DNA from: an uncultured Desulfobacteraceae bacterium
GTDB taxonomy: Bacteria > Desulfobacterota > Desulfobacteria > Desulfobacterales > UBA5616
Reading direction: 5' to 3'
DNA: 64,000 bases
Assembly (NCBI GenBank): GCA_964386565.1
Contig: CAYLRU010000007.1
Coordinates: forward strand, 39,504 to 103,503
Shown: one piece after another, positions 1-64,000 of the stretch
How positions within the stretch are numbered: position 1 is the stretch's first letter
Layout of the letters: each line of letters starts with the position of its first letter
Notes under the pieces: model-generated
What the model saw: only the letters and a program-made list of their open reading frames with translations
What the model was told of the DNA's origin: nothing
Databases searched by the model: none
Position numbers and translations under genes: made by a program

Positions 1-703
1 CGTACTCGCCATCCGGACCTAATTTAAAATTTTCAAGCTTTCTCGTTTTGGCCCTTGCAACTTCGATGATATCATCAAGCCTTTCAATATCCGATTTTCC
101 GCTGGTCGCAAAATAAATTTCACATTTTGTGATATGTTCACAGTTTTGTTTTATGGCATGGATAAGCCTTTTCCCAAGTTGTTGCAATGAAAACCCTTTC
201 CGGGCGGCATCCTTGCTGATCCGCGCCCATATGAGGTTTGGAACGCTTCGGATCATATAGCCCTCGGATTGGGCGGAAATATGGGCAACACTATCCATCT
301 GGGAAGCCGTCTTGTCAATAACCGCCGTTGCTTCCGGTGATGCCTCATCCGCGGATCGGCCTTTTATGGATGCGATAATGATCTGGCCAAAAGGCAGGCG
401 TTTTTCCCGTGTTTCCGAAATATCCGGCCCGACAAGGGTAATGCGGCCGTCATCAACAAGAACGTCGGCATGCGTAGCCAATGTCGCACAGCATGACCCG
501 ACGGAAGGATGCCCGAGTTCGATATGGGTATCCTCCTTTAAAATAATGCCGGCCGGTATTTTTTTCTTGACCGATATTCCGTTCGTGTTCATTTCCTGGA
601 TCTTCTCTTCTCCGGAAATTTTGCAGGAACGCGCCCGGCCTGACTTTCGTTTTTCATCAAACCAGTTTCTGATTTCGATAATGGTATCGTCAAATATATC
701 CAT
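1..703 (-). CDS. AcsB/CdhC-family (acetyl-CoA synthase-like) protein; N-terminal 234 aa only, the rest lies outside the window
   Basis: My own minus-strand translation from the ATG at 703-701 gives MDIFDDTIIEIRNWF...DGRITLVGPDISETREKRLPFGQIII...PNLIWARISKDAARKGFSLQQLG...IIEVARAKTRKLE. These blocks parallel the DGKIEVIGPDI / LPLGILV / NINWLRVSKDAVAKGF / EVAREKYKERD region of Moorella AcsB as I remember it. An in-frame TAA lies upstream at 742-740. The ORF is absent from the supplied track because it runs off the window edge. Confidence 0.5.
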   Translation of the reverse strand, partial: MDIFDDTIIEIRNWFDEKRKSGRARSCKISGEEKIQEMNTNGISVKKKIPAGIILKEDTHIELGHPSVGSCCATLATHADVLVDDGRITLVGPDISETREKRLPFGQIIIASIKGRSADEASPEATAVIDKTASQMDSVAHISAQSEGYMIRSVPNLIWARISKDAARKGFSLQQLGKRLIHAIKQNCEHITKCEIYFATSGKSDIERLDDIIEVARAKTRKLENFKLGPDGEY

Positions 704-1318
704 GAAGCCTCTCTGCTTTGGGTTTTTCAGACGAGTATGTTATACTCCCAAAATCATCTTTCAAAGTCAATCATTTAAATCTGGTCTCATAAATTTACAT
801 ATGAATTGTAATAGCTTGACAAGTTGATGCATCCCTTATGGGCCGAATATCCGTCGATCTCTGCAATGGTACCCAATTAAGATTACTATAGTATCTAATT
901 TAAAACTATCCAATTTAGATTTATTCACTATCCTGTTTTATTTTTTAACCCGCCAAAACTTATCGGGTTTAGTGGTAAGTAATTTTATTTAATTATTATT
1001 TTTTTCTTGACACCCCGGTTCTTTTTCGATAGCGTGAATTTGGATATTCAAATTAATTATAGACTATCAATCTCATTTTTTTGCTGACCGGAACTTCATT
1101 TTGAATACAGATACCTGTTAGTATCAATTTTTGCTGAACTTCTTTTACCATTTTTTGAGATATTTATTTTTTATCCGATTCCATACTGTTTTGAATAAAA
1201 CTTCTGCCGGCAAATATATCATTTGCCCATTTTCTGCTGCTGATTATTTTCAAGAGAAGAAAAGTGTCGGACTTCATTTTTCCATCACCAGGACTTATAA
1301 GTCAAAGGAGGTTTTAAC

Positions 1319-2446
1319 GTGAGCGCTTTTGAGGAATTAACAGCGGTTTCCGGATCACTGGAAAACAAGTATGTCAGTGAATGGAAAGCCCAGGGGAAAA
1401 AAGTGATCGGTTATGCCTGTACCTACCTTCCGGAAGAACTTCTGTACGCGGTCGACATATTACCCTACCGGATAACCGGACACGGCATATCGGACACATC
1501 CAAGGCGGACTCTTACATGTCCCGCGTCAACTGTAGTTTTGCCCGATGCTGCCTCGAGGCGGCATTGGAATCAAAGTATGACTTCTTGGATGGCGTTATA
1601 TTCATCAACGGGTGTGATCATATACGACGATGTTATGAAAACTGGTCCACCCACGAAACGGCGGCCCGGCCGTTTATGTACATGCTTCCTGTTCCCCATC
1701 GCATTTCAGAGCCCGGATATGTCTGGTTCAAGGAAGAAGTGTCCAGGATGAAGGAGGCCCTTGAAAAAAGGTTCGGCGTTAAAATAAGCCCTGACAAGCT
1801 GAAAGAAGCGATTTCCGTTTATAACGAGAACAGGAGACTGCTTCGGAAAGTTTACGACCTGAGGGCCTCAGATTCTCCGCCGTTTACCGGTGCTGAAGCC
1901 CTGACCGTTACCGCGGCTTCAACGCTGATGCCCAAGGAGGCGTTTAATCGTCTTTTGACCGATCTCCTTGAGGAGGCGGAGAAAAAACCCATGGAGAAAA
2001 ACAACAAAACCCGGCTCGTTATTGCCGGCAGTCTGATGGATGATCCGGAGTTTATTGAAAATGTGGAAAGCCTTGGCGCGGTGGTGGTATCAGACGCGTT
2101 ATGTTTCGGCGCCAGATCCATATGGAACTTAACGGCGGAAACCGACGATCCGTTTGATGCGCTTTGCCGACGGTACTACGAACACGAGCCCTGCCCCCGA
2201 ATGTCCGGTGAATACAAGCGAAGACTCGGTTTTCTGAGAGATCAGATTCAAAGAACCCGTGCCGATGGTGCCATACTGGAGTATATCAAGTTTTGCGATC
2301 AGCATGGAACGGACAATGCACTTTTAAAACACAGCCTTGAAAAGGAAAACATTCCGGTGATCGAGCTGGAAAGGCAGTACGGTCCCCTTGCCGATACCGG
2401 ACGTGTCAGAACAAGAGTTCAAGCTTTTCTTGAAAGGATTGGGTGA
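1319..2446 (+). CDS. Small catalytic subunit (HgdB / BcrC-BzdN type, HGD-D family) of an ATP-dependent radical CoA-ester dehydratase/reductase, module 1
   Basis: GTG start with an AAAGGAGG RBS. The N-terminus EWKAQGKKVIGYACTYLPEELLYA and the C-terminus FCDQHG...VQAFLERIG match the HgdB pattern (KYKAQGKKAIGCLPYYVPEELVYA...FCDPEE...ALEAFAESL). Conserved Cys residues are present (NGCDH, CFGA). Confidence 0.85.
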   Translation: MSAFEELTAVSGSLENKYVSEWKAQGKKVIGYACTYLPEELLYAVDILPYRITGHGISDTSKADSYMSRVNCSFARCCLEAALESKYDFLDGVIFINGCDHIRRCYENWSTHETAARPFMYMLPVPHRISEPGYVWFKEEVSRMKEALEKRFGVKISPDKLKEAISVYNENRRLLRKVYDLRASDSPPFTGAEALTVTAASTLMPKEAFNRLLTDLLEEAEKKPMEKNNKTRLVIAGSLMDDPEFIENVESLGAVVVSDALCFGARSIWNLTAETDDPFDALCRRYYEHEPCPRMSGEYKRRLGFLRDQIQRTRADGAILEYIKFCDQHGTDNALLKHSLEKENIPVIELERQYGPLADTGRVRTRVQAFLERIG

Positions 2447-3813
2447 TTAAAATGAGCATACAGCAAAATGCACTTGAAAGAATGGTTGCGGCCTTTAAAA
2501 TGGGGGCCGACATACCTGAAGACCTGGATTTTGAATCCCCTGAAGTAAAAATGCTTTTGGACAGCATGGAAGAACGACAGCGGAAGATGTTTTTAACCAT
2601 GGCCAAAGATCCGGATATTCGCAAAATGTCCAATGTATTTAATCGGGGAATGGGAAATTACTGGGAAAGCGTCCTCACTGCCAAGGACAACGGAAAAAAA
2701 GTGGTGTTTATTCCGTTTAATTTTTCTCCCGAGATCTTCTATGCCCTGGATATGATTCCGGTTGGAGTTGAAATCCTTGATACCATGACCATGACCCTTG
2801 AGGAAGGAATTCATCCTTACCTGGACCTTGCGGTTGAACGGGGGTTGCCGGACACCATGTGTTCCGCCCAACGGGCCGTTGTGGGCATGCTGGAGGCCGG
2901 TGTACTCGGAAAGCCGGACCTTCTTGTCAACGGGGCGCTGGGGGGTTGTGACCCGAATACCAAAGTATTCGAATATATGGGTGAAAAATTCGACATTCCC
3001 ACCCTTTTCGTGGATGTCCCCTATTACCATGACCGAAGATCCTTTAAATACTATGCAGAGGGATTTAAAGAAGTCGTCAAGGTGCTTGAAGAAATTTCAG
3101 GAAACAAACTCGACGAAGATCGTTTGCGGGAAGTTTGTACCCTCTCCAACCAGGCGAACGAACTGGCCATGGACATTACCGACCTCAAGCGGCATGTTCC
3201 CAACCCGGTTCCCAACTACTACAATATGAACCATCTGGCAACGAAACTGACCAAGCTGGGAACACAGGATGCGGTTGACTTTTATGAAATCGCTTTGGAC
3301 CGGTGCCTTGACCGGTTCAAGAAAGGAAAACATGTTTTGCCGGAAGAACGGATAAGGTTTATGTTCATGTATACGGGATTTTATTTCGATAACTCCTTTC
3401 ACGCATGGTTTCAGGAGGAAATGGGCGTATCCTATATTATGGATCTTCTGATCTTTGCAGATCACACGCCTTATATCGATACCCGGAATATGGATACCAT
3501 GCTATCCGGACTGGCCGCCGTCAACATGAATCTTCCCATGACAAGGCAGTTGAAAGGCAGTCATGACCTGCATGGCGGATGGGTCTCTGATCTGCTGTAT
3601 TATGTTGAAAAATACAAAGCCGATTGTATCGTTTTTTCCGGGCATGCCGCCTGTAAACAGGTTTGGGGCGTTTACAGAATCGTGGCCGACCGGATTCAAA
3701 AGGAACTCGGCGTTCCGGCATTGAGAATGGAAGTCGATGGATGGGATTCACGTATCACATCAATGGAGGTGATCCAAAACCAGTTGGAAGAATTTTTTGA
3801 AACGATTGTTTAA
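2443..3813 (+). CDS. Large catalytic subunit (HgdA / BcrB-BzdO type, HGD-D family), module 1
   Basis: Its GTG start overlaps the upstream TGA stop (GTGA at 2443-2446); an alternative ATG lies at 2452. It is 456 aa, co-oriented with its partner, and paralogous to 7917..9194 (C-terminal tails LRMEVDGWDSR...LEEFFETIV versus LFIELDYNDDR...IEDFFTTIMA). Confidence 0.85.
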   Translation: MIKMSIQQNALERMVAAFKMGADIPEDLDFESPEVKMLLDSMEERQRKMFLTMAKDPDIRKMSNVFNRGMGNYWESVLTAKDNGKKVVFIPFNFSPEIFYALDMIPVGVEILDTMTMTLEEGIHPYLDLAVERGLPDTMCSAQRAVVGMLEAGVLGKPDLLVNGALGGCDPNTKVFEYMGEKFDIPTLFVDVPYYHDRRSFKYYAEGFKEVVKVLEEISGNKLDEDRLREVCTLSNQANELAMDITDLKRHVPNPVPNYYNMNHLATKLTKLGTQDAVDFYEIALDRCLDRFKKGKHVLPEERIRFMFMYTGFYFDNSFHAWFQEEMGVSYIMDLLIFADHTPYIDTRNMDTMLSGLAAVNMNLPMTRQLKGSHDLHGGWVSDLLYYVEKYKADCIVFSGHAACKQVWGVYRIVADRIQKELGVPALRMEVDGWDSRITSMEVIQNQLEEFFETIV

Positions 3814-3833
3814 ATGAGGAGGAAGAAACCAAA

Positions 3834-4637
3834 ATGATTGTTGCCGGTTGTGATGTCGGTTCTTTGTCAGCCGAAGCCGTGATTATAGAAGACAATAAAA
3901 TTATTGCTGCAGAGATTATCAGGGTCAGACCCAGGGCGGAACAATCCGCCAAGGAAGTCATGGATTTGGCCTTAAAAAAACTTAATCTTTCCTATGAAGA
4001 CATTGACTACGTCGTATCCACCGGATACGGCCGTGAAACAATCCCGTTTTCCGATCATAATATCAGCGAAATTTCCTGCCATGGAAAAGGCGCCAATTTT
4101 CTTGTTCCCGGCATTCGCACGGTAATCGACATCGGCGGCCAGGACTGCAAAGCCATACGGGTTGATGAATACGGTGTTCTGGAAGATTTTGTCATGAACG
4201 ACAAATGCGCTGCTGGAACAGGACGATCCCTTGAGCTGATGTCACAGTATTTAGGCGTCCATTTTTCCGAGTTGGGCGGACTTGCCCAACAGGCGGAAAA
4301 GGCTATCACCATCACCAGCCAGTGCAGTATTTTTTCCGAGTTGGAAATCATGCATTACCTCATGGAAGACAAGAAGCCGGCTGATATCGCAGCGGGGATT
4401 TGCGAATCCATGGCTCGGCGGGTCAAAATGCTTGCCGGCCGTGTGGGAATTAAACCGGATATCGCCATTACAGGTGGTGTCTGCAAAAATAACGCCGTGG
4501 TTAAATATCTGGAAGAAATGCTGGATGTAAATTTTGTACCCTTTGAAGAAGACCCTCAAATAATCGGCGCCCTCGGCGCCGCCGTGTTTGCCGGGGAACG
4601 GTTCCAACGGTTATCCCGAAAAGCGCAAACCGCATAG
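3834..4637 (+). CDS. BcrAD_BadFG/HgdC-type ATPase (electron-activating subunit 1)
   Basis: AGGAGG RBS. It has the acetate/sugar-kinase fold signatures GCDVGS and IDIGGQD. The two cluster-ligand cysteines lie in NDKCAAGTG (Cys125) and TSQCSIFSE (Cys164), and GALGAA is near the C-terminus. Confidence 0.9.
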   Translation: MIVAGCDVGSLSAEAVIIEDNKIIAAEIIRVRPRAEQSAKEVMDLALKKLNLSYEDIDYVVSTGYGRETIPFSDHNISEISCHGKGANFLVPGIRTVIDIGGQDCKAIRVDEYGVLEDFVMNDKCAAGTGRSLELMSQYLGVHFSELGGLAQQAEKAITITSQCSIFSELEIMHYLMEDKKPADIAAGICESMARRVKMLAGRVGIKPDIAITGGVCKNNAVVKYLEEMLDVNFVPFEEDPQIIGALGAAVFAGERFQRLSRKAQTA

Positions 4638-4685
4638 GGGATGCATAATCTTTAAATAAGAAACGAATGAAAGGAGGTTCATAAA

Positions 4686-5471
4686 TTGTTTTATGCCGGA
4701 TGTGATCTGGGAACCATTTCGGCCAAGGCCGTTATTATCGAAAACGCTAAAATATTGGCCGTCAATATATTGCCCTATAAAAGCCTGCCCAGGCAGGCGG
4801 CAGTCAAGGTAATGGATAATGCCCTGGCCGAAGCCGGATTGACAAAGGATCAAATTTCTTACTGCCTGTCAACCGGATTCGGCAAAAAAGCCGTTCCCTA
4901 CGCCAACAGCGATATTCCGGAACTGATCTGTCTTAATCGGGCGGTAAAAGAACTGAATCCCGAAATCCGGACGGTTATTGACGGGGGCGGACAGAGCATA
5001 AAAGCCTTTAACATTAACAACATGGGCAAAATTTCCGCCTCAACGGCCAATGAAAAATGTGCCTCCGGGACCGGAAAATTCATGGAAGTCATGGCACAGG
5101 CACTGGAAATGCCCATAGAAGAACTGAGCGAGGCGGCTCTTTCCTCAAACAACCCCCTGCCGATTACAAGCCAGTGCGGGGTTTTTGCGGAAAGCGAAGT
5201 CATCACCCATGTCAATGAAGGCGAGGATCGCCTGGATATTTTCGCCGGTATTTCATTGTCAGTTGCCGGCAAGGTCGCCGGAACCGTAAGGCGAATCAGC
5301 CTGGATGACGCCGTAGCACTTGTGGGCGGAATGGCAAAGAACAAAATTGTTGTCCGGGATATACAGAAAGAACTGGGCATATCCCTGGCCGACTATGATA
5401 TGGATCCCCAAGCCGTGTCCGCTTACGGCGCCGCTCTTATGGCACGTGAAAAGACGGCGGGTTCGACATAA
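4686..5471 (+). CDS. BcrAD_BadFG/HgdC-type ATPase (electron-activating subunit 2)
   Basis: TTG start 8 nt after an AGGAGG RBS. Signatures are GCDLGT, IDGGGQS, NEKCASGTG and TSQCGVFAE. It is clearly a paralog of the preceding ATPase, not a copy of it. Confidence 0.9.
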   Translation: MFYAGCDLGTISAKAVIIENAKILAVNILPYKSLPRQAAVKVMDNALAEAGLTKDQISYCLSTGFGKKAVPYANSDIPELICLNRAVKELNPEIRTVIDGGGQSIKAFNINNMGKISASTANEKCASGTGKFMEVMAQALEMPIEELSEAALSSNNPLPITSQCGVFAESEVITHVNEGEDRLDIFAGISLSVAGKVAGTVRRISLDDAVALVGGMAKNKIVVRDIQKELGISLADYDMDPQAVSAYGAALMAREKTAGST

Positions 5472-5502
5472 TTTTTTAAAAACAACGCCCTTTGCAACAG
5501 AT

Positions 5503-6372
5503 ATGACCAAAAATCGATCTCTCATGATGATGGCCCAGCTTTCCGAGCGTTCCGGAATACCTGTATCAACCATTAAATACTACTTCAGGGAAAATCTTTT
5601 ACCCGGCGGTTTTAAGGTAAACAGGACAACCGTCTATTACGGGCAGGACCATATCAACCAGTTGCGGGCGATAAAACACCTGCAGAAAGAAGGTCTTTCC
5701 CTGCGCCGGATCAAATCCATTTTGAAAAATCAGCGTTCACCAGAGGATAAAGAAAATCAGACGCCTTCCGCCAGGAGGGAAAATATCATCGAGGCGGCCA
5801 TACCGCTCTTTATGGAACGCGGATTGGAGATGACGTCCATCACAGACATTGTAAAAGCTGCCCGCATCAGCCGGAACACGTTCTACCGGGAATTCAAAAG
5901 CAAGCGGGATGCTTTTGTTGCTTGTCTGGATAAGATGCTCAAAGACATGATCAATACGTTTAACGATGACATCCGCGGTAAGATGACGCATTTGGATGAC
6001 GGCATAAACAACGCATGGAATTTTTTGGGGATACAGTCGTCCTGGACAGACTTCATGAATCTGCTGGGTGCCACCATTGTCAACGATCCCCCGTTATTAA
6101 ACAAGATGCTGGATGACTTTATCGAACTTCGGGCCGGACAAATTTCCAAGGGGTTTGATCATTATATTCAACAAGGGCTTATAAGGCCTGTTGATACGCA
6201 ATTACTGGGGCTTATCGTCCTTGGAATCATTGATTATTGCAGTCGATTTATCCGAAGCAACAAATTCAGGGATGCCCACCGGATTTATGAAAAAGCGATT
6301 GATATCCTTATCAACGGAATCATGGTCAAATCGCATGGAAATTCCAGGCTCCCCCCACTTGATCGGCAATAA
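5503..6372 (+). CDS. Transcriptional regulator with fused MerR-type and TetR-type HTH domains
   Basis: Start chosen at ATG 5503 (MTKNRS...); the track ORF start at 5320 would overlap the ATPase gene. The MerR HTH is MMAQLSERSGIPVSTIKYYFRENLL...INQLRAIKHLQKEGLSLRRIKSIL. It is followed by the TetR HTH IIEAAIPLFMERGLEMTSITDIVKAARISRNTFYREFKSKRDAF and a helical C-terminal domain. Confidence 0.75.
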   Translation: MTKNRSLMMMAQLSERSGIPVSTIKYYFRENLLPGGFKVNRTTVYYGQDHINQLRAIKHLQKEGLSLRRIKSILKNQRSPEDKENQTPSARRENIIEAAIPLFMERGLEMTSITDIVKAARISRNTFYREFKSKRDAFVACLDKMLKDMINTFNDDIRGKMTHLDDGINNAWNFLGIQSSWTDFMNLLGATIVNDPPLLNKMLDDFIELRAGQISKGFDHYIQQGLIRPVDTQLLGLIVLGIIDYCSRFIRSNKFRDAHRIYEKAIDILINGIMVKSHGNSRLPPLDRQ

Positions 6373-6386
6373 AAGGAGGAATGTTC

Positions 6387-7643
6387 ATGACTTCAATAGC
6401 AAATCTCAGAAAAAAATACCTGGGTGCGATCGATGCAACAGACGAAGATATGCAGATCGTCAGTGCCGTCCGCGAGTACGTTGACAAGGAAATCATGCCC
6501 CGTCGCCAGGATCTGGACGGCGGATGGCACCGCGATGAAAAACTTGCCAAGGAGACGTTTGAAAAAGTACACAAGGGTCTCGTGGACATCGGCGTTCAGC
6601 GGGCCATTTACCCGGAAGAATTCGGAGGATTGGGTGTCAGCGGCGCGGCCAGTGAAATGATCTATGAAGAAATATCCCGGGGCGATGCAGGTCTTGCAAC
6701 GCATATGGGTATCATCAACTGGGTCATGATGCCGGCGCTGAGAGCCGGAAGAATGGATCTGTTGGAGGAATTCATTCCGAAGATCTGCGACAACAACCCT
6801 CATGGCTGCTGTATGGCCATCACCGAACCCTCCGGCGGGGCCAACTCGGAAGATCCGACCCAGCATGGACGAACCATCAACACCATTGCCGTACTCGATG
6901 GAGATGAGTGGGTCATCAACGGTCACAAGATCTGGCCCAGCGGAGCCAGCGTGGCGGATATCACGTACTGCACCATCTGTACCACCGACCCGGCCAAGGG
7001 AGATGAAGGGGTGGCGCTGATCTATGTGCCCCCGGATGCCAAGGGTATGACATTTTCAAAACCATTCCAAAAAATGGGTATGTGCTGGACAGACACGAAT
7101 ACGGAAATTTTTTTCGACAATGTGAGAGTCCCCAAGAAAAACCGTGTGGCCGGACCGGGGGAGGATGCAAAAATACTGCATGATGTCGTGGGGATGGGGC
7201 GTATCGGCACGTGCGGATTCGCCCTAGGCGCAGCCCAGGCCTGCCTGGAAATTGTTCTCAACTGGACAAAAAGCAGGGAAATCGCCGGAAAAGCGGTTCG
7301 TGCCCGCTCCCTTCATGCGGGAATTATCGGAGAGATGGCCCTGAAAATCGAATCGGCAAGGGCATATGCCATGCAGGTCAACCGGATGATCAGAAGCGGC
7401 CGGTTTGGCAGACCCGGAGAACCCCTGCTGCTGTCAAAATGCTCTGCAGCCAAAGCTTACGCATGCGATGTCACCCTTTGGGTGGCCAACAAGGCCATGG
7501 AATTGATGGGATCATACGGATTCGCATTTGATTACGATGTGGAAAAATATCTCCGCGATGTAAAAATACTTCAACTTTGGCTGGGAGGGCCTCAGCGGGC
7601 GATACTGGATACGGCATTGGGATATTATCAGTTTGAATGGTAG
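6387..7643 (+). CDS. Acyl-CoA dehydrogenase
   Basis: Typical ACAD length and blocks (AITEPSGGANS, KIWPSGAS, LQLWLGGPQR). ATG 6387 lies 7 nt after the AGGAGG at 6374-6379; the ATG at 6381 is too close to the RBS. Confidence 0.9.
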   Translation: MTSIANLRKKYLGAIDATDEDMQIVSAVREYVDKEIMPRRQDLDGGWHRDEKLAKETFEKVHKGLVDIGVQRAIYPEEFGGLGVSGAASEMIYEEISRGDAGLATHMGIINWVMMPALRAGRMDLLEEFIPKICDNNPHGCCMAITEPSGGANSEDPTQHGRTINTIAVLDGDEWVINGHKIWPSGASVADITYCTICTTDPAKGDEGVALIYVPPDAKGMTFSKPFQKMGMCWTDTNTEIFFDNVRVPKKNRVAGPGEDAKILHDVVGMGRIGTCGFALGAAQACLEIVLNWTKSREIAGKAVRARSLHAGIIGEMALKIESARAYAMQVNRMIRSGRFGRPGEPLLLSKCSAAKAYACDVTLWVANKAMELMGSYGFAFDYDVEKYLRDVKILQLWLGGPQRAILDTALGYYQFEW

Positions 7644-7647
7644 GAAG

Positions 7648-7779
7648 CTGTTTCAAAATCTCCCCTCAAACCGAAATGCGGTGGACCGAGACGTTCAATC
7701 CTCAAAATATGAGAATATTCCTGTAGTTGACCGCTTCGGTCCACCTTGATCCTGAATCCGATTGGAAGTTTTGAAACAG
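7648..7779. repeat. Intergenic repeat element, family A, complete copy (A1)
   Basis: Terminal inverted repeats CTGTTTCAAAA / TTTTGAAACAG, an internal 10-bp stem GGTGGACCGA/TCGGTCCACC and the core TTCAATCCTCAAAATATGAG. It is related to 60056..60191 (inverted) and 30014..30186. Confidence 0.7.
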
Positions 7780-7916
7780 TCTCAGGGTATTGCATTGGTC
7801 CAATTTTTCACTGATGATTGCAAATCATACAGCAAAAAAGCAACAACGCCCCTGATGCCTGAAGAAGATTGTCTGTTTCACCGGTTTTTTAAAAAAATAT
7901 GACGGGAGAATGATTT

Positions 7917-9194
7917 ATGCAAAAAGCATTTAAAAAAACCCGGGAAATGGTTGAGGGACTGGCAAAACCGTCTCTTGAATTTCTGAGCGCCATCGACGAC
8001 CCTGATATCAAACTCCAAATCCTGGCGCTGAAAGACTCCATCGGCCGAATGGAGGAACTGTTTGCAGCGGCGGAAAACCCGAATCAAAAAGTGGCCCTGT
8101 TTGAGTTCGGGTTGACGCCCCAGTTGTTTTACGCTTTTGACTGTGCGCCATTGTGCCTGGAAACATTTCCCATGCTGTTCACGGCCAGCAGAAAAGAAGT
8201 ATTTTATAAATTCGTGGAAAAGGCGGAATCATCCGGTTTGCCGTCTGATGTATGTTCCACGGATCGGTTTATCATGGGGGCGGCGCTATCCGGCGAATTT
8301 CCCGATAACGCTTTTTTCGTTACCTCTTCCGCCCCTTGCGACGGAACCCGCGTGGCATATCCCGTCATGAAAAGTGCCCTGGACATTCCCACACTTTTTA
8401 TTGAAACACCTTACACTTACGAAAAAGAAGCGGCACGCTGGTATGGGCAGCAAATCAAAAAGCAACTGATCCCGTTTTTAGAAGAGGTTACGGGAAAAAA
8501 GTTCGACCTTGACCGGTTTCGGAACATCATCGAAGAATCAAACCGGGCTTATGAACTCCTCGTTGATATTTCCGATGCTTACACATTAAAACCATCGCCT
8601 CTGCCGGCATCGCTGAGAGGATTTCCCTACATGAGCTTTATCAGCTCGGCAGGACATCCCAGGAATACCGAAAACACCGGTATTTTTCATCAAGAAGTCT
8701 TCCGTCGCGTTAAAAACGGCATTGTCAAGCAAACGGAAGAAAAGTATCGCGTACTGTGGGTGCATGTTCCACCCACATTTGACAATGAATTCTTTACGTG
8801 GATGGAAAACAAGCTTGGCGCATCCGTGATTACATCCATGCTGGCGGCAACACCGATTCTGCGTCCCATCGACACGACAAATCTCGATACCATGCTCGAA
8901 GGTTACGCGTGGCAGGGTTTGGATATGACCATGTCCATCATGCGGTTTGACACACGAAAATTTATTGAATATACCATGAATACATTTCATCAATATCAAT
9001 GCGACTGCCTTATCGTCACCCAGCACGTGGGGTGCAACAGCATCTGCGGTGCCGCCGGAATTATGCGTCGGTATCTCCGGGAAGAAGGAATTCCCACCTT
9101 ATTTATCGAGCTGGACTATAATGACGATCGGGTTTTGTCCGCCGAGCCGCTGCGAGAACAAATCGAAGACTTTTTTACCACTATTATGGCATAA
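7917..9194 (+). CDS. Large catalytic subunit (HgdA / BcrB-BzdO type), module 2
   Basis: GGGAGA RBS 7 nt upstream of the start. It is 425 aa and paralogous to 2443..3813. Confidence 0.85.
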   Translation: MQKAFKKTREMVEGLAKPSLEFLSAIDDPDIKLQILALKDSIGRMEELFAAAENPNQKVALFEFGLTPQLFYAFDCAPLCLETFPMLFTASRKEVFYKFVEKAESSGLPSDVCSTDRFIMGAALSGEFPDNAFFVTSSAPCDGTRVAYPVMKSALDIPTLFIETPYTYEKEAARWYGQQIKKQLIPFLEEVTGKKFDLDRFRNIIEESNRAYELLVDISDAYTLKPSPLPASLRGFPYMSFISSAGHPRNTENTGIFHQEVFRRVKNGIVKQTEEKYRVLWVHVPPTFDNEFFTWMENKLGASVITSMLAATPILRPIDTTNLDTMLEGYAWQGLDMTMSIMRFDTRKFIEYTMNTFHQYQCDCLIVTQHVGCNSICGAAGIMRRYLREEGIPTLFIELDYNDDRVLSAEPLREQIEDFFTTIMA

Positions 9195-9210
9195 AAAACG
9201 GGGAGTTATT

Positions 9211-10332
9211 ATGGACAGCCTGGAATATTTCAAAACAATGGCACAAAAATTATTCAACACCGAAGCCCGGTCCTGGAAAGAAAAAGGAGGACGTATCATC
9301 GGCATCCAGTGTTCCAGCATACCCGAAGAAGTAATCCACGCCGCTGGTATTTTGCCGACCCGGCTTCGTGCACCCGGATTACCGGACACCAAAAACGCGG
9401 ATGCCCACCTTCACCGGATTAACTGCTCTTACACCCGGTCGGTTTTGGAATACCTCCTGTTGGGCGAACTGGATTTTCTTGATGGATTTGTCGCTACGAA
9501 TACGTGTGATCACCACCTTCGTCTAGTAAATGAAGTAGAAGATAAATCCCATTTTTCATTCTTCCATTATTTCCAGATGCACCATACCATAACGCAGGGT
9601 GCTAAAGAATGGCTCATCCAGGAAATGAAAAATCTGATCCTGCAGTTGGAGAAAACGTTTAACATCACCGTTTCAGAAAACGATTTAAGGCACACCATAT
9701 CGGTTTACAATAAAACACGGCAGCTCATGGCCCGGTTAAACGATTTGAGAAAAAACACTCCCCCGCCGTTGACCGGTGCCGAATACATGCAAATCGCCCT
9801 TACCGGGATGTCTATTCCCCGTGAAATCTTTAACCAAAAGCTTGAAATCCTTTTGCCGGAACTCGAGAACCGCCGGGTTTCGGAAAAACATTTACCACGG
9901 CTTCTGATTATCGGAGGCGCCTGTGATTCACCCGAATTTATAGAATTCATCGAAAGCAAAGGAACGAACATCGTGGCGGACGGCATGTGTTTCGGCCTTC
10001 GTCACTATATGGGCGTTATCGATGAGGGGAAGGCCGACCCCATAGAGGCGATTGCGGACCGGTATATGACCCGGATCCCCTGTCCCTCCATCATCGACGG
10101 TTTTGACCGGACCTATGCTGTTCTTAAAGAAATCATTGAAAAACTGAACGTACAGGGTGTTGTCAGTGCCCGATTAAAATTCTGCGATCATTTCGCAGGT
10201 ATCCGGAAATTACTGGTCGACCAGTTGCGCCGGGATAACAGCGTCCCGGTGGTCGAGCTTGAACGTGAATACAACACAACCAAATCCGGCCAGCTCAGTA
10301 CGCGGATTCAGGCTTTTCTGGAACTGCTTTGA
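9211..10332 (+). CDS. Small catalytic subunit (HgdB / BcrC-BzdN type), module 2
   Basis: Start chosen at ATG 9211 (MDSLEYF...) after a GGGGAG RBS. Blocks: SWKEKGGRIIGIQCSSIPEEVIHAAGILP, NTCDHH, MCFGL, FCDHFAG...IQAFLELL. By eye it is roughly one third identical to 1319..2446. Confidence 0.85.
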   Translation: MDSLEYFKTMAQKLFNTEARSWKEKGGRIIGIQCSSIPEEVIHAAGILPTRLRAPGLPDTKNADAHLHRINCSYTRSVLEYLLLGELDFLDGFVATNTCDHHLRLVNEVEDKSHFSFFHYFQMHHTITQGAKEWLIQEMKNLILQLEKTFNITVSENDLRHTISVYNKTRQLMARLNDLRKNTPPPLTGAEYMQIALTGMSIPREIFNQKLEILLPELENRRVSEKHLPRLLIIGGACDSPEFIEFIESKGTNIVADGMCFGLRHYMGVIDEGKADPIEAIADRYMTRIPCPSIIDGFDRTYAVLKEIIEKLNVQGVVSARLKFCDHFAGIRKLLVDQLRRDNSVPVVELEREYNTTKSGQLSTRIQAFLELL

Positions 10333-10912
10333 CCCGAATTTCCGGCGGCCCTTTCCGCCTCTTCAAGGGAACGATATCCGTAACTTTTCACGAGAAATGT
10401 ATAAAGGATCTGGTTCATATTCATATGGCCTTTTCGGTATCGTTTTACGTCCGCATAAAGAAGTTGAAGGGTTTCGTGGGAACAGGTTTCGAGTTCACCC
10501 CGTAAATAGGTTGCAAACGAAGTATGAAGGGCTGTATCGCTTCGACTGTCAACGGCCCTCGCCCCCCGCATGAGATTGGGATATTTTTCAAACATTTCTT
10601 TTTGCCACATCAACTGGGCGTCAACAATCTTATCAATTAACGGATCGTCGTTGAGGCACGGAATAAGATTTTCCATGCGACCGTATTTTAATGTCATGAG
10701 ATTTTTTCCATTTTTTTCAGCAAGGGTCAGGTCGTTGAGGTAGCTTAACAGCGTCTCTTTTGACCAGGTGGAAAATTGCGCCCTGCGGTTTCGCTTAAAT
10801 TCATCCGGATGATCCTGGCAGATTGCCTTTTCACGCGTTGAAACGGACAGGAACATTCGCAGTTCAATGTCCAGGATAACATCTATCAGGCTTTTCTTCT
10901 CTTCATCCATGG
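10308..10912 (-). CDS. DUF4125-like helical protein of unknown function
   Basis: Start chosen at MDEEKKSLIDVILDIELRMF..., which overlaps the stop of the upstream epimerase gene by 10 nt. The family assignment is from memory of DUF4125 sequences. The 3' end overlaps the convergent gene 9211..10332 by 25 nt. Confidence 0.55.
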
Positions 10913-11838
10913 CGGTCTTCTGCTCCTTGTCCTTGCCCGGCATACCATTTCCAGGTTTTCCGCATTCCATCAACAAACGGCGTATATGAAAACGCAAGCT
11001 TCTCCTGGATTTTCGTGCCTGAATAAATCAGGTGCTGTTCCAAGGGAAACGGCAGGGGGATCTGCTGCGCGTCAATCTCTTTACTGTCCAGGGCATATAT
11101 GGACGCCCTTGTATTCATAATTTCCTGCAGAACATGAATAAACCGTCTATAGGAAATCAGGTCTTCCGCGGCAAGATTAAACGCATCATTAAAAACAGCG
11201 GCATTTCCCAAACAAAGTCGAATGACTTGGGCAACATCCCATACGGAAACAAATTGATACAGGGCCAGCTCGTTTTTGGGAAGTGCAATGGCCTTTCCTT
11301 CTGTAATGAGTTTGAAAAAATAACTTTCCCTGGGAGCATAATTATATTTCCCATAGATGATTGTCGGACGCAGGATCGTATAAGGAACACCTGATTTTCG
11401 ACACAGATCGACAACTTTTTCCTCAGCCTTCCATTTATTATACCCGTAGTCAGCTGCGGGCCCCGGTTCAGGCCGGGGAGATGCGAGTTTGGGCGCATCC
11501 TCTTTTACGGGTAGCCCCAGTGTATCCGCATAAACCGAAGTGGTACTGATAAAAATATAATGGCCCACGGCCGGATGGGGTATGGCCAGCATCAATTGCA
11601 CAATATCAAGGGGGGTGTAGGCGCAAAAATCGATAACGGCATGCCATTTAAGCCGGGGGATTGCGTTTTTCAGGCCATGATCATGCCTGTCGCAGATGAT
11701 TTCCAAGACACCGTTTAATTCCAACTGTCTGTTTCCCCGGTTCACCACGCAAATCCGGTTTTCCGGATCTTTCACCAACTCTTCGACACACACCCTGCCG
11801 ACAAAATAGCTTCCGCCGATAACAAGGATGTTTCTCAT
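10903..11838 (-). CDS. NAD-dependent epimerase/dehydratase family protein (extended SDR)
   Basis: N-terminal Rossmann motif MRNILVIGGSYFVGR. The active-site region contains YGYNKWKAE (YxxxK). Confidence 0.85.
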   Translation of the reverse strand: MRNILVIGGSYFVGRVCVEELVKDPENRICVVNRGNRQLELNGVLEIICDRHDHGLKNAIPRLKWHAVIDFCAYTPLDIVQLMLAIPHPAVGHYIFISTTSVYADTLGLPVKEDAPKLASPRPEPGPAADYGYNKWKAEEKVVDLCRKSGVPYTILRPTIIYGKYNYAPRESYFFKLITEGKAIALPKNELALYQFVSVWDVAQVIRLCLGNAAVFNDAFNLAAEDLISYRRFIHVLQEIMNTRASIYALDSKEIDAQQIPLPFPLEQHLIYSGTKIQEKLAFSYTPFVDGMRKTWKWYAGQGQGAEDRHG

Positions 11839-11886
11839 TACCGCTCCTCATTTATCTCCATGCCTGAAAATCCATTTACGCCCCAA

Positions 11887-12813
11887 TTATCCCACCCACA
11901 CGTTTCTTTGCCTTAAATTCTCATCTTTTATCTTTTCCTGCACCAACGGTCCGTGGTCCAGTAAAAAATCGCTGTCCGATTCACTCAGATACTGGTTCTT
12001 CAGTTCACTAATGATCTGCCGGCATATCTGCTCAACAATATCGGCTTTATTATCATAGTCCGTGGTGTTTACGATCTCGTTTATTTTATCATGACACCAT
12101 TTCCCCAATATGGGCAGATCTGCCAGTGCCAGGTGCATCCACTTAAAAAACGGCGTATATCGCTTATTCAACAGAAATACCATGGATATGGCATCCGAGC
12201 AGAATTTGGTTTGCGCATATAGGGCCGGAAAAAACGCTTTTCGTTTAATGCATCTTTGAAAATTGTACTGGCCAAACTGGGCAAGTGTCATGCATCGGGA
12301 AGCAATCTTTTTTAAACGGACGTCTTCCGGGTAGAATTCCATCAGTTTTTTACGCCACCTGCTGAATTTTTCATAAGGGTCATAAAAAACTTTTCCGTTC
12401 GTGCATGCCGCCAGACTGTTTTCCGGGATAAGAAACCATTCATCAAGCGTATCGGGTAAATGATCCAGACCTGTATATTGCTGATAAAACGCCGAAATAC
12501 GGAAAACACCGATCCTGCCGAATCCCCATTTACTGACTTTCCGGGGGCCATATCCCAGAAAAGATTGCGGCAGGGCAAATACGGCCTGCTCCAGATCTTT
12601 GCCGATGGCAAGGTAATCCGGATCATCCAGCCATAAACAAAACCCAGGACCCCAATCGTGATCTTGTGAAACAACGTCATCAAATCCAAAGCATTCCGAA
12701 CCGTCCCCCACCAAACCGGCTGCGATTTTGTCCGCATATACCTCAAATCTCTCCCGGATCAGCGGCAAACCATAGGTATTGAAATATTTCCCGGCCAGTT
12801 CAATACCTTTCAT
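11887..12813 (-). CDS. DUF4037-type protein with a polymerase-beta-like nucleotidyltransferase signature
   Basis: GLVGDGSECFGFDDVVSQDHDWGPGFCLWL resembles the GS...DxD NTase motif and the conserved DUF4037-family N-terminus as I recall it. It is co-operonic with the TPR, epimerase and DUF4125 genes. Confidence 0.6.
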   Translation of the reverse strand: MKGIELAGKYFNTYGLPLIRERFEVYADKIAAGLVGDGSECFGFDDVVSQDHDWGPGFCLWLDDPDYLAIGKDLEQAVFALPQSFLGYGPRKVSKWGFGRIGVFRISAFYQQYTGLDHLPDTLDEWFLIPENSLAACTNGKVFYDPYEKFSRWRKKLMEFYPEDVRLKKIASRCMTLAQFGQYNFQRCIKRKAFFPALYAQTKFCSDAISMVFLLNKRYTPFFKWMHLALADLPILGKWCHDKINEIVNTTDYDNKADIVEQICRQIISELKNQYLSESDSDFLLDHGPLVQEKIKDENLRQRNVWVG

Positions 12814-12819
12814 GACAGT

Positions 12820-13392
12820 CTACACTCCCATCCCGTTCTGTATGGCCCCTGTCAGGGCATTTATATTTTCCCTGGCAATTCCTGCTTTTTCAGTTTCATT
12901 TAAGGCATCGTATAAATTCAGGGCCAGGATGTACCAGGAAACAGCCGTTTTAGCATCACCGGATACAGCATGAATATAGGCGATATTGCTGTACTGGTTT
13001 GCAATCTGAAGGCCGTCTTTTATCTTTTCAAAAAAAGCCAGGGATTTTAGATACATGTCCACTGCTTTGTCGTAATCTTTGATATCACGATATACCGACC
13101 CGATATTTTGAAGCTGATTTGCCTGACCCACAGTATCATCTAACATCTTGTATTTCCGGTAGGCGTTCTCAAAGCTTTCCATGGCGCTGTTGAAATGACC
13201 GGTCTGAACATGGATAAGCCCCATATTGTTGTGGATCATGGCCAGTTGTTCGTCATCACCACCGGCTTTAAGAATTTCAAGACAATCCTGGTAGAGTTTA
13301 AGGGCATCTTCATATTCCTTGTTGGTTAAATGAGCGTGGGCCTGTTGACTCAGCAAAGTTATCTTATCGTCCCGGCTGTTTTCTTCCATCAT
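12820..13392 (-). CDS. Tetratricopeptide repeat protein
   Basis: Repeated 34-aa units (YEDALKLYQDCLEI, FNSAMESFENAYRKY, YDKAVDMYLKSLAFF, AKTAVSWYILALNLY). The start could be ATG 13392 or TTG 13410. Confidence 0.8.
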   Translation of the reverse strand: MMEENSRDDKITLLSQQAHAHLTNKEYEDALKLYQDCLEILKAGGDDEQLAMIHNNMGLIHVQTGHFNSAMESFENAYRKYKMLDDTVGQANQLQNIGSVYRDIKDYDKAVDMYLKSLAFFEKIKDGLQIANQYSNIAYIHAVSGDAKTAVSWYILALNLYDALNETEKAGIARENINALTGAIQNGMGV

Positions 13393-13584
13393 TGTTTTCC
13401 CCCATTCCAACCTCCTCCCATAAGGAAGGAAGGCTTTCTTTCAGTGTCTTTATAAACTCCCTAAAGGGATTTACAGGAAAATTCATGCCGAGTTAACGGC
13501 ACTGACTCAAAGACCGGAAAGCTCTTCTTTCCAACCCATAGAGCGAAATGAAACGGGCGAATAAAATAAAAACATCCCGACCCG

Positions 13585-15324
13585 TCATTTGATTGATCCG
13601 AGTATCCGCTGCCAGAGCAGATGTTCAAGCCCGTCTGCCAGATGATGAATGCTTTTTAAAAAATAGAGATGGCCACGGGGGAAAAATTCTCTCAAAAAAT
13701 CCCGGGTCTGGCGATTGCATCCGCACCCCAGCGTAAAAACATCGATCCCGTGCTTTCGGCAATAGTCAAGGGCGATACCCAGGCTTAATCCGCAATTTGC
13801 CGCACCGTCGGTAATATGGATGATCATACTGTTCTTGAATTTTTTATCGAGCAGGTTCGCCACAGCCATAATGGCCTGTCCTGACGGTGTCCGGCCCGAA
13901 GGCGTTACGGAATAGAGTTTTTTATCATGATACAACCGGGTAAGCGTACAAACCTGCCGTTCCGCACGATAGGCATAGATATCCAGCAGATTGCCATGGC
14001 CCTTTGCAGCAACGGCAAGGGAAACAAAGCTTTTTTCAGCAATTTCCCAGGGCCTTCGCAATCTCTTTTTTCCGGCCGTTGGTTCGTCTTTGCCGCTCAT
14101 TGATGCCGATGCATCCGCAATGATGCAGATTTGCCAGAATGCATCCTTTCCCGGACCTTGTCTGTTTTTAAACACTTTACCGTCCAAAGGTACACGATAC
14201 AATCGCAACGGATCCAGCTTTCCTTCACCCAGCCCGTGCCTGATGCGTCTTCTCCGAACCTGCCGGATTAAATGTTCCTGTTTCTTAAATATTTTCTTCA
14301 TCTGCCGAACCTGGACAGCGTCAGGTTGGATATCGGAAAGAACCTCTCCTTTTTCAATTCGCGTCTCCATGGGCCGGGCACCGGGTTCTTCAACAGCAAC
14401 AGCCATACCCTGTATGGGGGGATTTTCTTCATCCAGCATGGCGCTGACATCCTCTGCCAGATCCGGACGAAGGCCTTCTGCAGCTTCAGTTTCACCGGGG
14501 TCATCGGGTACGTCTTCCCCGGCACCGTTTTCTTCAAGATCCACCCTTCCCTTGGGACCTGTTTCGTCATAAAGATTGACGGCATCGGGATTTAACGTGA
14601 ATGTTTCCCAATGTGAAATGACGTGCTCAATGTCCTGCCACATTTGCCGGTAAAGGTTTTTTCTCTCTTCCCGCCTGGTGCTGATGGATCGGCGGTTCGC
14701 CACCGACCGGATACGATGTAAATACTTTTCCAATATTGTCAGAATCTCTGCATAGTAGGGATGAGGGCTTTCAGGAACCTCTTTTATGATTGATTGTTTT
14801 TGCCAGACGGCAAAAACACTTTCCGCAGTAGGAGGAAGGGCGGGGTCCCGTTTCTCTTCAGAAAACGCCTGATAAAAATAACGTGATAAATAAAGCGCCC
14901 ATATCCTGTCTTTTGCCAGCTCACTGATAAAAATATTTTCCGAGGCTGTTACGAGATTTTCTAGATATGGCTTTGTGCGGTCATTGATGCCATGGGCCGA
15001 TTTCAGTGTTTTTTCCTTCACCCATTCATGGAATTCCATGGCCAGAAACCCTTCCCGCACCACTTGTCCCACCAGTATATCGTAAACATCGTGGGATATG
15101 GGATAATTGCCTTTCACCCTTTCCGGATCCAGAATGATAAACCGATTCTCATTTTCCGCCATCCCCTTCCAGAATACCGGTTTCACGTTCCTGCCGAGAT
15201 GCCCGATGACCTTTCGCATGGCCCTTAAGGCCAGGGCGAGTTCGGCGGCTTCGTTCCGGGATCGGTTGATCCGCCAGTATTTTGAATAAGATGCCGATAT
15301 GTTTGCTTTTGTTTCCATGATCAT
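13585..15324 (-). CDS. CobT-like von Willebrand factor A (VWA) domain protein
   Basis: The C-terminal VWA domain has MIDAS residues DASASMSG ... TPSG ... DGAAN. A central acidic linker is present (EENGAGEDVPDDPGETEAAE). An ATGA overlap joins it to the upstream AAA+ gene. Confidence 0.8.
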   Translation of the reverse strand: MIMETKANISASYSKYWRINRSRNEAAELALALRAMRKVIGHLGRNVKPVFWKGMAENENRFIILDPERVKGNYPISHDVYDILVGQVVREGFLAMEFHEWVKEKTLKSAHGINDRTKPYLENLVTASENIFISELAKDRIWALYLSRYFYQAFSEEKRDPALPPTAESVFAVWQKQSIIKEVPESPHPYYAEILTILEKYLHRIRSVANRRSISTRREERKNLYRQMWQDIEHVISHWETFTLNPDAVNLYDETGPKGRVDLEENGAGEDVPDDPGETEAAEGLRPDLAEDVSAMLDEENPPIQGMAVAVEEPGARPMETRIEKGEVLSDIQPDAVQVRQMKKIFKKQEHLIRQVRRRRIRHGLGEGKLDPLRLYRVPLDGKVFKNRQGPGKDAFWQICIIADASASMSGKDEPTAGKKRLRRPWEIAEKSFVSLAVAAKGHGNLLDIYAYRAERQVCTLTRLYHDKKLYSVTPSGRTPSGQAIMAVANLLDKKFKNSMIIHITDGAANCGLSLGIALDYCRKHGIDVFTLGCGCNRQTRDFLREFFPRGHLYFLKSIHHLADGLEHLLWQRILGSIK

Positions 15325-16319
15325 GCATTGCCAGGCAGGTAGAGAAGGTATTCTCCCCTGTCGGCTTCCGTTTCCCCGGTTTCCACCTGGATTGAAAGCA
15401 GCAAGGATTCTAAGGTATCCTTGGAAATTTGAAGACTGTAGACCAAGGCTTCCCTCAGGGAAGCCCCCATGGCCACCAGCTCGGCAATCATCAGGCTATG
15501 ACGGATGGAAATACGCATTTCGATCTGGTCATTGTTTCGAATCCGGTTGACCATTTTCAATATCTGGTCGGCTTTGAGCCCATCAATGCCGGTTTTCCGG
15601 ATTAATACTTCTTTTTCGACATCATGGGGCAGGTATTCAAGGTGAACCCTGTAAAACCGGTCTTTTAACGCCTCATCCAGGTCATCCGTACCACTGAACG
15701 TCTCGCCTTCATTCATAGTTGCGAAAAACATCACACCCGGCGCCACACGAATCATGCCCAATTCATCAATCCATATGCTCCGGTCTTCCGACAGGACGCT
15801 GAACAGCTCATTTAATGCATGGGGACTTTCGGAGCGGTTGATCTCTTCCAAATGGATGACGCATCCAGGCGTCTGGATAGCTTTGGGAAATAAAAATTCC
15901 TGATAATACGTTTCGCCTGACCTGAGTCGCTGCTGCCCGAACAATTGACCGGCCTCAAGCAGCAGACCCACTTGAAAAGTTGCCATGGGTCTTTTGTAAA
16001 TATAGGCAAACTGCCTGACCATGGAAGATTTTCCGCATCCCTGACTTCCCGTTATCAGGATGTTCACCGGATGCTTTTCAGACATGCGGTTGAATCGTGC
16101 GAGATTATCCATGTCCTCTTTAAGGATGAAAAAATTCGGATCGGGATTGGGAATTTTCAACTGGCTGGCCGTATCGATCATAATAGGAGGGTCCTTTATA
16201 GTGGCCACTTTCCATGAAAGCAGGCCTGAAGGGCGGTTGAAAACAAAATCGTTTAATATGTTACCGGAAAAAAGCGGGATATAACTGATGCGGCGTCGTC
16301 TTATTTTACCGGACGCCAT
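15321..16319 (-). CDS. CobS-like AAA+ ATPase (AAA_5 / MoxR-related)
   Basis: Walker A ITGSQGCGKS, Walker B VIHLEEIN, sensor region FFATMN...DEALKDRF. The N-terminal extension (IPNPDPNFFILKED) resembles the CobS lead-in. Confidence 0.85.
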   Translation of the reverse strand: MASGKIRRRRISYIPLFSGNILNDFVFNRPSGLLSWKVATIKDPPIMIDTASQLKIPNPDPNFFILKEDMDNLARFNRMSEKHPVNILITGSQGCGKSSMVRQFAYIYKRPMATFQVGLLLEAGQLFGQQRLRSGETYYQEFLFPKAIQTPGCVIHLEEINRSESPHALNELFSVLSEDRSIWIDELGMIRVAPGVMFFATMNEGETFSGTDDLDEALKDRFYRVHLEYLPHDVEKEVLIRKTGIDGLKADQILKMVNRIRNNDQIEMRISIRHSLMIAELVAMGASLREALVYSLQISKDTLESLLLSIQVETGETEADRGEYLLYLPGNA

Positions 16320-16363
16320 ACCGGCGCCGGAATTATGATTCAGCTCTTTCAGGACAGCCGGCT

Positions 16364-17125
16364 TTACTTCATGCCTCTTTCCTTTTTTATTTCTTCATAC
16401 GCAGCCTGGATTTCCTGGAATTTTTCACTGGCAAACCGGGTGAATTCCTCCGGCAACCCTTTTGATGCGATCTTGTCCGGATGAAAATCATTGACCAGCT
16501 TTCGATACCGTCTTTTAATCTTCTCATCCGAATCTTTTGCATCACATCCCAAAACCGCATATGATTTATCTGAAACCCCGATATATTTTTGGCAAACCGC
16601 TTTATAGTATTCGTGGCCAAGTTGAAAAATATTCAACGCGGAAAGAATCAGTTTTTCTTCACTCTCATTCATCCTGCCGTCCGCCGTTGAAACCCGTACG
16701 AGAATATCGATCATCAGTTCCAGGAATTGCGGTTGATTTTTAAATTCGGCATAAAATTGATGGGCAAAATCTTCAAACCGCTGGTTGGATTCCATGGCGG
16801 TGTAGAAAATGTTCCATGTCACGTTCCGGCCGTACGAATCCAGATTCAGATCCCGGGCCATAAATTGTTCCACGGCATTCACTTCTTCTTTTTTTACCTG
16901 GCCGTCGGCATGAACCAGTTTGGCCAGCATGGAAAAGGCAGCCACATAAAAGGTCAGTTGCGTGGATTCCCCATGTGACAGGCGTTGCCGCGCGATGCCC
17001 TCGTCCAGCTCACCGGATTTATCAAATACATGTCCGAATGCAGCCCCTGCAATGGCGCCCAGGGGACCACCGATGGCAAACCCGAGGGTGCCACCCACAA
17101 TTTTACCCAGCACACCCATGATCAT
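16364..17125 (-). CDS. djlA: Co-chaperone DjlA (TM segment, TerB domain, C-terminal J domain)
   Basis: Gly-rich TM segment GVLGKIVGGTLGFAIGGPLGAIAGAAFG, then a TerB-like middle region. The C-terminal J domain is YAVLGCDAKDSDEKIKRRYRKLVNDFHPDK. The start is at 17125 or 17119. Confidence 0.85.
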   Translation of the reverse strand: MIMGVLGKIVGGTLGFAIGGPLGAIAGAAFGHVFDKSGELDEGIARQRLSHGESTQLTFYVAAFSMLAKLVHADGQVKKEEVNAVEQFMARDLNLDSYGRNVTWNIFYTAMESNQRFEDFAHQFYAEFKNQPQFLELMIDILVRVSTADGRMNESEEKLILSALNIFQLGHEYYKAVCQKYIGVSDKSYAVLGCDAKDSDEKIKRRYRKLVNDFHPDKIASKGLPEEFTRFASEKFQEIQAAYEEIKKERGMK

Positions 17126-17329
17126 TATCCTCTGAAACGGTAATTTACTTCTAACCCGCAAACAGGTCGTCAAATAAACCTCATGCCCTTCAATTATTAA
17201 AATATCCTTTTTCTGTCAACCATCTAATCCGTCAAAGACGGGGGCTGGTATGCATGGACGTCCTGTTTCGCCGGTCAGTTTTTTTATTTGGGATAACAAC
17301 GATTTTATTGTCCGGCGTCTTCAACCGGG

Positions 17330-18340
17330 TTATATCGGTCCCATGAAAAACCGGTTAATCCCTTCGGTCTGCTCGCGGCCGATGACTGTATTGAATCCGT
17401 CAAACCATCTTTCCGGTCGGGTCTCGACACCGGCCATGACCGAATCGCCTCTTCCGATAATATTGAAATACCGCTGTTGGGCCATTCGTCCGGCCAACAG
17501 CGTGCCGATCGGATAAAGTGCCATACCATAGCCCATCTCGTGCAATTCACGGGGGCTCTTATAGGGGGTTTTCGGACTGCCTTCAATCATATTGGCGACA
17601 AGAACAACTTTTAACCCTTTGAATGCTTCCGTCGCTCGCAGGAGTTGCTCTTCGCCTTCCAATGCTTCAATAAATATGAGTTCGGCACCGGCATCGGCAT
17701 ACAATTGTCCCCTTTTCAGGCCCTCCTCGAAACCAAGCGGCGAGATGGCGTCCGTACGGGCCATAACGAGAAAATCTTTTTGGCTTTGTGCATAACTTAT
17801 TGCCGGTTTCAACCGGAATTCGATCATCTCTTCGGCTGAAATCACCTGTTTCCCCGTTCCCCTGGCTCCTTCCATGTGGCCGCAGGTCTTGTTGATGGCA
17901 TATTGATCCTCGATTTGGACATACTGGGCCCCCTGTTTATGCACCTGCCGACAGGTTAATACAACCGAAGCCGGTTCATTTCCGTAACCCGTATCAATAT
18001 CCACACCAATGGGAAAAGCCGGTTTGTCCGTATCCAGAGCGGCAAACCATGTCGCCTGCTCAATAATATTCGTCTGCTGGGCGATTTCCGCCCGTAAAAT
18101 GTATCCCATATCCGGAAGCCCGTATCCTGCGGCGCAAAGATATCCCGATATAAATGTAATAAATCCGCCGACAAAGTCCGGAACCGCCTGCTGGGCATAG
18201 AGTTCATAAATCGTATGATGTAATTGACGCGCTTCATACCCGTTTGCAACACCGATGCCGACTAATATTCTATCCGCCTTTTCTTTGATCATTCGATGAA
18301 GATCGAGCCTCTTTGCTTCCCAGGAAATTCCAGCCGTCAT
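17330..18340 (-). CDS. Isocitrate lyase / PEP mutase superfamily protein (lyase-type)
   Basis: Motifs VDIDTGYGNE and IEDQ...NKTCGH. The K-x-CGH motif is lyase-like, not the EDKxxxxxNS motif of true PEP mutase. Confidence 0.8.
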   Translation of the reverse strand: MTAGISWEAKRLDLHRMIKEKADRILVGIGVANGYEARQLHHTIYELYAQQAVPDFVGGFITFISGYLCAAGYGLPDMGYILRAEIAQQTNIIEQATWFAALDTDKPAFPIGVDIDTGYGNEPASVVLTCRQVHKQGAQYVQIEDQYAINKTCGHMEGARGTGKQVISAEEMIEFRLKPAISYAQSQKDFLVMARTDAISPLGFEEGLKRGQLYADAGAELIFIEALEGEEQLLRATEAFKGLKVVLVANMIEGSPKTPYKSPRELHEMGYGMALYPIGTLLAGRMAQQRYFNIIGRGDSVMAGVETRPERWFDGFNTVIGREQTEGINRFFMGPI

Positions 18341-18744
18341 TATGCATATCCTTTCAGGATTTTTTTTGTTTTATCAATCTGCTGAACCTTTAACACCAGA
18401 TATGTTTTGTCATTATCGCCATGAACGGATGCATAAATATAGTCGATATTTATGCCATTTTCCGCAAGAATGGCCGCCACATTCCCTGTTGCACCGGGAA
18501 CATTTCGAATGGTAACCAGAAAAACATCGGCTTCAATAACCCGAAACCCGGCGTTTTTTAACGCCTGAAGGGTTTTACTGCCTTTTTCCGGCACGATCCT
18601 TAATACCGCTTCTTCCACGGTATCGATAGCACAAATGGCGTACAAGTTGATGGACTGATCTGAAATCAACCGGCAAAGCTCCGCCAGGGCGCCCACTCGA
18701 TTCTCCAGAAATACTGAATATTGTTTACATAGTTTGTATTCCAT
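18340..18744 (-). CDS. ACT domain-containing protein (two ACT repeats)
   Basis: Repeats FLENRVGALAELCRLISDQSINL and RNVPGATGNVAAILAENGINI. It is tightly coupled to both neighbours (TGAATG and TAATG junctions). Confidence 0.75.
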   Translation of the reverse strand: MEYKLCKQYSVFLENRVGALAELCRLISDQSINLYAICAIDTVEEAVLRIVPEKGSKTLQALKNAGFRVIEADVFLVTIRNVPGATGNVAAILAENGINIDYIYASVHGDNDKTYLVLKVQQIDKTKKILKGYA

Positions 18745-20064
18745 TCATTTTTCTCCTTTTCCGCATTCCAGGGTCCTTAACATAACTTCCGCATGTCTGC
18801 GTGCCGCGCCCTGGTTTTCCAGCACCGAGGCTCTGACTCTCTTTCCGGCTTCTTCCCTTTTTTCCGCATTCATCAGGTAGAAAATGGCTCTTTGCGCCAA
18901 CTCTTCCCCGTTTCTTACCACAAATGCATCTCCCACGACGGTTTCAATCAGATCCCTGGCCTCCTGGAAATCTTCCATGAAAGGACCGTAAAATACAGGT
19001 TTACCCCACACGGCCGCCTCAAGAATATTTTGACCGCCAAGCGGCACCAGGCTCCCGCCGCAAAAGGCGACGCTCGACACCCCGTATACCGCGGCCAGTT
19101 CACCGATGGTGTCCATGATGATGACCCTTGCGGTTCGTCGCGAATGGGAACCGTCCAGTGCGGATCGCAATTGATGGTCAAATCCCCTTGATACCGCCAG
19201 TCGGGATACGGATGCCGCCCGTTCTATATGCCTGGGCGCTATAAAAAGCAGGGCTTCCGGAACTTTTTCAATGATCTTTTCATACGCATCAAAAACGGCT
19301 GTTTCCTCATTTTGTCGCGTACTGCCGGCCACGAAGATAATTTCTTCACCTGTCAGGGAATATGTTTTTCGAATGGCATCAAGATTCGTACGAAAATGGT
19401 TTCGGATAAGGCTATCATATTTTGCATTGCCGATTACGCAGACTCTTTCTTTTGGCGCTCCCATCAACAGGATCCGCCGGGCATCCTGTTCGTGGATCAT
19501 ACTGAAGGATTCCACGTTCTTCAACACTTCCCGGGTTAAGGGAACGATTTTTTCATATTTTTTAAAGGAACGACCGGAAATCCGTCCGTTTGCCAAAACC
19601 GTTTTAATTCCCATCCGGTTTGCCTCAAAGAACAAATTGGGCCATATTTCCGTTTCAATACAAGCCAGCATATCCGGCCTGATAAATGCCAGGGCCTTTC
19701 TCACCGCAAATACGGAATCAATGGGAGCATAAATTAAGGAGATCGAAGGCGGCAGCCTGTCTTTGGCAATTGCCTGTCCGGTCTCGGTTGTTGTTGAAAC
19801 GAACAAAGAAGAACCCGGAGAGATCCGACGGATTTCCTCGGCAATCACCGCAGCAACACTGACTTCCCCGACCGAGGCAGCATGCATCCATATCCTGGGA
19901 CTTTTTTTTGTACTGTCCGGACTTTTTACATGATAAAACCCCAGCCGCTGGTCTATACTTTCTTTATATCGGCCGGTTAAAAACGAATACAATTTTAAGA
20001 ACGGGAGTCCCAGCAGGAACAAAAATGTCGTCGCCTGACGATAAATATGGTACATAAGGCTCAT
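18745..20064 (-). CDS. waaA: 3-deoxy-D-manno-octulosonic acid (Kdo) transferase
   Basis: Hallmark block IWMHAASVGEV, with the GT30 domain layout and a matching length. Confidence 0.9.
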   Translation of the reverse strand: MSLMYHIYRQATTFLFLLGLPFLKLYSFLTGRYKESIDQRLGFYHVKSPDSTKKSPRIWMHAASVGEVSVAAVIAEEIRRISPGSSLFVSTTTETGQAIAKDRLPPSISLIYAPIDSVFAVRKALAFIRPDMLACIETEIWPNLFFEANRMGIKTVLANGRISGRSFKKYEKIVPLTREVLKNVESFSMIHEQDARRILLMGAPKERVCVIGNAKYDSLIRNHFRTNLDAIRKTYSLTGEEIIFVAGSTRQNEETAVFDAYEKIIEKVPEALLFIAPRHIERAASVSRLAVSRGFDHQLRSALDGSHSRRTARVIIMDTIGELAAVYGVSSVAFCGGSLVPLGGQNILEAAVWGKPVFYGPFMEDFQEARDLIETVVGDAFVVRNGEELAQRAIFYLMNAEKREEAGKRVRASVLENQGAARRHAEVMLRTLECGKGEK

Positions 20065-20109
20065 GATTTCTCGATTTTATTTCTCAAGCACAAAGCCGAC
20101 TATTGCACG

Positions 20110-22041
20110 TCAGTATTCAATCTCTGCGAACCGGTTTCTTATTATCTTAAGCAGGTACAACCGTTTATCAGCCTCTCCGATTTCATTAAATGCCGTAAGA
20201 CCGGTAACACCGTCAAAATAGGGCATTACCGTCAAGGCATCCTTTAATTCCCCTCTAAACGCAAAGTTATTTTCGGCTAAAAGTGTAAATACCATCACGG
20301 CTGAATCATAGGCAACGGCTTCTATAAAACCGGGTTTCTCTTCATAGGCACTTCTGAAAGCCTTGATAAAGGTTCTCACCGGTAAGGTCTTGCTGTTTTC
20401 AAAAAAACCATCCGTCATAATTGCTCCCTGGGCGTAGGAACCGGCCATTCCAATCAATTCATCTGAATGCCAGAGGTTTGTACCACAGAGAATAACGTTT
20501 TCCACATCATAATAAGCCAGCTGGGGAATGATCAATCCTGCTTTTTTGGGAGAATCCGGAAGGAACAGCACGTCGAAATCCACAATGGGTTGGGGTTCTT
20601 CCGTTTCCGGTTGTTCTCCCTCATCACGATCCACCGCCAAAATCACAGACCCATCATCATATTCCCTGTTATCGGAGACGTTGTTTTCATAAGTCTGCAG
20701 CCCTTGTCCCTCTTCACCGGAAGCAATCATGGCGCCGGTGGCCTGGTCCGATGTCAATTTCAGATCTTCAGGAACCTCGTAATAAAGGCCCACCAGTTTT
20801 TTTACCGGCGCCTCAAAATCCGTTTGATCCAATTCGTAAGATTCAACCCCGACAACTTCCCCGCCATGTTTGATGACTTCATCCCAAAAAAGATTCATGA
20901 AGGTAAGCCCGTATTTTTCATTTGGATAAAGAATCGCAAAACGACGGGCGCCCAGTTTATCAACAGCGTACGATACGAGGGTTTTTACCTGCATACTGGA
21001 GGTAATAAAATTCCGAAAAACGTAATCCCCGGTTTCAGGAATGCCGTCCATCTGGGACAATGCGATAATGGGAATCCGGTTTTCCTGGGCAACCGCCGCG
21101 GCTGAATCGGCCGTAGCAATGGGGCCGATAATACATGCGGCTTTTTCCTCAACCAGTTCCAGAACACATTTTTTGGCTACTTCAGGATCCGACCGGGTAT
21201 CTTTGACAATAATTTTATAGTCGATCCCTTCCCGGACGGAGAACCGGTTCAGCGCCAGCTCAATTCCTTTTAATGCCCTGTTGCCGAAAACCTCATATGC
21301 GCCGCTTAACGGCAACATACATCCAATGGTATCGGATCGAAACTGTGCCATCTGGCGTATGGTATTCACCAGCTCGATATCTTTCGGATCTTTCAATCGC
21401 ATGGTCAGCATCCGGATGTCGTCATCGTTCAATATGGAAACGGCGTTCTTGAGCCGGGCCGTGACGGTTTCCCTTTCAGTCGGGGTCATGGCCATACCAT
21501 AAGCAGTGATAAAGGTGTATGCCGCTTCAACAGGCGCGTCCATTGCCATAAACGTATCTCCCGTCAGAATTGAGATCCTCATGATATGGGTTCGGGTGTA
21601 TGATACCTTGGGCAATTGGGCCGATTTTTGGATTAATTCGGGATATTTCCCTTGGTTGAAAAGCATGGCCAGCATCTCAACTCCGGCATCCGGGGCGAAA
21701 ACGGTATGCGGATATTTTTCCAATATCCGGGCGTACGCCTGGTAGGCCGAGGCATAATCATTCCGAAGTTCGTAAATACGCCCCGTCTTCATCAGGGCTG
21801 CGGGTGCCATGGAAGACCGGGGATATTTTTCAAGAAATGACAGGTATTGTACGATGGCTGCGTCATAGTCGCCCTGTTGATACAATTTTTCAGCCTGTGC
21901 AAACAAATCTTCACCCTTATCAACAGGCCTTGGCTTGAGAACGGATCTGGGGCTGCAACCTGAAAACGCCAAAACGAGTACGATAAAAATAACCGGAAAA
22001 ATTTTGAGTCTTGCCGTTAACACCATGTTTTTCTTTTGCAT
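20110..22041 (-). CDS. Lipoprotein with N-terminal TPR/BamD-like repeats and a type-1 periplasmic binding fold (LpoA/LivK-like)
   Basis: Lipobox LAFSGC. TPR region AEKLYQQGDYDAAIVQYLSFLEKYP. A Peripla_BP_6-like domain is interrupted by an acidic insert. Start chosen at ATG 22041. Confidence 0.75.
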   Translation of the reverse strand: MQKKNMVLTARLKIFPVIFIVLVLAFSGCSPRSVLKPRPVDKGEDLFAQAEKLYQQGDYDAAIVQYLSFLEKYPRSSMAPAALMKTGRIYELRNDYASAYQAYARILEKYPHTVFAPDAGVEMLAMLFNQGKYPELIQKSAQLPKVSYTRTHIMRISILTGDTFMAMDAPVEAAYTFITAYGMAMTPTERETVTARLKNAVSILNDDDIRMLTMRLKDPKDIELVNTIRQMAQFRSDTIGCMLPLSGAYEVFGNRALKGIELALNRFSVREGIDYKIIVKDTRSDPEVAKKCVLELVEEKAACIIGPIATADSAAAVAQENRIPIIALSQMDGIPETGDYVFRNFITSSMQVKTLVSYAVDKLGARRFAILYPNEKYGLTFMNLFWDEVIKHGGEVVGVESYELDQTDFEAPVKKLVGLYYEVPEDLKLTSDQATGAMIASGEEGQGLQTYENNVSDNREYDDGSVILAVDRDEGEQPETEEPQPIVDFDVLFLPDSPKKAGLIIPQLAYYDVENVILCGTNLWHSDELIGMAGSYAQGAIMTDGFFENSKTLPVRTFIKAFRSAYEEKPGFIEAVAYDSAVMVFTLLAENNFAFRGELKDALTVMPYFDGVTGLTAFNEIGEADKRLYLLKIIRNRFAEIEY

Positions 22042-22199
22042 CTGTTTAGTTTTTTTCAAAACGGGCTGAACTCTTTCCAACCCTTGTCTTCTCTACTAAA
22101 AATAACCATATGATTCTATTTTTATACAATACACTCGCCACATTTCACAACACCTTTTACCCGGCAGAATTATAAATTCAGGAATCGCTATAAATTTTA

Positions 22200-22228
22200 T
22201 TTACAAAGAACCCGATCCGGTCTAAATT
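22200..22228 (+). promoter_or_regulatory. Putative sigma70-type promoter
   Basis: TTTACA (22200-22205), a 17-nt spacer, then TAAATT (22223-22228), about 50 nt upstream of the 22281 gene. Confidence 0.3.
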
Positions 22229-22280
22229 ATCAAGGCTGGATTTTCTTTCATGTAACCCTAAAAAAAACCGGATATTCAAA

Positions 22281-22574
22281 GTGACGTCCACCAACGAAAA
22301 CGTGTTTGTCAAAATTGCCGTCATCGATAATATTATCGAGGCACAAATGATTAAATCCGTCCTGGATGAGGAAAATATTCCCTATCTGTTGCGATCTTAT
22401 CACGATACGGCTTATGACGGACTGTTTCAATTTCAAAAAGGATATGGAGAAATTTCAGCCCCGAAAAAATTTAAACAGGACATATTGGAAATCATTTCAA
22501 ACATCAAGGCCGCCGGGGAAAAACCTCATCATAATGTTCATAAAGATCTTCCTACGGATGAATCGGATATTTAA
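22281..22574 (+). CDS. Small DUF2007-like (putative signal-transducing) protein
   Basis: GTG start. The pattern VKIAVIDNIIEAQMIKSVLDEENIPY is typical of DUF2007 proteins as I recall them. Confidence 0.5.
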   Translation: MTSTNENVFVKIAVIDNIIEAQMIKSVLDEENIPYLLRSYHDTAYDGLFQFQKGYGEISAPKKFKQDILEIISNIKAAGEKPHHNVHKDLPTDESDI

Positions 22575-22588
22575 AAGGAGGTCCAACC

Positions 22589-23878
22589 ATGTCAAAAACA
22601 ATAGATGACAAAGCTTTTGACCGCGCTCTTGACGTCGGGCGCCCGCCCAACGTGGTTAATCTGTTTCCCAACTCAAAGGCCCTGATCGTCAGCGGCAAGT
22701 TTATAGACCGGGCCATGCTTGCAAAGGGTAAATCCATTTCCATGGCGGCCAACGGACGCAGCTATTTTGTCATTCGCGGCGCACTTCTTGCCGCACAGCG
22801 CGCAAATTCCTGCATTATCATTGAAATTGCAAAATCAGAAGGCGGCGCCAATGCATATTGCGCGGTGAATTACTGGAATATGGCCCGAATCGTTGATGCG
22901 TTGTGCAACGAATTGCATATTACCGTCCCCGTGGCCGTTCATGCCGATCATTACGGCATCAAAAACGAACAGGACATTGAAACCGCCAAGATCGAAATTC
23001 CCTCCATGTTCGATGCCGGCATCACCTCCATCGCCATCGATGCCTCCCACATGCCAGATGATAAAAACCTGCTGGCGAGCATAACGTTGAATCCGTACGT
23101 TCCCGGGTGGGCCGGGCTTGAAACGGAGGTAGGGGAAATCAAGGGCAAAACCGGCCTCTCCACCATTGAAGAAGCGCTGTTTTTAATCCAGGGGCTTAAT
23201 GCCCATGACATCTTCCCCGACTGGATCGCTTTAAACAACGGTACCACCCATGGCATTGAAGCCAGTGACCAGGGAATCCAGGTGGATTTAACCGCTGATA
23301 TTCACAATGCATTAAGCGATTATAAGGTTTCCGGGGCCCAGCACGGGACTTCGGGAAACAGCTCCCAGCGCCTGCGGGAAATCGCCGCCAAAACCCGGAC
23401 CACAAAGGCAAACGTGGCTACGGCCCTCCAGATGGTTTCCTGGGGTCTTGAAGTCAATGATTACGGAAACGCCATTCTTGACGACAGGGGTTTCTTTAAA
23501 AAGGTCAAAAATGAAGGCGTGTCCGAATCCATGTGGGCGGATATGGAGGCGTATGCAAAATCCAATTCCCTTTCGGCAGGGGATTATAAAAAACTGAATA
23601 TTGTATTCGAAAACAAACTGTTAAGCCAACCCATGGCCATCCGGGAACGCATGACCGGACGGATTGAGGATTTTGTTTACAACATGTTGGTGAATGTATT
23701 TAATGCACAGGATACGGCACCGCTGGCCGTCGAGCATATCCTTGACACCGGCTCCCACGATCCCGGCCCGAAGGCCAAAAGAATAGAAGACCCAGACGAA
23801 TGGACACCTGATAAAATCATGGCGCGGGCGGCCCTCATAGACAGTGATAAAGGAGAATCCGGAAATTTTGACGACTAG
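22589..23878 (+). CDS. Class II fructose/ketose-bisphosphate aldolase family protein (long form)
   Basis: AGGAGG RBS. Metal/active-site blocks VAVHADHYG, IDASH and NNGTTHG. Confidence 0.8.
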   Translation: MSKTIDDKAFDRALDVGRPPNVVNLFPNSKALIVSGKFIDRAMLAKGKSISMAANGRSYFVIRGALLAAQRANSCIIIEIAKSEGGANAYCAVNYWNMARIVDALCNELHITVPVAVHADHYGIKNEQDIETAKIEIPSMFDAGITSIAIDASHMPDDKNLLASITLNPYVPGWAGLETEVGEIKGKTGLSTIEEALFLIQGLNAHDIFPDWIALNNGTTHGIEASDQGIQVDLTADIHNALSDYKVSGAQHGTSGNSSQRLREIAAKTRTTKANVATALQMVSWGLEVNDYGNAILDDRGFFKKVKNEGVSESMWADMEAYAKSNSLSAGDYKKLNIVFENKLLSQPMAIRERMTGRIEDFVYNMLVNVFNAQDTAPLAVEHILDTGSHDPGPKAKRIEDPDEWTPDKIMARAALIDSDKGESGNFDD

Positions 23879-24392
23879 CATTCTGCCGTATTTACGACCC
23901 ATATCATATTGCCATTTTTGCGGAAAACGCCTGATCCAGAAAACCGTTGAAGGGTATGAACGCCTGTTTTGTACACAGTGCGACATACCGATTTATCAAA
24001 ATCCCGTGCCAGCCACATGCATCGTGGTTGTGAATGATGATGAAAAACTGCTACTGGTGAAAAGAAGCGTCGAGCCCAAGGTGGGGCACTGGTGCCTGCC
24101 GGGTGGTTTTGTGGAATTAGGGGAATATCCGGATGAATCCGCGCTGAGAGAACTGAAAGAGGAAACCGGGTTGTCGGGAAGGGTGGAAAAGCTCCTGGGC
24201 GTATCCACCAATCCCAGTATCCAATACGATACCATCCTCATGATCGCCTACCTGGTCAGGTGCTTCTCCGGAACGCCCGTTGCCGGAGACGATGCATCCG
24301 ATGTCCGGTGGTTCGGCATGGACAAGCTGCCTGAAATTGCTTTTGACAGTCACCAACGATTTATCCGGAAATATCTGAAAATGAAGACCTGA
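23844..24392 (+). CDS. NUDIX hydrolase with N-terminal zinc ribbon
   Basis: Zinc ribbon CHFCGKRL...CTQCD. NUDIX box GGFVELGEYPDESALRELKEETGL. The start may instead be TTG 23868, after the GGAG at 23852. Confidence 0.85.
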   Translation: MIKENPEILTTSILPYLRPISYCHFCGKRLIQKTVEGYERLFCTQCDIPIYQNPVPATCIVVVNDDEKLLLVKRSVEPKVGHWCLPGGFVELGEYPDESALRELKEETGLSGRVEKLLGVSTNPSIQYDTILMIAYLVRCFSGTPVAGDDASDVRWFGMDKLPEIAFDSHQRFIRKYLKMKT

Positions 24393-24415
24393 ACGGGAGT
24401 TGGATATATTTCTTA

Positions 24416-25210
24416 TCAACCAAGTTTCTTTTTGGCTTGTTCCCACAGGCGCTCCAGTTCAGTTCGGGGTACGGTATCGAATCGGAGCCCCTGTTCACGA
24501 AGCATTTGTTCCATAAACCGAAATCGTTTTTCAAACTTTTTTGTTGAGGCGGACAAAGCGGTCTCCGGGTGGATACGGGCAAAACGGGCTACATTCACCA
24601 GGGTGAACAAAATATCCCCGAACTCCACCAACAGCCTGTTTTTATCGGACTTTTGTCTTTCTCTCCCTGCCAGTTCAAATTTAAATTCCGACCATTCCTC
24701 CTCGGTCTTGGCGATCACGCCGTCGATGTCATCCCAGTCAAATCCGTTACCAGCGGCCCGATCAGAAACACGATAGGCCCTCATCAACGCAGGAAGTTTA
24801 CGGGGGATAGAATCAAGAACGGATTTTCTTTCGCCATCTGAATTCTCCCGCACCTTGATTTTCTGCCATTGCACTTTAACCTGTTGTGCATTCTCGACTG
24901 ATTTGTCTCCAAAAACATGGGGATGGCGATTTATCATTTTTTTAAGGTTTTTTTCAACTACATCTGCTAAATTAAACCGCCCTGCCCCTTCATAAATGGA
25001 GACAATAAACAGAATCTGAAACAGGACATCCCCCAATTCCTCACAAATATCCCCGACAGATCCGGATTCAATGGCATCCACCAACTCATATACCTCTTCC
25101 ACGAGATAAACAGCCATGCTTTGGGGGGTTTGTTTCCTGTCCCAGGGGCAACCCTTGTCCCCTCTAAGGGTTTGTATCAATTGGATCAGTGTGGGTATTT
25201 CAGAGATCAT
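24416..25210 (-). CDS. mazG: Nucleoside triphosphate pyrophosphohydrolase MazG
   Basis: Blocks GCPWDRKQT, EEVYELVDAIE, ELGDVLFQ and HPHVFGD, with a second MazG repeat. Confidence 0.9.
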   Translation of the reverse strand: MISEIPTLIQLIQTLRGDKGCPWDRKQTPQSMAVYLVEEVYELVDAIESGSVGDICEELGDVLFQILFIVSIYEGAGRFNLADVVEKNLKKMINRHPHVFGDKSVENAQQVKVQWQKIKVRENSDGERKSVLDSIPRKLPALMRAYRVSDRAAGNGFDWDDIDGVIAKTEEEWSEFKFELAGRERQKSDKNRLLVEFGDILFTLVNVARFARIHPETALSASTKKFEKRFRFMEQMLREQGLRFDTVPRTELERLWEQAKKKLG

Positions 25211-25218
25211 ACAATGGA

Positions 25219-25743
25219 TTATGCGGTTTTCCAGGCCTTTTTTAATTCTTTAAACTTATCCGTAAATTCTTTTTTCATGTCATCAGGCACGATCAATACG
25301 ATCTTTTCAGAAATCATCATCACGTGCGGGGTCAAAAGAGAGTCCCGGATAACCGAAGCACCCTTGGGAAGGAAGGTGGTCAACATGAAAATGATGACGG
25401 ACACGATAAGTATCCCCTTTATAAAACCGAATCCGGCGCCGCATATTCGATCAAACCATCCCAGGTGAGCGATTTTTAAAACATATTTGATCAACACGCC
25501 CAACGCCCCCACAAGGATCAGGACAAGACAGAATATGACCAAAAATCCCAGAATGCTGCAATAACCCGGGTCGGATATCCATCGCGAGAGCAACCCGCTG
25601 ATATCTGAATAATAAGTATAAGCCCCGTAAAGCCCGGCTGCAACGCCGACAATGGACGCCAGTTCCTTGACAATTCCCCGGAAAATGCCACGTATCAGGC
25701 AAAAGCCGAGTATCACAATTATAACGATATCCAGTGGGTTCAT
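25219..25743 (-). CDS. cvpA: CvpA family membrane protein
   Basis: The N-terminus MNPLDIVIIVILGFCLIRGIFRGIVKEL is typical of the family, and the protein has four TM segments. Confidence 0.85.
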   Translation of the reverse strand: MNPLDIVIIVILGFCLIRGIFRGIVKELASIVGVAAGLYGAYTYYSDISGLLSRWISDPGYCSILGFLVIFCLVLILVGALGVLIKYVLKIAHLGWFDRICGAGFGFIKGILIVSVIIFMLTTFLPKGASVIRDSLLTPHVMMISEKIVLIVPDDMKKEFTDKFKELKKAWKTA

Positions 25744-26137
25744 AGTTCACTCTCATGAGGTAAGATCAACGAAAATATGCGTCTTCAGCGGCCTCGTTAT
25801 TCCAAGGGTATTCAGGATACGCCCGCAAACAGGCCAACGGATTATTCATGCCATAATCAAATAACGTTAGCAAAACAGAACGGTCTTCGTCAAGGTGTTT
25901 TTCCTCCTGTAATATGCCCGGTGAAGATTCCGGGAAGCCACATTGCACGAAATTACAGAGAATCACGGGCATATCGACGGGCTCGCGCCTGTTGCCCGCT
26001 CATTTGTTGTTTGATTTCCTTTTTCGAGGTATGATATAGGTTAAATCCTTCCAAACGGAAGGAATTGCCGCACATTAAAAAGGGGGAGATCCCCGGTATG
26101 CGGCGATATGGTTCATATGACCTGAATAAAGGATTCC

Positions 26138-27127
26138 ATGATAGAAAGTTTTGAAAACAAAAACAACCCATTAAGTTTTTCAAACAATGAGCTGGCCAGA
26201 CAGCTCTTTGGGGAACACAATCACCACCTGCAAATCATCTCCAAGGCGACAGGCGTCAATATTCATGCAAGGGGGAATACGGTATTCATAGAGGGCGATA
26301 CCACGGGGACGGAGCTGGCGGAAAACGTACTGCACCAGCTTTACGGCCTGTTGAAAGAAAAATATCCCATTTACCCCCCGGATGTCGACCACGCTGTCAG
26401 AATAATCAGTGCGGACTCTCGTGCAAAGCTGAAAGATATTTTTCTGGACACGGTTTTCATTACAGCAAAAAAACGCCATATTACACCGAAAAGCCGTTCC
26501 CAAAAAGAATATATAGACGCCATCCGGACCCATGACATGGTTTTCGGTATCGGCCCTGCAGGGACCGGGAAAACATATCTGGCCATGGCAATGGCGGTGG
26601 AGGCTTTGACAAAATCAAAAGCCAGCCGAATCATTCTCACCCGCCCGGCCGTGGAAGCGGGAGAAGCCCTCGGGTTTTTGCCCGGGGACCTTGCGGAAAA
26701 AGTTGACCCTTATCTCAGGCCCTTATATGATGCGCTTCATGACATGATGCGATTTGAGAAAATATCCAATTTGATGCAGCAAGGTGTCATAGAGGTCGCA
26801 CCGCTGGCCTTCATGCGGGGGAGAACTTTAAACGATGCCTTCATTATTCTGGATGAAGCGCAAAACACGACTTCGGAACAGATGAAGATGTTTCTGACCC
26901 GGATTGGTTTTTCATCCAAGGCCGTCATTACCGGGGATATCACCCAGACTGATCTTCCCAGTGGAAAGCCGTCGGGATTGATCGAAGCAACAAATATCTT
27001 GCAGGATATAGACGGCATCAAGTTTATCTTCTTTTCAAAAATCGATGTCGTGCGACATAAACTGGTTCAAAAAATTATCAACGCCTATGAGGAACTTGAG
27101 GCTAGACGAAAACAACCAAGCTTATAA
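26138..27127 (+). CDS. phoH: PhoH-family ATPase
   Basis: Walker A GPAGTGKTYLAMA. Also ILTRPAVEAGE..GFLPGD and ILDEAQN. Confidence 0.9.
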   Translation: MIESFENKNNPLSFSNNELARQLFGEHNHHLQIISKATGVNIHARGNTVFIEGDTTGTELAENVLHQLYGLLKEKYPIYPPDVDHAVRIISADSRAKLKDIFLDTVFITAKKRHITPKSRSQKEYIDAIRTHDMVFGIGPAGTGKTYLAMAMAVEALTKSKASRIILTRPAVEAGEALGFLPGDLAEKVDPYLRPLYDALHDMMRFEKISNLMQQGVIEVAPLAFMRGRTLNDAFIILDEAQNTTSEQMKMFLTRIGFSSKAVITGDITQTDLPSGKPSGLIEATNILQDIDGIKFIFFSKIDVVRHKLVQKIINAYEELEARRKQPSL

Positions 27128-27265
27128 ACATTCGAGTTCAGGAAACTCCCAGATTTGACCGAAAAGATCATTCTCACCGGTATTTTCCTCGATTTTTGTT
27201 ATCGGCATTCCGAAAAAACAGCGATATATCGGTGGAGTTGAACTTTTCATATTGAACAAAATCCA

Positions 27266-29671
27266 ATGAAATTTGAAAGAAACAAAGAATCCGTTAAAAA
27301 CGTGCTGGAAACCAGCAATTATGTTCGCTTCGGGCTGCTTCTGGTCATCACAACCATATTCACGATTATCCTCTACCCGGATCTGGTTATCCATGAAACC
27401 CCTTATTCACTGGGGGATGTGGCGGGAAAAGATATCAAATCCCCCATTGAGTATTTCATAGAGGACAACGCCGCAACCGAGGAAAAAAGAAAGGCGGCTG
27501 TTGAGCAGGTATTGACCGTTTACGACTACAACTCCACCCTGGCCTCCAAAATCACCGCTAATGTATCTGAAGCATTCGGGCATTTGAAACGGATTTCAAT
27601 ATCCCGGGCAGCCACCGAAGAACAGGACTCTATTGAAAGCCGGGAGAATCACGGCCTGAATACGCAATCTGCTATCAGTTCCCCCGGAAACATGACCATG
27701 AAGGAGATTTTCGAGGAAAAAATCGGTATGCCCATCAGCAACGGTGCCTTTGCCATCCTTGAAAAGGAAGGATTCTCGGAGGATATCAGCGAACTGATCA
27801 ATCGCATACTAACGGAAATCTTTAATAACGGCGTCGTCGCCAATAAAGAACTTCTTCTGAATCAATATGAAAAGGGCATTATCCTCCGTGACATCGAGTC
27901 CCAGACCGAAAGAGTGGAGACAAGCTTAAAATCCATTTACGGTATAGATCAGGCAAAAACCATGGTCCGAATTATCGGCCAACCCCTTTTAAGGGATGTG
28001 GGCTATACCCTGCGAAATTTAATCGTGGACTTTTCCCAGAGATTGATTCAACCCAACATTACCTTAAACATCAATGAAACAGAAGCAAGAAAAAATGATG
28101 CCGCCTCCCGGATAAAGCCCATTCTTTACAAGATAAAGTCCGGAGAAATGCTATTGCGGGAGGGTGAACGGGTAACCGATGTGCAGCTCTTAAAATTAAG
28201 GGCTCTTCGGGAAACGCTAAGCACGGAAAATATCTTGAAAAACAGCATCGGTGAGGCCATGATCATCCTGACCGTTCTGCTGATTATTTATGTGCTGTAT
28301 GTTAATATTCAAAAAAAATCCCCTCTCCTTCATAATAAAAACCTTCTTTTTCTCTCCTGCATGCTGGTTGCTTTTTTCATATTGGCCAAATTTTCAGCAA
28401 GTTTTATGGGGGCCATGATCCACAACACCACCTTCTCGATACCGGCAAGCGCCGTGTCTTTCGGAATCCCGGCGGCAGCCGGCGCCATGGTGGTGTGCAT
28501 GTTCATGGGTCTTAATCTTGCCGTGGCGTTTTCTCTGGTTCTATCCCTGTTTATGGGCGCACTGTTTCAAAACCGGTTCGACATTTTTTTATATCACTTT
28601 CTCAACAGTATCATGGCGGCTTACTGGATTCAGGACTGCCGGGAAAGAAAGGTGTTCATCAAGGCGGGACTCAAGCTCGGATTGTTGAACATCCTGCTTG
28701 CCACGGTCTTTTGCGTTTATTCGGATGAAATCTCGGGGTTTAAACTCCCGTGGAGCTATACCTTCGCATTTTTAGGCGGAATCGGTTCGGGCATTATTGT
28801 TTCCGGACTTGCACCGCTGATTGAAGTGGCGTTCGGATACAGCACCAATATTACGCTGCTCGAACTGGCCAATCTGGACCGACCGATTTTAAGGCGCCTG
28901 ATGCTGGAAGCCCCGGGAACCTATCACCATTCTGTGATTGTAGGCTCCATGGTGGAAGCAGCAGCTTCGGCCATCGGGGCCAATCCACTTCTGGCCAAGG
29001 TGTGCGGATATTATCACGATATTGGTAAAATCAATAAGCCACTGTATTTTATTGAAAATCAATTAAACGGGCAAAACCGGCACAACAAACTCGCTCCTTC
29101 CATGTCCAGCCTCATTTTGACGGCTCACGTCAAAGAGGGTGTTGAAATGGCCAGGGAAAACAAATTGGGGCAAACCATTATCGAGACCATCCAGCAGCAC
29201 CACGGTACCAGCCTGATCACCTATTTTTACGAAAAGGCAAAACAGTTAAAGGGAAAAGATGCAGTAAAAATAGATGATTTTCGCTATCCCGGACCAAAGC
29301 CTCAAACCGTTGAAGCCGGTCTTGTCATGCTGGCAGATGTGGTAGAGGCATCTGCCAGAACTCTTGAAGACCCGACGCCTTCCAGAATCCAGGGCCATGT
29401 GCAAAACCTCATCAACAAGGTCTTTTCAGACGGACAACTGGACGAATGTGAAATGACGCTGAAAGACCTTCACAATATTGCTAAAAGTTTTATCAAGATT
29501 TTAAACGGGATCTATCACCATCGAATCGATTACCCGGAAAGAAGTCCGGTAAGCAACGGAAAGACGAATAATGGGAGTGTTGATCGACAACAGACAAAAC
29601 AAGTTCAAGGTACCGATAAAGAAATTAAGAGCGAAAGTCCAAGTCATCTTAAACGCCTTGGCTTGTCATGA
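27266..29671 (+). CDS. pgpH: 7TM-receptor/HD-GYP-like HDIG phosphohydrolase (PgpH/YqfF type)
   Basis: Extracellular N-terminal domain, then a 7TM block, then an HD domain (HHSVIVG...YHDIGK). It sits in the canonical phoH-pgpH-ybeY order. Confidence 0.85.
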   Translation: MKFERNKESVKNVLETSNYVRFGLLLVITTIFTIILYPDLVIHETPYSLGDVAGKDIKSPIEYFIEDNAATEEKRKAAVEQVLTVYDYNSTLASKITANVSEAFGHLKRISISRAATEEQDSIESRENHGLNTQSAISSPGNMTMKEIFEEKIGMPISNGAFAILEKEGFSEDISELINRILTEIFNNGVVANKELLLNQYEKGIILRDIESQTERVETSLKSIYGIDQAKTMVRIIGQPLLRDVGYTLRNLIVDFSQRLIQPNITLNINETEARKNDAASRIKPILYKIKSGEMLLREGERVTDVQLLKLRALRETLSTENILKNSIGEAMIILTVLLIIYVLYVNIQKKSPLLHNKNLLFLSCMLVAFFILAKFSASFMGAMIHNTTFSIPASAVSFGIPAAAGAMVVCMFMGLNLAVAFSLVLSLFMGALFQNRFDIFLYHFLNSIMAAYWIQDCRERKVFIKAGLKLGLLNILLATVFCVYSDEISGFKLPWSYTFAFLGGIGSGIIVSGLAPLIEVAFGYSTNITLLELANLDRPILRRLMLEAPGTYHHSVIVGSMVEAAASAIGANPLLAKVCGYYHDIGKINKPLYFIENQLNGQNRHNKLAPSMSSLILTAHVKEGVEMARENKLGQTIIETIQQHHGTSLITYFYEKAKQLKGKDAVKIDDFRYPGPKPQTVEAGLVMLADVVEASARTLEDPTPSRIQGHVQNLINKVFSDGQLDECEMTLKDLHNIAKSFIKILNGIYHHRIDYPERSPVSNGKTNNGSVDRQQTKQVQGTDKEIKSESPSHLKRLGLS

Positions 29672-30011
29672 TAAAGAACTCTCCATTGTGATCACGGATG
29701 ATCCCGGGATTCGGACGTTGAACAGGGAATACCTTGGCAGGGACCGACCGACCAATGTGATTGCGTTTCCCATGCAGGAGGGAGAATTCTCGCACATTTC
29801 CCCCGATCTTCTGGGAGATGTCGTGATTTCAGTTGAAACGACGGCCATGGAAGCCGGAAACGCCGGTATTGATTTTTCAGAACGATTTGATCAACTGATC
29901 ATCCACGGCATACTTCACCTGCTGGGATACGACCACGAAAAGGATGGACAAGAGGCTGCCAGAATGGATGAAAAAAGTAATGAACTGTTAAAATGCCTCA
30001 AGGATTTCTAG
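29571..30011 (+). CDS. ybeY: rRNA maturation endoribonuclease YbeY
   Basis: Blocks PTNVIAFPM, GDVVIS and HGILHLLGYDH. A full-length N-terminus requires the start at 29571. Confidence 0.9.
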   Translation: MGVLIDNRQNKFKVPIKKLRAKVQVILNALACHDKELSIVITDDPGIRTLNREYLGRDRPTNVIAFPMQEGEFSHISPDLLGDVVISVETTAMEAGNAGIDFSERFDQLIIHGILHLLGYDHEKDGQEAARMDEKSNELLKCLKDF

Positions 30012-30013
30012 AA

Positions 30014-30186
30014 GTCGTTTCAGAACATCCTCTCTGGTCTGATCTCTGTGTTGGGCCGAGAAGTTTAATCCTCGAAATATTTACTATCACAGAAACATCC
30101 CCGATGTCGGTTGAACTCCTTGGACTGCCTTTTTATCCGTGCTTTATAGTGGGAAACCTTAAGCCCGAAAGGAGATTTTGAAACCA
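30014..30186. repeat. Intergenic repeat element, family A, diverged long copy (A3)
   Basis: GTCGTTTCAGAA...ATCTCTGTGTTGGGCCGAGAAGTTTAATCCTCGAAATAT...ATTTTGAAACCAC. Confidence 0.6.
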
Positions 30187-30300
30187 CTTCTCCCCCTTAC
30201 AAGGAAAATCAAAAAAGCATAATAAAACGGAGCAACCGCCTTCAGATTGAGGGCATTATTCCTTAATAAGCACTGAAAGGAATATTTTTATACGGAAAAC

Positions 30301-30807
30301 GTGACGGACATGACTTCTTACGACCTGATCATCAATACCCATGGAGTCGATCATACCCGGTTGGTGGGTGAAAAAATCGGCGCAGCGCTGACATCAGGAA
30401 TTATTCTGGCCCTGACCGGGGACTTGGGAAGCGGGAAAACCGCTTTTGTTCAGGGGCTCGCAAAAGGACTTGAAGTTTCTGAAAAATATTATATAAACAG
30501 CCCCACCTACACCCTGATCAATGAATATCAGGGAAGAATGCCCCTGGTGCATGCGGACCTGTATCGCCTGAATGCCATCGACGACATCGAAAACACCGGG
30601 CTTTTCGACATGTTCGACGATCATTGCGTCGTCGCCATTGAATGGGCGGACAGGCTGGATAATGAAGATCTCTTGGAATACCTTGAATTACACATCGATA
30701 TTGTCGATGACAATACCAGGGCGCTCATCTTTCGGGGGCATGGTGTAAATGCAAAACCATTAATCCGCGTACTTGAAACGTGTTTTAAGGAGCACAAATG
30801 GCTTTAA
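30301..30807 (+). CDS. tsaE: tRNA t6A37 biosynthesis ATPase TsaE
   Basis: Blocks LTGDLGSGKTAFVQGLAKGL and SPTYTLINEY. The start is GTG 30301 or ATG 30310. Confidence 0.85.
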   Translation: MTDMTSYDLIINTHGVDHTRLVGEKIGAALTSGIILALTGDLGSGKTAFVQGLAKGLEVSEKYYINSPTYTLINEYQGRMPLVHADLYRLNAIDDIENTGLFDMFDDHCVVAIEWADRLDNEDLLEYLELHIDIVDDNTRALIFRGHGVNAKPLIRVLETCFKEHKWL

Positions 30808-32009
30808 TTGTTCAAAAATTCGGGGGAACGTCGGTCGCCGACCTCAACCGGATACGAAATGTGGCCAACAGGGTGGCAAAAACATATGACCAGGGAAACG
30901 ATGTCGTGGTTATCCTGTCTGCCATGGCGGGAGTAACAGACAGTCTGATTGAACAGGCACGCCAGATTACGGAAAGACCGGATAAGCGGGAGCTGGATGT
31001 TCTGCTGACCACCGGGGAGCAAACCACGGCTGCGCTTCTGGCCATGACCCTGTTATCGATGAACTATCCAGCCAAGTCTCTCTTGGGTTACCAGGCAGAA
31101 GTATTGACCGATTGCACATACGGCGATGCCCGTATTCTGGATATCGGCGCCAATCGGATCAAAGATCTGGTGAATCGGCGTGATATCGTCGTCATCGCCG
31201 GATTCCAGGGATGCGATGAAGAAGGCAATATCACCACCCTCGGCCGGGGCGGATCAGACACATCGGCTGTTGCCATTGCCGCGGCCATTAAAGCGGATAT
31301 CTGTGAGATATATACAGATGTCGACGGCATTTATACCACCGATCCCAATATCTGCAACAAGGCCAGGAAAATGAAACAAATCTGCTTTGAGGAAATGCTT
31401 GAAATGGCCAGCCTCGGCGCCAAGGTCCTGCAGATCCGGTCGGTTGAATTTGCAAAAAAATACAATGTCCCCATTCACGTCAGGTCATCTTTTAATGAGG
31501 AGGAAGGAACCATGGTGGTAAATGAAGAAGATGTTATGGAAAGGCTTGTCGTATCCGGCATTACATGCAACAAAAACGAAGCACGGATCACCCTTCGCAA
31601 GGTTCCGGACCAGCCGGGCGTCGCGGCAAAGGTGTTTGGTCCCATTGCCGATGCAAATATCCTGGTGGACATGATCATTCAGAACACGCGGCTGGGGGGG
31701 CAGACCGATCTGACCTTTACCGTACCGGAAAAAGACTATGACCTGGCAATGGAAATCTCCCGGAAAATAGCCGAAGAGATCGGCGCCGAAGAGGTTTTGG
31801 GCGATACGGAAATCGCAAAGGTATCCGTGATCGGCGTTGGAATGAAAAACCATTCCGGCGTGGCAGCAAAAATGTTCTCCATCCTGGCTGCTGAGAATAT
31901 TAATATTCGACTGATTACGACATCGGAAATACGAATTTCCTGCGTTATTACGGAAAAATACGCCGAACTCGCCGTCCGGGCGCTTCATGATGCCTTCGAC
32001 CTGGGTTAA
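30798..32009 (+). CDS. lysC: Aspartate kinase
   Basis: Blocks MALIVQKFGGTSV, VVILSAMAGVTD and GRGGSDTSA, with two C-terminal ACT domains. Confidence 0.95.
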   Translation: MALIVQKFGGTSVADLNRIRNVANRVAKTYDQGNDVVVILSAMAGVTDSLIEQARQITERPDKRELDVLLTTGEQTTAALLAMTLLSMNYPAKSLLGYQAEVLTDCTYGDARILDIGANRIKDLVNRRDIVVIAGFQGCDEEGNITTLGRGGSDTSAVAIAAAIKADICEIYTDVDGIYTTDPNICNKARKMKQICFEEMLEMASLGAKVLQIRSVEFAKKYNVPIHVRSSFNEEEGTMVVNEEDVMERLVVSGITCNKNEARITLRKVPDQPGVAAKVFGPIADANILVDMIIQNTRLGGQTDLTFTVPEKDYDLAMEISRKIAEEIGAEEVLGDTEIAKVSVIGVGMKNHSGVAAKMFSILAAENINIRLITTSEIRISCVITEKYAELAVRALHDAFDLG

Positions 32010-32359
32010 GATGAACGGTTTTAACAGAAATCAACAGGTCTTTGCGCTGGTTACGGCAGCCGTGATTACCGGTTTTATGGTCTGGCGCGCATTTTGAGCC
32101 TGTGAGTTGAGGGTCATTATCCTTCGCCTGGGGCGACAATATTTTTCTTACCCCCGTTCCCGGCAACCGTCCAAGCAATATTGCCGCGACCTGTCCAGTG
32201 CCATCGCTTCAGGAAACGGCAATATCAAGGAGATTGCAGAAGCCGTCATGCAAAAATTCCCGGCAATCTGGTCGGAAATCCAGGCTGATCCTTAAAATAA
32301 AAACAAATAGCGGATTTCAGAACCCTGTCGGTACGATATGATTTGCAGAAAGGAATTAA

Positions 32360-33988
32360 ATGAGAGCCGATACAGCCATAGATGCGACAAAGCGCAATGA
32401 TTTGCTCATCGGTCTGGAGCACGAACGCTTTGATGTTGTGGTTATCGGGGCCGGAATTACCGGGTGCGGAATTGCCCGGGAAACGGCCATGCGGGGAATG
32501 CGAACACTCCTTGTGGACGCCGGTGATATCGGCTCGGGAACTTCCAGCCGGTCGTCGAAGTTGATCCACGGAGGATTGAGATATCTGGCCCAGGGACAAA
32601 TGACGGTGGTTCGGGAAGCTGCCCGGGAACGACGAACATTGAGAAGAATCGCACCTCACCTGTCACTGACCAATCCCATGGTCGTTCTGGCCCGCTCAAA
32701 AAAATCCATTAATGTTCTCAGAACCGGTATGTGGACATATGAAAAAATGGGAGGGGTTGATCAGCACGAACGCCACGTGTTATGGCACCAGGAGGACATA
32801 CGGTCCAATGAACCGGTTGTCCGTTGGGATAATTTTTCCGGCGCCGTGGTTTACCCCGAATATTTAACGGATGACGCCCGCCTGACACTGGCCAATGCCC
32901 GGAGTGCTGCAGGGCACGGTGCCATGGTGATAAATTATGTGGCGGCAGAAGAAGTTCTTCTGGAAAACGGCTCCGTTACCGGGGTGGTTTTGCGGGACAA
33001 AATGGTGACAGAGACCGACCTGGTTCGGGTAAAAGCCCGAAAAGTAATCAACGCTGCCGGCCCATGGGTCGATACAGTACGAAAACTTGAAGACAAAAAT
33101 GCAGAAGACCGGCTGCAACTGACCAAGGGAATACACGTGGTGGTCTCAAAAAACCGGTTGCCCATCAACAACACCGTGGTTTGGTCGGCCCCGGATTCAA
33201 GAGGACTGTTTGCCGTGCCCAGAGGACGATTCGTCTATATCGGCACCACGGATACGTTTTTCCCGGAACCTGTATACTGGCCGGAAATTACCCGGGACGA
33301 TATCCGGTATCTTGTGGATTCCGCTAATTCGATTTTTTCGACAGATCCCATAACGGACGCGGATATCGTAGCGTTGTGGTCCGGTCTCAGACCACTGATT
33401 GGTACCAAAGGCAAAAAGCCCTCCGAGATTTCAAGACGAAACGAAATTCTGGAGGGACCGGCCGGTATGTTGACCATTGCCGGCGGCAAACTGACCAGTT
33501 ACCGATCCATGGCCCAACGGGTTGCGGACAGGTGTGAAAAGGATCTCGGAAGAAATCCCGCTCCATCGAAAACCGGGAACGAACCGCTCCCGGGCGGCGA
33601 CTTTGCTGAATCATTTGACCGGTTGAAAGCCGACGTGGAAAAGCTTGGATTGTCGGAGATCGAAGCCGAACGGGCTGCACGGCTTTACGGTGCCGAAGCC
33701 CTGGACCTGTTTGCACGGAGAGGCGGACCCAATGTCGAGGCAGAATTCGCCGTCAAAACCGAAGGCGCCGTCATACTGGAAGATTACTGGGTCAGGCGCA
33801 GTGCTCGTTCATATTTTGACGATAACAACGGGCTTGACGCCCTTGAATCGGCATCACAAAAAATGGCCGAACTATTGGGCTGGACTGAAAAATACCGGAA
33901 ACAACAGATAGACGCCTGCAGAAAAACAAGAGACGATATGCTGGCGGTTCTGGAACAGGGCCATCAGAAGGTGTCCACTAAATTTTAA
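32360..33988 (+). CDS. glpD: FAD-dependent glycerol-3-phosphate dehydrogenase (GlpD/GlpA family)
   Basis: Block DVVVIGAGITGCGIARETAMRGMRTLLVDAGDIGSGTSSRSSKLIHGGLRYL. Confidence 0.85.
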   Translation: MRADTAIDATKRNDLLIGLEHERFDVVVIGAGITGCGIARETAMRGMRTLLVDAGDIGSGTSSRSSKLIHGGLRYLAQGQMTVVREAARERRTLRRIAPHLSLTNPMVVLARSKKSINVLRTGMWTYEKMGGVDQHERHVLWHQEDIRSNEPVVRWDNFSGAVVYPEYLTDDARLTLANARSAAGHGAMVINYVAAEEVLLENGSVTGVVLRDKMVTETDLVRVKARKVINAAGPWVDTVRKLEDKNAEDRLQLTKGIHVVVSKNRLPINNTVVWSAPDSRGLFAVPRGRFVYIGTTDTFFPEPVYWPEITRDDIRYLVDSANSIFSTDPITDADIVALWSGLRPLIGTKGKKPSEISRRNEILEGPAGMLTIAGGKLTSYRSMAQRVADRCEKDLGRNPAPSKTGNEPLPGGDFAESFDRLKADVEKLGLSEIEAERAARLYGAEALDLFARRGGPNVEAEFAVKTEGAVILEDYWVRRSARSYFDDNNGLDALESASQKMAELLGWTEKYRKQQIDACRKTRDDMLAVLEQGHQKVSTKF

Positions 33989-34015
33989 CCCCACCATTCA
34001 GGAGAAAGCAACCCC

Positions 34016-35422
34016 ATGGGACATTGGATTATCGAAAAATTACGACAGGCCATCGGTGAAAGCAAGGTGAAGACCCACCCGGAACTTTTATCGGAAAGAC
34101 GACACGATTATTCAGTCCTGAGCCAGTTGGCGGACCTTCAGAGCCGGGGTGCGCCGAATCCGGCCTGTGCCGTAACACCGGCAAGTACCGGAGACGTGGT
34201 CGCCGTCGTCAATGTCTGTCGCGAAAACAAGGTGCCGCTGGTCACTTTCGGCCTGGGTTCCGGCGTGGTGTGCGGCATCATCACTTCTCCCCAATGCGTC
34301 CTGCTGGACATGAGCTCCATGAAACGGATACGAAAAATCGACAAACATAATCTGCTTGCCACATTCGAAGCCGGCGTTCGGGGATCGGATGCGGAAGCTG
34401 CAGTTGCAAAGGAAGGGATGACCATCGGTCATTTTCCCCAGTCTATTGACGTCAGTTCAGTGGGTGGATGGGTGGCCACACGGTCATGCGGGCAGTTCTC
34501 CAGTGCTTACGGCGGCATTGAAGATATGGTAATGGGGCTTGAAGTAGTGCTTCCCGACGGAGAGGTTTTGAATACCCGCCTGACCCCACGTGCGTCATCC
34601 GGGCCGGACTTAAAGCAGCTTTTTCTGGGCAGCGAAGGAGCCCTGGGCGTCATCTGCGCCGTTACCTTTTCACTGCGCTGGAAGCCCCAAAAACAGGATT
34701 ACAGCGCCTATTACGCCCCCACAATGACAAAAGGGCTTGAATTCCAGCGATACGTCATCCAGTCCGGCTGGGCTCCGCCGGTTATGCGACAGTACGATAC
34801 AACGGAAGTTAAGCGTCTGTTCCCGGAACAGGTCCGCGATGAAGACGCCCTGATCATCATGGTGCATGAGGGACCCGCCGGCCAGGTGGCCGCCGAAATC
34901 GCCGAATGCTCTGAGATTGCGGCTGATCTGGGCTGCGACAAGGCACCGACTGAATCTGTAACCAAATGGTTAGCGGATCGAAACCATGTACCGGAATTTG
35001 AAAGCTTCCTGAAAAACAACATCATTTTAGATACCATTGAAATTGCCGCAACCTGGGATCGAATCGACAAAATTTATGACAATGCCGTCGCCTCCCTCAA
35101 TGAAGCCGAGAATATGTTGGCGGCTTCGGCCCACAGTTCCCATGCTTATCGTTCCGGCATCAATCTCTATTTTACCTTTGCGGCAAAAGTCGCAGATGTG
35201 TCTGACATGGAAAAGGTCTACCGCGAGTGCTGGAGAAAGGTTTTACAAGCCACCATCGACGGCGGCGGCGGGATTTCCCACCACCACGGCATCGGCAGAA
35301 TCCGGCGCGACTGGATGCCTGCTGAGGTGGGTGAGGCAGGAGTTGTTCTGTTAAAAAAACTCAAAAATGCCCTGGACCCTGAAAATATCATGAACCCGGA
35401 GGTACTGATTCCCAATGAATAA
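34016..35422 (+). CDS. FAD-linked oxidase of the alkyldihydroxyacetonephosphate synthase (AGPS/ADPS) type
   Basis: PCMH-type FAD domain. Block FPQSIDVSSVGGWVATRSCGQFSSAYGGIEDMV. A C-terminal GGGISHHHGIGRIR (HHH at nt 35279-35287) replaces the GEHGxG motif of GlcD/D-LDH enzymes. Confidence 0.75.
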   Translation: MGHWIIEKLRQAIGESKVKTHPELLSERRHDYSVLSQLADLQSRGAPNPACAVTPASTGDVVAVVNVCRENKVPLVTFGLGSGVVCGIITSPQCVLLDMSSMKRIRKIDKHNLLATFEAGVRGSDAEAAVAKEGMTIGHFPQSIDVSSVGGWVATRSCGQFSSAYGGIEDMVMGLEVVLPDGEVLNTRLTPRASSGPDLKQLFLGSEGALGVICAVTFSLRWKPQKQDYSAYYAPTMTKGLEFQRYVIQSGWAPPVMRQYDTTEVKRLFPEQVRDEDALIIMVHEGPAGQVAAEIAECSEIAADLGCDKAPTESVTKWLADRNHVPEFESFLKNNIILDTIEIAATWDRIDKIYDNAVASLNEAENMLAASAHSSHAYRSGINLYFTFAAKVADVSDMEKVYRECWRKVLQATIDGGGGISHHHGIGRIRRDWMPAEVGEAGVVLLKKLKNALDPENIMNPEVLIPNE

Positions 35423-36860
35423 AAAAATATTAGGAATCGACGTGGGCACGACGAATGTTCTTGCCATGCTGGTTGATAAATTCGGCAGTGTTGTGGGAAA
35501 AGCCGCCAAGAGATTTCAACTGGACTATCCAGCGCCGGGGCATGTTGAACATGATCCGGAAACCATGTGGTCCACGACCATTAAAACCGTTAAACACGCA
35601 TTGACCGCTTCCGGCACGGCACCGACGGATGTCGGTGCCATCGGAATCACCGGGCAGCGCTCCACGGTGGTCATCTGGGAGCGTTCCACCGGCAGGCCCC
35701 TGGGACCTGCCGTCATATGGCAGGATTTGAGGGGAAGCAAACGGGCATCGGAATTGAACGAAATGGGGTTTATTACGGTGAATGCCCTGGCCGCCGCATC
35801 CAAGGTCGAACATGCTTTAAGGGCCGTTCCAGACGGATACCGGAGGATGAAAAACGGTGATCTGGCATGGGGAAATGTGGACAGTTACATCGCTTTTCGT
35901 TTAAGCGGTAATACCGTTCATGCCACGGATGCCTCCAATGCCTGCGGAACCGGATATTTCGATTTCTTCAACAACTGGGACTGGTTTGACCAACTCCTGA
36001 AAGTGCAGGATCTGGATCGCTCTTTTTTTCCCCGGGTGATGGATACCGCCGGTATTTTCGGGTATACCGCCGATGGTATTTTCGGCGCCAAAGTCCCCAT
36101 CGGGGCAATTATCGGAGACCAGCAGTGCGCGGCATATGCCCAGGGATGCCTGGACCCGGGAGAAGCAAAAATATCATTCGGTACATCCGGTACCTGCAAT
36201 GTTAATACCGGTCAGGAAATCAAACTGGCAACGGGGAGTTATCCGCTGGTCATGTGGCAACGAAACAACGTTAAAACATTCTGCCTGGAAGGCATGGTGA
36301 TTACGGCAGGAGCCGTTTTCAACTGGCTGTCGGCAATCGGCATCATACCGTCTCCCGGCGAGGCCCGATTCATTGCCGAGCAGGTGAAAACGTCCAACGG
36401 CGTCCGCTTTCTGCCTGCGCTCCAGGGTTTGGGGACTCCCCACAACCAGTATGACCGCCAAGGAACGATTCATGGACTCACCCTGGCCGCCTCAAAAGGT
36501 CATATCGTCCGTGCAGCCATGGAAGGCGTGGCCTTCCGTGTCAGAGAAATGCTGGAAAGAATCTACCTGGATTCCGGACTTCCCAGTCAGACAATATTAC
36601 GGGTGGACGGCGGGGCCACTGAAAATGATGCCTTCATGCAGATCCTCTCGGACGCCCTGGGCATGCGCATCGAACGCATGAACCCCACGGAAGCCACGGT
36701 ATACGGCGCCGCCCTTCTGGCCGGAGAGGCCTGCGGCACGTGGAAACCATACAGTTCCAGACAATTGCGTCAAATCGATAAGGTTTTCGAACCCACATGG
36801 CACAAATCTCAACGGGACGACTTTTACCATGAGTGGAAAAAATGCTTCGGACTCACATGA
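35415..36860 (+). CDS. glpK: FGGY-family kinase, divergent glycerol kinase-like
   Basis: Blocks GIDVGTTN, HVEHDPETMW, GITGQRSTVVIWE, GDQQCAAY and VDGGATEND. An 8-nt overlap (ATGAATAA) joins it to the upstream gene. Confidence 0.75.
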   Translation: MNKKILGIDVGTTNVLAMLVDKFGSVVGKAAKRFQLDYPAPGHVEHDPETMWSTTIKTVKHALTASGTAPTDVGAIGITGQRSTVVIWERSTGRPLGPAVIWQDLRGSKRASELNEMGFITVNALAAASKVEHALRAVPDGYRRMKNGDLAWGNVDSYIAFRLSGNTVHATDASNACGTGYFDFFNNWDWFDQLLKVQDLDRSFFPRVMDTAGIFGYTADGIFGAKVPIGAIIGDQQCAAYAQGCLDPGEAKISFGTSGTCNVNTGQEIKLATGSYPLVMWQRNNVKTFCLEGMVITAGAVFNWLSAIGIIPSPGEARFIAEQVKTSNGVRFLPALQGLGTPHNQYDRQGTIHGLTLAASKGHIVRAAMEGVAFRVREMLERIYLDSGLPSQTILRVDGGATENDAFMQILSDALGMRIERMNPTEATVYGAALLAGEACGTWKPYSSRQLRQIDKVFEPTWHKSQRDDFYHEWKKCFGLT

Positions 36861-36947
36861 TAAAACCAACCCGCCGACATCATCAAAAGATGCGTCTTGA
36901 ATTTGGGAAGGTTAATATAACGACATCGGCCTCAATACGGCCCATAA

Positions 36948-37667
36948 TCACACGGTGGTATTTATCTCTTCAATAATTTTCTTCACGGCCGCCACAGGGT
37001 CTTTGGCATCCCGGATGGGTCTTCCAATGACCAGGTAATCCGCCCCGCTTCGGATGGCCCCGGCCGGGGTTGTCGTCCGTTTTTGATCATCTCCGTAGAC
37101 GGTATTACGGGCCGTCCGTATCCCCGGTGCCACGGCCAGAAAGTCTTTGCCCAGGGCGTTCTTGATCATGCCCACCTCCCGGCCGGAGCATACGACACCG
37201 GCGCAACCGGCGTCTTTGGCGGTTTGGGCTTTCTTCAAAATCAGTTCAGCGGGATCATTGGAAAAAATATCGGCATATCCTGCCTGGCGAAGATCATTTC
37301 CCGACACGCTGGTCAGCACCGTAACACCCAGCACCCCCACGCGACCGGCGCTGCCCGTCACCGCCGCTTTGAGCATTTCGGATGATTCCGCACAATGGAC
37401 CGTGGCCAGTTGAACCCCCAAATCCGCAACAGAGGCCATGGCCCGGGAAACCGTTGCCGGGATATCATGCAGTTTTAAATCCAGAAATATGCCGGCATCG
37501 CTTTGGGTTTTAATCATCTTCACCACATCAGGCCCGCACCGGATAAACAGTTCCAGTCCCACCTTGAACATGCCGACATACGGCGTGAGCAGTTTCACGA
37601 ACTGCAGGGCCGCATCAAACGACGGAACGTCCAGGGAGAAGATAATAAAATCTTTTGCGCACTTCAT
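36948..37667 (-). CDS. pyrF: Orotidine 5'-phosphate decarboxylase
   Basis: Blocks FSLDVPS, MFKVGLELF, DLKLHDIPATV and VIGRPI. Confidence 0.9.
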   Translation of the reverse strand: MKCAKDFIIFSLDVPSFDAALQFVKLLTPYVGMFKVGLELFIRCGPDVVKMIKTQSDAGIFLDLKLHDIPATVSRAMASVADLGVQLATVHCAESSEMLKAAVTGSAGRVGVLGVTVLTSVSGNDLRQAGYADIFSNDPAELILKKAQTAKDAGCAGVVCSGREVGMIKNALGKDFLAVAPGIRTARNTVYGDDQKRTTTPAGAIRSGADYLVIGRPIRDAKDPVAAVKKIIEEINTTV

Positions 37668-39388
37668 GGCGCTTTGCCTCCGATGATATCATCATGGTGT
37701 TCAATAACATCCATACCATCCGACAGAATATAATTCAAATTGGCCAGAACACGATGGGTCGCTTTTGACAGAAAGACCCGGGCTGTCTTTTTCTTTAAAT
37801 CCGACACCAACGCATCCTTGCACATCAGATATCCCAACACCGTGTCGGTGGCCAGTTCCACAAGCCGTCGGGCATGATACTCCTGGTAAACCGGGTCTTT
37901 TTTCCCTTTGATGTGGGATACGGCGCTCTCCAGGTGGGCTCTGAATTCACGGGCCGTTTCAAAAAGGTCCGCCACCTGGGAAAAATCCGTGTGATCCTCA
38001 TAATCGTTGAGCCACTCGGTGACCATCCCGCCCATGACCCCGCCGATGGCGGCAACTATCTGCAGTTGGGTGGTACCTTCGTAAATATTGGTTACCCGGG
38101 CATCCCGGTAGTATCGTTCCACGTTGAATTCACAGGTATATCCCACACCACCGTGGATCTGGATGGCATCATAGCAGATTCGGTTGGCCATCTCGGCAGC
38201 ATATGCCTTGACCATTGGCGTAAACAGGGCCGCATATTTGGCATACCGTTTGGCGTCGTCTTTTAAATCTCTCTGGCTGTCGGCAGAGTGCTCCATTCGG
38301 TGCTCTATGCCTTCTTTGATATCCACAATGCAGGATGTCTCATAAAGAAGGGTGCGGGCCGCCTCGATATGAACTTTCATGTCGGTAAGCATTTCATACA
38401 CAGCGGAAAAATCACGGATGGGTTTTTTAAACTGGACCCGCGAAGTAGCATATTGCCGAGCCTCCCGGAAAGCCGCTTCTGCTATTCCCACGGCCTGTGC
38501 GGCAACACCGAGCCTGGCCCCGTTCATCAGTGCCATGGTGTATTTCACCAAGCCCATCTTCCGCTTGCCCAACAGCTCCGCCGGGGCGTCGTTAAACTGG
38601 ATCTCACAGGTGGGGGACCCGTGAATACCGAGTTTATGCTCGATCCGGCGGATTTTCATATGGGGATCCCGCTGGTAAATAAACAGGGATATACCCCGTC
38701 CCCCGGTGGACCCCTCTTCGGAACGGGCCATGACAAGGGAAATATCGGCGCAACCATTCGTGATGAATCGCTTCACCCCGTTTAACAGCCATTGACCTTC
38801 TTCATTTTGATGGGCCTTTAGAACGATGGACTGAAGGTCCGAACCGGCATCCGGTTCGGTGAGGGCCATTGCACCCATGACCTCACCGGAGGCAAATCGC
38901 GGCAGTAACCGGCTTTTCTGATCTTCGGAGCCGAAGTGGTAAATGGTATCGGCAATTTCCTGGAGACCGAAAATATTCATTAATGCGGCGTCGGCCCGTG
39001 AAATCATCTCAATGGCAATGGAATAAATCGTCTTGGGCATATTGATGCCCCCGTATTTTCTTGGGAGGGTAAATCCCATAAGGTCAGCTTTTTTCAGGCG
39101 ATCCAGTGCTTCCAGGGTCCCCTTGGCATAAACCACTTCTCCATCCTTAAATGTCGCACCCACCTGGTCCACCTCGGCCGCCCGATCGGCAACGAATTCA
39201 CCGGCGATCTCTCCGACTATCTCAAGTACGCGGTCGTAATTATCCCTTGCATCATCGGCATCTTTGGGCGCATAAGGAAATTCATCTTTTTCCACAAAAT
39301 GGTTCTCTTTGAGTTCGATGACCCGCAAAAGATCCATATTTTTCATGTGAAATAAAATGTCAGGGTTATCTCTGTAAAAATTCGGCAC
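37664..39388 (-). CDS. Long-form acyl-CoA dehydrogenase (about 574 aa, with an extra C-terminal helical domain)
   Basis: ACAD blocks ALTEPDAGSD, KRFITNG and IYEGTTQLQ. It lies immediately downstream of etfBA. Confidence 0.9.
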   Translation of the reverse strand: MPNFYRDNPDILFHMKNMDLLRVIELKENHFVEKDEFPYAPKDADDARDNYDRVLEIVGEIAGEFVADRAAEVDQVGATFKDGEVVYAKGTLEALDRLKKADLMGFTLPRKYGGINMPKTIYSIAIEMISRADAALMNIFGLQEIADTIYHFGSEDQKSRLLPRFASGEVMGAMALTEPDAGSDLQSIVLKAHQNEEGQWLLNGVKRFITNGCADISLVMARSEEGSTGGRGISLFIYQRDPHMKIRRIEHKLGIHGSPTCEIQFNDAPAELLGKRKMGLVKYTMALMNGARLGVAAQAVGIAEAAFREARQYATSRVQFKKPIRDFSAVYEMLTDMKVHIEAARTLLYETSCIVDIKEGIEHRMEHSADSQRDLKDDAKRYAKYAALFTPMVKAYAAEMANRICYDAIQIHGGVGYTCEFNVERYYRDARVTNIYEGTTQLQIVAAIGGVMGGMVTEWLNDYEDHTDFSQVADLFETAREFRAHLESAVSHIKGKKDPVYQEYHARRLVELATDTVLGYLMCKDALVSDLKKKTARVFLSKATHRVLANLNYILSDGMDVIEHHDDIIGGKAP

Positions 39389-39398
39389 TGTTCCCTCC

Positions 39399-40406
39399 TT
39401 ATGCTCTTGCCTTATATGCTTTTATCATTCTTGGAATGACATCATGGATATCTCCGATGATACCGTAATGGGCGATCTTGAAAATCGGCGCATCCGGATC
39501 ACGGTTAATGGCAATAATCCGTTTCGACCCTTCCATACCCGCACGATGCTGGATCTGCCCCGATATCCCGCAGGCGATATACAGATTCGGTCTGACGGTT
39601 ACCCCGGTCTGGCCTACCTGGCGGCTCCGCTCCAACAAACCGGTATCGACCACAGGGCGGGAGGATCCTACAACACCACCGAGCGTTTTGGCCAGGGCAT
39701 TCACCAGGACGAGCCCCTCAGGATCACCAGCGCCCATACCGGCCGATACAATGATTTTCGCGGACTTTAAATTCACCGTTTTTTCCTCGCGAACCACCTC
39801 AATCACCTCGGTCAAAAAATCCTCATCCGGCAGATCGCAGGTTTTTGTAATCACCTGGGCGGTCTTTGACGGATCGGGCTCGGTCATTTTCATGACCCCT
39901 TCCCTTACCGTGGCCATACTGGGCACACTCTCCGGTGATACAATGGTAGCGATGATATTGCCGCCGAACGCCGGACGGATTTGAAGCAGGATGTTTTCGT
40001 ATACCCGGTCCTTGATTTTATGGTCACCGATCGTAAGCTGTGTGCAATCGGCCGTTAGTCCGCATTTCAATGCCGATGCCACCCTGGGCGCCACATCCCG
40101 TCCCATGGTTGTTGCACCGAACAAAACAATTTGGGGCTCTTTCGCCTTAATTGTATTGACGACGATTTTTGAAAACGGCACGGATGAAAACCGATACAGG
40201 CGTTCATCATCCGTGTAATAAATTCGGGAACATCCGTACCGGCCCAAACCGGCCAGTTCTTCCCGGGCGCCATACCCCACAGCCACGCCCTCGACATCAA
40301 CGTTCAGCCTTTTCGCCAACCTCCCGGCCTCGCAAATCAACTCCAGGCTGACATCGGCAACCCGACCGTCATTCATTTCGACAAACACCATTACGTTTTT
40401 CTTCAT
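39399..40406 (-). CDS. etfA: Electron transfer flavoprotein subunit alpha
   Basis: Blocks VSAGMGAG, PNLYIACGISGQIQH and IIAINRDPDAPIF. Confidence 0.9.
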   Translation of the reverse strand: MKKNVMVFVEMNDGRVADVSLELICEAGRLAKRLNVDVEGVAVGYGAREELAGLGRYGCSRIYYTDDERLYRFSSVPFSKIVVNTIKAKEPQIVLFGATTMGRDVAPRVASALKCGLTADCTQLTIGDHKIKDRVYENILLQIRPAFGGNIIATIVSPESVPSMATVREGVMKMTEPDPSKTAQVITKTCDLPDEDFLTEVIEVVREEKTVNLKSAKIIVSAGMGAGDPEGLVLVNALAKTLGGVVGSSRPVVDTGLLERSRQVGQTGVTVRPNLYIACGISGQIQHRAGMEGSKRIIAINRDPDAPIFKIAHYGIIGDIHDVIPRMIKAYKARA

Positions 40407-40423
40407 ATCTGATAAAACTCCCT

Positions 40424-41293
40424 CTATCCGATGATATGCTCATCCATCAGCCCATGAATCAATTCCGAGATACCGTCCTGGGTATTGGGAATCTGTCTGG
40501 CTTCTCCGGTTGTCAGCACGATGTTTTCGATTTTTTTGACCTTTGTCGGCGACCCGGACAGGCCGCACAGATCAGGGTCGGCGCCGATGGTATTGACATT
40601 CCACTCCTTGATCCGGACATTCATTTCACAGCTTTTCGGATCCAGGTAGGCCTCGTCATAGGATGTTTCACAGAGAATACTGTCCACATTCTTATAGGCC
40701 ATCACCCGTTTGGCACTGGGTGAACGCGGTTCATTGGCCCCGGCTGTGACCGTAATCAAAACCGGCAGACGACTTTTTACGATTTCATACCCGTTTTCCA
40801 CAACCCGCTTTACCGTCACCGCTTCTTCATTGATATCCATGATTTCGCATACGCAGGTCAGTTGGTTCCAGTTGAGCTTTTCAGCAATCTGGGGACCCAC
40901 CTGGGCAGTATCACCGTCAATGGCCTGTCGGCCGCATAAAATCAAATCGACATTTCCCACCTGCTCAATGGCGCATTTCAACGCATAAGAGGTGGCAAGG
41001 GTGTCAGCACCGGCAAACCGCCTGTCCGAGACCAGGATTACCTCGTCAGCGCCTCTGTAAAGGCATTCCTTTAATACATCCTTTGCCTTTGGCGGCCCCA
41101 TGCTGATAGCCGTTATGGATCCACCGATGGAATCTTTAATCTTTAAGGCCTCTTCCAAGGCATTCAAATCTTCCGGGTTGAATATGGCCGGCAAAACGCT
41201 ACGATTCACCGTACCGTCCGGTTTCATGGCCTCACCGGACAAATTGTGGGTATCTGGAACCTGTTTTACCGTTACGACCATTTTTATACCCAT
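40424..41293 (-). CDS. etfB: Electron transfer flavoprotein subunit beta
   Basis: Blocks VVTVKQVPD and GADTLATSYAL..DLILCGRQAIDGDTAQVGP. The start could also be ATG 41281. Confidence 0.9.
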   Translation of the reverse strand: MGIKMVVTVKQVPDTHNLSGEAMKPDGTVNRSVLPAIFNPEDLNALEEALKIKDSIGGSITAISMGPPKAKDVLKECLYRGADEVILVSDRRFAGADTLATSYALKCAIEQVGNVDLILCGRQAIDGDTAQVGPQIAEKLNWNQLTCVCEIMDINEEAVTVKRVVENGYEIVKSRLPVLITVTAGANEPRSPSAKRVMAYKNVDSILCETSYDEAYLDPKSCEMNVRIKEWNVNTIGADPDLCGLSGSPTKVKKIENIVLTTGEARQIPNTQDGISELIHGLMDEHIIG

Positions 41294-41619
41294 ATACGCT
41301 TTCCTCCCATTTAAAATAATACCCTAATTGATCGTAAACAGAATTGAAAAAACAACGGGGTCATATCTTGCTACCGGAAGCGATATTAAAATATTGCCGG
41401 TTCGCCAAAACACGCGTTGGGATTAATACATCATGAAGGTTCTCGGCTTTGTTTACGAATAATCGGGGTAATAAAAACAGGGTCTATCACCGACATCCCC
41501 GGAAAAGGAGATATTGTGTTTAACCCTGTCGATTATTTCCCGGGCAAACTACCAGTGCCGACGGCAAAATGTCAAGGCAATAAATGTGAAAGTATGAGCA
41601 TCATGAACTGCCGTTATTT

Positions 41620-42072
41620 TTACCGGCCGTAGCGTCCCATCAATTCTGTTTTTTCGAGCACATGCCCCTCCATGGCCTTTAACAGGTCCTGTTTGGAGGC
41701 ACCTGGTTTCAAACCCAAAACCGTGTCAAGGGCATAGAGTTTAAAAAAATACCGGTGCGTTCCGCCCGGGGGACAGGGGCCACCATAGCCGATAGCGCCG
41801 AAACTGCTTCGCCCCTGTGTTCCGCCCTTTTCCGGCCGTTCAGAAGGGCCGATATCCTCGGGCAATATATCGATATCGGCAGGGATGTCATAATACACCC
41901 AATGAACCCATGTTCCCACGGGTGCGTCCGGATCATCGCAGATCAATGCCAGACTTGCTGCTTTTTCCGGCAGTCCGGTCCACTTCAGCGGCGGCGATAC
42001 ATCAGCGCCGTCACATGTATACTTTTCCGGAATCAGTTCTTCGTTCTTAAATACAGGACTCGTCAGTTCCAT
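41620..42072 (-). CDS. YbhB/YbcL (PEBP / Raf-kinase-inhibitor-like) family protein
   Basis: Start at MELTSPVF after a GGAGG RBS. Blocks CDDPDAP, GGPCPPGGTHRYFFKLYALD. Confidence 0.85.
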   Translation of the reverse strand: MELTSPVFKNEELIPEKYTCDGADVSPPLKWTGLPEKAASLALICDDPDAPVGTWVHWVYYDIPADIDILPEDIGPSERPEKGGTQGRSSFGAIGYGGPCPPGGTHRYFFKLYALDTVLGLKPGASKQDLLKAMEGHVLEKTELMGRYGR

Positions 42073-42499
42073 GATAAAGCCTCCCCGGAAATGATTTCCA
42101 AACCACTTCCAATTTAATAATGACAAACCTTTCCCCGTAAACGCATCTTTTATGTCCAAACAATCCAACATTCGGGCATTATTTAAGATACCATTTTTTT
42201 ATAAAATATTTTGTTTTAAATTACAAGTAAACCCCATCAACCCGTAATACCCTATCTTAAATATAAATTTCGAAATTGATTAATTCAGAAACCGACGAGC
42301 TTTTCATTATTCCCATGGATAGCGCGGAATGGTTAATCGCCAAGAATGGGCCGGCCTGATTTTTACAGCGGTTGGCAGGTCTGAAAGGTCTTCAGTAAAA
42401 ATAACTTTTAAAAATATTTAAATATGATATTTAAATAACAAACATCCGTTTTCCCATGGCCGACAATTTTAGGGATTCAATCTGAAAAAGGGGTATGGT

Positions 42500-43510
42500 A
42501 TGCCGATGAGACATCACCGTCTGTTGGTTTTTATTTTTCTTATCATATTGGCATGTATTTTGAGTCCGGATCCTTCAAGGGGATCCGAGACAGCAGGATC
42601 GGGATTTGACGAAAAAATTGCCGCCGTAAATGGTGTCGGAATTACCAAACGGGATTTTATCTGGGCACTTTCCAGCGAGGAACAGCGTTTAACCAGTTCG
42701 GGAAAAATATTGACACCGGAAGAGAAGAACGACTTGAAGCGATCCGTTCTGGACCAACTCGTCAACCGGGAAATACTCTATCAGGAAAGCCGGAAAAAGA
42801 ATATCGTCGTCTCAGAATTAAAAATTGAACAGGAGTATGGAAGAATACGCGCCTCCATGATGTCCGATATCGACTTGGAAACCATAAAAAAGGAACTGGA
42901 CATGGACGAAAATCACATCAAAAACGAGTTCAGGCGTGTATTTGCCATTAAAATGTTGATGGCCCAGGAATTGGTAATCGACGATTCGGTAACTGAAAAA
43001 GAAACCCGGGATTTTTATGACAGCAACCCTGATAAGTTTATCATTCCCGGACCGATTTATGTAAGGCATATATTAATACAGGTTAAACCGGGTGCTGATG
43101 AAACCCGAAAAGCCGATGCCAGAAAAAAGGCGGAAGAGATATATGAAAAAGTGAAAGCCGGTGAAGATTTTTCGGAATTGGCAAAAGCCTATTCCGAAGG
43201 CCCGTCTGCAGTCAAGGGCGGGGCCATCGGATGGCTGAAAACCGGCCGCACCGTAAAGGCATTTGAAGATGCCGCCTTTGCCCTGGGAGTCGGAGAAGTC
43301 AGCGGAATCGTGGAAACCCCATACGGGTTTCATATTATTAAGGTGACGGACAAAAAGCCGGACAGGGTTTTTGCTTATGATGATATACAGGGACAGTTAT
43401 CGGATTACCTGAAAAAACAAAAAGTATCCCTGACGGAAAAAGCGTACATCGAAAAGCTTAAAAAAAAGGCAACGATCGAACAGTTTGTTGATATTCTGAC
43501 AATGGAATAA
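42500..43510 (+). CDS. Periplasmic parvulin-type peptidyl-prolyl isomerase (SurA/PrsA-like)
   Basis: Signal peptide, then a SurA_N-like region and the PpiC domain (VRHILI...FSELAKAYSEGPSAVKGGAIGW...GFHIIKV). Confidence 0.85.
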   Translation: MPMRHHRLLVFIFLIILACILSPDPSRGSETAGSGFDEKIAAVNGVGITKRDFIWALSSEEQRLTSSGKILTPEEKNDLKRSVLDQLVNREILYQESRKKNIVVSELKIEQEYGRIRASMMSDIDLETIKKELDMDENHIKNEFRRVFAIKMLMAQELVIDDSVTEKETRDFYDSNPDKFIIPGPIYVRHILIQVKPGADETRKADARKKAEEIYEKVKAGEDFSELAKAYSEGPSAVKGGAIGWLKTGRTVKAFEDAAFALGVGEVSGIVETPYGFHIIKVTDKKPDRVFAYDDIQGQLSDYLKKQKVSLTEKAYIEKLKKKATIEQFVDILTME

Positions 43511-43544
43511 CCCTTTTACACATTTAAACGGAAAAGTTGCGCCC

Positions 43545-43802
43545 ATGCCCAAGCACAGTTACAGGTTTGCAGAAGAGTATAACGGATTCGTCGGATTCGG
43601 AATGGACCGGAAAACGGATGAGGCATCCCTGGTGGTCTATTTGCAGAAATTTTCAGACGACGACCTGATGAATGTATTAAAAGAACGTCTTACTGACGAG
43701 GAAATAAAAGAAGTGGTGGATCTTATTCACAGATTGATGCGAAACCATTTTAAGGAAGAAGAATATCATCGACTGTTTTTAAAAGATGGACATGGGCACT
43801 GA
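43545..43802 (+). CDS. Small hypothetical cytoplasmic protein (85 aa)
   Basis: The amino-acid composition looks protein-like (LTDEEIKEVVDLIHRLMRNHFKEEEYHRLF). I do not recognise a family. Confidence 0.45.
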   Translation: MPKHSYRFAEEYNGFVGFGMDRKTDEASLVVYLQKFSDDDLMNVLKERLTDEEIKEVVDLIHRLMRNHFKEEEYHRLFLKDGHGH

Positions 43803-43816
43803 TCGTTTAAAAATAA

Positions 43817-43873
43817 TTTCAAAACCCCTTCCGGGTCCAATCTCTGTGTTGGTCCGAGGCATTCAATTCTCGG
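43817..43873. repeat. Intergenic repeat element, family A, half copy (A4)
   Basis: TTTCAAAACCCCTTCCGGGTCCAATCTCTGTGTTGGTCCGAGGCATTCAATTCTCGG. Confidence 0.5.
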
Positions 43874-43875
43874 AA

Positions 43876-43915
43876 CAGGTACCAGGGACACGATGATTCG
43901 TGCCCCTGGTACCTG
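43876..43915. terminator. Strong hairpin between convergent genes (possible bidirectional terminator)
   Basis: CAGGTACCAGGGACACGA-TGAT-TCGTGCCCCTGGTACCTG forms an 18-bp stem with one mismatch. There is no clear U-tract on either side. Confidence 0.45.
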
Positions 43916-45124
43916 TCAAAGAATGGCCTTATCCTCCTTGAATGCGACAATATCATCCCAGGTATACCCCATTTCGATCAGGATCTCTTCCGTATGCTGA
44001 CCCAGTTCCGGTGCCGGGGTTCTGATGGATGCCGGCGTTTTTTTCAATTTGATCGGCGCGTTGATCAGCTTGAACGGGCCGTGTTCCGGATGAACGACTT
44101 CGGCGACAAACTCGTTAGCCGCCGCCTGGGGGTCGTTCAGTGCTTCCGCCAGGGTTTGTATGGGAGCCCAGATAATTTCTTTTTCATCGAACAGGGCGCC
44201 CCATTCATCACGCCGCCGTGTCATAAAAATATCGTCCAACATGGCAATCAGCGGCGCGGGGTTTTCCGCCCTGACGAACATATTCTCGTACTGTTTATCA
44301 TGCTCTAAGTGTTCTATACCTGCAACTTTACAAAAACTAGACCAGTACCGATCCGATTGCAGGCATGCCAGCATAAGCCATTTGCCGTCCTTGCATTTAT
44401 AAGAGTTAAAAAGGGGGTTGGGTACTTCTTTTCTGGAAACCCGGGACGGCTCTTCCTCGGCAAATCCCGCTCCCACAACGGAAAGACCGTTGCACCACAG
44501 GGCCGTCCCCAACAGGGAAATATCCACTTTCTGGGCAATGCCCGTCCGCTCCCTGACAAGCAGGGCAAGGGCAATGCCCCCGGCCAGCGCCATGGCGCTG
44601 GTGTTGTCCCCGTATCCCGGCAGGCATTGGGGCGGCGGTGCATCCGGTTCTCCGATCATGTTCATAATCCCGCCCCTGGCCCAGAAAGCCGCATAATCAA
44701 AACCCGGCCGCATATACTCAGGGCCCTTTTCACCGTAACCACTGCCATGAGCGTAGATCAGTTTGGGATTGATAGCGGAAAGGGTATCGTAATCCACTTC
44801 CAGTTTCTTCAGCACGTCTGAACGGATATTGGATACGAACACATCCGCCTGCTCAACCAGCCTGTACATTATCTGTTTACCTTTTTCCACCCTCAGATCA
44901 ACGGCCATTCCCCGTTTATTGCGGTTTTCAAGCTCCCAGGGAAAGTTGATTTCCGGAACCTCCGTACCGCCGCCGAACATGATGATGGCGCGCTGGGGAT
45001 CACCGGTAACCGGATCTTCGACCTTAATCACATCCGCCCCCAGGTCCGCCAGAATGGCCGTTCCTCCCGGGGCAAATATCCATGTAGTAAAATCGATTAC
45101 TTTTATTCCTTCAAGTGCCAGCAC
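43916..45124 (-). CDS. Family III CoA-transferase (CaiB/BaiF/Frc type)
   Basis: Block LEGIKVIDFTTWIFAPGGTAILADLGADVIKVEDP, with typical length. Confidence 0.9.
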   Translation of the reverse strand: MLALEGIKVIDFTTWIFAPGGTAILADLGADVIKVEDPVTGDPQRAIIMFGGGTEVPEINFPWELENRNKRGMAVDLRVEKGKQIMYRLVEQADVFVSNIRSDVLKKLEVDYDTLSAINPKLIYAHGSGYGEKGPEYMRPGFDYAAFWARGGIMNMIGEPDAPPPQCLPGYGDNTSAMALAGGIALALLVRERTGIAQKVDISLLGTALWCNGLSVVGAGFAEEEPSRVSRKEVPNPLFNSYKCKDGKWLMLACLQSDRYWSSFCKVAGIEHLEHDKQYENMFVRAENPAPLIAMLDDIFMTRRRDEWGALFDEKEIIWAPIQTLAEALNDPQAAANEFVAEVVHPEHGPFKLINAPIKLKKTPASIRTPAPELGQHTEEILIEMGYTWDDIVAFKEDKAIL

Positions 45125-45182
45125 TTATATTCCTCCTCCTTCTAAATCTCTGATTTTCACAGCTTCCGAATCTTCCCTGACG

Positions 45183-46274
45183 CTAATTTTGTTTCATTGC
45201 CGCTTCCAGTTCCCCCAGGGTTCCCGGCGGGATCTTTACATCGGGTCTGGCCACAAGACCGATGGCTTCAGTGGGGCATGTACTGACGCAGAGCCCGCAA
45301 CCGATACACTGCAGGTCTTCCACGGCGGCTACATCTCCCATGGATATGGCATTGACCGGGCACCTGGTAAGACAGGTCTCGCAGGCCGTACACAGGTCTT
45401 CATCGACTTTGGCGTAATACCCCGACGTCAGCATGGCGGATGCAGGGGATGCGGCCTTTGCCATCCTCAGAATGCCGCAATGACAAGAGCAGCAATTGCA
45501 GATAAACACCAGTTCTTCCGATGTATTGGCGGAGCAATGAACCAAGCCCTCTTCTTCGGCCCTTTTCAGTATTTCGATGGCTTCCTGCTTGTCGACCATC
45601 CGGCCGTTCATTCTTTCTGCCGCGTAAACAGCCATTTCACCAAAGGCCATACAGTTTTTGTGGGAGACGCCGCAGTCATCCGCTTCATCCAGCAGAACCG
45701 CATGATGGCGGCAAAAACAGGTCCCCACGGTAATGGCCTGGGTTTTTTCGACATATTTCAACAGTTCGGCAAAGGGCAGTACGTCCTTTTTCGGAACAAC
45801 TTCTTCTCCAACGGGAAGTACACGAAAGTACGATGTTTCCGGCGGCGGCAGAGGTTCTGGTAGTGAATCGCGAAGATCCTGGATAATCTCAAGATAATTT
45901 TTGAACCGGCGGGCTATGAGATAGTCACGTTCATTTTTCGTACCCCGATAAAATTGCCCTTCAAATATACCGGGCAAAAGCGGAAGCAGGGAATATCTGT
46001 AAACACCATCGTCATATTTCTTGCTATGGAGAAAACCGTTGTCGGCCATATGTTCCAGTTTTGACCGAACATCTTCTACAGGTTGTCCCATTTCTTCAGC
46101 AACCGCCTCGGCAGTCGTGGATTTTCCGGACAGGCGAACGGCCACCGCCGCTTCTTCCGGTGTCACCAGGTCTTTTAACAGGGCATAGAATTCTTCATTG
46201 GGAATAACCGGAATAGCGCCGCCGGCCTTTTTCAGGTCTTCCGCAAGGTCTTGGTACACTTGTTCAATCGTCAT
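45183..46274 (-). CDS. Winged-helix plus Cys-rich/2x[4Fe-4S] ferredoxin-domain protein
   Basis: N-terminal wHTH-like segment. Cys clusters CFCRHH and CNCCSCHC. C-terminal CTACETCLTRCP ... CIGCGLCVSTCP. Confidence 0.75.
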   Translation of the reverse strand: MTIEQVYQDLAEDLKKAGGAIPVIPNEEFYALLKDLVTPEEAAVAVRLSGKSTTAEAVAEEMGQPVEDVRSKLEHMADNGFLHSKKYDDGVYRYSLLPLLPGIFEGQFYRGTKNERDYLIARRFKNYLEIIQDLRDSLPEPLPPPETSYFRVLPVGEEVVPKKDVLPFAELLKYVEKTQAITVGTCFCRHHAVLLDEADDCGVSHKNCMAFGEMAVYAAERMNGRMVDKQEAIEILKRAEEEGLVHCSANTSEELVFICNCCSCHCGILRMAKAASPASAMLTSGYYAKVDEDLCTACETCLTRCPVNAISMGDVAAVEDLQCIGCGLCVSTCPTEAIGLVARPDVKIPPGTLGELEAAMKQN

Positions 46275-46417
46275 GGCATCTCCTCATGTTTTTTAGGGTT
46301 TCGATCCTTGTGCCGATCCACGGCTTTGAGGCCGAACACCCGTGAAAAGGTCTCCGTTGCCTTGTCAAGATCTTCCACGGCAACGGTAATATGATCCAAC
46401 CGCGTAATTCGCATCAT
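46271..46417 (-). pseudogene. 48-aa remnant of a VOC/glyoxalase (methylmalonyl-CoA-epimerase-like) gene
   Basis: MMRITRLDHITVAVEDLDKATETFSRVFGLK matches only the first beta-alpha-beta unit of a VOC domain of about 130 aa. The sequence then diverges and stops, with an ATGA overlap to the next gene. Confidence 0.4.
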
Positions 46418-46511
46418 GATCTCTTCCTTTTTTTCGAAACCGATTCCGGGCAAATTTTAAGTGAGCTTCTTATTCATTTGTCTTTCATGACGTTCTCCTG
46501 CAGTTGCGATC

Positions 46512-47762
46512 TCAGCCGCTGCTTTTTGCCAACACCGATTGGGGGATTGGTTTCATGAAAACGGCGATCAGTCCGCAAACCAGCATCAAAGGAATAAAGA
46601 AGTAAAAAACAGGCAGATAAGAGTTATAGGCATCGAAAATATAACCTGCGCCCACCGGTCCGATGGCCCCGCCGATGGTACCCATGATGTTCAAAATACC
46701 GTACAGGGTGGCAAAATTCTTCACACCCAGATAATCTCCGGTCAACAAGGGGTTTATGACCAGGGGGGCACCGCATGCGAAGCCGTATATGCTGGCGAAA
46801 ACCAGCACAACCCAATACGGACTGGCAAAAATGAGAAACCCGATGGAGATTGAAAACAAAACACATGAAATGGCCATGGCGACTTTGGCACCCCATCGAT
46901 CCGCCAGTGGACCAAAAGCGATCTTCCCGAGAACCATGGCCCCCATCACCAAGCTCCAGGCAAAAGCCGCCCGCGTGGGTGAATGGCCCAGATCGGTCAG
47001 GTAGGCAACGCAATGGTTGCCCAGACCGCCATAGGCCACGGAAAGAATCAGCATGATGGCGGCAATCTGCCAGAACACCTTCAAAGAAAAAGCATCCTTG
47101 ACACCGACACCCCGGACTTCATCTGCTGATGCATCTTCCGATTTTCCCTGTTGATAGGGCTTCAGGCCCATTTCCACGGGATGGGTTCGGATGACAAAAA
47201 GAATCAGAGGAATCACCACGATTAAAATGGTGCTGCCGCTTGCGACAAATGCGGTCCGCCACCCGTAATTCAGGATAATCCAGTTGGCCACCGGCGACAT
47301 GACCATACCGCCGAAACTTGTACCCACAAAAGCGGCGCTCATGGCTGCTCCGCGGCGTGAGATGAACCAGTTCGAGATGAGGAGAGAACAGGGAATGATG
47401 GTGGAACACATTAACCCGAGACCGATGCATCCGAAAAGAACATACAAATGCCACAGCTCGGTAATCCGGCTTTCGATAATAATGCTGATACCCACCACGG
47501 CCGCGCCGATGGCCATCACCTTTTTAGCGCCGATTCGATCAATCACGGTGCCTGCCACCGGCGAGGCAATGGCGGAAACCACGGATCCCACCAGAAGGGC
47601 CACAGCCAACTCCCCTCTTCCCCAATTCATGCTTTCGGCGATGGGTTTTAAGAAAACGGGAAAGGTATTAAAAACCATTCCCCAGAGAAAAAAAAGAATG
47701 AAAAAACAGGCGGCGGTAATGTAAAAACCATAAAAGAACCGTGGTGAGCGTGGAGAATTCAT
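46512..47762 (-). CDS. MFS transporter (oxalate/formate-antiporter- or monocarboxylate-like)
   Basis: 12 TM segments. Block PVAGTVIDRIGAKKVM. ATG start at 47762. Confidence 0.85.
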   Translation of the reverse strand: MNSPRSPRFFYGFYITAACFFILFFLWGMVFNTFPVFLKPIAESMNWGRGELAVALLVGSVVSAIASPVAGTVIDRIGAKKVMAIGAAVVGISIIIESRITELWHLYVLFGCIGLGLMCSTIIPCSLLISNWFISRRGAAMSAAFVGTSFGGMVMSPVANWIILNYGWRTAFVASGSTILIVVIPLILFVIRTHPVEMGLKPYQQGKSEDASADEVRGVGVKDAFSLKVFWQIAAIMLILSVAYGGLGNHCVAYLTDLGHSPTRAAFAWSLVMGAMVLGKIAFGPLADRWGAKVAMAISCVLFSISIGFLIFASPYWVVLVFASIYGFACGAPLVINPLLTGDYLGVKNFATLYGILNIMGTIGGAIGPVGAGYIFDAYNSYLPVFYFFIPLMLVCGLIAVFMKPIPQSVLAKSSG

Positions 47763-47863
47763 AAGCAAAAGACTCCCTTCTGACGGTTACACGTTAAAAT
47801 CCCGAACCCATACGCCTCGTTTACAATTCACGATATACGCCCAATATCCAAACGCCTGATTCC

Positions 47864-49549
47864 CTATCCCCGGTTCACTTCCCCCGGCCCCTTGCCCTCC
47901 GTCCTGACTTCCAGGACATACGGCTTGTTCCGGTCAAGCGCTTCCAGTATGGCCGGTTTGATATCATCCGGCCGGGTGATGCTTTTGCCGTCCACCCCCA
48001 TGCTGCGGGCAAGTCCGACAAAATCCAGGGGCGGATCCTGAAAATCCATGAATGCATACGGTGTTTCGGTCTTGATGTTCTGGAGGGTGATATATCGATG
48101 CATGTTATATTTCAGGATTCTGTAGCCCTGGTTGCTCAAGATGATATATACTACCGGGATGTCGTGACTTGCGGCAGTCCAGAAACTCTGGACGGTGTAC
48201 ATGGCTGAACCATCGCCCACCAATGCGATAACCGGATGATCAGGCTTCGCCAGCTTGACGCCCAGAGCCCCCGGCAGCCCCTGGCCGATACCACCGCCGT
48301 GATTTCCGAACAGGGTGCCCGGCCGTTCAAAGGGAATCGACGAAATCAGGTCTATATAGGCGGTAATCGCCTCATTATAGATGATCGCGTTTTCCGGCAG
48401 GCAGGCTTTCAGGTCCGCCATCAGGCGGACCGGAGCAATAGGAATGTTGTTCCACCGTTTTTCAGTGTTCTCGACAAACACCCTGTCCACAATCTTTTTC
48501 TGCTCCGCCATTTCCGCACACCGTTTTTCAGCACCCTGCCTGCCGTTCCTGGTCATTTGCTCCGCCACACGTTGTTCAAGCAATGCCAATCCCTGTTTGG
48601 GATTTGCCAAAATACCGACATCCACCGGAATGTTTTTACCGATTTCCCATGATGCATCATCAAGATGAATCAGCTTGCAGTGGTCCGGAAGGGGGGATCC
48701 CTCTGCATAAAACACCGCATCAAAAAGCCGGGCGCCCACTGCAAGGATCACATCTGTATTGCCGAGCATTTGGCGGGTAATGGGAGCTTCTCCGGGAAGC
48801 AGGCCTTTAAACTGGGGATGGGATGTGGGGAAATTCAATGCTCCCATCATCAGGGTATTCCAGACCGGCGCCCCCAACGTTTCCGCCAGCCGAACAAGCT
48901 CTTCCTGGGCATTGGCCGCAGACACACCGTCACCGCAAATGATGCCCGGGGCCGCTGCATTTGCCAGAATGTCCGCCGCAGCATCAACGGCCTCGGGACT
49001 CGGGCGGACATCGCGATGGAAAACACCCAAATCCGGTATGTCCATAAATGCCTCATCATCCAGGACATCTCCCGGAAGAGCCACGAACACGGGGCCCCGG
49101 GGCGGGTCCTGGGCGATTTTAAACGCTCGGGACATGATCAGGGGGATGTCTTTGGTATGCTGAATTTGAACCGCCCACTTGGTTAAAGGTTTGGCCATGG
49201 CCACCAAGTCATGGGAAAGCAGGGGCTCATGAATCAGCATCCGGCTGTCCTGCTGTCCCGCGGTAACCACCAGGGGCATCCTGCCCATGGCGGCGTTATA
49301 CAAGGACCCCATGGCGTTTCCCAGGCCCGGCGCCACGTGTAGATTCACCACGCCCGTCTCACCCGAAGCATTGGCGTACATATGGGCCATGGTCAATGCC
49401 ACCGCTTCCTGAAGGGCCAGGATATATCGTATTTGCGGGTGCCCGTGGAGCGCCGTGATCAGGCCGAATTCCGTGGTTCCCGGATTTCCGAATACGTATT
49501 TTACACCCTGCTTTTCCAGAATCTTTATTAACGCTTCCCGTCCCTTCAT
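47864..49549 (-). CDS. Thiamine-diphosphate enzyme, benzoylformate-decarboxylase-like
   Basis: Blocks VFGNPGTTEFGLI...RYILALQEAVA...NLHVAPGLGNAMGSLYNA...VVTAGQQ...PLTKWAVQ parallel the MdlC blocks (FGNPGSNELPFL, RYILALQEA, TAGQQ, PLVKWSYE). ThDP motif GDGSAMY...N. Confidence 0.8.
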   Translation of the reverse strand: MKGREALIKILEKQGVKYVFGNPGTTEFGLITALHGHPQIRYILALQEAVALTMAHMYANASGETGVVNLHVAPGLGNAMGSLYNAAMGRMPLVVTAGQQDSRMLIHEPLLSHDLVAMAKPLTKWAVQIQHTKDIPLIMSRAFKIAQDPPRGPVFVALPGDVLDDEAFMDIPDLGVFHRDVRPSPEAVDAAADILANAAAPGIICGDGVSAANAQEELVRLAETLGAPVWNTLMMGALNFPTSHPQFKGLLPGEAPITRQMLGNTDVILAVGARLFDAVFYAEGSPLPDHCKLIHLDDASWEIGKNIPVDVGILANPKQGLALLEQRVAEQMTRNGRQGAEKRCAEMAEQKKIVDRVFVENTEKRWNNIPIAPVRLMADLKACLPENAIIYNEAITAYIDLISSIPFERPGTLFGNHGGGIGQGLPGALGVKLAKPDHPVIALVGDGSAMYTVQSFWTAASHDIPVVYIILSNQGYRILKYNMHRYITLQNIKTETPYAFMDFQDPPLDFVGLARSMGVDGKSITRPDDIKPAILEALDRNKPYVLEVRTEGKGPGEVNRG

Positions 49550-49713
49550 ATTGATCCCTTTCCCTTTTAACGGCTCCGTAAAAAATATGGGAATGCCGTC
49601 TTCTGAAAATCCCGGGCTTTTATCTCAAGCCGCGATTGACCGTCAACACATCTTTTTAAAAACTTAAACCGCAATACCGTTAACCTGGTTTTGACTTCTC
49701 TCACCTTTCCCGC

Positions 49714-49833
49714 AAATCGGGCCCTGCTTTTATCTGAACCGTCAAGGTGCCAAGGGGTATTCCTGTTCTTACGAATCGAACGGACGATTCGTAAAAGGAA
49801 CCGTATTTATTCAGACTTAAGTTAATGGCATTG
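49714..49833. repeat. Intergenic mosaic repeat (families B-tail plus C), copy C1
   Basis: AAATCGGGCCCTGCTTTTATCTGAACC...TTACGAATCG-AACGGA-CGATTCGTAA (perfect 10-bp stem, 49769-49794)...GTTAATGGCATTG. Related to 54374..54462 and to the 3' part of 55560..55732. Confidence 0.55.
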
Positions 49834-49843
49834 ACTTAAAACT

Positions 49844-50677
49844 TCATAAAACCATTCCGCCGTTGGGGCTGATCACCTGTCCCACGATGTAATCGGCATC
49901 CTCCGTGGCCAGATAGACCACTGCACTGGCGATTTCATCGGGTTTTCCCATTCTTCCGATGGGTTTGCGTGAGGTAATAATGGCTTTTACTTCCGGCGTC
50001 ATGGTATCCAGCAGGGGGGTATCCACATATCCAGGCGCAACGGCATTGACCGTAATGCCGGAAGCGATGACTTCCAGGGCTACGGACTTGGTAAAAGCGA
50101 TAATCGCGCCCTTGGCGGCGGAATAAGAAGGAGCGCCGGGGCATCCCTGCATGCCGCAAATCGACGCCATGTTGATAATCTTTCCGCTTCTCTTTTCTTC
50201 CATTATTTTCAATGCTTCACGCGTGCAATAAAAGGTGCCGTTTAAATGAATATTTATCATGGAATGCCAGTATTCATCTTTGAGAGATGATGTGATCCGC
50301 ATACCGTCCTGGGCCTTGCCCAGTGTCACCACCTCTTCTGCCATTCTTAGATATGTGGCATTGACTTTATCCGTATAATCCGACCAGTTGGGAAATGCAC
50401 TGATCCCCGCGTTGTTTACCAGGATATCGATTGTTCCCCATTGGGATTTCAGTTTTACGAACATTTCCTTAACCTGATCGACGTTTCCCACATCCGCCTG
50501 AAGGCCGATGCCCTGTGCCCCTTTTTCCTTAAGGGCGGAAAGGGTATTTTCGATTCCCTGGGGATTGATGTCGTTGACGGCGATTTTCGCCCCTTCGCCA
50601 GCCATCTGCAGGGCAATGGCTTTTCCAAACCCGGAACCCGCACCGGTAATCAAGGACACTTTATCTTTAAGCTTCAT
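49844..50677 (-). CDS. Short-chain dehydrogenase/reductase (FabG-like)
   Basis: Blocks TGAGSGFGKA, NNAG and YSAAKGA. Confidence 0.9.
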   Translation of the reverse strand: MKLKDKVSLITGAGSGFGKAIALQMAGEGAKIAVNDINPQGIENTLSALKEKGAQGIGLQADVGNVDQVKEMFVKLKSQWGTIDILVNNAGISAFPNWSDYTDKVNATYLRMAEEVVTLGKAQDGMRITSSLKDEYWHSMINIHLNGTFYCTREALKIMEEKRSGKIINMASICGMQGCPGAPSYSAAKGAIIAFTKSVALEVIASGITVNAVAPGYVDTPLLDTMTPEVKAIITSRKPIGRMGKPDEIASAVVYLATEDADYIVGQVISPNGGMVL

Positions 50678-51035
50678 TTAAAACTCCTTTCGTTGGAAAG
50701 CCTTTGGATTATTGGATTTGTCATATAAAACAGCTTGTTTTTCTTCGGTTTTTAAGGTCTGGGAATATCGCACCCCTGCCGACGTTTTGTAGAGGCAGAT
50801 GGCAAATCGCCGGAATGATTGCACACCTTATAGCGAATTTCGGTGAAGAATACAAACCCAATATGCACTTTTAAGGCAGCGAATTTACAATCAGAATCAT
50901 GTTTGACAATCCCGAACAACAATTAGTGCGATTGGTTATTTTTTGTTTGACAATCCAACAGAAACATTATCATCTAAGCCATTTTGCTGGATTGCGGTAT
51001 TGCATCCCCTTTTCTATCATTACAGGAAAATATAA

Positions 51036-52304
51036 ATGACATCTTCACCCCGAAAGCCCGGATTTTACGGCTGGAAAAATGTAGCGGTTCTTTTTTTCAT
51101 TTATATGTTTACACTGGGCATGGTGTTTTACGGCTACTCCGCCATTTTCCCGGCCATGATCAAGGCCATGGGCTGGAACAGGGGCACGGCATCCATTGCG
51201 TATACCATCAACATGCTGCTCAGCGGCACCCTGATCCCCCTGGTGGCATTCTCCATCAACAAAATCGGAACCCGCAAGACCATCCGTATCGGACTGGTTT
51301 TACTGTTGATCAGCGCCGCACTTTTAGCGACTGTTACATCGCGGATGTGGCAATGGATTGTTTTATGGGGCATATTCGGCGGGCTGGGATTTGCTTTTGC
51401 AGGCCTCGTCTCGGTTCAGACACCGCTGATGTACTGGTTTAATGTCAACAGGGCCACGGCCATCGGCATCGTGATGACCGGTGCTCCGGCCGGGGGATTC
51501 ATTGCCCAGCCGTTTTACACATGGCTCATCGGCCAAACCCACACCTGGCGGTCAGGATGGCTGGTCGGAACCGGTTTTTTATTATCCGCACTGGCCCTTT
51601 CCTTTTTGATTGTCAATACGCCCAAAGACATGGGCCAGCATTCCGACGGGATTGACCCTGAAAAAAGCATGACACCCGAAATCACTAAAAAAGCCACTGC
51701 CCGCACCTATCGGACCCAGGACACATGGCTGTTAAACGAGGTGATCAGAACGCCGGCATTCTGGCTGGTAATCGTCTTCTGGATCAGCCATGTGATGCCC
51801 ATCATTCTCATGACCAGTCATGGCGTGCTTCATTTTACGGATTCGGGTTTTTCATCCATGCAGGCCGCTTCCATCCTGAGTCTTTTGATCATGGCCAGTG
51901 CCATTTCCCGGTTCCCTTCGGGTTGGCTGGGAGACCGGATTGAACCCCGATGGATCATTACAGCATCCATGGCAGGCATGTTCATCGCCTACATCGGCCT
52001 GTGGAGATTAACCGATTATCCGCTCATCATTGTTTCAGCCCTGGTTTACGGGCTTTGCCACGGATCCCAGCTCATCATGTTTCCATCATTGATCGGCAAT
52101 TATTTCGGTCCGGATCGTTTTACCGCCATCAACGGGGTCATCGCCCCCCTTTCCATCGGATTCAGTGCCGTCGTGCCGGTAGGCGGGGGATATATTTTCG
52201 AGAAAACAGGGAATTACAATGCCGCCTTCATTACGCTGATATTTCTGCTGATGATCGGCTTCACGGCGTCATTATTCCTGGCACCACCGGTCAGGAAAAA
52301 ATAA
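51036..52304 (+). CDS. MFS transporter (same subfamily type as 46512..47762)
   Basis: 12 TM segments. It has a similar N-terminal architecture (GFYGWKNVAVLFFIYMF...). Confidence 0.85.
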   Translation: MTSSPRKPGFYGWKNVAVLFFIYMFTLGMVFYGYSAIFPAMIKAMGWNRGTASIAYTINMLLSGTLIPLVAFSINKIGTRKTIRIGLVLLLISAALLATVTSRMWQWIVLWGIFGGLGFAFAGLVSVQTPLMYWFNVNRATAIGIVMTGAPAGGFIAQPFYTWLIGQTHTWRSGWLVGTGFLLSALALSFLIVNTPKDMGQHSDGIDPEKSMTPEITKKATARTYRTQDTWLLNEVIRTPAFWLVIVFWISHVMPIILMTSHGVLHFTDSGFSSMQAASILSLLIMASAISRFPSGWLGDRIEPRWIITASMAGMFIAYIGLWRLTDYPLIIVSALVYGLCHGSQLIMFPSLIGNYFGPDRFTAINGVIAPLSIGFSAVVPVGGGYIFEKTGNYNAAFITLIFLLMIGFTASLFLAPPVRKK

Positions 52305-52347
52305 CATTTTTCACTTTTTCGCATAGAAAAACGGGATAAAATCGGTT

Positions 52348-53340
52348 TCATTCCCCTTTGATTACTTTTTGTAAAAGCGTTCTGTAATAGGCATAATTTT
52401 CAAACCGGACATCCTCCCTGACACGTCCGTCAGCCAGGGGGATATATCCGCCCTGTTCAAGAAGCGGCGGCACTTTTTCCATGATTTCACGATAAACAGC
52501 GTCCTTTCCGTGCCTCAGCGCATCCAGATCGATTCCGCCGATCAGTCGCAAATCTCTGCCGAACTCTTTTCGAATCGACCGGTAGTCCATGGCCTCGCAA
52601 TTGACCTCGCACGCCCATAAACAGGTAAATCCCCATTTTATGATACTTGGAATCAGAATCCGTGAGTTGGCATAAGTCCTGAAAATAATGGTCTTCACGC
52701 CGTGTTGCCGTAAAACATCCATAACCGGGGTGTAACTTCTTAACACCAGGTCCTCATACATTTTCGGCGAAATCAACGGTTTGTCGTTTCCGCCGATGGG
52801 CTCGCTGAATATGGCGGCATCCACCTCAACCTCTTTTAAAACCCGTTTTGCCAGGTCGGCGCAAAACTGTCCCTGGATTATCATGATCTGCCTGACGACA
52901 TCGGGCTGATCCACGATGAGATCCATGACATCTTTAAACCTGTCCCAGGTCTGAACGCCCATGGTCAGAAACAGGCCGCGGTGGATTCTCAACATCTTCA
53001 CGGCGCCATCGTCCGGGGCGGATGATAAAAACTCAGGCCAGTCCACGGGCAGACGTCCCGAACCTTCCGGGTTAAGCCGTCTCCGAAAATCCGCCAGGTC
53101 CGATCCGGTCTTGGGCAACTTTTCAATCTCCGGCTTGGGGTCCAGGTCCAGGATAATTTCCCGACGCCGGTCTGAAGGGAACAACCGGCCCAGATCCGAT
53201 CCTTTGGCCAATCCCTGGCCGTACCAAGCCTCCAGCACCTCATCCCGTATCCCTTCCTCAAAATAAGGGACATGGTCGGGTGTCTCGAATTTCATCGTTT
53301 GCCGGAATCTTTCACGGCTTGCCATTTTATTTTTTGACAT
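52348..53340 (-). CDS. Uroporphyrinogen-decarboxylase (URO-D) family protein, MtaA/CmuA-like
   Basis: The N-terminus RERFRQTMKFETPDHVPYFE and the TIM-barrel-length protein resemble URO-D-family proteins of anaerobes. The assignment is from memory. Confidence 0.5.
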   Translation of the reverse strand: MSKNKMASRERFRQTMKFETPDHVPYFEEGIRDEVLEAWYGQGLAKGSDLGRLFPSDRRREIILDLDPKPEIEKLPKTGSDLADFRRRLNPEGSGRLPVDWPEFLSSAPDDGAVKMLRIHRGLFLTMGVQTWDRFKDVMDLIVDQPDVVRQIMIIQGQFCADLAKRVLKEVEVDAAIFSEPIGGNDKPLISPKMYEDLVLRSYTPVMDVLRQHGVKTIIFRTYANSRILIPSIIKWGFTCLWACEVNCEAMDYRSIRKEFGRDLRLIGGIDLDALRHGKDAVYREIMEKVPPLLEQGGYIPLADGRVREDVRFENYAYYRTLLQKVIKGE

Positions 53341-53423
53341 GACAAAAACGATACAAGGGGTTACAGCGTCAAGCACTGAAAAAACGTATTTAAAACCGCG
53401 AGTTGAAGGTCATGAATCGACTC

Positions 53424-54329
53424 TTAACGCGATTCAGTATTCTTGGGATCCACATGAACAATGACCTTGTCCACCTGACCGATCTCCTCGTATATGCAGG
53501 CTTCCACCGACTTTGCGATTTCATGCCCCTGGGTTACGCTTAAACGCCCGTCCACGACAATATGGATTTCCATCTGATACTGTCCGGCCAGACTTCGGAC
53601 CCTCAAGTCGTGTGTACCGATAACGCCATCCACGGACAACGAGCAGGCCTTTATTTTATGCAATACATCGGGCGGCGGGGCTGCGTCTGAAATTTCCGTC
53701 AAGGTTTTTTTAAGAATATCCACCCCCACTTTGACAATAAAAAAAGATACGATCAACGCGGCTACCGCATCCAGAATATGCCAGGACGGGTTTATCCTGG
53801 CCCCGGTGATCCCGACCAATACCGCTACCGATGACAGGGCATCTGATCGATGATGCCATGCATTGGCAATGATGAGCTGACTCTTGATACGTTTTCCGAT
53901 ATAAACGGAATATCGATACAGCGCCTCCTTGAATATAATGGAAACGCCCGCCCCGGTTATCGCCAGAAAAGTGGGGTGATATTCCGTATGCCGATAAATG
54001 TTGATCAACGCCCCGCCGCCCAGATAAACAGCCGTAGCGACAAGAGCCAAACCGATAGAGGCGGATGCCAAGGTTTCTATTTTGCCGTGTCCGAAATGAT
54101 GATCCTTGTCAGGGGGCTTCTGACCGATTTGCAGACCGAACAGCACCACGGCATCGGTAAACAGGTCGGAAACCGAGTGCACCGCATCTGCAACCAGGGC
54201 CTGGCTGTGACCGAAAATACCGGCCAACATCTTTAAAACGATTAATAATCCATTGACAAAGATGCCGACTACCGTAACGGACCTGGCTGAATCCAATGGT
54301 TTTTTTTCATGACCGGTCATATTAAACAC
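53424..54329 (-). CDS. Cation diffusion facilitator (CDF) transporter
   Basis: Blocks HSVSDLFTD and HHRSDALSS, with a C-terminal cytoplasmic domain. Confidence 0.9.
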   Translation of the reverse strand: MFNMTGHEKKPLDSARSVTVVGIFVNGLLIVLKMLAGIFGHSQALVADAVHSVSDLFTDAVVLFGLQIGQKPPDKDHHFGHGKIETLASASIGLALVATAVYLGGGALINIYRHTEYHPTFLAITGAGVSIIFKEALYRYSVYIGKRIKSQLIIANAWHHRSDALSSVAVLVGITGARINPSWHILDAVAALIVSFFIVKVGVDILKKTLTEISDAAPPPDVLHKIKACSLSVDGVIGTHDLRVRSLAGQYQMEIHIVVDGRLSVTQGHEIAKSVEACIYEEIGQVDKVIVHVDPKNTESR

Positions 54330-54373
54330 GTGGTGGTTCCCTGTAAGATTTTGTTTTTTTGGGTTGGACCGTT

Positions 54374-54462
54374 AAATCGCCGAGCTTTTATATTTTTACG
54401 AATCAGGACGAATGAGTCGTAAAAGAAGGCCGTAATGATTCCGGCTAAAGTTCATGACATTG
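54374..54462. repeat. Intergenic mosaic repeat, copy C2
   Basis: AAATCGCCGAGCTTTTATA...TTACGAATCAGGACGAATGAGTCGTAAAAGAAGGCCGTAATGATT...GTTCATGACATTG. Confidence 0.55.
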
Positions 54463-54493
54463 TTTTGTTCATATGACACTTTCCCGCTTTTTA

Positions 54494-55536
54494 TCAATGA
54501 TAACTTTCATCCTGATTGCCTATGCCGGTTCTGTGAATTTCATCGGCAAGCCGGTTTTCACCCTCGTAATCGAAAAATACGGGGCCCATCATTTGGGAGA
54601 AAATAGGATTAGATCGTTCCCACTCAATGGTCCGGGCAAGGGCCTCGTCCAAATCCACGATTTCCGAATATCCCAGTTCTTTCCGGATCCGGGAAGAATC
54701 AACGGTTGCATCCTGGGTCGTGTCAATGCCCATCAAGGCAAAAGGGCTTATTTCAACCAGACGGTTGTGCGGCGCGATGATAATCTCTCCGCCCCAGCCC
54801 GCACAGTCCCCGATTTTTTTGACCCAGCCGATCATGGACACGGGATCCGGTTCCCCCACATTATAAATCCGGCCGGATGCCTTTTCATCGACGCATGCCA
54901 GGGCAATGGCGTGGGCCATATTTTCCACATACCCGTGGGTCCATTGCCATGCAGCCAGATAACGGCTCAGCAGAATAAACGGCCGTTTGTCGTCCATGCG
55001 TTTCAGATAAAAATAAATGCGGTGCATCATGGACCTTGGACCGTAAACCGGCGAAAGCCTTAAAATCGTGCCCGGCATTTCCGGGTCGGACATTATTACG
55101 GACTCCACCTCCAACTTGTCGTATCCGCCCATGCCCGGAAATACTTTCGTCCGAAGAGGTGAGTCCTCGGTGACGGGAACCGGCTCCACATGACCCGGCT
55201 CCAAAACAAAAAGCCGGCCGTAGGCGCGATAAACATCCGTGCCGCTGATGGCAACGATCCGCCTCGAAGTTCCCTTCAACGTCCGAATGACCCGCTCGGC
55301 GTCCATTCCGGAAAAGTGGAACATATCTTCCAAGACAATTTCCGGTGCCAAATCCCTGATCCGTGGTCCGTAATATTCAAAGTTTCTCAAATCGCCCGTG
55401 ATATGGGCGATGCAGTTTGCCTCTTCAAAATGGCCCCCCCCCTGTTAAAAAGGATAATCTCATGCCCCATGCGGCTTAAACACGTCACCACATCCCGACC
55501 GATAAACCCTGTCCCGCCGATAATGAGTATTCGCAT
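54494..55536 (-). pseudogene. NAD-dependent epimerase/dehydratase gene interrupted by a frameshift in a G9 run
   Basis: From ATG 55536 (AGGAGA RBS) the reading is MRILIIGGTGFIGRDVVTCLSRMGHEIILFNRGG, then out of frame to a TGA at 55387. The rest of the protein (HFEEANCIAHITGDLRNFEYYG...) continues in the +1 frame to 54494. Confidence 0.8.
55434..55442. repeat. Homopolymer C9 (G9 on the coding strand) at the frameshift site
   Basis: Counted directly: tggCCCCCCCCCtgtt. A G10 or G7 run would restore the reading frame. Confidence 0.95.
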
Positions 55537-55559
55537 GACCCCATTCTCCTAAACAGTGT

Positions 55560-55732
55560 CCATCCTGAAACGGCATCTTTTGGCCCGGAGCCGGGTTTTC
55601 ATTTTTTTGAATTCCTCAAAACAGCACGCTATTCCTTGCTGTCGCAGGGACGGCTCGGCCTGTTGTCACAAGGACGGCTTTACCGTTCTTTAAAATCGCT
55701 CAGATCTTAATCTGAACCGATCCCGCCAAGGC
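55560..55732. repeat. Intergenic repeat element, family B, copy B1
   Basis: GGCATCTTTTGGCCCGGAGC...GAATTCCTCAAAACAGCACGCTATTCC...AAAATCGCTCAGATCTTAATCTGAACC. Paralogous to 63317..63450. Confidence 0.6.
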
Positions 55733-55971
55733 AAACTACCCTTTATAAATGGGTACTAAGCAGGATTTTTTAATAATTTTAGGATTATATGAAAATTAAC
55801 GCTTTTCGTCAATTAAATTGCGCCTAAAAATCCCGTCTGCCGCCTTGCTAATCTCTCAAATCTGTAATATGAATTATTTGTTTATCATCTCATCGACGAT
55901 CAACTTCAACCGGACCGGGACACATCAACAGCCGCATTCAATACCGGAGAAACTTCCACAGGACGGACATC

Positions 55972-56790
55972 ATGAGAAACCAATGGATCGACGAAAAGAG
56001 CTTTGAAATTAAAGAAGAACCGTTCTACCTGCCCCAGGCCGGTGAAACACAACTGTTTGAAGCAGCATATAAAAACAAGCTTCCGGTGATGCTCAAGGGC
56101 CCCACCGGAAGCGGCAAAACCCGGCTGGTGGAACATATGGCGTGGAAGTTAAAGCGTCCTCTGTATACGGTGGCCTGCCATGACGATTTAAGTGCCAACG
56201 ATCTGGTGGGACGGTATATCATAACGGGAGATGAAGTGGAGTGGATTGACGGGCCCCTGCTTATGGCCATAAAAAACGGCGGTATCGTTTATCTGGATGA
56301 AATCGTGGAAGCCAGAAAAGACACCACCGTCGTCATTCATCCGCTGGCGGACCATCGCCGGTATCTGCCCGTTGAAAAACTGGGAAGAATATTCACCGCC
56401 CGGGACGAATTCATGCTGGTCATCAGTTACAATCCAAACTATCAGAGTGTCGTCAAAGAACTAAAACCCAGTACACGACAACGATTTGTGACCATTGATT
56501 TAACCTGGCCCGAAGAAGAGCTCGAGACCCGGATCGTACTCCAGGAAACCGGGGTTGACCGGAAAACCGCCGAGAACCTGGTAAAATCCGCCAATAAAAT
56601 CAGGAACCTCGTGCATCAGGGGCTGGAAGAAGGTGTCTCAACCCGCGAGCTGGTCTATGCCGGAATGCTTTTAAAAAGCGGGGTTCCGGCAAAAGACGCC
56701 CTTCATTCCACCCTGGTGGAGTCCCTGACGCATGACACGGATCTCAAGGAGGGCATCACAGAAGTTCTGAAAAACTACTTTTATTTTTAA
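55972..56790 (+). CDS. CbbQ/NirQ/NorQ-type MoxR AAA+ ATPase
   Basis: Walker A GPTGSGKT (aa 43-50), Walker B VYLDEI. Also HPLADHR and VISYNP, with a CbbQ-like C-terminus. Confidence 0.9.
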   Translation: MRNQWIDEKSFEIKEEPFYLPQAGETQLFEAAYKNKLPVMLKGPTGSGKTRLVEHMAWKLKRPLYTVACHDDLSANDLVGRYIITGDEVEWIDGPLLMAIKNGGIVYLDEIVEARKDTTVVIHPLADHRRYLPVEKLGRIFTARDEFMLVISYNPNYQSVVKELKPSTRQRFVTIDLTWPEEELETRIVLQETGVDRKTAENLVKSANKIRNLVHQGLEEGVSTRELVYAGMLLKSGVPAKDALHSTLVESLTHDTDLKEGITEVLKNYFYF

Positions 56791-56880
56791 TGCCCATAAT
56801 GATGAATTCGTACAAAGCCGAATTTATCAAGTTTTACGCGTTAAGATAAAAATATAATAAAATACCGGATACTTAAAACT

Positions 56881-56913
56881 CTCGTAAAAAGTTGTTTGCC
56901 AACTTTTTACGAG
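56881..56913. other. Perfect 14-bp inverted repeat (intercistronic hairpin)
   Basis: CTCGTAAAAAGTTG-TTTGC-CAACTTTTTACGAG. The loop contains the TTG that the ORF track uses as the start of the next gene. Confidence 0.6.
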
Positions 56914-58284
56914 ACCGTCAACAATATCATGGGCCAAAAACCAACCCTGAACAGCAAGACAACGGCTGATACGGAAAAATTCTTAACCAGGGACGACATA
57001 AACACCATTTTAGACGATCTCATGGTCTCGGTTTCTCCCCCTCTTTCCCGGCATGGGCGTGATATTCCCGGAAAAGTGAGGGCCCTGGGCAGTAAGATCT
57101 CCCGCTACAGTTGGAGAACAGCCGCGGGTATGATCGAGTGCAGCCCCGGCATTGTCGACCGGGTGGGCTTCGACGGTCTTGAAAGGATTTCCCGGACCGG
57201 CATACGCCTTTCCCGGAACTGCTGGGTTACGGCGGTGGAAATGTTTAAAAACAGCGCCTGCCTGATTGACCTTCTCATGCTGTTGGGTGACCGGGACCTG
57301 GTAATAAACGTATACGGCTTAAGCGAACGCCTGTGCCCCTACAGTTGGAAAACAGCCGCCCGAATGCTGGACAGCAGTCCGTCGATCATCCGACGGGTGG
57401 GTATTGAAGGACTTTATAAAATTACGGAAATGGGCATGCGAATCGCACCGGCCTGCTGGCTGACGGCGATGGGTAATTTTGAAAAAAGTCCCCAACTCCT
57501 TGACAGGCTCATGGCATACGGTGACAAGGAATTTGTTATGGATGTTTTGAACATCGGGGTGGAAATTTCTCAATACAGTTGGCAGATGGCCGTCTGTCTG
57601 CTGGAACACAGCCCGACACTCATCGATCGAATCGGCTACCCGGGCCTTGAAAAAATCGCCGGCTTCGGTGGCAAGATCGCACGCCACAGTTGGCTTTGCG
57701 CCGTCGAGATGATCGAGAAAAGCCCGGTTCTGATTGATGAAATACTGGCAATCGGGGATGCATCACTGGTCATTGATATCTATGACCGATGCAACAGGGC
57801 GGCTGATCAGTGCTGGCGAACCGCCGTTCACCTGCTTGAGAAAAGCCCCGCACTCATCGACCGTGTGGGATACGACGGGTTTGAAATGGTTGCCCAAAAG
57901 GCTTGCGAACTGACAAAAATCAAGCATGATCGGGCCATATCCTTCATTAACGGGGAATCCGCGGAAGGATCGTCCTTTATGGAGGCCATCACCGAAAGCC
58001 TGGAACTTTCCACGGTAAAACCCATACTTGCCAACTATCTCAATGCGCTGTTGCGCTATCGCATTGAAATCGCCGGATCCGTGGGGCACGCCACCGACGG
58101 CAGAAAAATTTTTCTTCCCGAACGGCTGAACGATTTTAAAGAAAAAGAGAAAAACTTTCTGCTTTATAAAATATTTGCCACCCATGAAGAAGCCCACCTG
58201 GAATACGGCAGTTTTGATTTCTCCCTTTCAGAAATTCCGAATGTGGTTGATAAAATAACCTCCCGGTACGGAAAACGCGAATGA
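56896..58284 (+). CDS. Repeat-rich protein resembling the N-terminal half of NorD/CbbO
   Basis: Seven helical repeats with W-x-x-A...SP-x-[LI]-[LI]-D, then a THEEAHLEYG segment. An ATGA overlap joins it to the VWA gene. The start is uncertain (TTG 56896 or ATG 56929). Confidence 0.6.
   Translation: MPTFYETVNNIMGQKPTLNSKTTADTEKFLTRDDINTILDDLMVSVSPPLSRHGRDIPGKVRALGSKISRYSWRTAAGMIECSPGIVDRVGFDGLERISRTGIRLSRNCWVTAVEMFKNSACLIDLLMLLGDRDLVINVYGLSERLCPYSWKTAARMLDSSPSIIRRVGIEGLYKITEMGMRIAPACWLTAMGNFEKSPQLLDRLMAYGDKEFVMDVLNIGVEISQYSWQMAVCLLEHSPTLIDRIGYPGLEKIAGFGGKIARHSWLCAVEMIEKSPVLIDEILAIGDASLVIDIYDRCNRAADQCWRTAVHLLEKSPALIDRVGYDGFEMVAQKACELTKIKHDRAISFINGESAEGSSFMEAITESLELSTVKPILANYLNALLRYRIEIAGSVGHATDGRKIFLPERLNDFKEKEKNFLLYKIFATHEEAHLEYGSFDFSLSEIPNVVDKITSRYGKRE
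57082..57900 (+). repeat. In-frame tandem protein repeats (7 units, alternating 37 and 41 aa)
   Basis: The conserved Trp falls at aa 73, 110, 151, 188, 229, 266 and 307, giving spacings of 37, 41, 37, 41, 37, 41. Confidence 0.8.
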
Positions 58285-60014
58285 ACGTCTGCAGCGACAT
58301 TGACAGGTTTTTCAATCTCTTTCCCGAACCGGAATTGGCAAGGGATCTCTTTAATATTTTAGAAGACTTCCGGATTGAATCGCGGCTGAAAGAGGAATAC
58401 CCTGTCCTGGGAGATCAAATCACCGATATCAACCGGTTCATGCTGAATAAAAGACCGGCACTGGACGACATGGCCGGTGACAAACAGCGGGCTGTTGAAA
58501 TTATCGGCCAGTGGCTGATCTCCGGGAAAACGAAAGAAAAGGTCCCCTCCCGCCTGACAGAAACGTTTGAATTTGCCTGCGCCGTGACAAAAACACTGAA
58601 AAACCCCCGATCGGACATTCACGATGTGGCCGGAATCGTTTCAGAACTATATTTTCATATAGATGACACCTTTGTCAAAGATGTATATCGACCGGTTCTC
58701 CCGTTTTCCGCATTCATAGATCCATCAAAAACAGGCAGTTATTACACTCAACTCGGCGGTATCCCTGAAAATTCCAGGCAAAAACCCGATTATGACCCGG
58801 CTCAAAAAAACAAACCGCCCTTAAACCCCGACGGCGATACCGAGGAAGAAAACATCACGCCGGTAGACGACCCATCGGAGATTCCGGACAACACCCTGTC
58901 AAAACGGAGGGAAAAGACGTTTTATTTTTCAGATCTGCCCGATTTTCAATCAAAAAGCCCGGCCCGCGAGAATAAAGTGCCGGAAAACCAAAAACGGTCA
59001 AAGCGGATTTCATTTGGCGAAGACGGTACAAGACCCGAGGAAAAAGACATTTCCTACATCTCCCCGGACACGTTCAGATCCGATCATTATGTCTCTCCAT
59101 TCAGGTCCTTGACCACAAACGGAAACGAGTTGGCCGCTGTTCCCGGCAGCCACCTGTATCCGGAATGGGGAAACGATATCGAATGCTACCGCGTTAACTG
59201 GGCACGGGTCGTGGAACATCCCTTAACCGGGGGGTTGGATGGATTTTACCAGGCCACCCTTAAAAAATATGCCGGGCTCATTAAAAAGGTCAAACGGGAA
59301 TTCCAAATGCTCAGGCCAGAAAGCCTGACAAAACTCAAACGGCAGGTGGACGGAGAAGAAATTGATCTGGATGCAACGGTTGAATACTTTATCGACAGGA
59401 AACTGGGCATCACGCCTTCTGAGAAAAACTATATCCGCACCAAGAAAAGCAACCGGGATATTGCCGTTGCCTTCCTGATCGACATGAGCGGCAGCACCCG
59501 GGGCGCCACTATTGCTTTTGAAAAGGAGGCGCTGATCATCATGTCCGAGGCACTGTGCGAACTCGGCGATATTTTCTCGATCTACGGCTTTTCCGGTCAT
59601 ACCCGGGAAAAGGTGGATTTTTTTATCATCAAAGATTTTTTAGAACCCTATGATGCAAAAACCGCCCGCAAGATCTCGGCCATCCGGGACCTTCACGGCA
59701 CTCGGATAGGTCCGGCGATCCGTCACACCCACACAAAATTAAATCAACGGGACGAAAAGACTAAAATGCTGATCCTGTTAAGTGACGGCAAACCCGAGGA
59801 TAAGGGATATAATGACGCATATGGCATTGAAGATACACGAATGGCGTTAAAAGAAGGAGCGCAGCAGGGAATCCGTCCGTTTTGCATTACGGTCGATGCC
59901 TCAGCACCTGAATACCTGCACCGGATGTACAGTCATAGCAACTGGGTTGTGTTCAATGACGTGGAAAAGCTCCCCTGGAAAATCACCCGTATTTACAGGC
60001 GACTGACCACCTGA
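58281..60014 (+). CDS. NorD/CbbO-like VWA domain protein (C-terminal half)
   Basis: The C-terminal VWA domain has the MIDAS motif LIDMSGSTRG ... LLSDGKPED. It lies downstream of the NorQ-like ATPase. Confidence 0.85.
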   Translation: MNVCSDIDRFFNLFPEPELARDLFNILEDFRIESRLKEEYPVLGDQITDINRFMLNKRPALDDMAGDKQRAVEIIGQWLISGKTKEKVPSRLTETFEFACAVTKTLKNPRSDIHDVAGIVSELYFHIDDTFVKDVYRPVLPFSAFIDPSKTGSYYTQLGGIPENSRQKPDYDPAQKNKPPLNPDGDTEEENITPVDDPSEIPDNTLSKRREKTFYFSDLPDFQSKSPARENKVPENQKRSKRISFGEDGTRPEEKDISYISPDTFRSDHYVSPFRSLTTNGNELAAVPGSHLYPEWGNDIECYRVNWARVVEHPLTGGLDGFYQATLKKYAGLIKKVKREFQMLRPESLTKLKRQVDGEEIDLDATVEYFIDRKLGITPSEKNYIRTKKSNRDIAVAFLIDMSGSTRGATIAFEKEALIIMSEALCELGDIFSIYGFSGHTREKVDFFIIKDFLEPYDAKTARKISAIRDLHGTRIGPAIRHTHTKLNQRDEKTKMLILLSDGKPEDKGYNDAYGIEDTRMALKEGAQQGIRPFCITVDASAPEYLHRMYSHSNWVVFNDVEKLPWKITRIYRRLTT

Positions 60015-60055
60015 AACATGAATCCTTCAAAATTTGCGGGAAAACAGCATGGAAA

Positions 60056-60191
60056 CTGTTTCAAAACCTTCAATCGGGTTTCAGATCAAGACGGGCCGCG
60101 TTGTTTAGCCACAGGAATAATACTCATATTTTGAGGATTGAACGCCCCGGCCAAACGCAGAGATTGAGCGTGATGGGTGGTTTTCAAACAG
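60056..60191. repeat. Intergenic repeat element, family A, complete copy in inverted orientation (A2)
   Basis: CTGTTTCAAAACCTTCAATCGGGTTTCAGATCAAG...CATATTTTGAGGATTGAACG...CAGAGATTGAGCG...TTTTCAAACAG. By eye it aligns along its whole length with the reverse complement of 7648..7779. Confidence 0.7.
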
Positions 60192-60194
60192 ACC

Positions 60195-60491
60195 CTATTC
60201 CGCAAACCCGTAGTGAAACATCTCATACTCCGTATTTCCCCCAAGCAGTTCATCGATCTCATGCTGAACTGCCTGGCGTTCCTTGCTTAACAGCCATTTT
60301 TCCCAGTCATCGGAAGATTTCCAGTTGCTGATCACGAGATAAATGTTCGGACGATCAAGGCTTTTTAAGGTTTCACCCGAAATATATCCCTGTTGCACCG
60401 TGGCGAGGGATCTCATTTTTCTGAACAGGGGAATTATCTCTTTGGCTTTTCCTTCGGGAACAACGCGTTTGATAAGGACTTTTACCGCCAT
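60195..60491 (-). CDS. Antibiotic-biosynthesis-monooxygenase (ABM)-fold protein
   Basis: Start at MAVKVLIKR after a GGGGGTGG RBS. It is about 98 aa with a ferredoxin-like pattern (YLVISNWKSSDDWEKW). Confidence 0.7.
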   Translation of the reverse strand: MAVKVLIKRVVPEGKAKEIIPLFRKMRSLATVQQGYISGETLKSLDRPNIYLVISNWKSSDDWEKWLLSKERQAVQHEIDELLGGNTEYEMFHYGFAE

Positions 60492-60666
60492 ATCCACCCC
60501 CTTTTGTTTGAATGTTGATTTCACAAGGTAAAAATCTTCTGGCTTTTTATGCCCGTATCTTCCACGATGAACGATAAACCGGTGACAATTTGTATGGCAT
60601 GGATGTAAAAAATTATTTTATGTTAAACAACATGCAAAATATTGTCAAAATAAAACCCTGTAAGTG

Positions 60667-60716
60667 CTCTCAAAATCTTCCCCCTGGCTCAATCTCCGTG
60701 TCGGGCCGGATCAACC
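60667..60716. repeat. Intergenic repeat element, family A, half copy overlapping a gene 3' end (A5)
   Basis: CTCTCAAAATCTTCCCCCTGGCTCAATCTCCGTGTCGGGCCGGATCAACC. Confidence 0.45.
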
Positions 60717-61816
60717 GTATAAATGAATTCGCAGACAACCAGGCATTCAAGCCCGAAGGGAAGATATCCGGCATATCCCAGAACGGGCATTTCAAATATG
60801 CAAAACCGTTGAACAAAGGGAATGGCATACTCCCATTTGCCCAAACTGTTGATGTTCCACATTTCCCAGAAAAACCCGCATATCAGGGCCGCAACCGGGC
60901 CGAGAACGATTTTTCGCCAATTCCCCTGCATCATCTCCGAGAATATATGTTTCTCCCTGAATAGGGATTGCAGGGATGTGATGATCAGCAGCGGTGAAAC
61001 CCACAGCAACGGAAAAAGAAAATCAGGTACCACGCCGACAAGGGCAAGCCCGATTCCGGAGATGAACAGGATAACCAGGGACAGCCATGGATCCTCCGGC
61101 AGCTTCAGTGACCGAAACCGGAACGGACGTTCATCCGAGTCGGTAAACGAAACCAGATACCAGTAGGTCCCATACACCGCCGGCAATACCGTGGAGAAGG
61201 ACAGGGACGCAAACATCACATACTGTGCCGCATTGTAATGATCGACACCCAGGTAAACCCAGTTCTGCACAAACCGGTTCAAATATTCGAAAAACCACCA
61301 GAAAATCGAACTCGCCGGGAAAAGCAGCAGGAACCGAAGGGGAAATTCCGTCAAGGCACAGGTACCGATGCGCCTGAAACACAGCCCATTGACAAACAGG
61401 ATATATCCGATCCATAACGGGACAAATGTGTGATGCTGAATAAAAGCCGCCCATTCAAAACGGGTCCAGGCGACAACCCAACCGCAAACAATGGACAAAA
61501 CACCTATCCATCCCCACCATGGAAAAGATGCGGCAGGCTTCGTCTTGACCTTTATCCCGCCGTTTCGTATAAAATGGATCAACGCCCGGCCCAGTAACAG
61601 GAAGAGCACCAGATCCACAAGTCCGATGGCGGCAAATACCGGCCATGAAAAGCCGGCATGCGGCACGTAGCGCGTCAAAGGCGGAAACTCAAGGAACCGG
61701 CGAAAATCCATCCCCGCCAGGACAACGCCGATCATGGGCAGACACACCAGCATGGCCGACATGATGCCGAATTTAAGGAGCGCGGAAAAGAATGGGGTGG
61801 CACGACGATTTTTCAC
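60689..61816 (-). CDS. Polytopic membrane protein of unknown function (about 9-10 TM)
   Basis: Hydrophobic segments run throughout the protein. Aromatic-rich blocks include FPWWGWIGV and IFWWFFEYLNRF. I do not recognise a family. Confidence 0.7.
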   Translation of the reverse strand: MKNRRATPFFSALLKFGIMSAMLVCLPMIGVVLAGMDFRRFLEFPPLTRYVPHAGFSWPVFAAIGLVDLVLFLLLGRALIHFIRNGGIKVKTKPAASFPWWGWIGVLSIVCGWVVAWTRFEWAAFIQHHTFVPLWIGYILFVNGLCFRRIGTCALTEFPLRFLLLFPASSIFWWFFEYLNRFVQNWVYLGVDHYNAAQYVMFASLSFSTVLPAVYGTYWYLVSFTDSDERPFRFRSLKLPEDPWLSLVILFISGIGLALVGVVPDFLFPLLWVSPLLIITSLQSLFREKHIFSEMMQGNWRKIVLGPVAALICGFFWEMWNINSLGKWEYAIPFVQRFCIFEMPVLGYAGYLPFGLECLVVCEFIYTVDPARHGD

Positions 61817-61904
61817 TTTGGCGTCTCTCTCTGTTTTGATATTGCCAAACAGGCACGATACGCCAATTTAGCGTCATAATCAGATTATTATCAAACGTAT
61901 TATC

Positions 61905-62561
61905 ATGCTGACAAAAGAAGAAATCAACCGAAAACTGTTGCACCTCCTCGCCCTGCTCATGCCCGTGGGTATTTTCTATATTCCTGAATTAACCCGATTC
62001 TCAAAGTGGACAGCGCCATTCATACTGGCGGGATTGTTTCTGGTGTCCGCCCTGGCTGAAAAGTTAAGACTGACCCATCCCGTGATCCAGAAAGTATATA
62101 TCACCTGTTTCGGCGCATTGATGAGACGGGACGAAATCAAAAAGACAACGGGCGCCACTTATATCATCGGTGGTGCATGGCTGTGTTCCATGGTGTTTGT
62201 CGATTCACCGCACATTTCGTTTATCACGCTGATCCTGTTCATCTTGGGCGATGCTGCCGCAGCCCTGGTGGGGCTGAGCATGGGCCGCACCCGGTTCCTG
62301 GGCAAATCCATGGAAGGGTCCCTGGCGTGTTTCGGATTGTGCATGACCCTTTTTGCGGTTTTGTTTCCCAATGTGCCGCTGTTGATGAATCATTGGGATG
62401 GCGGCGCCGTCCCCTTCCCGATTATGATCGCCACATCCCTGGCCGTCACTATTCTGGAGTTGATCCCGATAAAAATAACAAAAAAATACACGCTCAACGA
62501 CAACCTCTATGTGCCGGTTTTTGCCGGGGTGGTCATGAAACTGCTGCAAGAAATTTTGTAG
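61905..62561 (+). CDS. CTP-dependent polyprenol/phytol/diacylglycerol kinase family protein (CTP_transf_1; SEC59/VTE5-like)
   Basis: Blocks NRKLLHLLALL and ILGDAAAALVGLSMGRTRFLGKSMEGSLACF. Confidence 0.7.
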   Translation: MLTKEEINRKLLHLLALLMPVGIFYIPELTRFSKWTAPFILAGLFLVSALAEKLRLTHPVIQKVYITCFGALMRRDEIKKTTGATYIIGGAWLCSMVFVDSPHISFITLILFILGDAAAALVGLSMGRTRFLGKSMEGSLACFGLCMTLFAVLFPNVPLLMNHWDGGAVPFPIMIATSLAVTILELIPIKITKKYTLNDNLYVPVFAGVVMKLLQEIL

Positions 62562-62630
62562 AAGCGGTTTCAAAACCTCGCCAGGCTCACGGGAAAGGCA
62601 GCGATTCCCCCCTGGTGGCCGGATTCTGTT

Positions 62631-63065
62631 TTATGCCAGCAGGATCTTCAGGTGCCTTCCTGCATCCTTAAAGCCGTGTTTCAGGCAAACCGGATAACCC
62701 GATTCACTGGGTTTGTTTACGATAAGTTCGCGGCATCCCCGTGAAGATACTTCATCAATGGCGGCCTTTAAGAGCTTTCCCCCGATTCCCTTTCCCCTGC
62801 CCTTCTCATCAACGATGAACTCTTCTATTGAAGCATAGATGCCGCTGCACCGAAGGGCCGTGGGGTAAGACAACGTCAGGACGCCAAGCACATCTTCGCC
62901 ATCCACGGCTACCAGTATGGTCCCGATGTTAAAATCGTGAACAATTTTCCGAAACGTTTTTGCGCTTGCATCAAAATCCCATTGTTCGGCCCCTGCTTCG
63001 GGAAACTGTTTCAACAGCGCCATGACCTTTTGTTCTTCTTCGATTTTTACATATCGTATGTCCAT
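62631..63065 (-). CDS. GNAT family N-acetyltransferase
   Basis: Start at MDIRYVKIEE after an AGAGGA RBS. The acetyl-CoA motif is VDEKGRGKGIGGKLLKAA. Confidence 0.85.
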   Translation of the reverse strand: MDIRYVKIEEEQKVMALLKQFPEAGAEQWDFDASAKTFRKIVHDFNIGTILVAVDGEDVLGVLTLSYPTALRCSGIYASIEEFIVDEKGRGKGIGGKLLKAAIDEVSSRGCRELIVNKPSESGYPVCLKHGFKDAGRHLKILLA

Positions 63066-63316
63066 CCTGGGTATCCTCTTTACGATGGTTACGGGTGGGG
63101 AAACGCCTGAATTTAAATTCGCGCCTTTACGTTCATGTTTATCATACCGTTGCACTCTTTTTCAAAACTATTTTTTCGAAGTCCTTTTTAGTTCTCTCGT
63201 TGCTTTACGGATCTGCCCCTGATCCCGGCGTAAAAATCATTGCCAAATCAATCCGTATCGTTATATGCAATAAATCCTGTTTTAATTGCACGTTCAGTTT
63301 TATATGTAGCGTAGTG

Positions 63317-63450
63317 CCCGTCCGGAAAAGGCATCTTTTGGCCCGGAGCTGCGTTTTCGCTCTTTTGAAATCCTCGAACAGCGCTCTGTTCCCGCGGTTT
63401 CCAAATCGCTCAGGCCTTGCTCTGAATCAAAATCTGCAATTTCCGGACGG
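63317..63450. repeat. Intergenic repeat element, family B, copy B2
   Basis: Terminal inverted repeats CCGTCCGGAAA / TTTCCGGACGG, with the internal sequence GGCATCTTTTGGCCCGGAGC...GAAATCCTCGAACAGCGCTCTGTTCC...AAATCGCTCAGGCCTTGCTCTGAATC. Confidence 0.6.
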
Positions 63451-63477
63451 ACAAAAAAATAAATTAAGGAGACCCTT

Positions 63478-64000
63478 ATGGCGGTAAGTTTATCTCTGAT
63501 TATCCTGCTGGGATTGACAGCGGATTATGCGGCAAGGCGAATGAAAATTCCCGGGCTGGTCGGCATGCTTTTCGCCGGTGTGATCTGCGGCCCTTATGTA
63601 TTTGATTTGTTCGCGCCGGAAATGATGGCGGTATCCGGAGATTTCAGGAAAATCGCGCTGATCGTTATCCTGCTTCGGGCCGGATTTGAATTGCACAAAG
63701 ACACCCTGAACCGGGTGGGAAAAACCGCCCTTGCAATGAGCTGTATCCCGGCCGTATTTGAAATTGCCGCCATTGTCCTTATCGCTCCGGTGTTTTTGCC
63801 CGTTTCATACTATGATGCAGCCGTGCTGGGTACGATTCTGAGCGCAGTATCCCCGGCCGTGGTCGTTCCGCTGATGATCGATTTCATGGACCACGGCCGG
63901 GGCGGAAAAAAAGGAATCCCCACCCTGATATTGGCGGCATCTTCCATTGACGATGTTTTTGTCATTGTCTTATTTACCATCCTTGTGGGTATGCACGGCG
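63478..64000 (+). CDS. Cation:proton antiporter (Na+/H+ exchanger family); N-terminal part, continues beyond the window
   Basis: AAGGAGA RBS. My own translation reads MAVSLSLIILLGLTADYAARRMKIPGLVGMLFAGVICGP...ILLRAGFEL...AASSIDDVF. Confidence 0.85.
   Translation, partial: MAVSLSLIILLGLTADYAARRMKIPGLVGMLFAGVICGPYVFDLFAPEMMAVSGDFRKIALIVILLRAGFELHKDTLNRVGKTALAMSCIPAVFEIAAIVLIAPVFLPVSYYDAAVLGTILSAVSPAVVVPLMIDFMDHGRGGKKGIPTLILAASSIDDVFVIVLFTILVGMHG

Follow-up and report, generated by a model that had tools for sequence, protein, structure and literature searches.

Gene content of the locus

The window analysed here is a 64,000-nucleotide stretch of DNA from an uncultured relative of sulfate reducers. 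Between positions 1319 and 10332 it carries, all on the forward strand, the genes S1, L1, A1, A2, a MerR-TetR regulator, an acyl-CoA dehydrogenase (ACAD), L2 and S2, and all eight genes listed in a preliminary description of this DNA were found in their places. The first module consists of a BzdN-like small subunit, S1 (1319..2446; Pfam HGD-D, 331 bits), predicted to carry an [8Fe-9S] double cubane, and a large catalytic subunit, L1 (2452..3813; HGD-D, 194 bits). Two ATPase genes follow: A1 (3834..4637; BcrAD_BadFG, 205 bits), with canonical motifs resembling those of HgdC and MbdQ, and A2 (4686..5471; BcrAD_BadFG, 146 bits), a divergent second subunit. Beyond the regulator and the ACAD lies the second module, made up of the large catalytic subunit L2 (7917..9194; HGD-D, 201 bits) and the small subunit S2 (9211..10332; HGD-D, 276 bits), also a predicted double-cubane carrier.

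Two gene starts needed a minor correction, and the rest of the earlier observation holds. The open reading frame of L1 begins with a GTG at 2443, from which a GTGA overlap with S1 (2443-2446) had been read. Homologues of L1 are 453-454 aa long and Met4 of this frame is nearly invariant; on alignment the true start is most likely the ATG at 2452, 5 nt past the S1 stop, with the GTG merely the first possible start, so the overlap is probably not real. The frame of S2 opens at 9049 and its conserved start is the ATG at 9211, 16 nt beyond L2. The gaps of 20 and 48 nt given for the S1-L1-A1-A2 operon were exact, and the paralogous pairs, put at about one third identical by eye, share 35% (S1/S2) and 28% (L1/L2) identity; A1 and A2 are 38% identical.

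Distribution of the core and of the second module

The genome matches for the locus were all metagenome-assembled genomes (MAGs), from several phyla. All 25 loci have two ATPase genes after module 1, with A2 always beside A1 and module 1, and most loci contain S1-L1-A1-A2 without L2-S2. The four genes form a conserved, self-standing core with the standard class I stoichiometry. L2-S2 is a paralogous accessory dimer, more probably a client of the core than its equal partner. The preliminary description had recognised the two modules but overlooked both this arrangement and the double-cubane character of the small subunits.

Seventeen L2-S2 loci have 4 kb or more of sequence on both flanks. In 8 of these L2-S2 adjoins the core and in 9 it stands alone, and in none (0/17) does it have an A1/A2-type ATPase of its own. 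Where it lies beside the core it does so in several lineages and in at least three differing gene orders; it can also be unlinked to the core yet present in the same MAG (L016 and L029; CAYZMM01). On one metagenome contig (L035) a single ATPase pair accompanies three catalytic dimers. The suggestion that one ATPase pair may serve more than one catalytic dimer gains comparative support from the missing ATPases, the varied gene orders, the co-occurrence within MAGs and the L035 contig. The consistent presence of a dedicated ATPase for module 2 elsewhere had been named as an observation that would speak against sharing; such an enzyme may lie at a distance from the loci compared, and in two loci (L054 and L055) L2-S2 is convergent to a fused 2xBcrAD-DUF2229 activase. 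Also to be set against the overall reading proposed below are some L2-like genes present without S2 and a Hydrogenedentota genome in which S1 and S2 appear truncated.

Cluster ligands, fold and kinship of the subunits

Both cluster-ligand cysteines are kept by each ATPase, as had been read from the sequence: NDKC and TSQC in A1 (C125 and C164), NEKC and TSQC in A2, invariant in 25 A1-type and 22 A2-type orthologues. The DxGGQD motif is retained by A1 in 24 of 25 sequences and its Asp by A2 in 0 of 22; this residue is also lost in MbdP and is kept in MbdQ, HgdC, HadI and DCCP-R. A1 matches MbdQ (209 bits) and HadI (208 bits) about equally. Neighbour-joining places A1 and A2 in sister clades with parallel topologies, rather than A1 with MbdQ and A2 with MbdP; the two arose by a duplication specific to this family, one that MbdP/MbdQ do not share.

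The six cysteines of S1 (C34, C72, C99, C262, C292 and C326) align with the ligands of BzdN and DCCP and are conserved in 22/22 sequences, and those of S2 (C34, C72, C99, C260, C291 and C325) fall in the same columns (10/10). Both small subunits are therefore predicted to be of the double-cubane type, with an [8Fe-9S] cluster. L1 has three invariant cysteines, C140, C169 and C404, plus C395, which 80 of 81 sequences keep; in L2, C113, C141, C373 and C362 are each found in 117/117. Both large subunits thus retain the cysteine triad of a [4Fe-4S] cluster with an open site. The preliminary description was right about the family and about the conservation of the Fe-S ligands; a loss of ligands in module 2 had been raised there as a point that would count against the proposal, and the six cysteines of S2 and the three-cysteine site of L2 are both intact.

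E110 of L1 aligns with Glu55 of HadB, as does a conserved Glu of L2; His131 of BzdO is replaced, in an HMM alignment, by Asn172 in L1 and Thr144 in L2. AlphaFold models of L1 (pLDDT 81) and L2 (pLDDT 90) resemble HadB, MbdO and BzdO with TMq values of 0.71-0.74 and 0.76-0.80, respectively, and at 16-21% identity the two proteins are equally remote from all three. S1 and S2 are sister clades; BzdN is the best solved relative of S1 (183 bits), and the top NCBIfam match of both is the double_cubane model, at about 200 bits, which is below the cut-off of 350. No protein of the locus reached an NCBIfam equivalog cut-off, with scores of 185 against 454 for bzdN, 32 against 449 for bzdO, 208 against 380 for bzdQ and 78 against 487 for BcrB, and the HadB and HadC scores fell four- to tenfold short of their cut-offs. 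This branch of the ATP-driven Fe-S radical enzymes thus matches no characterised enzyme.

Proposed function and alternatives

We think it somewhat more probable than not that the locus represents a subfamily of the BCR/HAD enzymes that branches deeply and has no characterised member, built on a BZD-type plan, in which the heterodimeric ATPase of the core serves several catalytic dimers. In such a scheme A1 and A2 would form a heterodimeric ASKHA ATPase whose two cysteines per subunit bridge one [4Fe-4S] cluster. A low-potential donor would reduce A1A2 (the cluster itself contains no electron-donor gene, ferredoxin or other), and ATP hydrolysis would then push the electron uphill into the catalytic heterodimer. 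There the double cubane of S1 or S2 may act as an electron store, and the three-cysteine [4Fe-4S] cluster of L1 or L2, with its open iron site, may convert an acyl-CoA-type substrate via radical intermediates. L2-S2 would be a paralogous dimer for a different substrate or step, docking transiently on the same A1A2, and the neighbouring ACAD could work on the enoyl- or acyl-CoA that the modules make or consume; such a gene adjoins 16 of the 30 clustered loci, among them two (L026 and L028) that have L2 without module 1. The double cubane of BzdN has been proposed to gather two electrons from the ATPase module, and association of the BZD-type ATPase and catalytic dimers is predicted to be only transient (PMC11971306).

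BzdNOPQ of Aromatoleum sp. CIB (PDB 8S02; PMC11971306) is the closest parallel, sharing the order small-large-ATPase-ATPase, the six double-cubane cysteines of the small subunit, the three-cysteine [4Fe-4S] site of the large one, two different ATPase subunits and, as we propose here, their transient association with the dimer. Unlike it, the present locus misses the equivalog cut-offs widely, has large subunits only about 17-19% identical to BzdO and with His131 replaced, contains a second (in L035 a third) paralogous dimer, has a conserved ACAD neighbour, and lacks both ferredoxin and the genes of a benzoyl-CoA pathway. The locus could alternatively encode an ordinary aryl-CoA reductase of class I, orthologous to those for benzoyl-, methylbenzoyl- or tetrahydronaphthoyl-CoA, in which the catalytic dimer has been duplicated. 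This reading would account for the N-O-P-Q order, the BzdN-like double-cubane small subunit, the two ATPases and the JGI label "benzoyl-CoA reductase subunit B" on L2 homologues. We regard it as very improbable in view of those same scores, the 16-20% identity of L1 and L2 to BzdO and MbdO, the replaced histidine, and gene content: ferredoxin, dienoyl-CoA hydratase and ring-cleavage genes were found neither among the Pfam-scanned window ORFs nor in related loci. The absence of a dienoyl-CoA hydratase had been claimed before, and no crotonase-type hydratase was detected by Pfam among the scanned window ORFs of at least 180 aa (most ORFs of that size). The tetrahydronaphthoyl-CoA reductase thnBCDE does come from Desulfobacterota-type anaerobes, with the same four-gene order and an ATP-dependent class I character, but its proteins are reported to be highly similar to bzd-type BCRs and its 22-gene, beta-oxidation-like operon with ferredoxin has no counterpart here. 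MbdONQP, the 3-methylbenzoyl-CoA reductase of Thauera chlorobenzoica (PDB 9G87, 9GAI), shares the large-subunit fold (TM 0.71-0.77) and, in the solved ATPase heterodimer, an MbdP that has lost the DxGGQD Asp as A2 has; in contrast, it is a permanent heterotetramer, its ATPases do not pair with A1 and A2 in the tree, and MbdN, in which just three of these six cysteines are present, has no double cubane. DCCP and DCCP-R of Carboxydothermus hydrogenoformans (PDB 6ENO, 7YYL) have the six ligand cysteines and an ATP-driven reductase partner, but DCCP is a homodimer with a seven-cysteine motif and a homodimeric reductase, whereas here the double-cubane subunit pairs with a three-cysteine catalytic subunit and two different ATPases.

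The chemistry is a separate question, on which the preliminary description was right to be cautious, as it was on the substrate. We favour a two-electron, ATP-stoichiometric reduction of a putative CoA ester over a redox-neutral dehydration because of the two distinct ATPases and the double cubanes. The missing His131 and the slightly closer match of L1 to HadB than to BzdO mean that dehydratase chemistry could still apply. A pair of 2-hydroxyacyl-CoA dehydratases or reverse hydratases working with an enoyl-CoA reductase or ACAD, as in the had, lcd and fld systems, with catalytic ATP priming one recycled electron, is unlikely in our judgement. In its favour, the L1 family profile gives its best score, 72.6 bits, on HadB (BzdO, 48), the HadC model matches S1 at 182 bits, and the conserved Glu and three-cysteine site are shared with HadB. 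The ACAD adjoining 16 loci fits this view too, as does a FabK-like enoyl reductase adjoining 8. An ACAD beside the catalytic genes is the pattern of dehydratase operons as well, and HadBC and HadI of C. difficile (PDB 3O3M, 4EHT) share with the locus the fold (TM 0.73-0.80), this coupling and the near equality of A1 to HadI and MbdQ. Yet the had system has a single homodimeric activator, and two distinct activator genes are always present here; to our knowledge no characterised dehydratase has more than one activator gene. The two arrangements meet in locus L012, where a HAD-style trio adjoins the cassette. HadC, which binds a [4Fe-5S] cluster, is without two of the six double-cubane cysteines kept by S1 and S2, and the HadB/HadC cut-offs are far from reached. 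Genes for a 2-hydroxyacid dehydrogenase or a CoA-transferase are missing in and beside the cluster and from the Pfam tables of the related contigs covered. The only window candidates lie 24-34 kb away: the CoA-transferase noted at 43916 is of family III (43916-45124), and the claim that the window holds no 2-hydroxyacid dehydrogenase was not strictly true, as a GlcD-type FAD oxidase (34016-35422) is present 24 kb off in an unrelated cluster.

The ATPases could instead form two homodimeric, HgdC-like activators, A1A1 for module 1 and A2A2 for module 2, so that two ordinary dehydratase systems would simply be adjacent. The window does hold as many ATPase genes as catalytic dimers, two of each, both ATPases keep both cysteines, and the A1/A2 duplication is not common to MbdP/MbdQ; in at least two genomes module 2 lies elsewhere than a core locus that is without it, so co-occurrence alone is compatible with one-to-one pairing. 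We nevertheless consider this pairing improbable: A2 is beside A1 and module 1 in every core locus and accompanies unlinked L2-S2 in 0 of 9 stand-alone loci, L035 sets three dimers against only two ATPase genes, and the Asp lost in all 22 A2 sequences is missing among solved structures only from MbdP, and from no homodimeric activator.

The ACAD (6381..7643; Pfam N, M and C domains) reached no NCBIfam equivalog cut-off, and its nearest solved structures, scoring about 150 bits, are the butyryl-CoA dehydrogenases 4l1f and 5ol2_C. Transcribed divergently from S1 is a CdhC-like gene (2..739, reverse strand, cut by the window edge; six-frame translation, Pfam CdhC, 54 bits), encoding a homologue of the acetyl-CoA synthase middle domain whose NCBIfam match covers CdhC residues 18-184 only; orthologues clustering with it occur in L001, L004, L005, L006, L014, L024 and L030. 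The MerR-TetR fusion regulator (5503..6372; Pfam MerR_1 and TetR_N) is confined, by synteny, to the closest relatives, L001 and L004. The 273-nt spacer between the ACAD gene and L2 (7644..7916) folds into a long nested hairpin (-74.8 kcal/mol, z = -3.4). Its sequence has no further copy within the window and the equivalent gap in L001 is 17 nt; the spacer is a lineage-specific insertion.

Catalytic subunits, ATPases and their predicted cofactor sites

The gene map proposed for 1319-10332 in the preliminary description was borne out by the ORF listing and by Pfam, and its central observation, one ATPase pair accompanied by two catalytic modules, was confirmed. The cluster opens with a small and a large HGD-D subunit, S1 (1319-2446, 375 aa) and L1 (2443 or 2452 to 3813), followed by two different BcrAD_BadFG ATPases, A1 (3834-4637, 267 aa) and A2 (4686-5471, 261 aa), a MerR-TetR fusion regulator (5503-6372, 289 aa), an acyl-CoA dehydrogenase (ACAD; 6381-7643, 420 aa) and a second HGD-D pair, L2 (7917-9194, 425 aa) and S2 (9211-10332, 373 aa). 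The reported gaps of 20 nt and 48 nt are both exact. The reported GTGA overlap of S1 and L1 calls for revision: GTG 2443 (456 aa) is merely the earliest possible start of L1, and ATG 2452 (453 aa) is the likelier one because homologues are 453-454 aa long and Met4 is nearly invariant.

The paralogues share 35% (S1/S2), 28% (L1/L2) and 38% (A1/A2) identity, and L1 is ~95% identical to its counterpart in a Desulfobacterales MAG (L004). The 273-nt spacer between ACAD and L2 (7644-7916) is predicted to form a long nested hairpin (-74.8 kcal/mol, z = -3.4), and the corresponding gap is 17 nt in a 92%-identical relative, L001; a repeated mobile element was rejected as its explanation, there being no further copy within the window. 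A promoter and terminator scan gave counts no different from those of shuffled sequence, and no operon boundaries could be called from it.

The benzoyl-CoA reductase/2-hydroxyacyl-CoA dehydratase (BCR/HAD) family of radical enzymes has characterised branches for arene Birch reduction, ketyl-radical dehydration and double-cubane small-molecule reduction, and it is already rich in orphan clusters. All four catalytic subunits match HGD-D at 194-331 bits, and A1 and A2 match BcrAD_BadFG at 205 and 146 bits. AlphaFold models of L1 and L2 (pLDDT 81 and 90) align by Foldseek with HadB, BzdO and MbdO at TM 0.71-0.80 and 16-21% identity, both folds being equidistant from the three with none preferred. 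No protein of the cluster reaches the cut-off of an NCBIfam equivalog model. S1 scores 203 for double_cubane (cut-off 350), 184.6 for bzdN (453.8) and 182 for HadC (700); L1 scores 78 for BcrB (487), 68 for HadB (750) and 32 for bzdO (448.6); L2 scores 40.9 for bzdO (448.6), A1 208.1 for bzdQ (380.2) and S2 201 for double_cubane (350). With every score so far under its cut-off, BzdNOPQ, BcrABCD, HadBC and the double-cubane protein DCCP were rejected as identities; the missed bzdN, bzdO and bzdQ cut-offs are one respect in which the cluster differs from BzdNOPQ.

Among solved structures, BzdN is nearest to S1 (183 bits), followed by HadC (140), DCCP (107) and MbdN (104), and L1 and L2 match all of them only weakly; even with a family profile, L1 scores no more than 72.6 bits against HadB and 48 against BzdO. 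The mutual scores of L1 and L2 (194 bits) and of S1 and S2 (259 bits) are far above those to any reference, and in neighbour-joining trees S1/S2 and A1/A2 each form sister clades, with BzdN the next relative of S1/S2. Since the two modules are closer to each other than to the references and fall into sister clades, they are old paralogues inside one new clade. Judged by sequence, the S1-L1-A1-A2/L2-S2 systems lie outside every characterised enzyme group. Literature searches returned no description of the clade, nor any account of class I systems that share an ATPase module. In MAG surveys and public records these proteins are labelled '2-hydroxyacyl-CoA dehydratase' or 'benzoyl-CoA reductase subunit B'; neither label is supported, and inferring anaerobic aromatic degradation from them is therefore unsafe.

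In BzdN, an [8Fe-9S] double cubane is held by six cysteines, and in BzdO an aqua-[4Fe-4S] cluster is bound via Cys95, Cys128 and Cys380 (PMC11971306). The six columns common to BzdN and DCCP are cysteines in S1 (22/22 orthologues) and in S2 (10/10), so that both small subunits are predicted to carry a six-cysteine double cubane as in BzdNOPQ. HadC lacks two of these cysteines (Pro and Ala stand there) and MbdN lacks three; the six-cysteine pattern thus separates S1 and S2 from HadBC, since the dehydratase beta subunit has a single [4Fe-4S]/[4Fe-5S] cluster. DCCP has a seven-cysteine motif (PMC7317905), whereas the seventh, between ligands 1 and 2, is absent from S1 and S2. Unlike in homodimeric DCCP, moreover, each small-subunit gene is paired with a large-subunit gene bearing only a three-cysteine site. 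The predicted [4Fe-4S] ligands of that site, C140, C169 and C404 in L1 and C113, C141 and C373 in L2, align with BzdO Cys95, Cys128 and Cys380 and are invariant among the 80-117 large-subunit orthologues compared. The possibility, raised earlier, that module 2 might lack its Fe-S cysteine ligands did not materialise: both L2 and S2 keep them.

An invariant Glu (L1 E110, L2 E82) aligns with HadB Glu55 and presumably corresponds to BzdO Glu65. By HMM alignment, BzdO His131 is replaced in L1 by Asn172, which is invariant, and in L2 by Thr144 (or Gly143). The Glu and the three cysteines are common to HadB and BzdO, and the L1 Asn and L2 Thr match neither, so that these active-site residues do not tell a reductase from a dehydratase. 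A fourth invariant cysteine, L1 Cys395 (80/81) and L2 Cys362 (117/117), lies 9-11 residues before the third ligand, at a position where BzdO and DCCP have no Cys.

The ATPases carry two cysteines, C125 and C164, that do not vary among 25 A1-type and 22 A2-type sequences and that line up with cysteines of HgdC, HadI, MbdP and MbdQ; these two residues per subunit are the predicted ligands of a bridging [4Fe-4S] cluster. A1 is equally near to MbdQ (209 bits) and HadI (208 bits), and A2 is more divergent. The DxGGQD motif is kept in 24/25 A1-type sequences, as in MbdQ, HgdC, HadI and DCCP-R, whereas its final Asp is lost in 22/22 A2-type sequences, mostly to Ser. MbdP, the partner subunit in the solved MbdPQ heterodimer, has lost the same Asp as well (to Thr), and all solved homodimeric activators retain the Asp that A2 lacks. 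This fixed asymmetry, together with the strict adjacency of the two genes, argues that A1 and A2 form a heterodimer rather than two homodimers.

Distribution and gene order

When one genome per GTDB species was scanned, 21 loci came to light, every one of them in a MAG, from Desulfobacterales, other Thermodesulfobacteriota or 'Deltaproteobacteria', Abyssobacteria, Spirochaetales and Dehalococcoidia, and a Hydrogenedentota genome was added from the protein collection. The clade belongs to anaerobes of sediment and groundwater, comprises >90 clusters at 90% identity for L1 and >120 for L2, and has no cultured host on record. Two ATPase genes are present in 25/25 loci with enough sequence, each time as S1-L1-A1-A2, and the core therefore has ordinary class I stoichiometry in the N-O-P-Q order known from BzdNOPQ and thnBCDE. 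Like BzdNOPQ, the window and these 25/25 related loci encode two distinct ATPases after the small and large subunits; HadBC/HadI and HgdAB/HgdC, in contrast, have one homodimeric activator where each locus here has two different ATPase genes.

The second pair, L2-S2, is accessory to this core, and its placement varies. The order S1-L1-A1-A2-(regulator)-ACAD-L2-S2 is found in the window, L001 and L004, and the order A2-L2-S2-ACAD in L005, L006 and L038; in an Abyssobacteria locus (L010), L2-S2 follows the core by ~1.5 kb, and in L030 the order is ACAD-S1-L1-A1-A2-L2-S2. The ATPase pair comes after module 2, not module 1, in L032 (799-8897; S1-L1-ACAD-L2-S2-A1-A2). The metagenome contig of L035 (1855-12335; S1-L1-ACAD-L2-S2-S1'-L1'-A1-A2) carries three dimers, two of the module 1 type and one of the module 2 type, and a single A1-A2 pair. 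Among the 17 L2 loci flanked by 4 kb or more on each side, linkage to the core is seen in 8 and a stand-alone position in 9, and an A1/A2-type ATPase without module 1 was found in none of the 17. In one MAG (CAYZMM01), contig 1 carries the core (L016) and contig 14 an intact L2-S2 (L029), and on the Hydrogenedentota chromosome the two are ~78 kb apart. The earlier suggestion that one ATPase pair may serve two catalytic modules stands in part: sharing fits this synteny, in which module 2 has no A1/A2-type ATPase of its own beside it and three dimers can accompany one pair, but the core is complete in class I terms without L2-S2.

Several loci depart from this pattern. The closed Hydrogenedentota chromosome (CP070779) has truncated gene calls for both S1 (143 aa, L002 9567-9998) and S2 (287 aa, L025 11304-12165), which could reflect decay of the system or assembly frameshift errors. 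A 1463-aa fused activase (two BcrAD domains and DUF2229) is convergent to stand-alone L2-S2 in L055 (12203-16594, minus strand) and L054 (4780-9195, minus strand), and it is a possible alternative ATPase partner of L2-S2 in that lineage. L2-like genes of ~50-53% identity with no S2 downstream occur in L026, L040, L046, L047 and L050-L052; they represent either a singleton sub-clade or incomplete contigs. Finally, a small-large-single-activator trio of HAD style lies directly downstream of S1-L1-A1-A2 in L012 (14091-17242). Its proteins are 29-42% identical to those of the cassette and its ATPase falls among HgdC, HadI and MbdQ, making it a useful internal contrast to the two-ATPase cassette.

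Proposed electron injection and likely chemistry

The S1-L1-A1-A2/L2-S2 architecture is conserved, distinctive and testable. The best-supported model for it has three parts. The core would be a BZD-like, ATP-dependent two-component system, in which the A1A2 heterodimer injects electrons into a catalytic dimer combining a double cubane with a [4Fe-4S] site; one paralogous dimer, sometimes two, would draw on the same ATPase pair; and the ACAD would process the acyl or enoyl-CoA of the same route. For BZD-type enzymes a transient association of the ATPase and catalytic dimers has been proposed (PMC11971306), and sharing of the ATPase is therefore mechanistically plausible.

Several genes recur near the cassette. 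In neighbour clustering of 30 loci, ACAD adjoins the cassette in 16; among solved structures, butyryl-CoA dehydrogenases come closest to it (~150 bits), and its equivalog scores all stay below the cut-offs. Eight loci have a FabK/NMO-like FMN enoyl reductase near the cassette. A CdhC-like protein occurs in 8 and a CooC/MinD-like P-loop ATPase in 7 of the first locus set, and one or both lie beside the cassette in L030 (12417-14143), L001, L004, L005, L006, L014 and L024 and also in L035, L038 and L059; in the window, the CdhC-like gene is a truncated ORF (2-739, minus strand). The CdhC-like protein (~280 aa) consists of only the middle domain of acetyl-CoA synthase with a Cys-rich C-terminal tail, and the pair may serve the system in maturation or as an electron donor. 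Genes for a ferredoxin, a crotonase, a 2-hydroxyacid dehydrogenase or a CoA-transferase are absent from the cluster and from its immediate surroundings. Within 10 kb of the cluster, neither the window nor the related loci contain benzoyl-CoA pathway genes (ferredoxin, dienoyl-CoA hydratase, ring hydrolase), and this, like the lack of His131 in L1 and L2, is unlike BzdNOPQ.

Dehydratase or hydratase chemistry is a credible, if less likely, alternative to reduction, given the similarity to HadB, the coupling to an ACAD and the missing His131. Set against this are the two distinct ATPases, which to our knowledge occur only in ATP-stoichiometric reductases. The double cubane of BzdN is, in addition, thought to hold two electrons (PMC11971306), and on these two grounds we favour reductase chemistry. 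The most far-reaching reading is a hub-and-spoke arrangement, in which one A1A2 injector docks in turn onto two or three double-cubane dimers and, with the ACAD, drives successive low-potential steps on a CoA ester, in a deep-branching clade so far confined to uncultured anaerobes from several phyla; we put this forward tentatively, as quite possible though short of probable. If true, several catalytic modules would be sharing a single class I-type ATPase module, the first natural example of this, and new substrate chemistry would be probable. The unusual radical chemistry of the characterised BCR/HAD branches takes place at potentials that approach or exceed the limits of the biological redox window, and a costly ATP-coupling module that can be shared between catalytic units would bear on both the evolution and the engineering of such enzymes. 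The system would also be the second, besides BzdNO, to tie double-cubane subunits to an acyl-CoA-linked pathway.

Other genes of the window

The cluster is followed directly by genes for DUF4125 and DUF4037 proteins, an epimerase, a TPR protein and a MoxR/VWA pair, none of them related to CoA metabolism, and the Hydrogenedentota gene contexts likewise hold nothing tied to it. Farther away, a group at 43916-49549 (minus strand) combines a family III CoA-transferase with a 4Fe-4S protein, an MFS transporter and a TPP enzyme most like benzoylformate decarboxylase (405 bits, where the cut-off is 493). Its make-up resembles a 2-oxoacid or oxalate-like CoA pathway, by position unrelated to the radical-enzyme genes. 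At 37664-41293 (minus strand), EtfA and EtfB come after a 574-aa acyl-CoA dehydrogenase that bears a C-terminal extension, and this set, 27 kb off, could act as an electron-transfer partner in CoA-ester redox steps. Both groups were rejected as clues to the substrate, as their distance from the cluster is 27-38 kb and neither recurs within 10 kb of the cassette in related loci. A glycerol-3-phosphate dehydrogenase-like DAO protein, a GlcD-type FAD-linked oxidase and an FGGY kinase are encoded together at 32360-36860 (plus strand); the GlcD-type enzyme is a type of 2-hydroxyacid dehydrogenase, and the preliminary description, which states that no such enzyme occurs in the window, is in this point not strictly accurate.

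Two sets of MoxR-type AAA genes (AAA_5/CbbQ_C), each beside a gene for a large protein, occur at 13585-16319 (minus strand) and 55972-60014 (plus strand). Pfam finds a VWA domain in the large protein at 58281-60014; that at 13585-15324 matches no family, though its apparent counterpart in L001 has a faint VWA match. In L001, a pair of this kind is located 3 kb upstream of S1.
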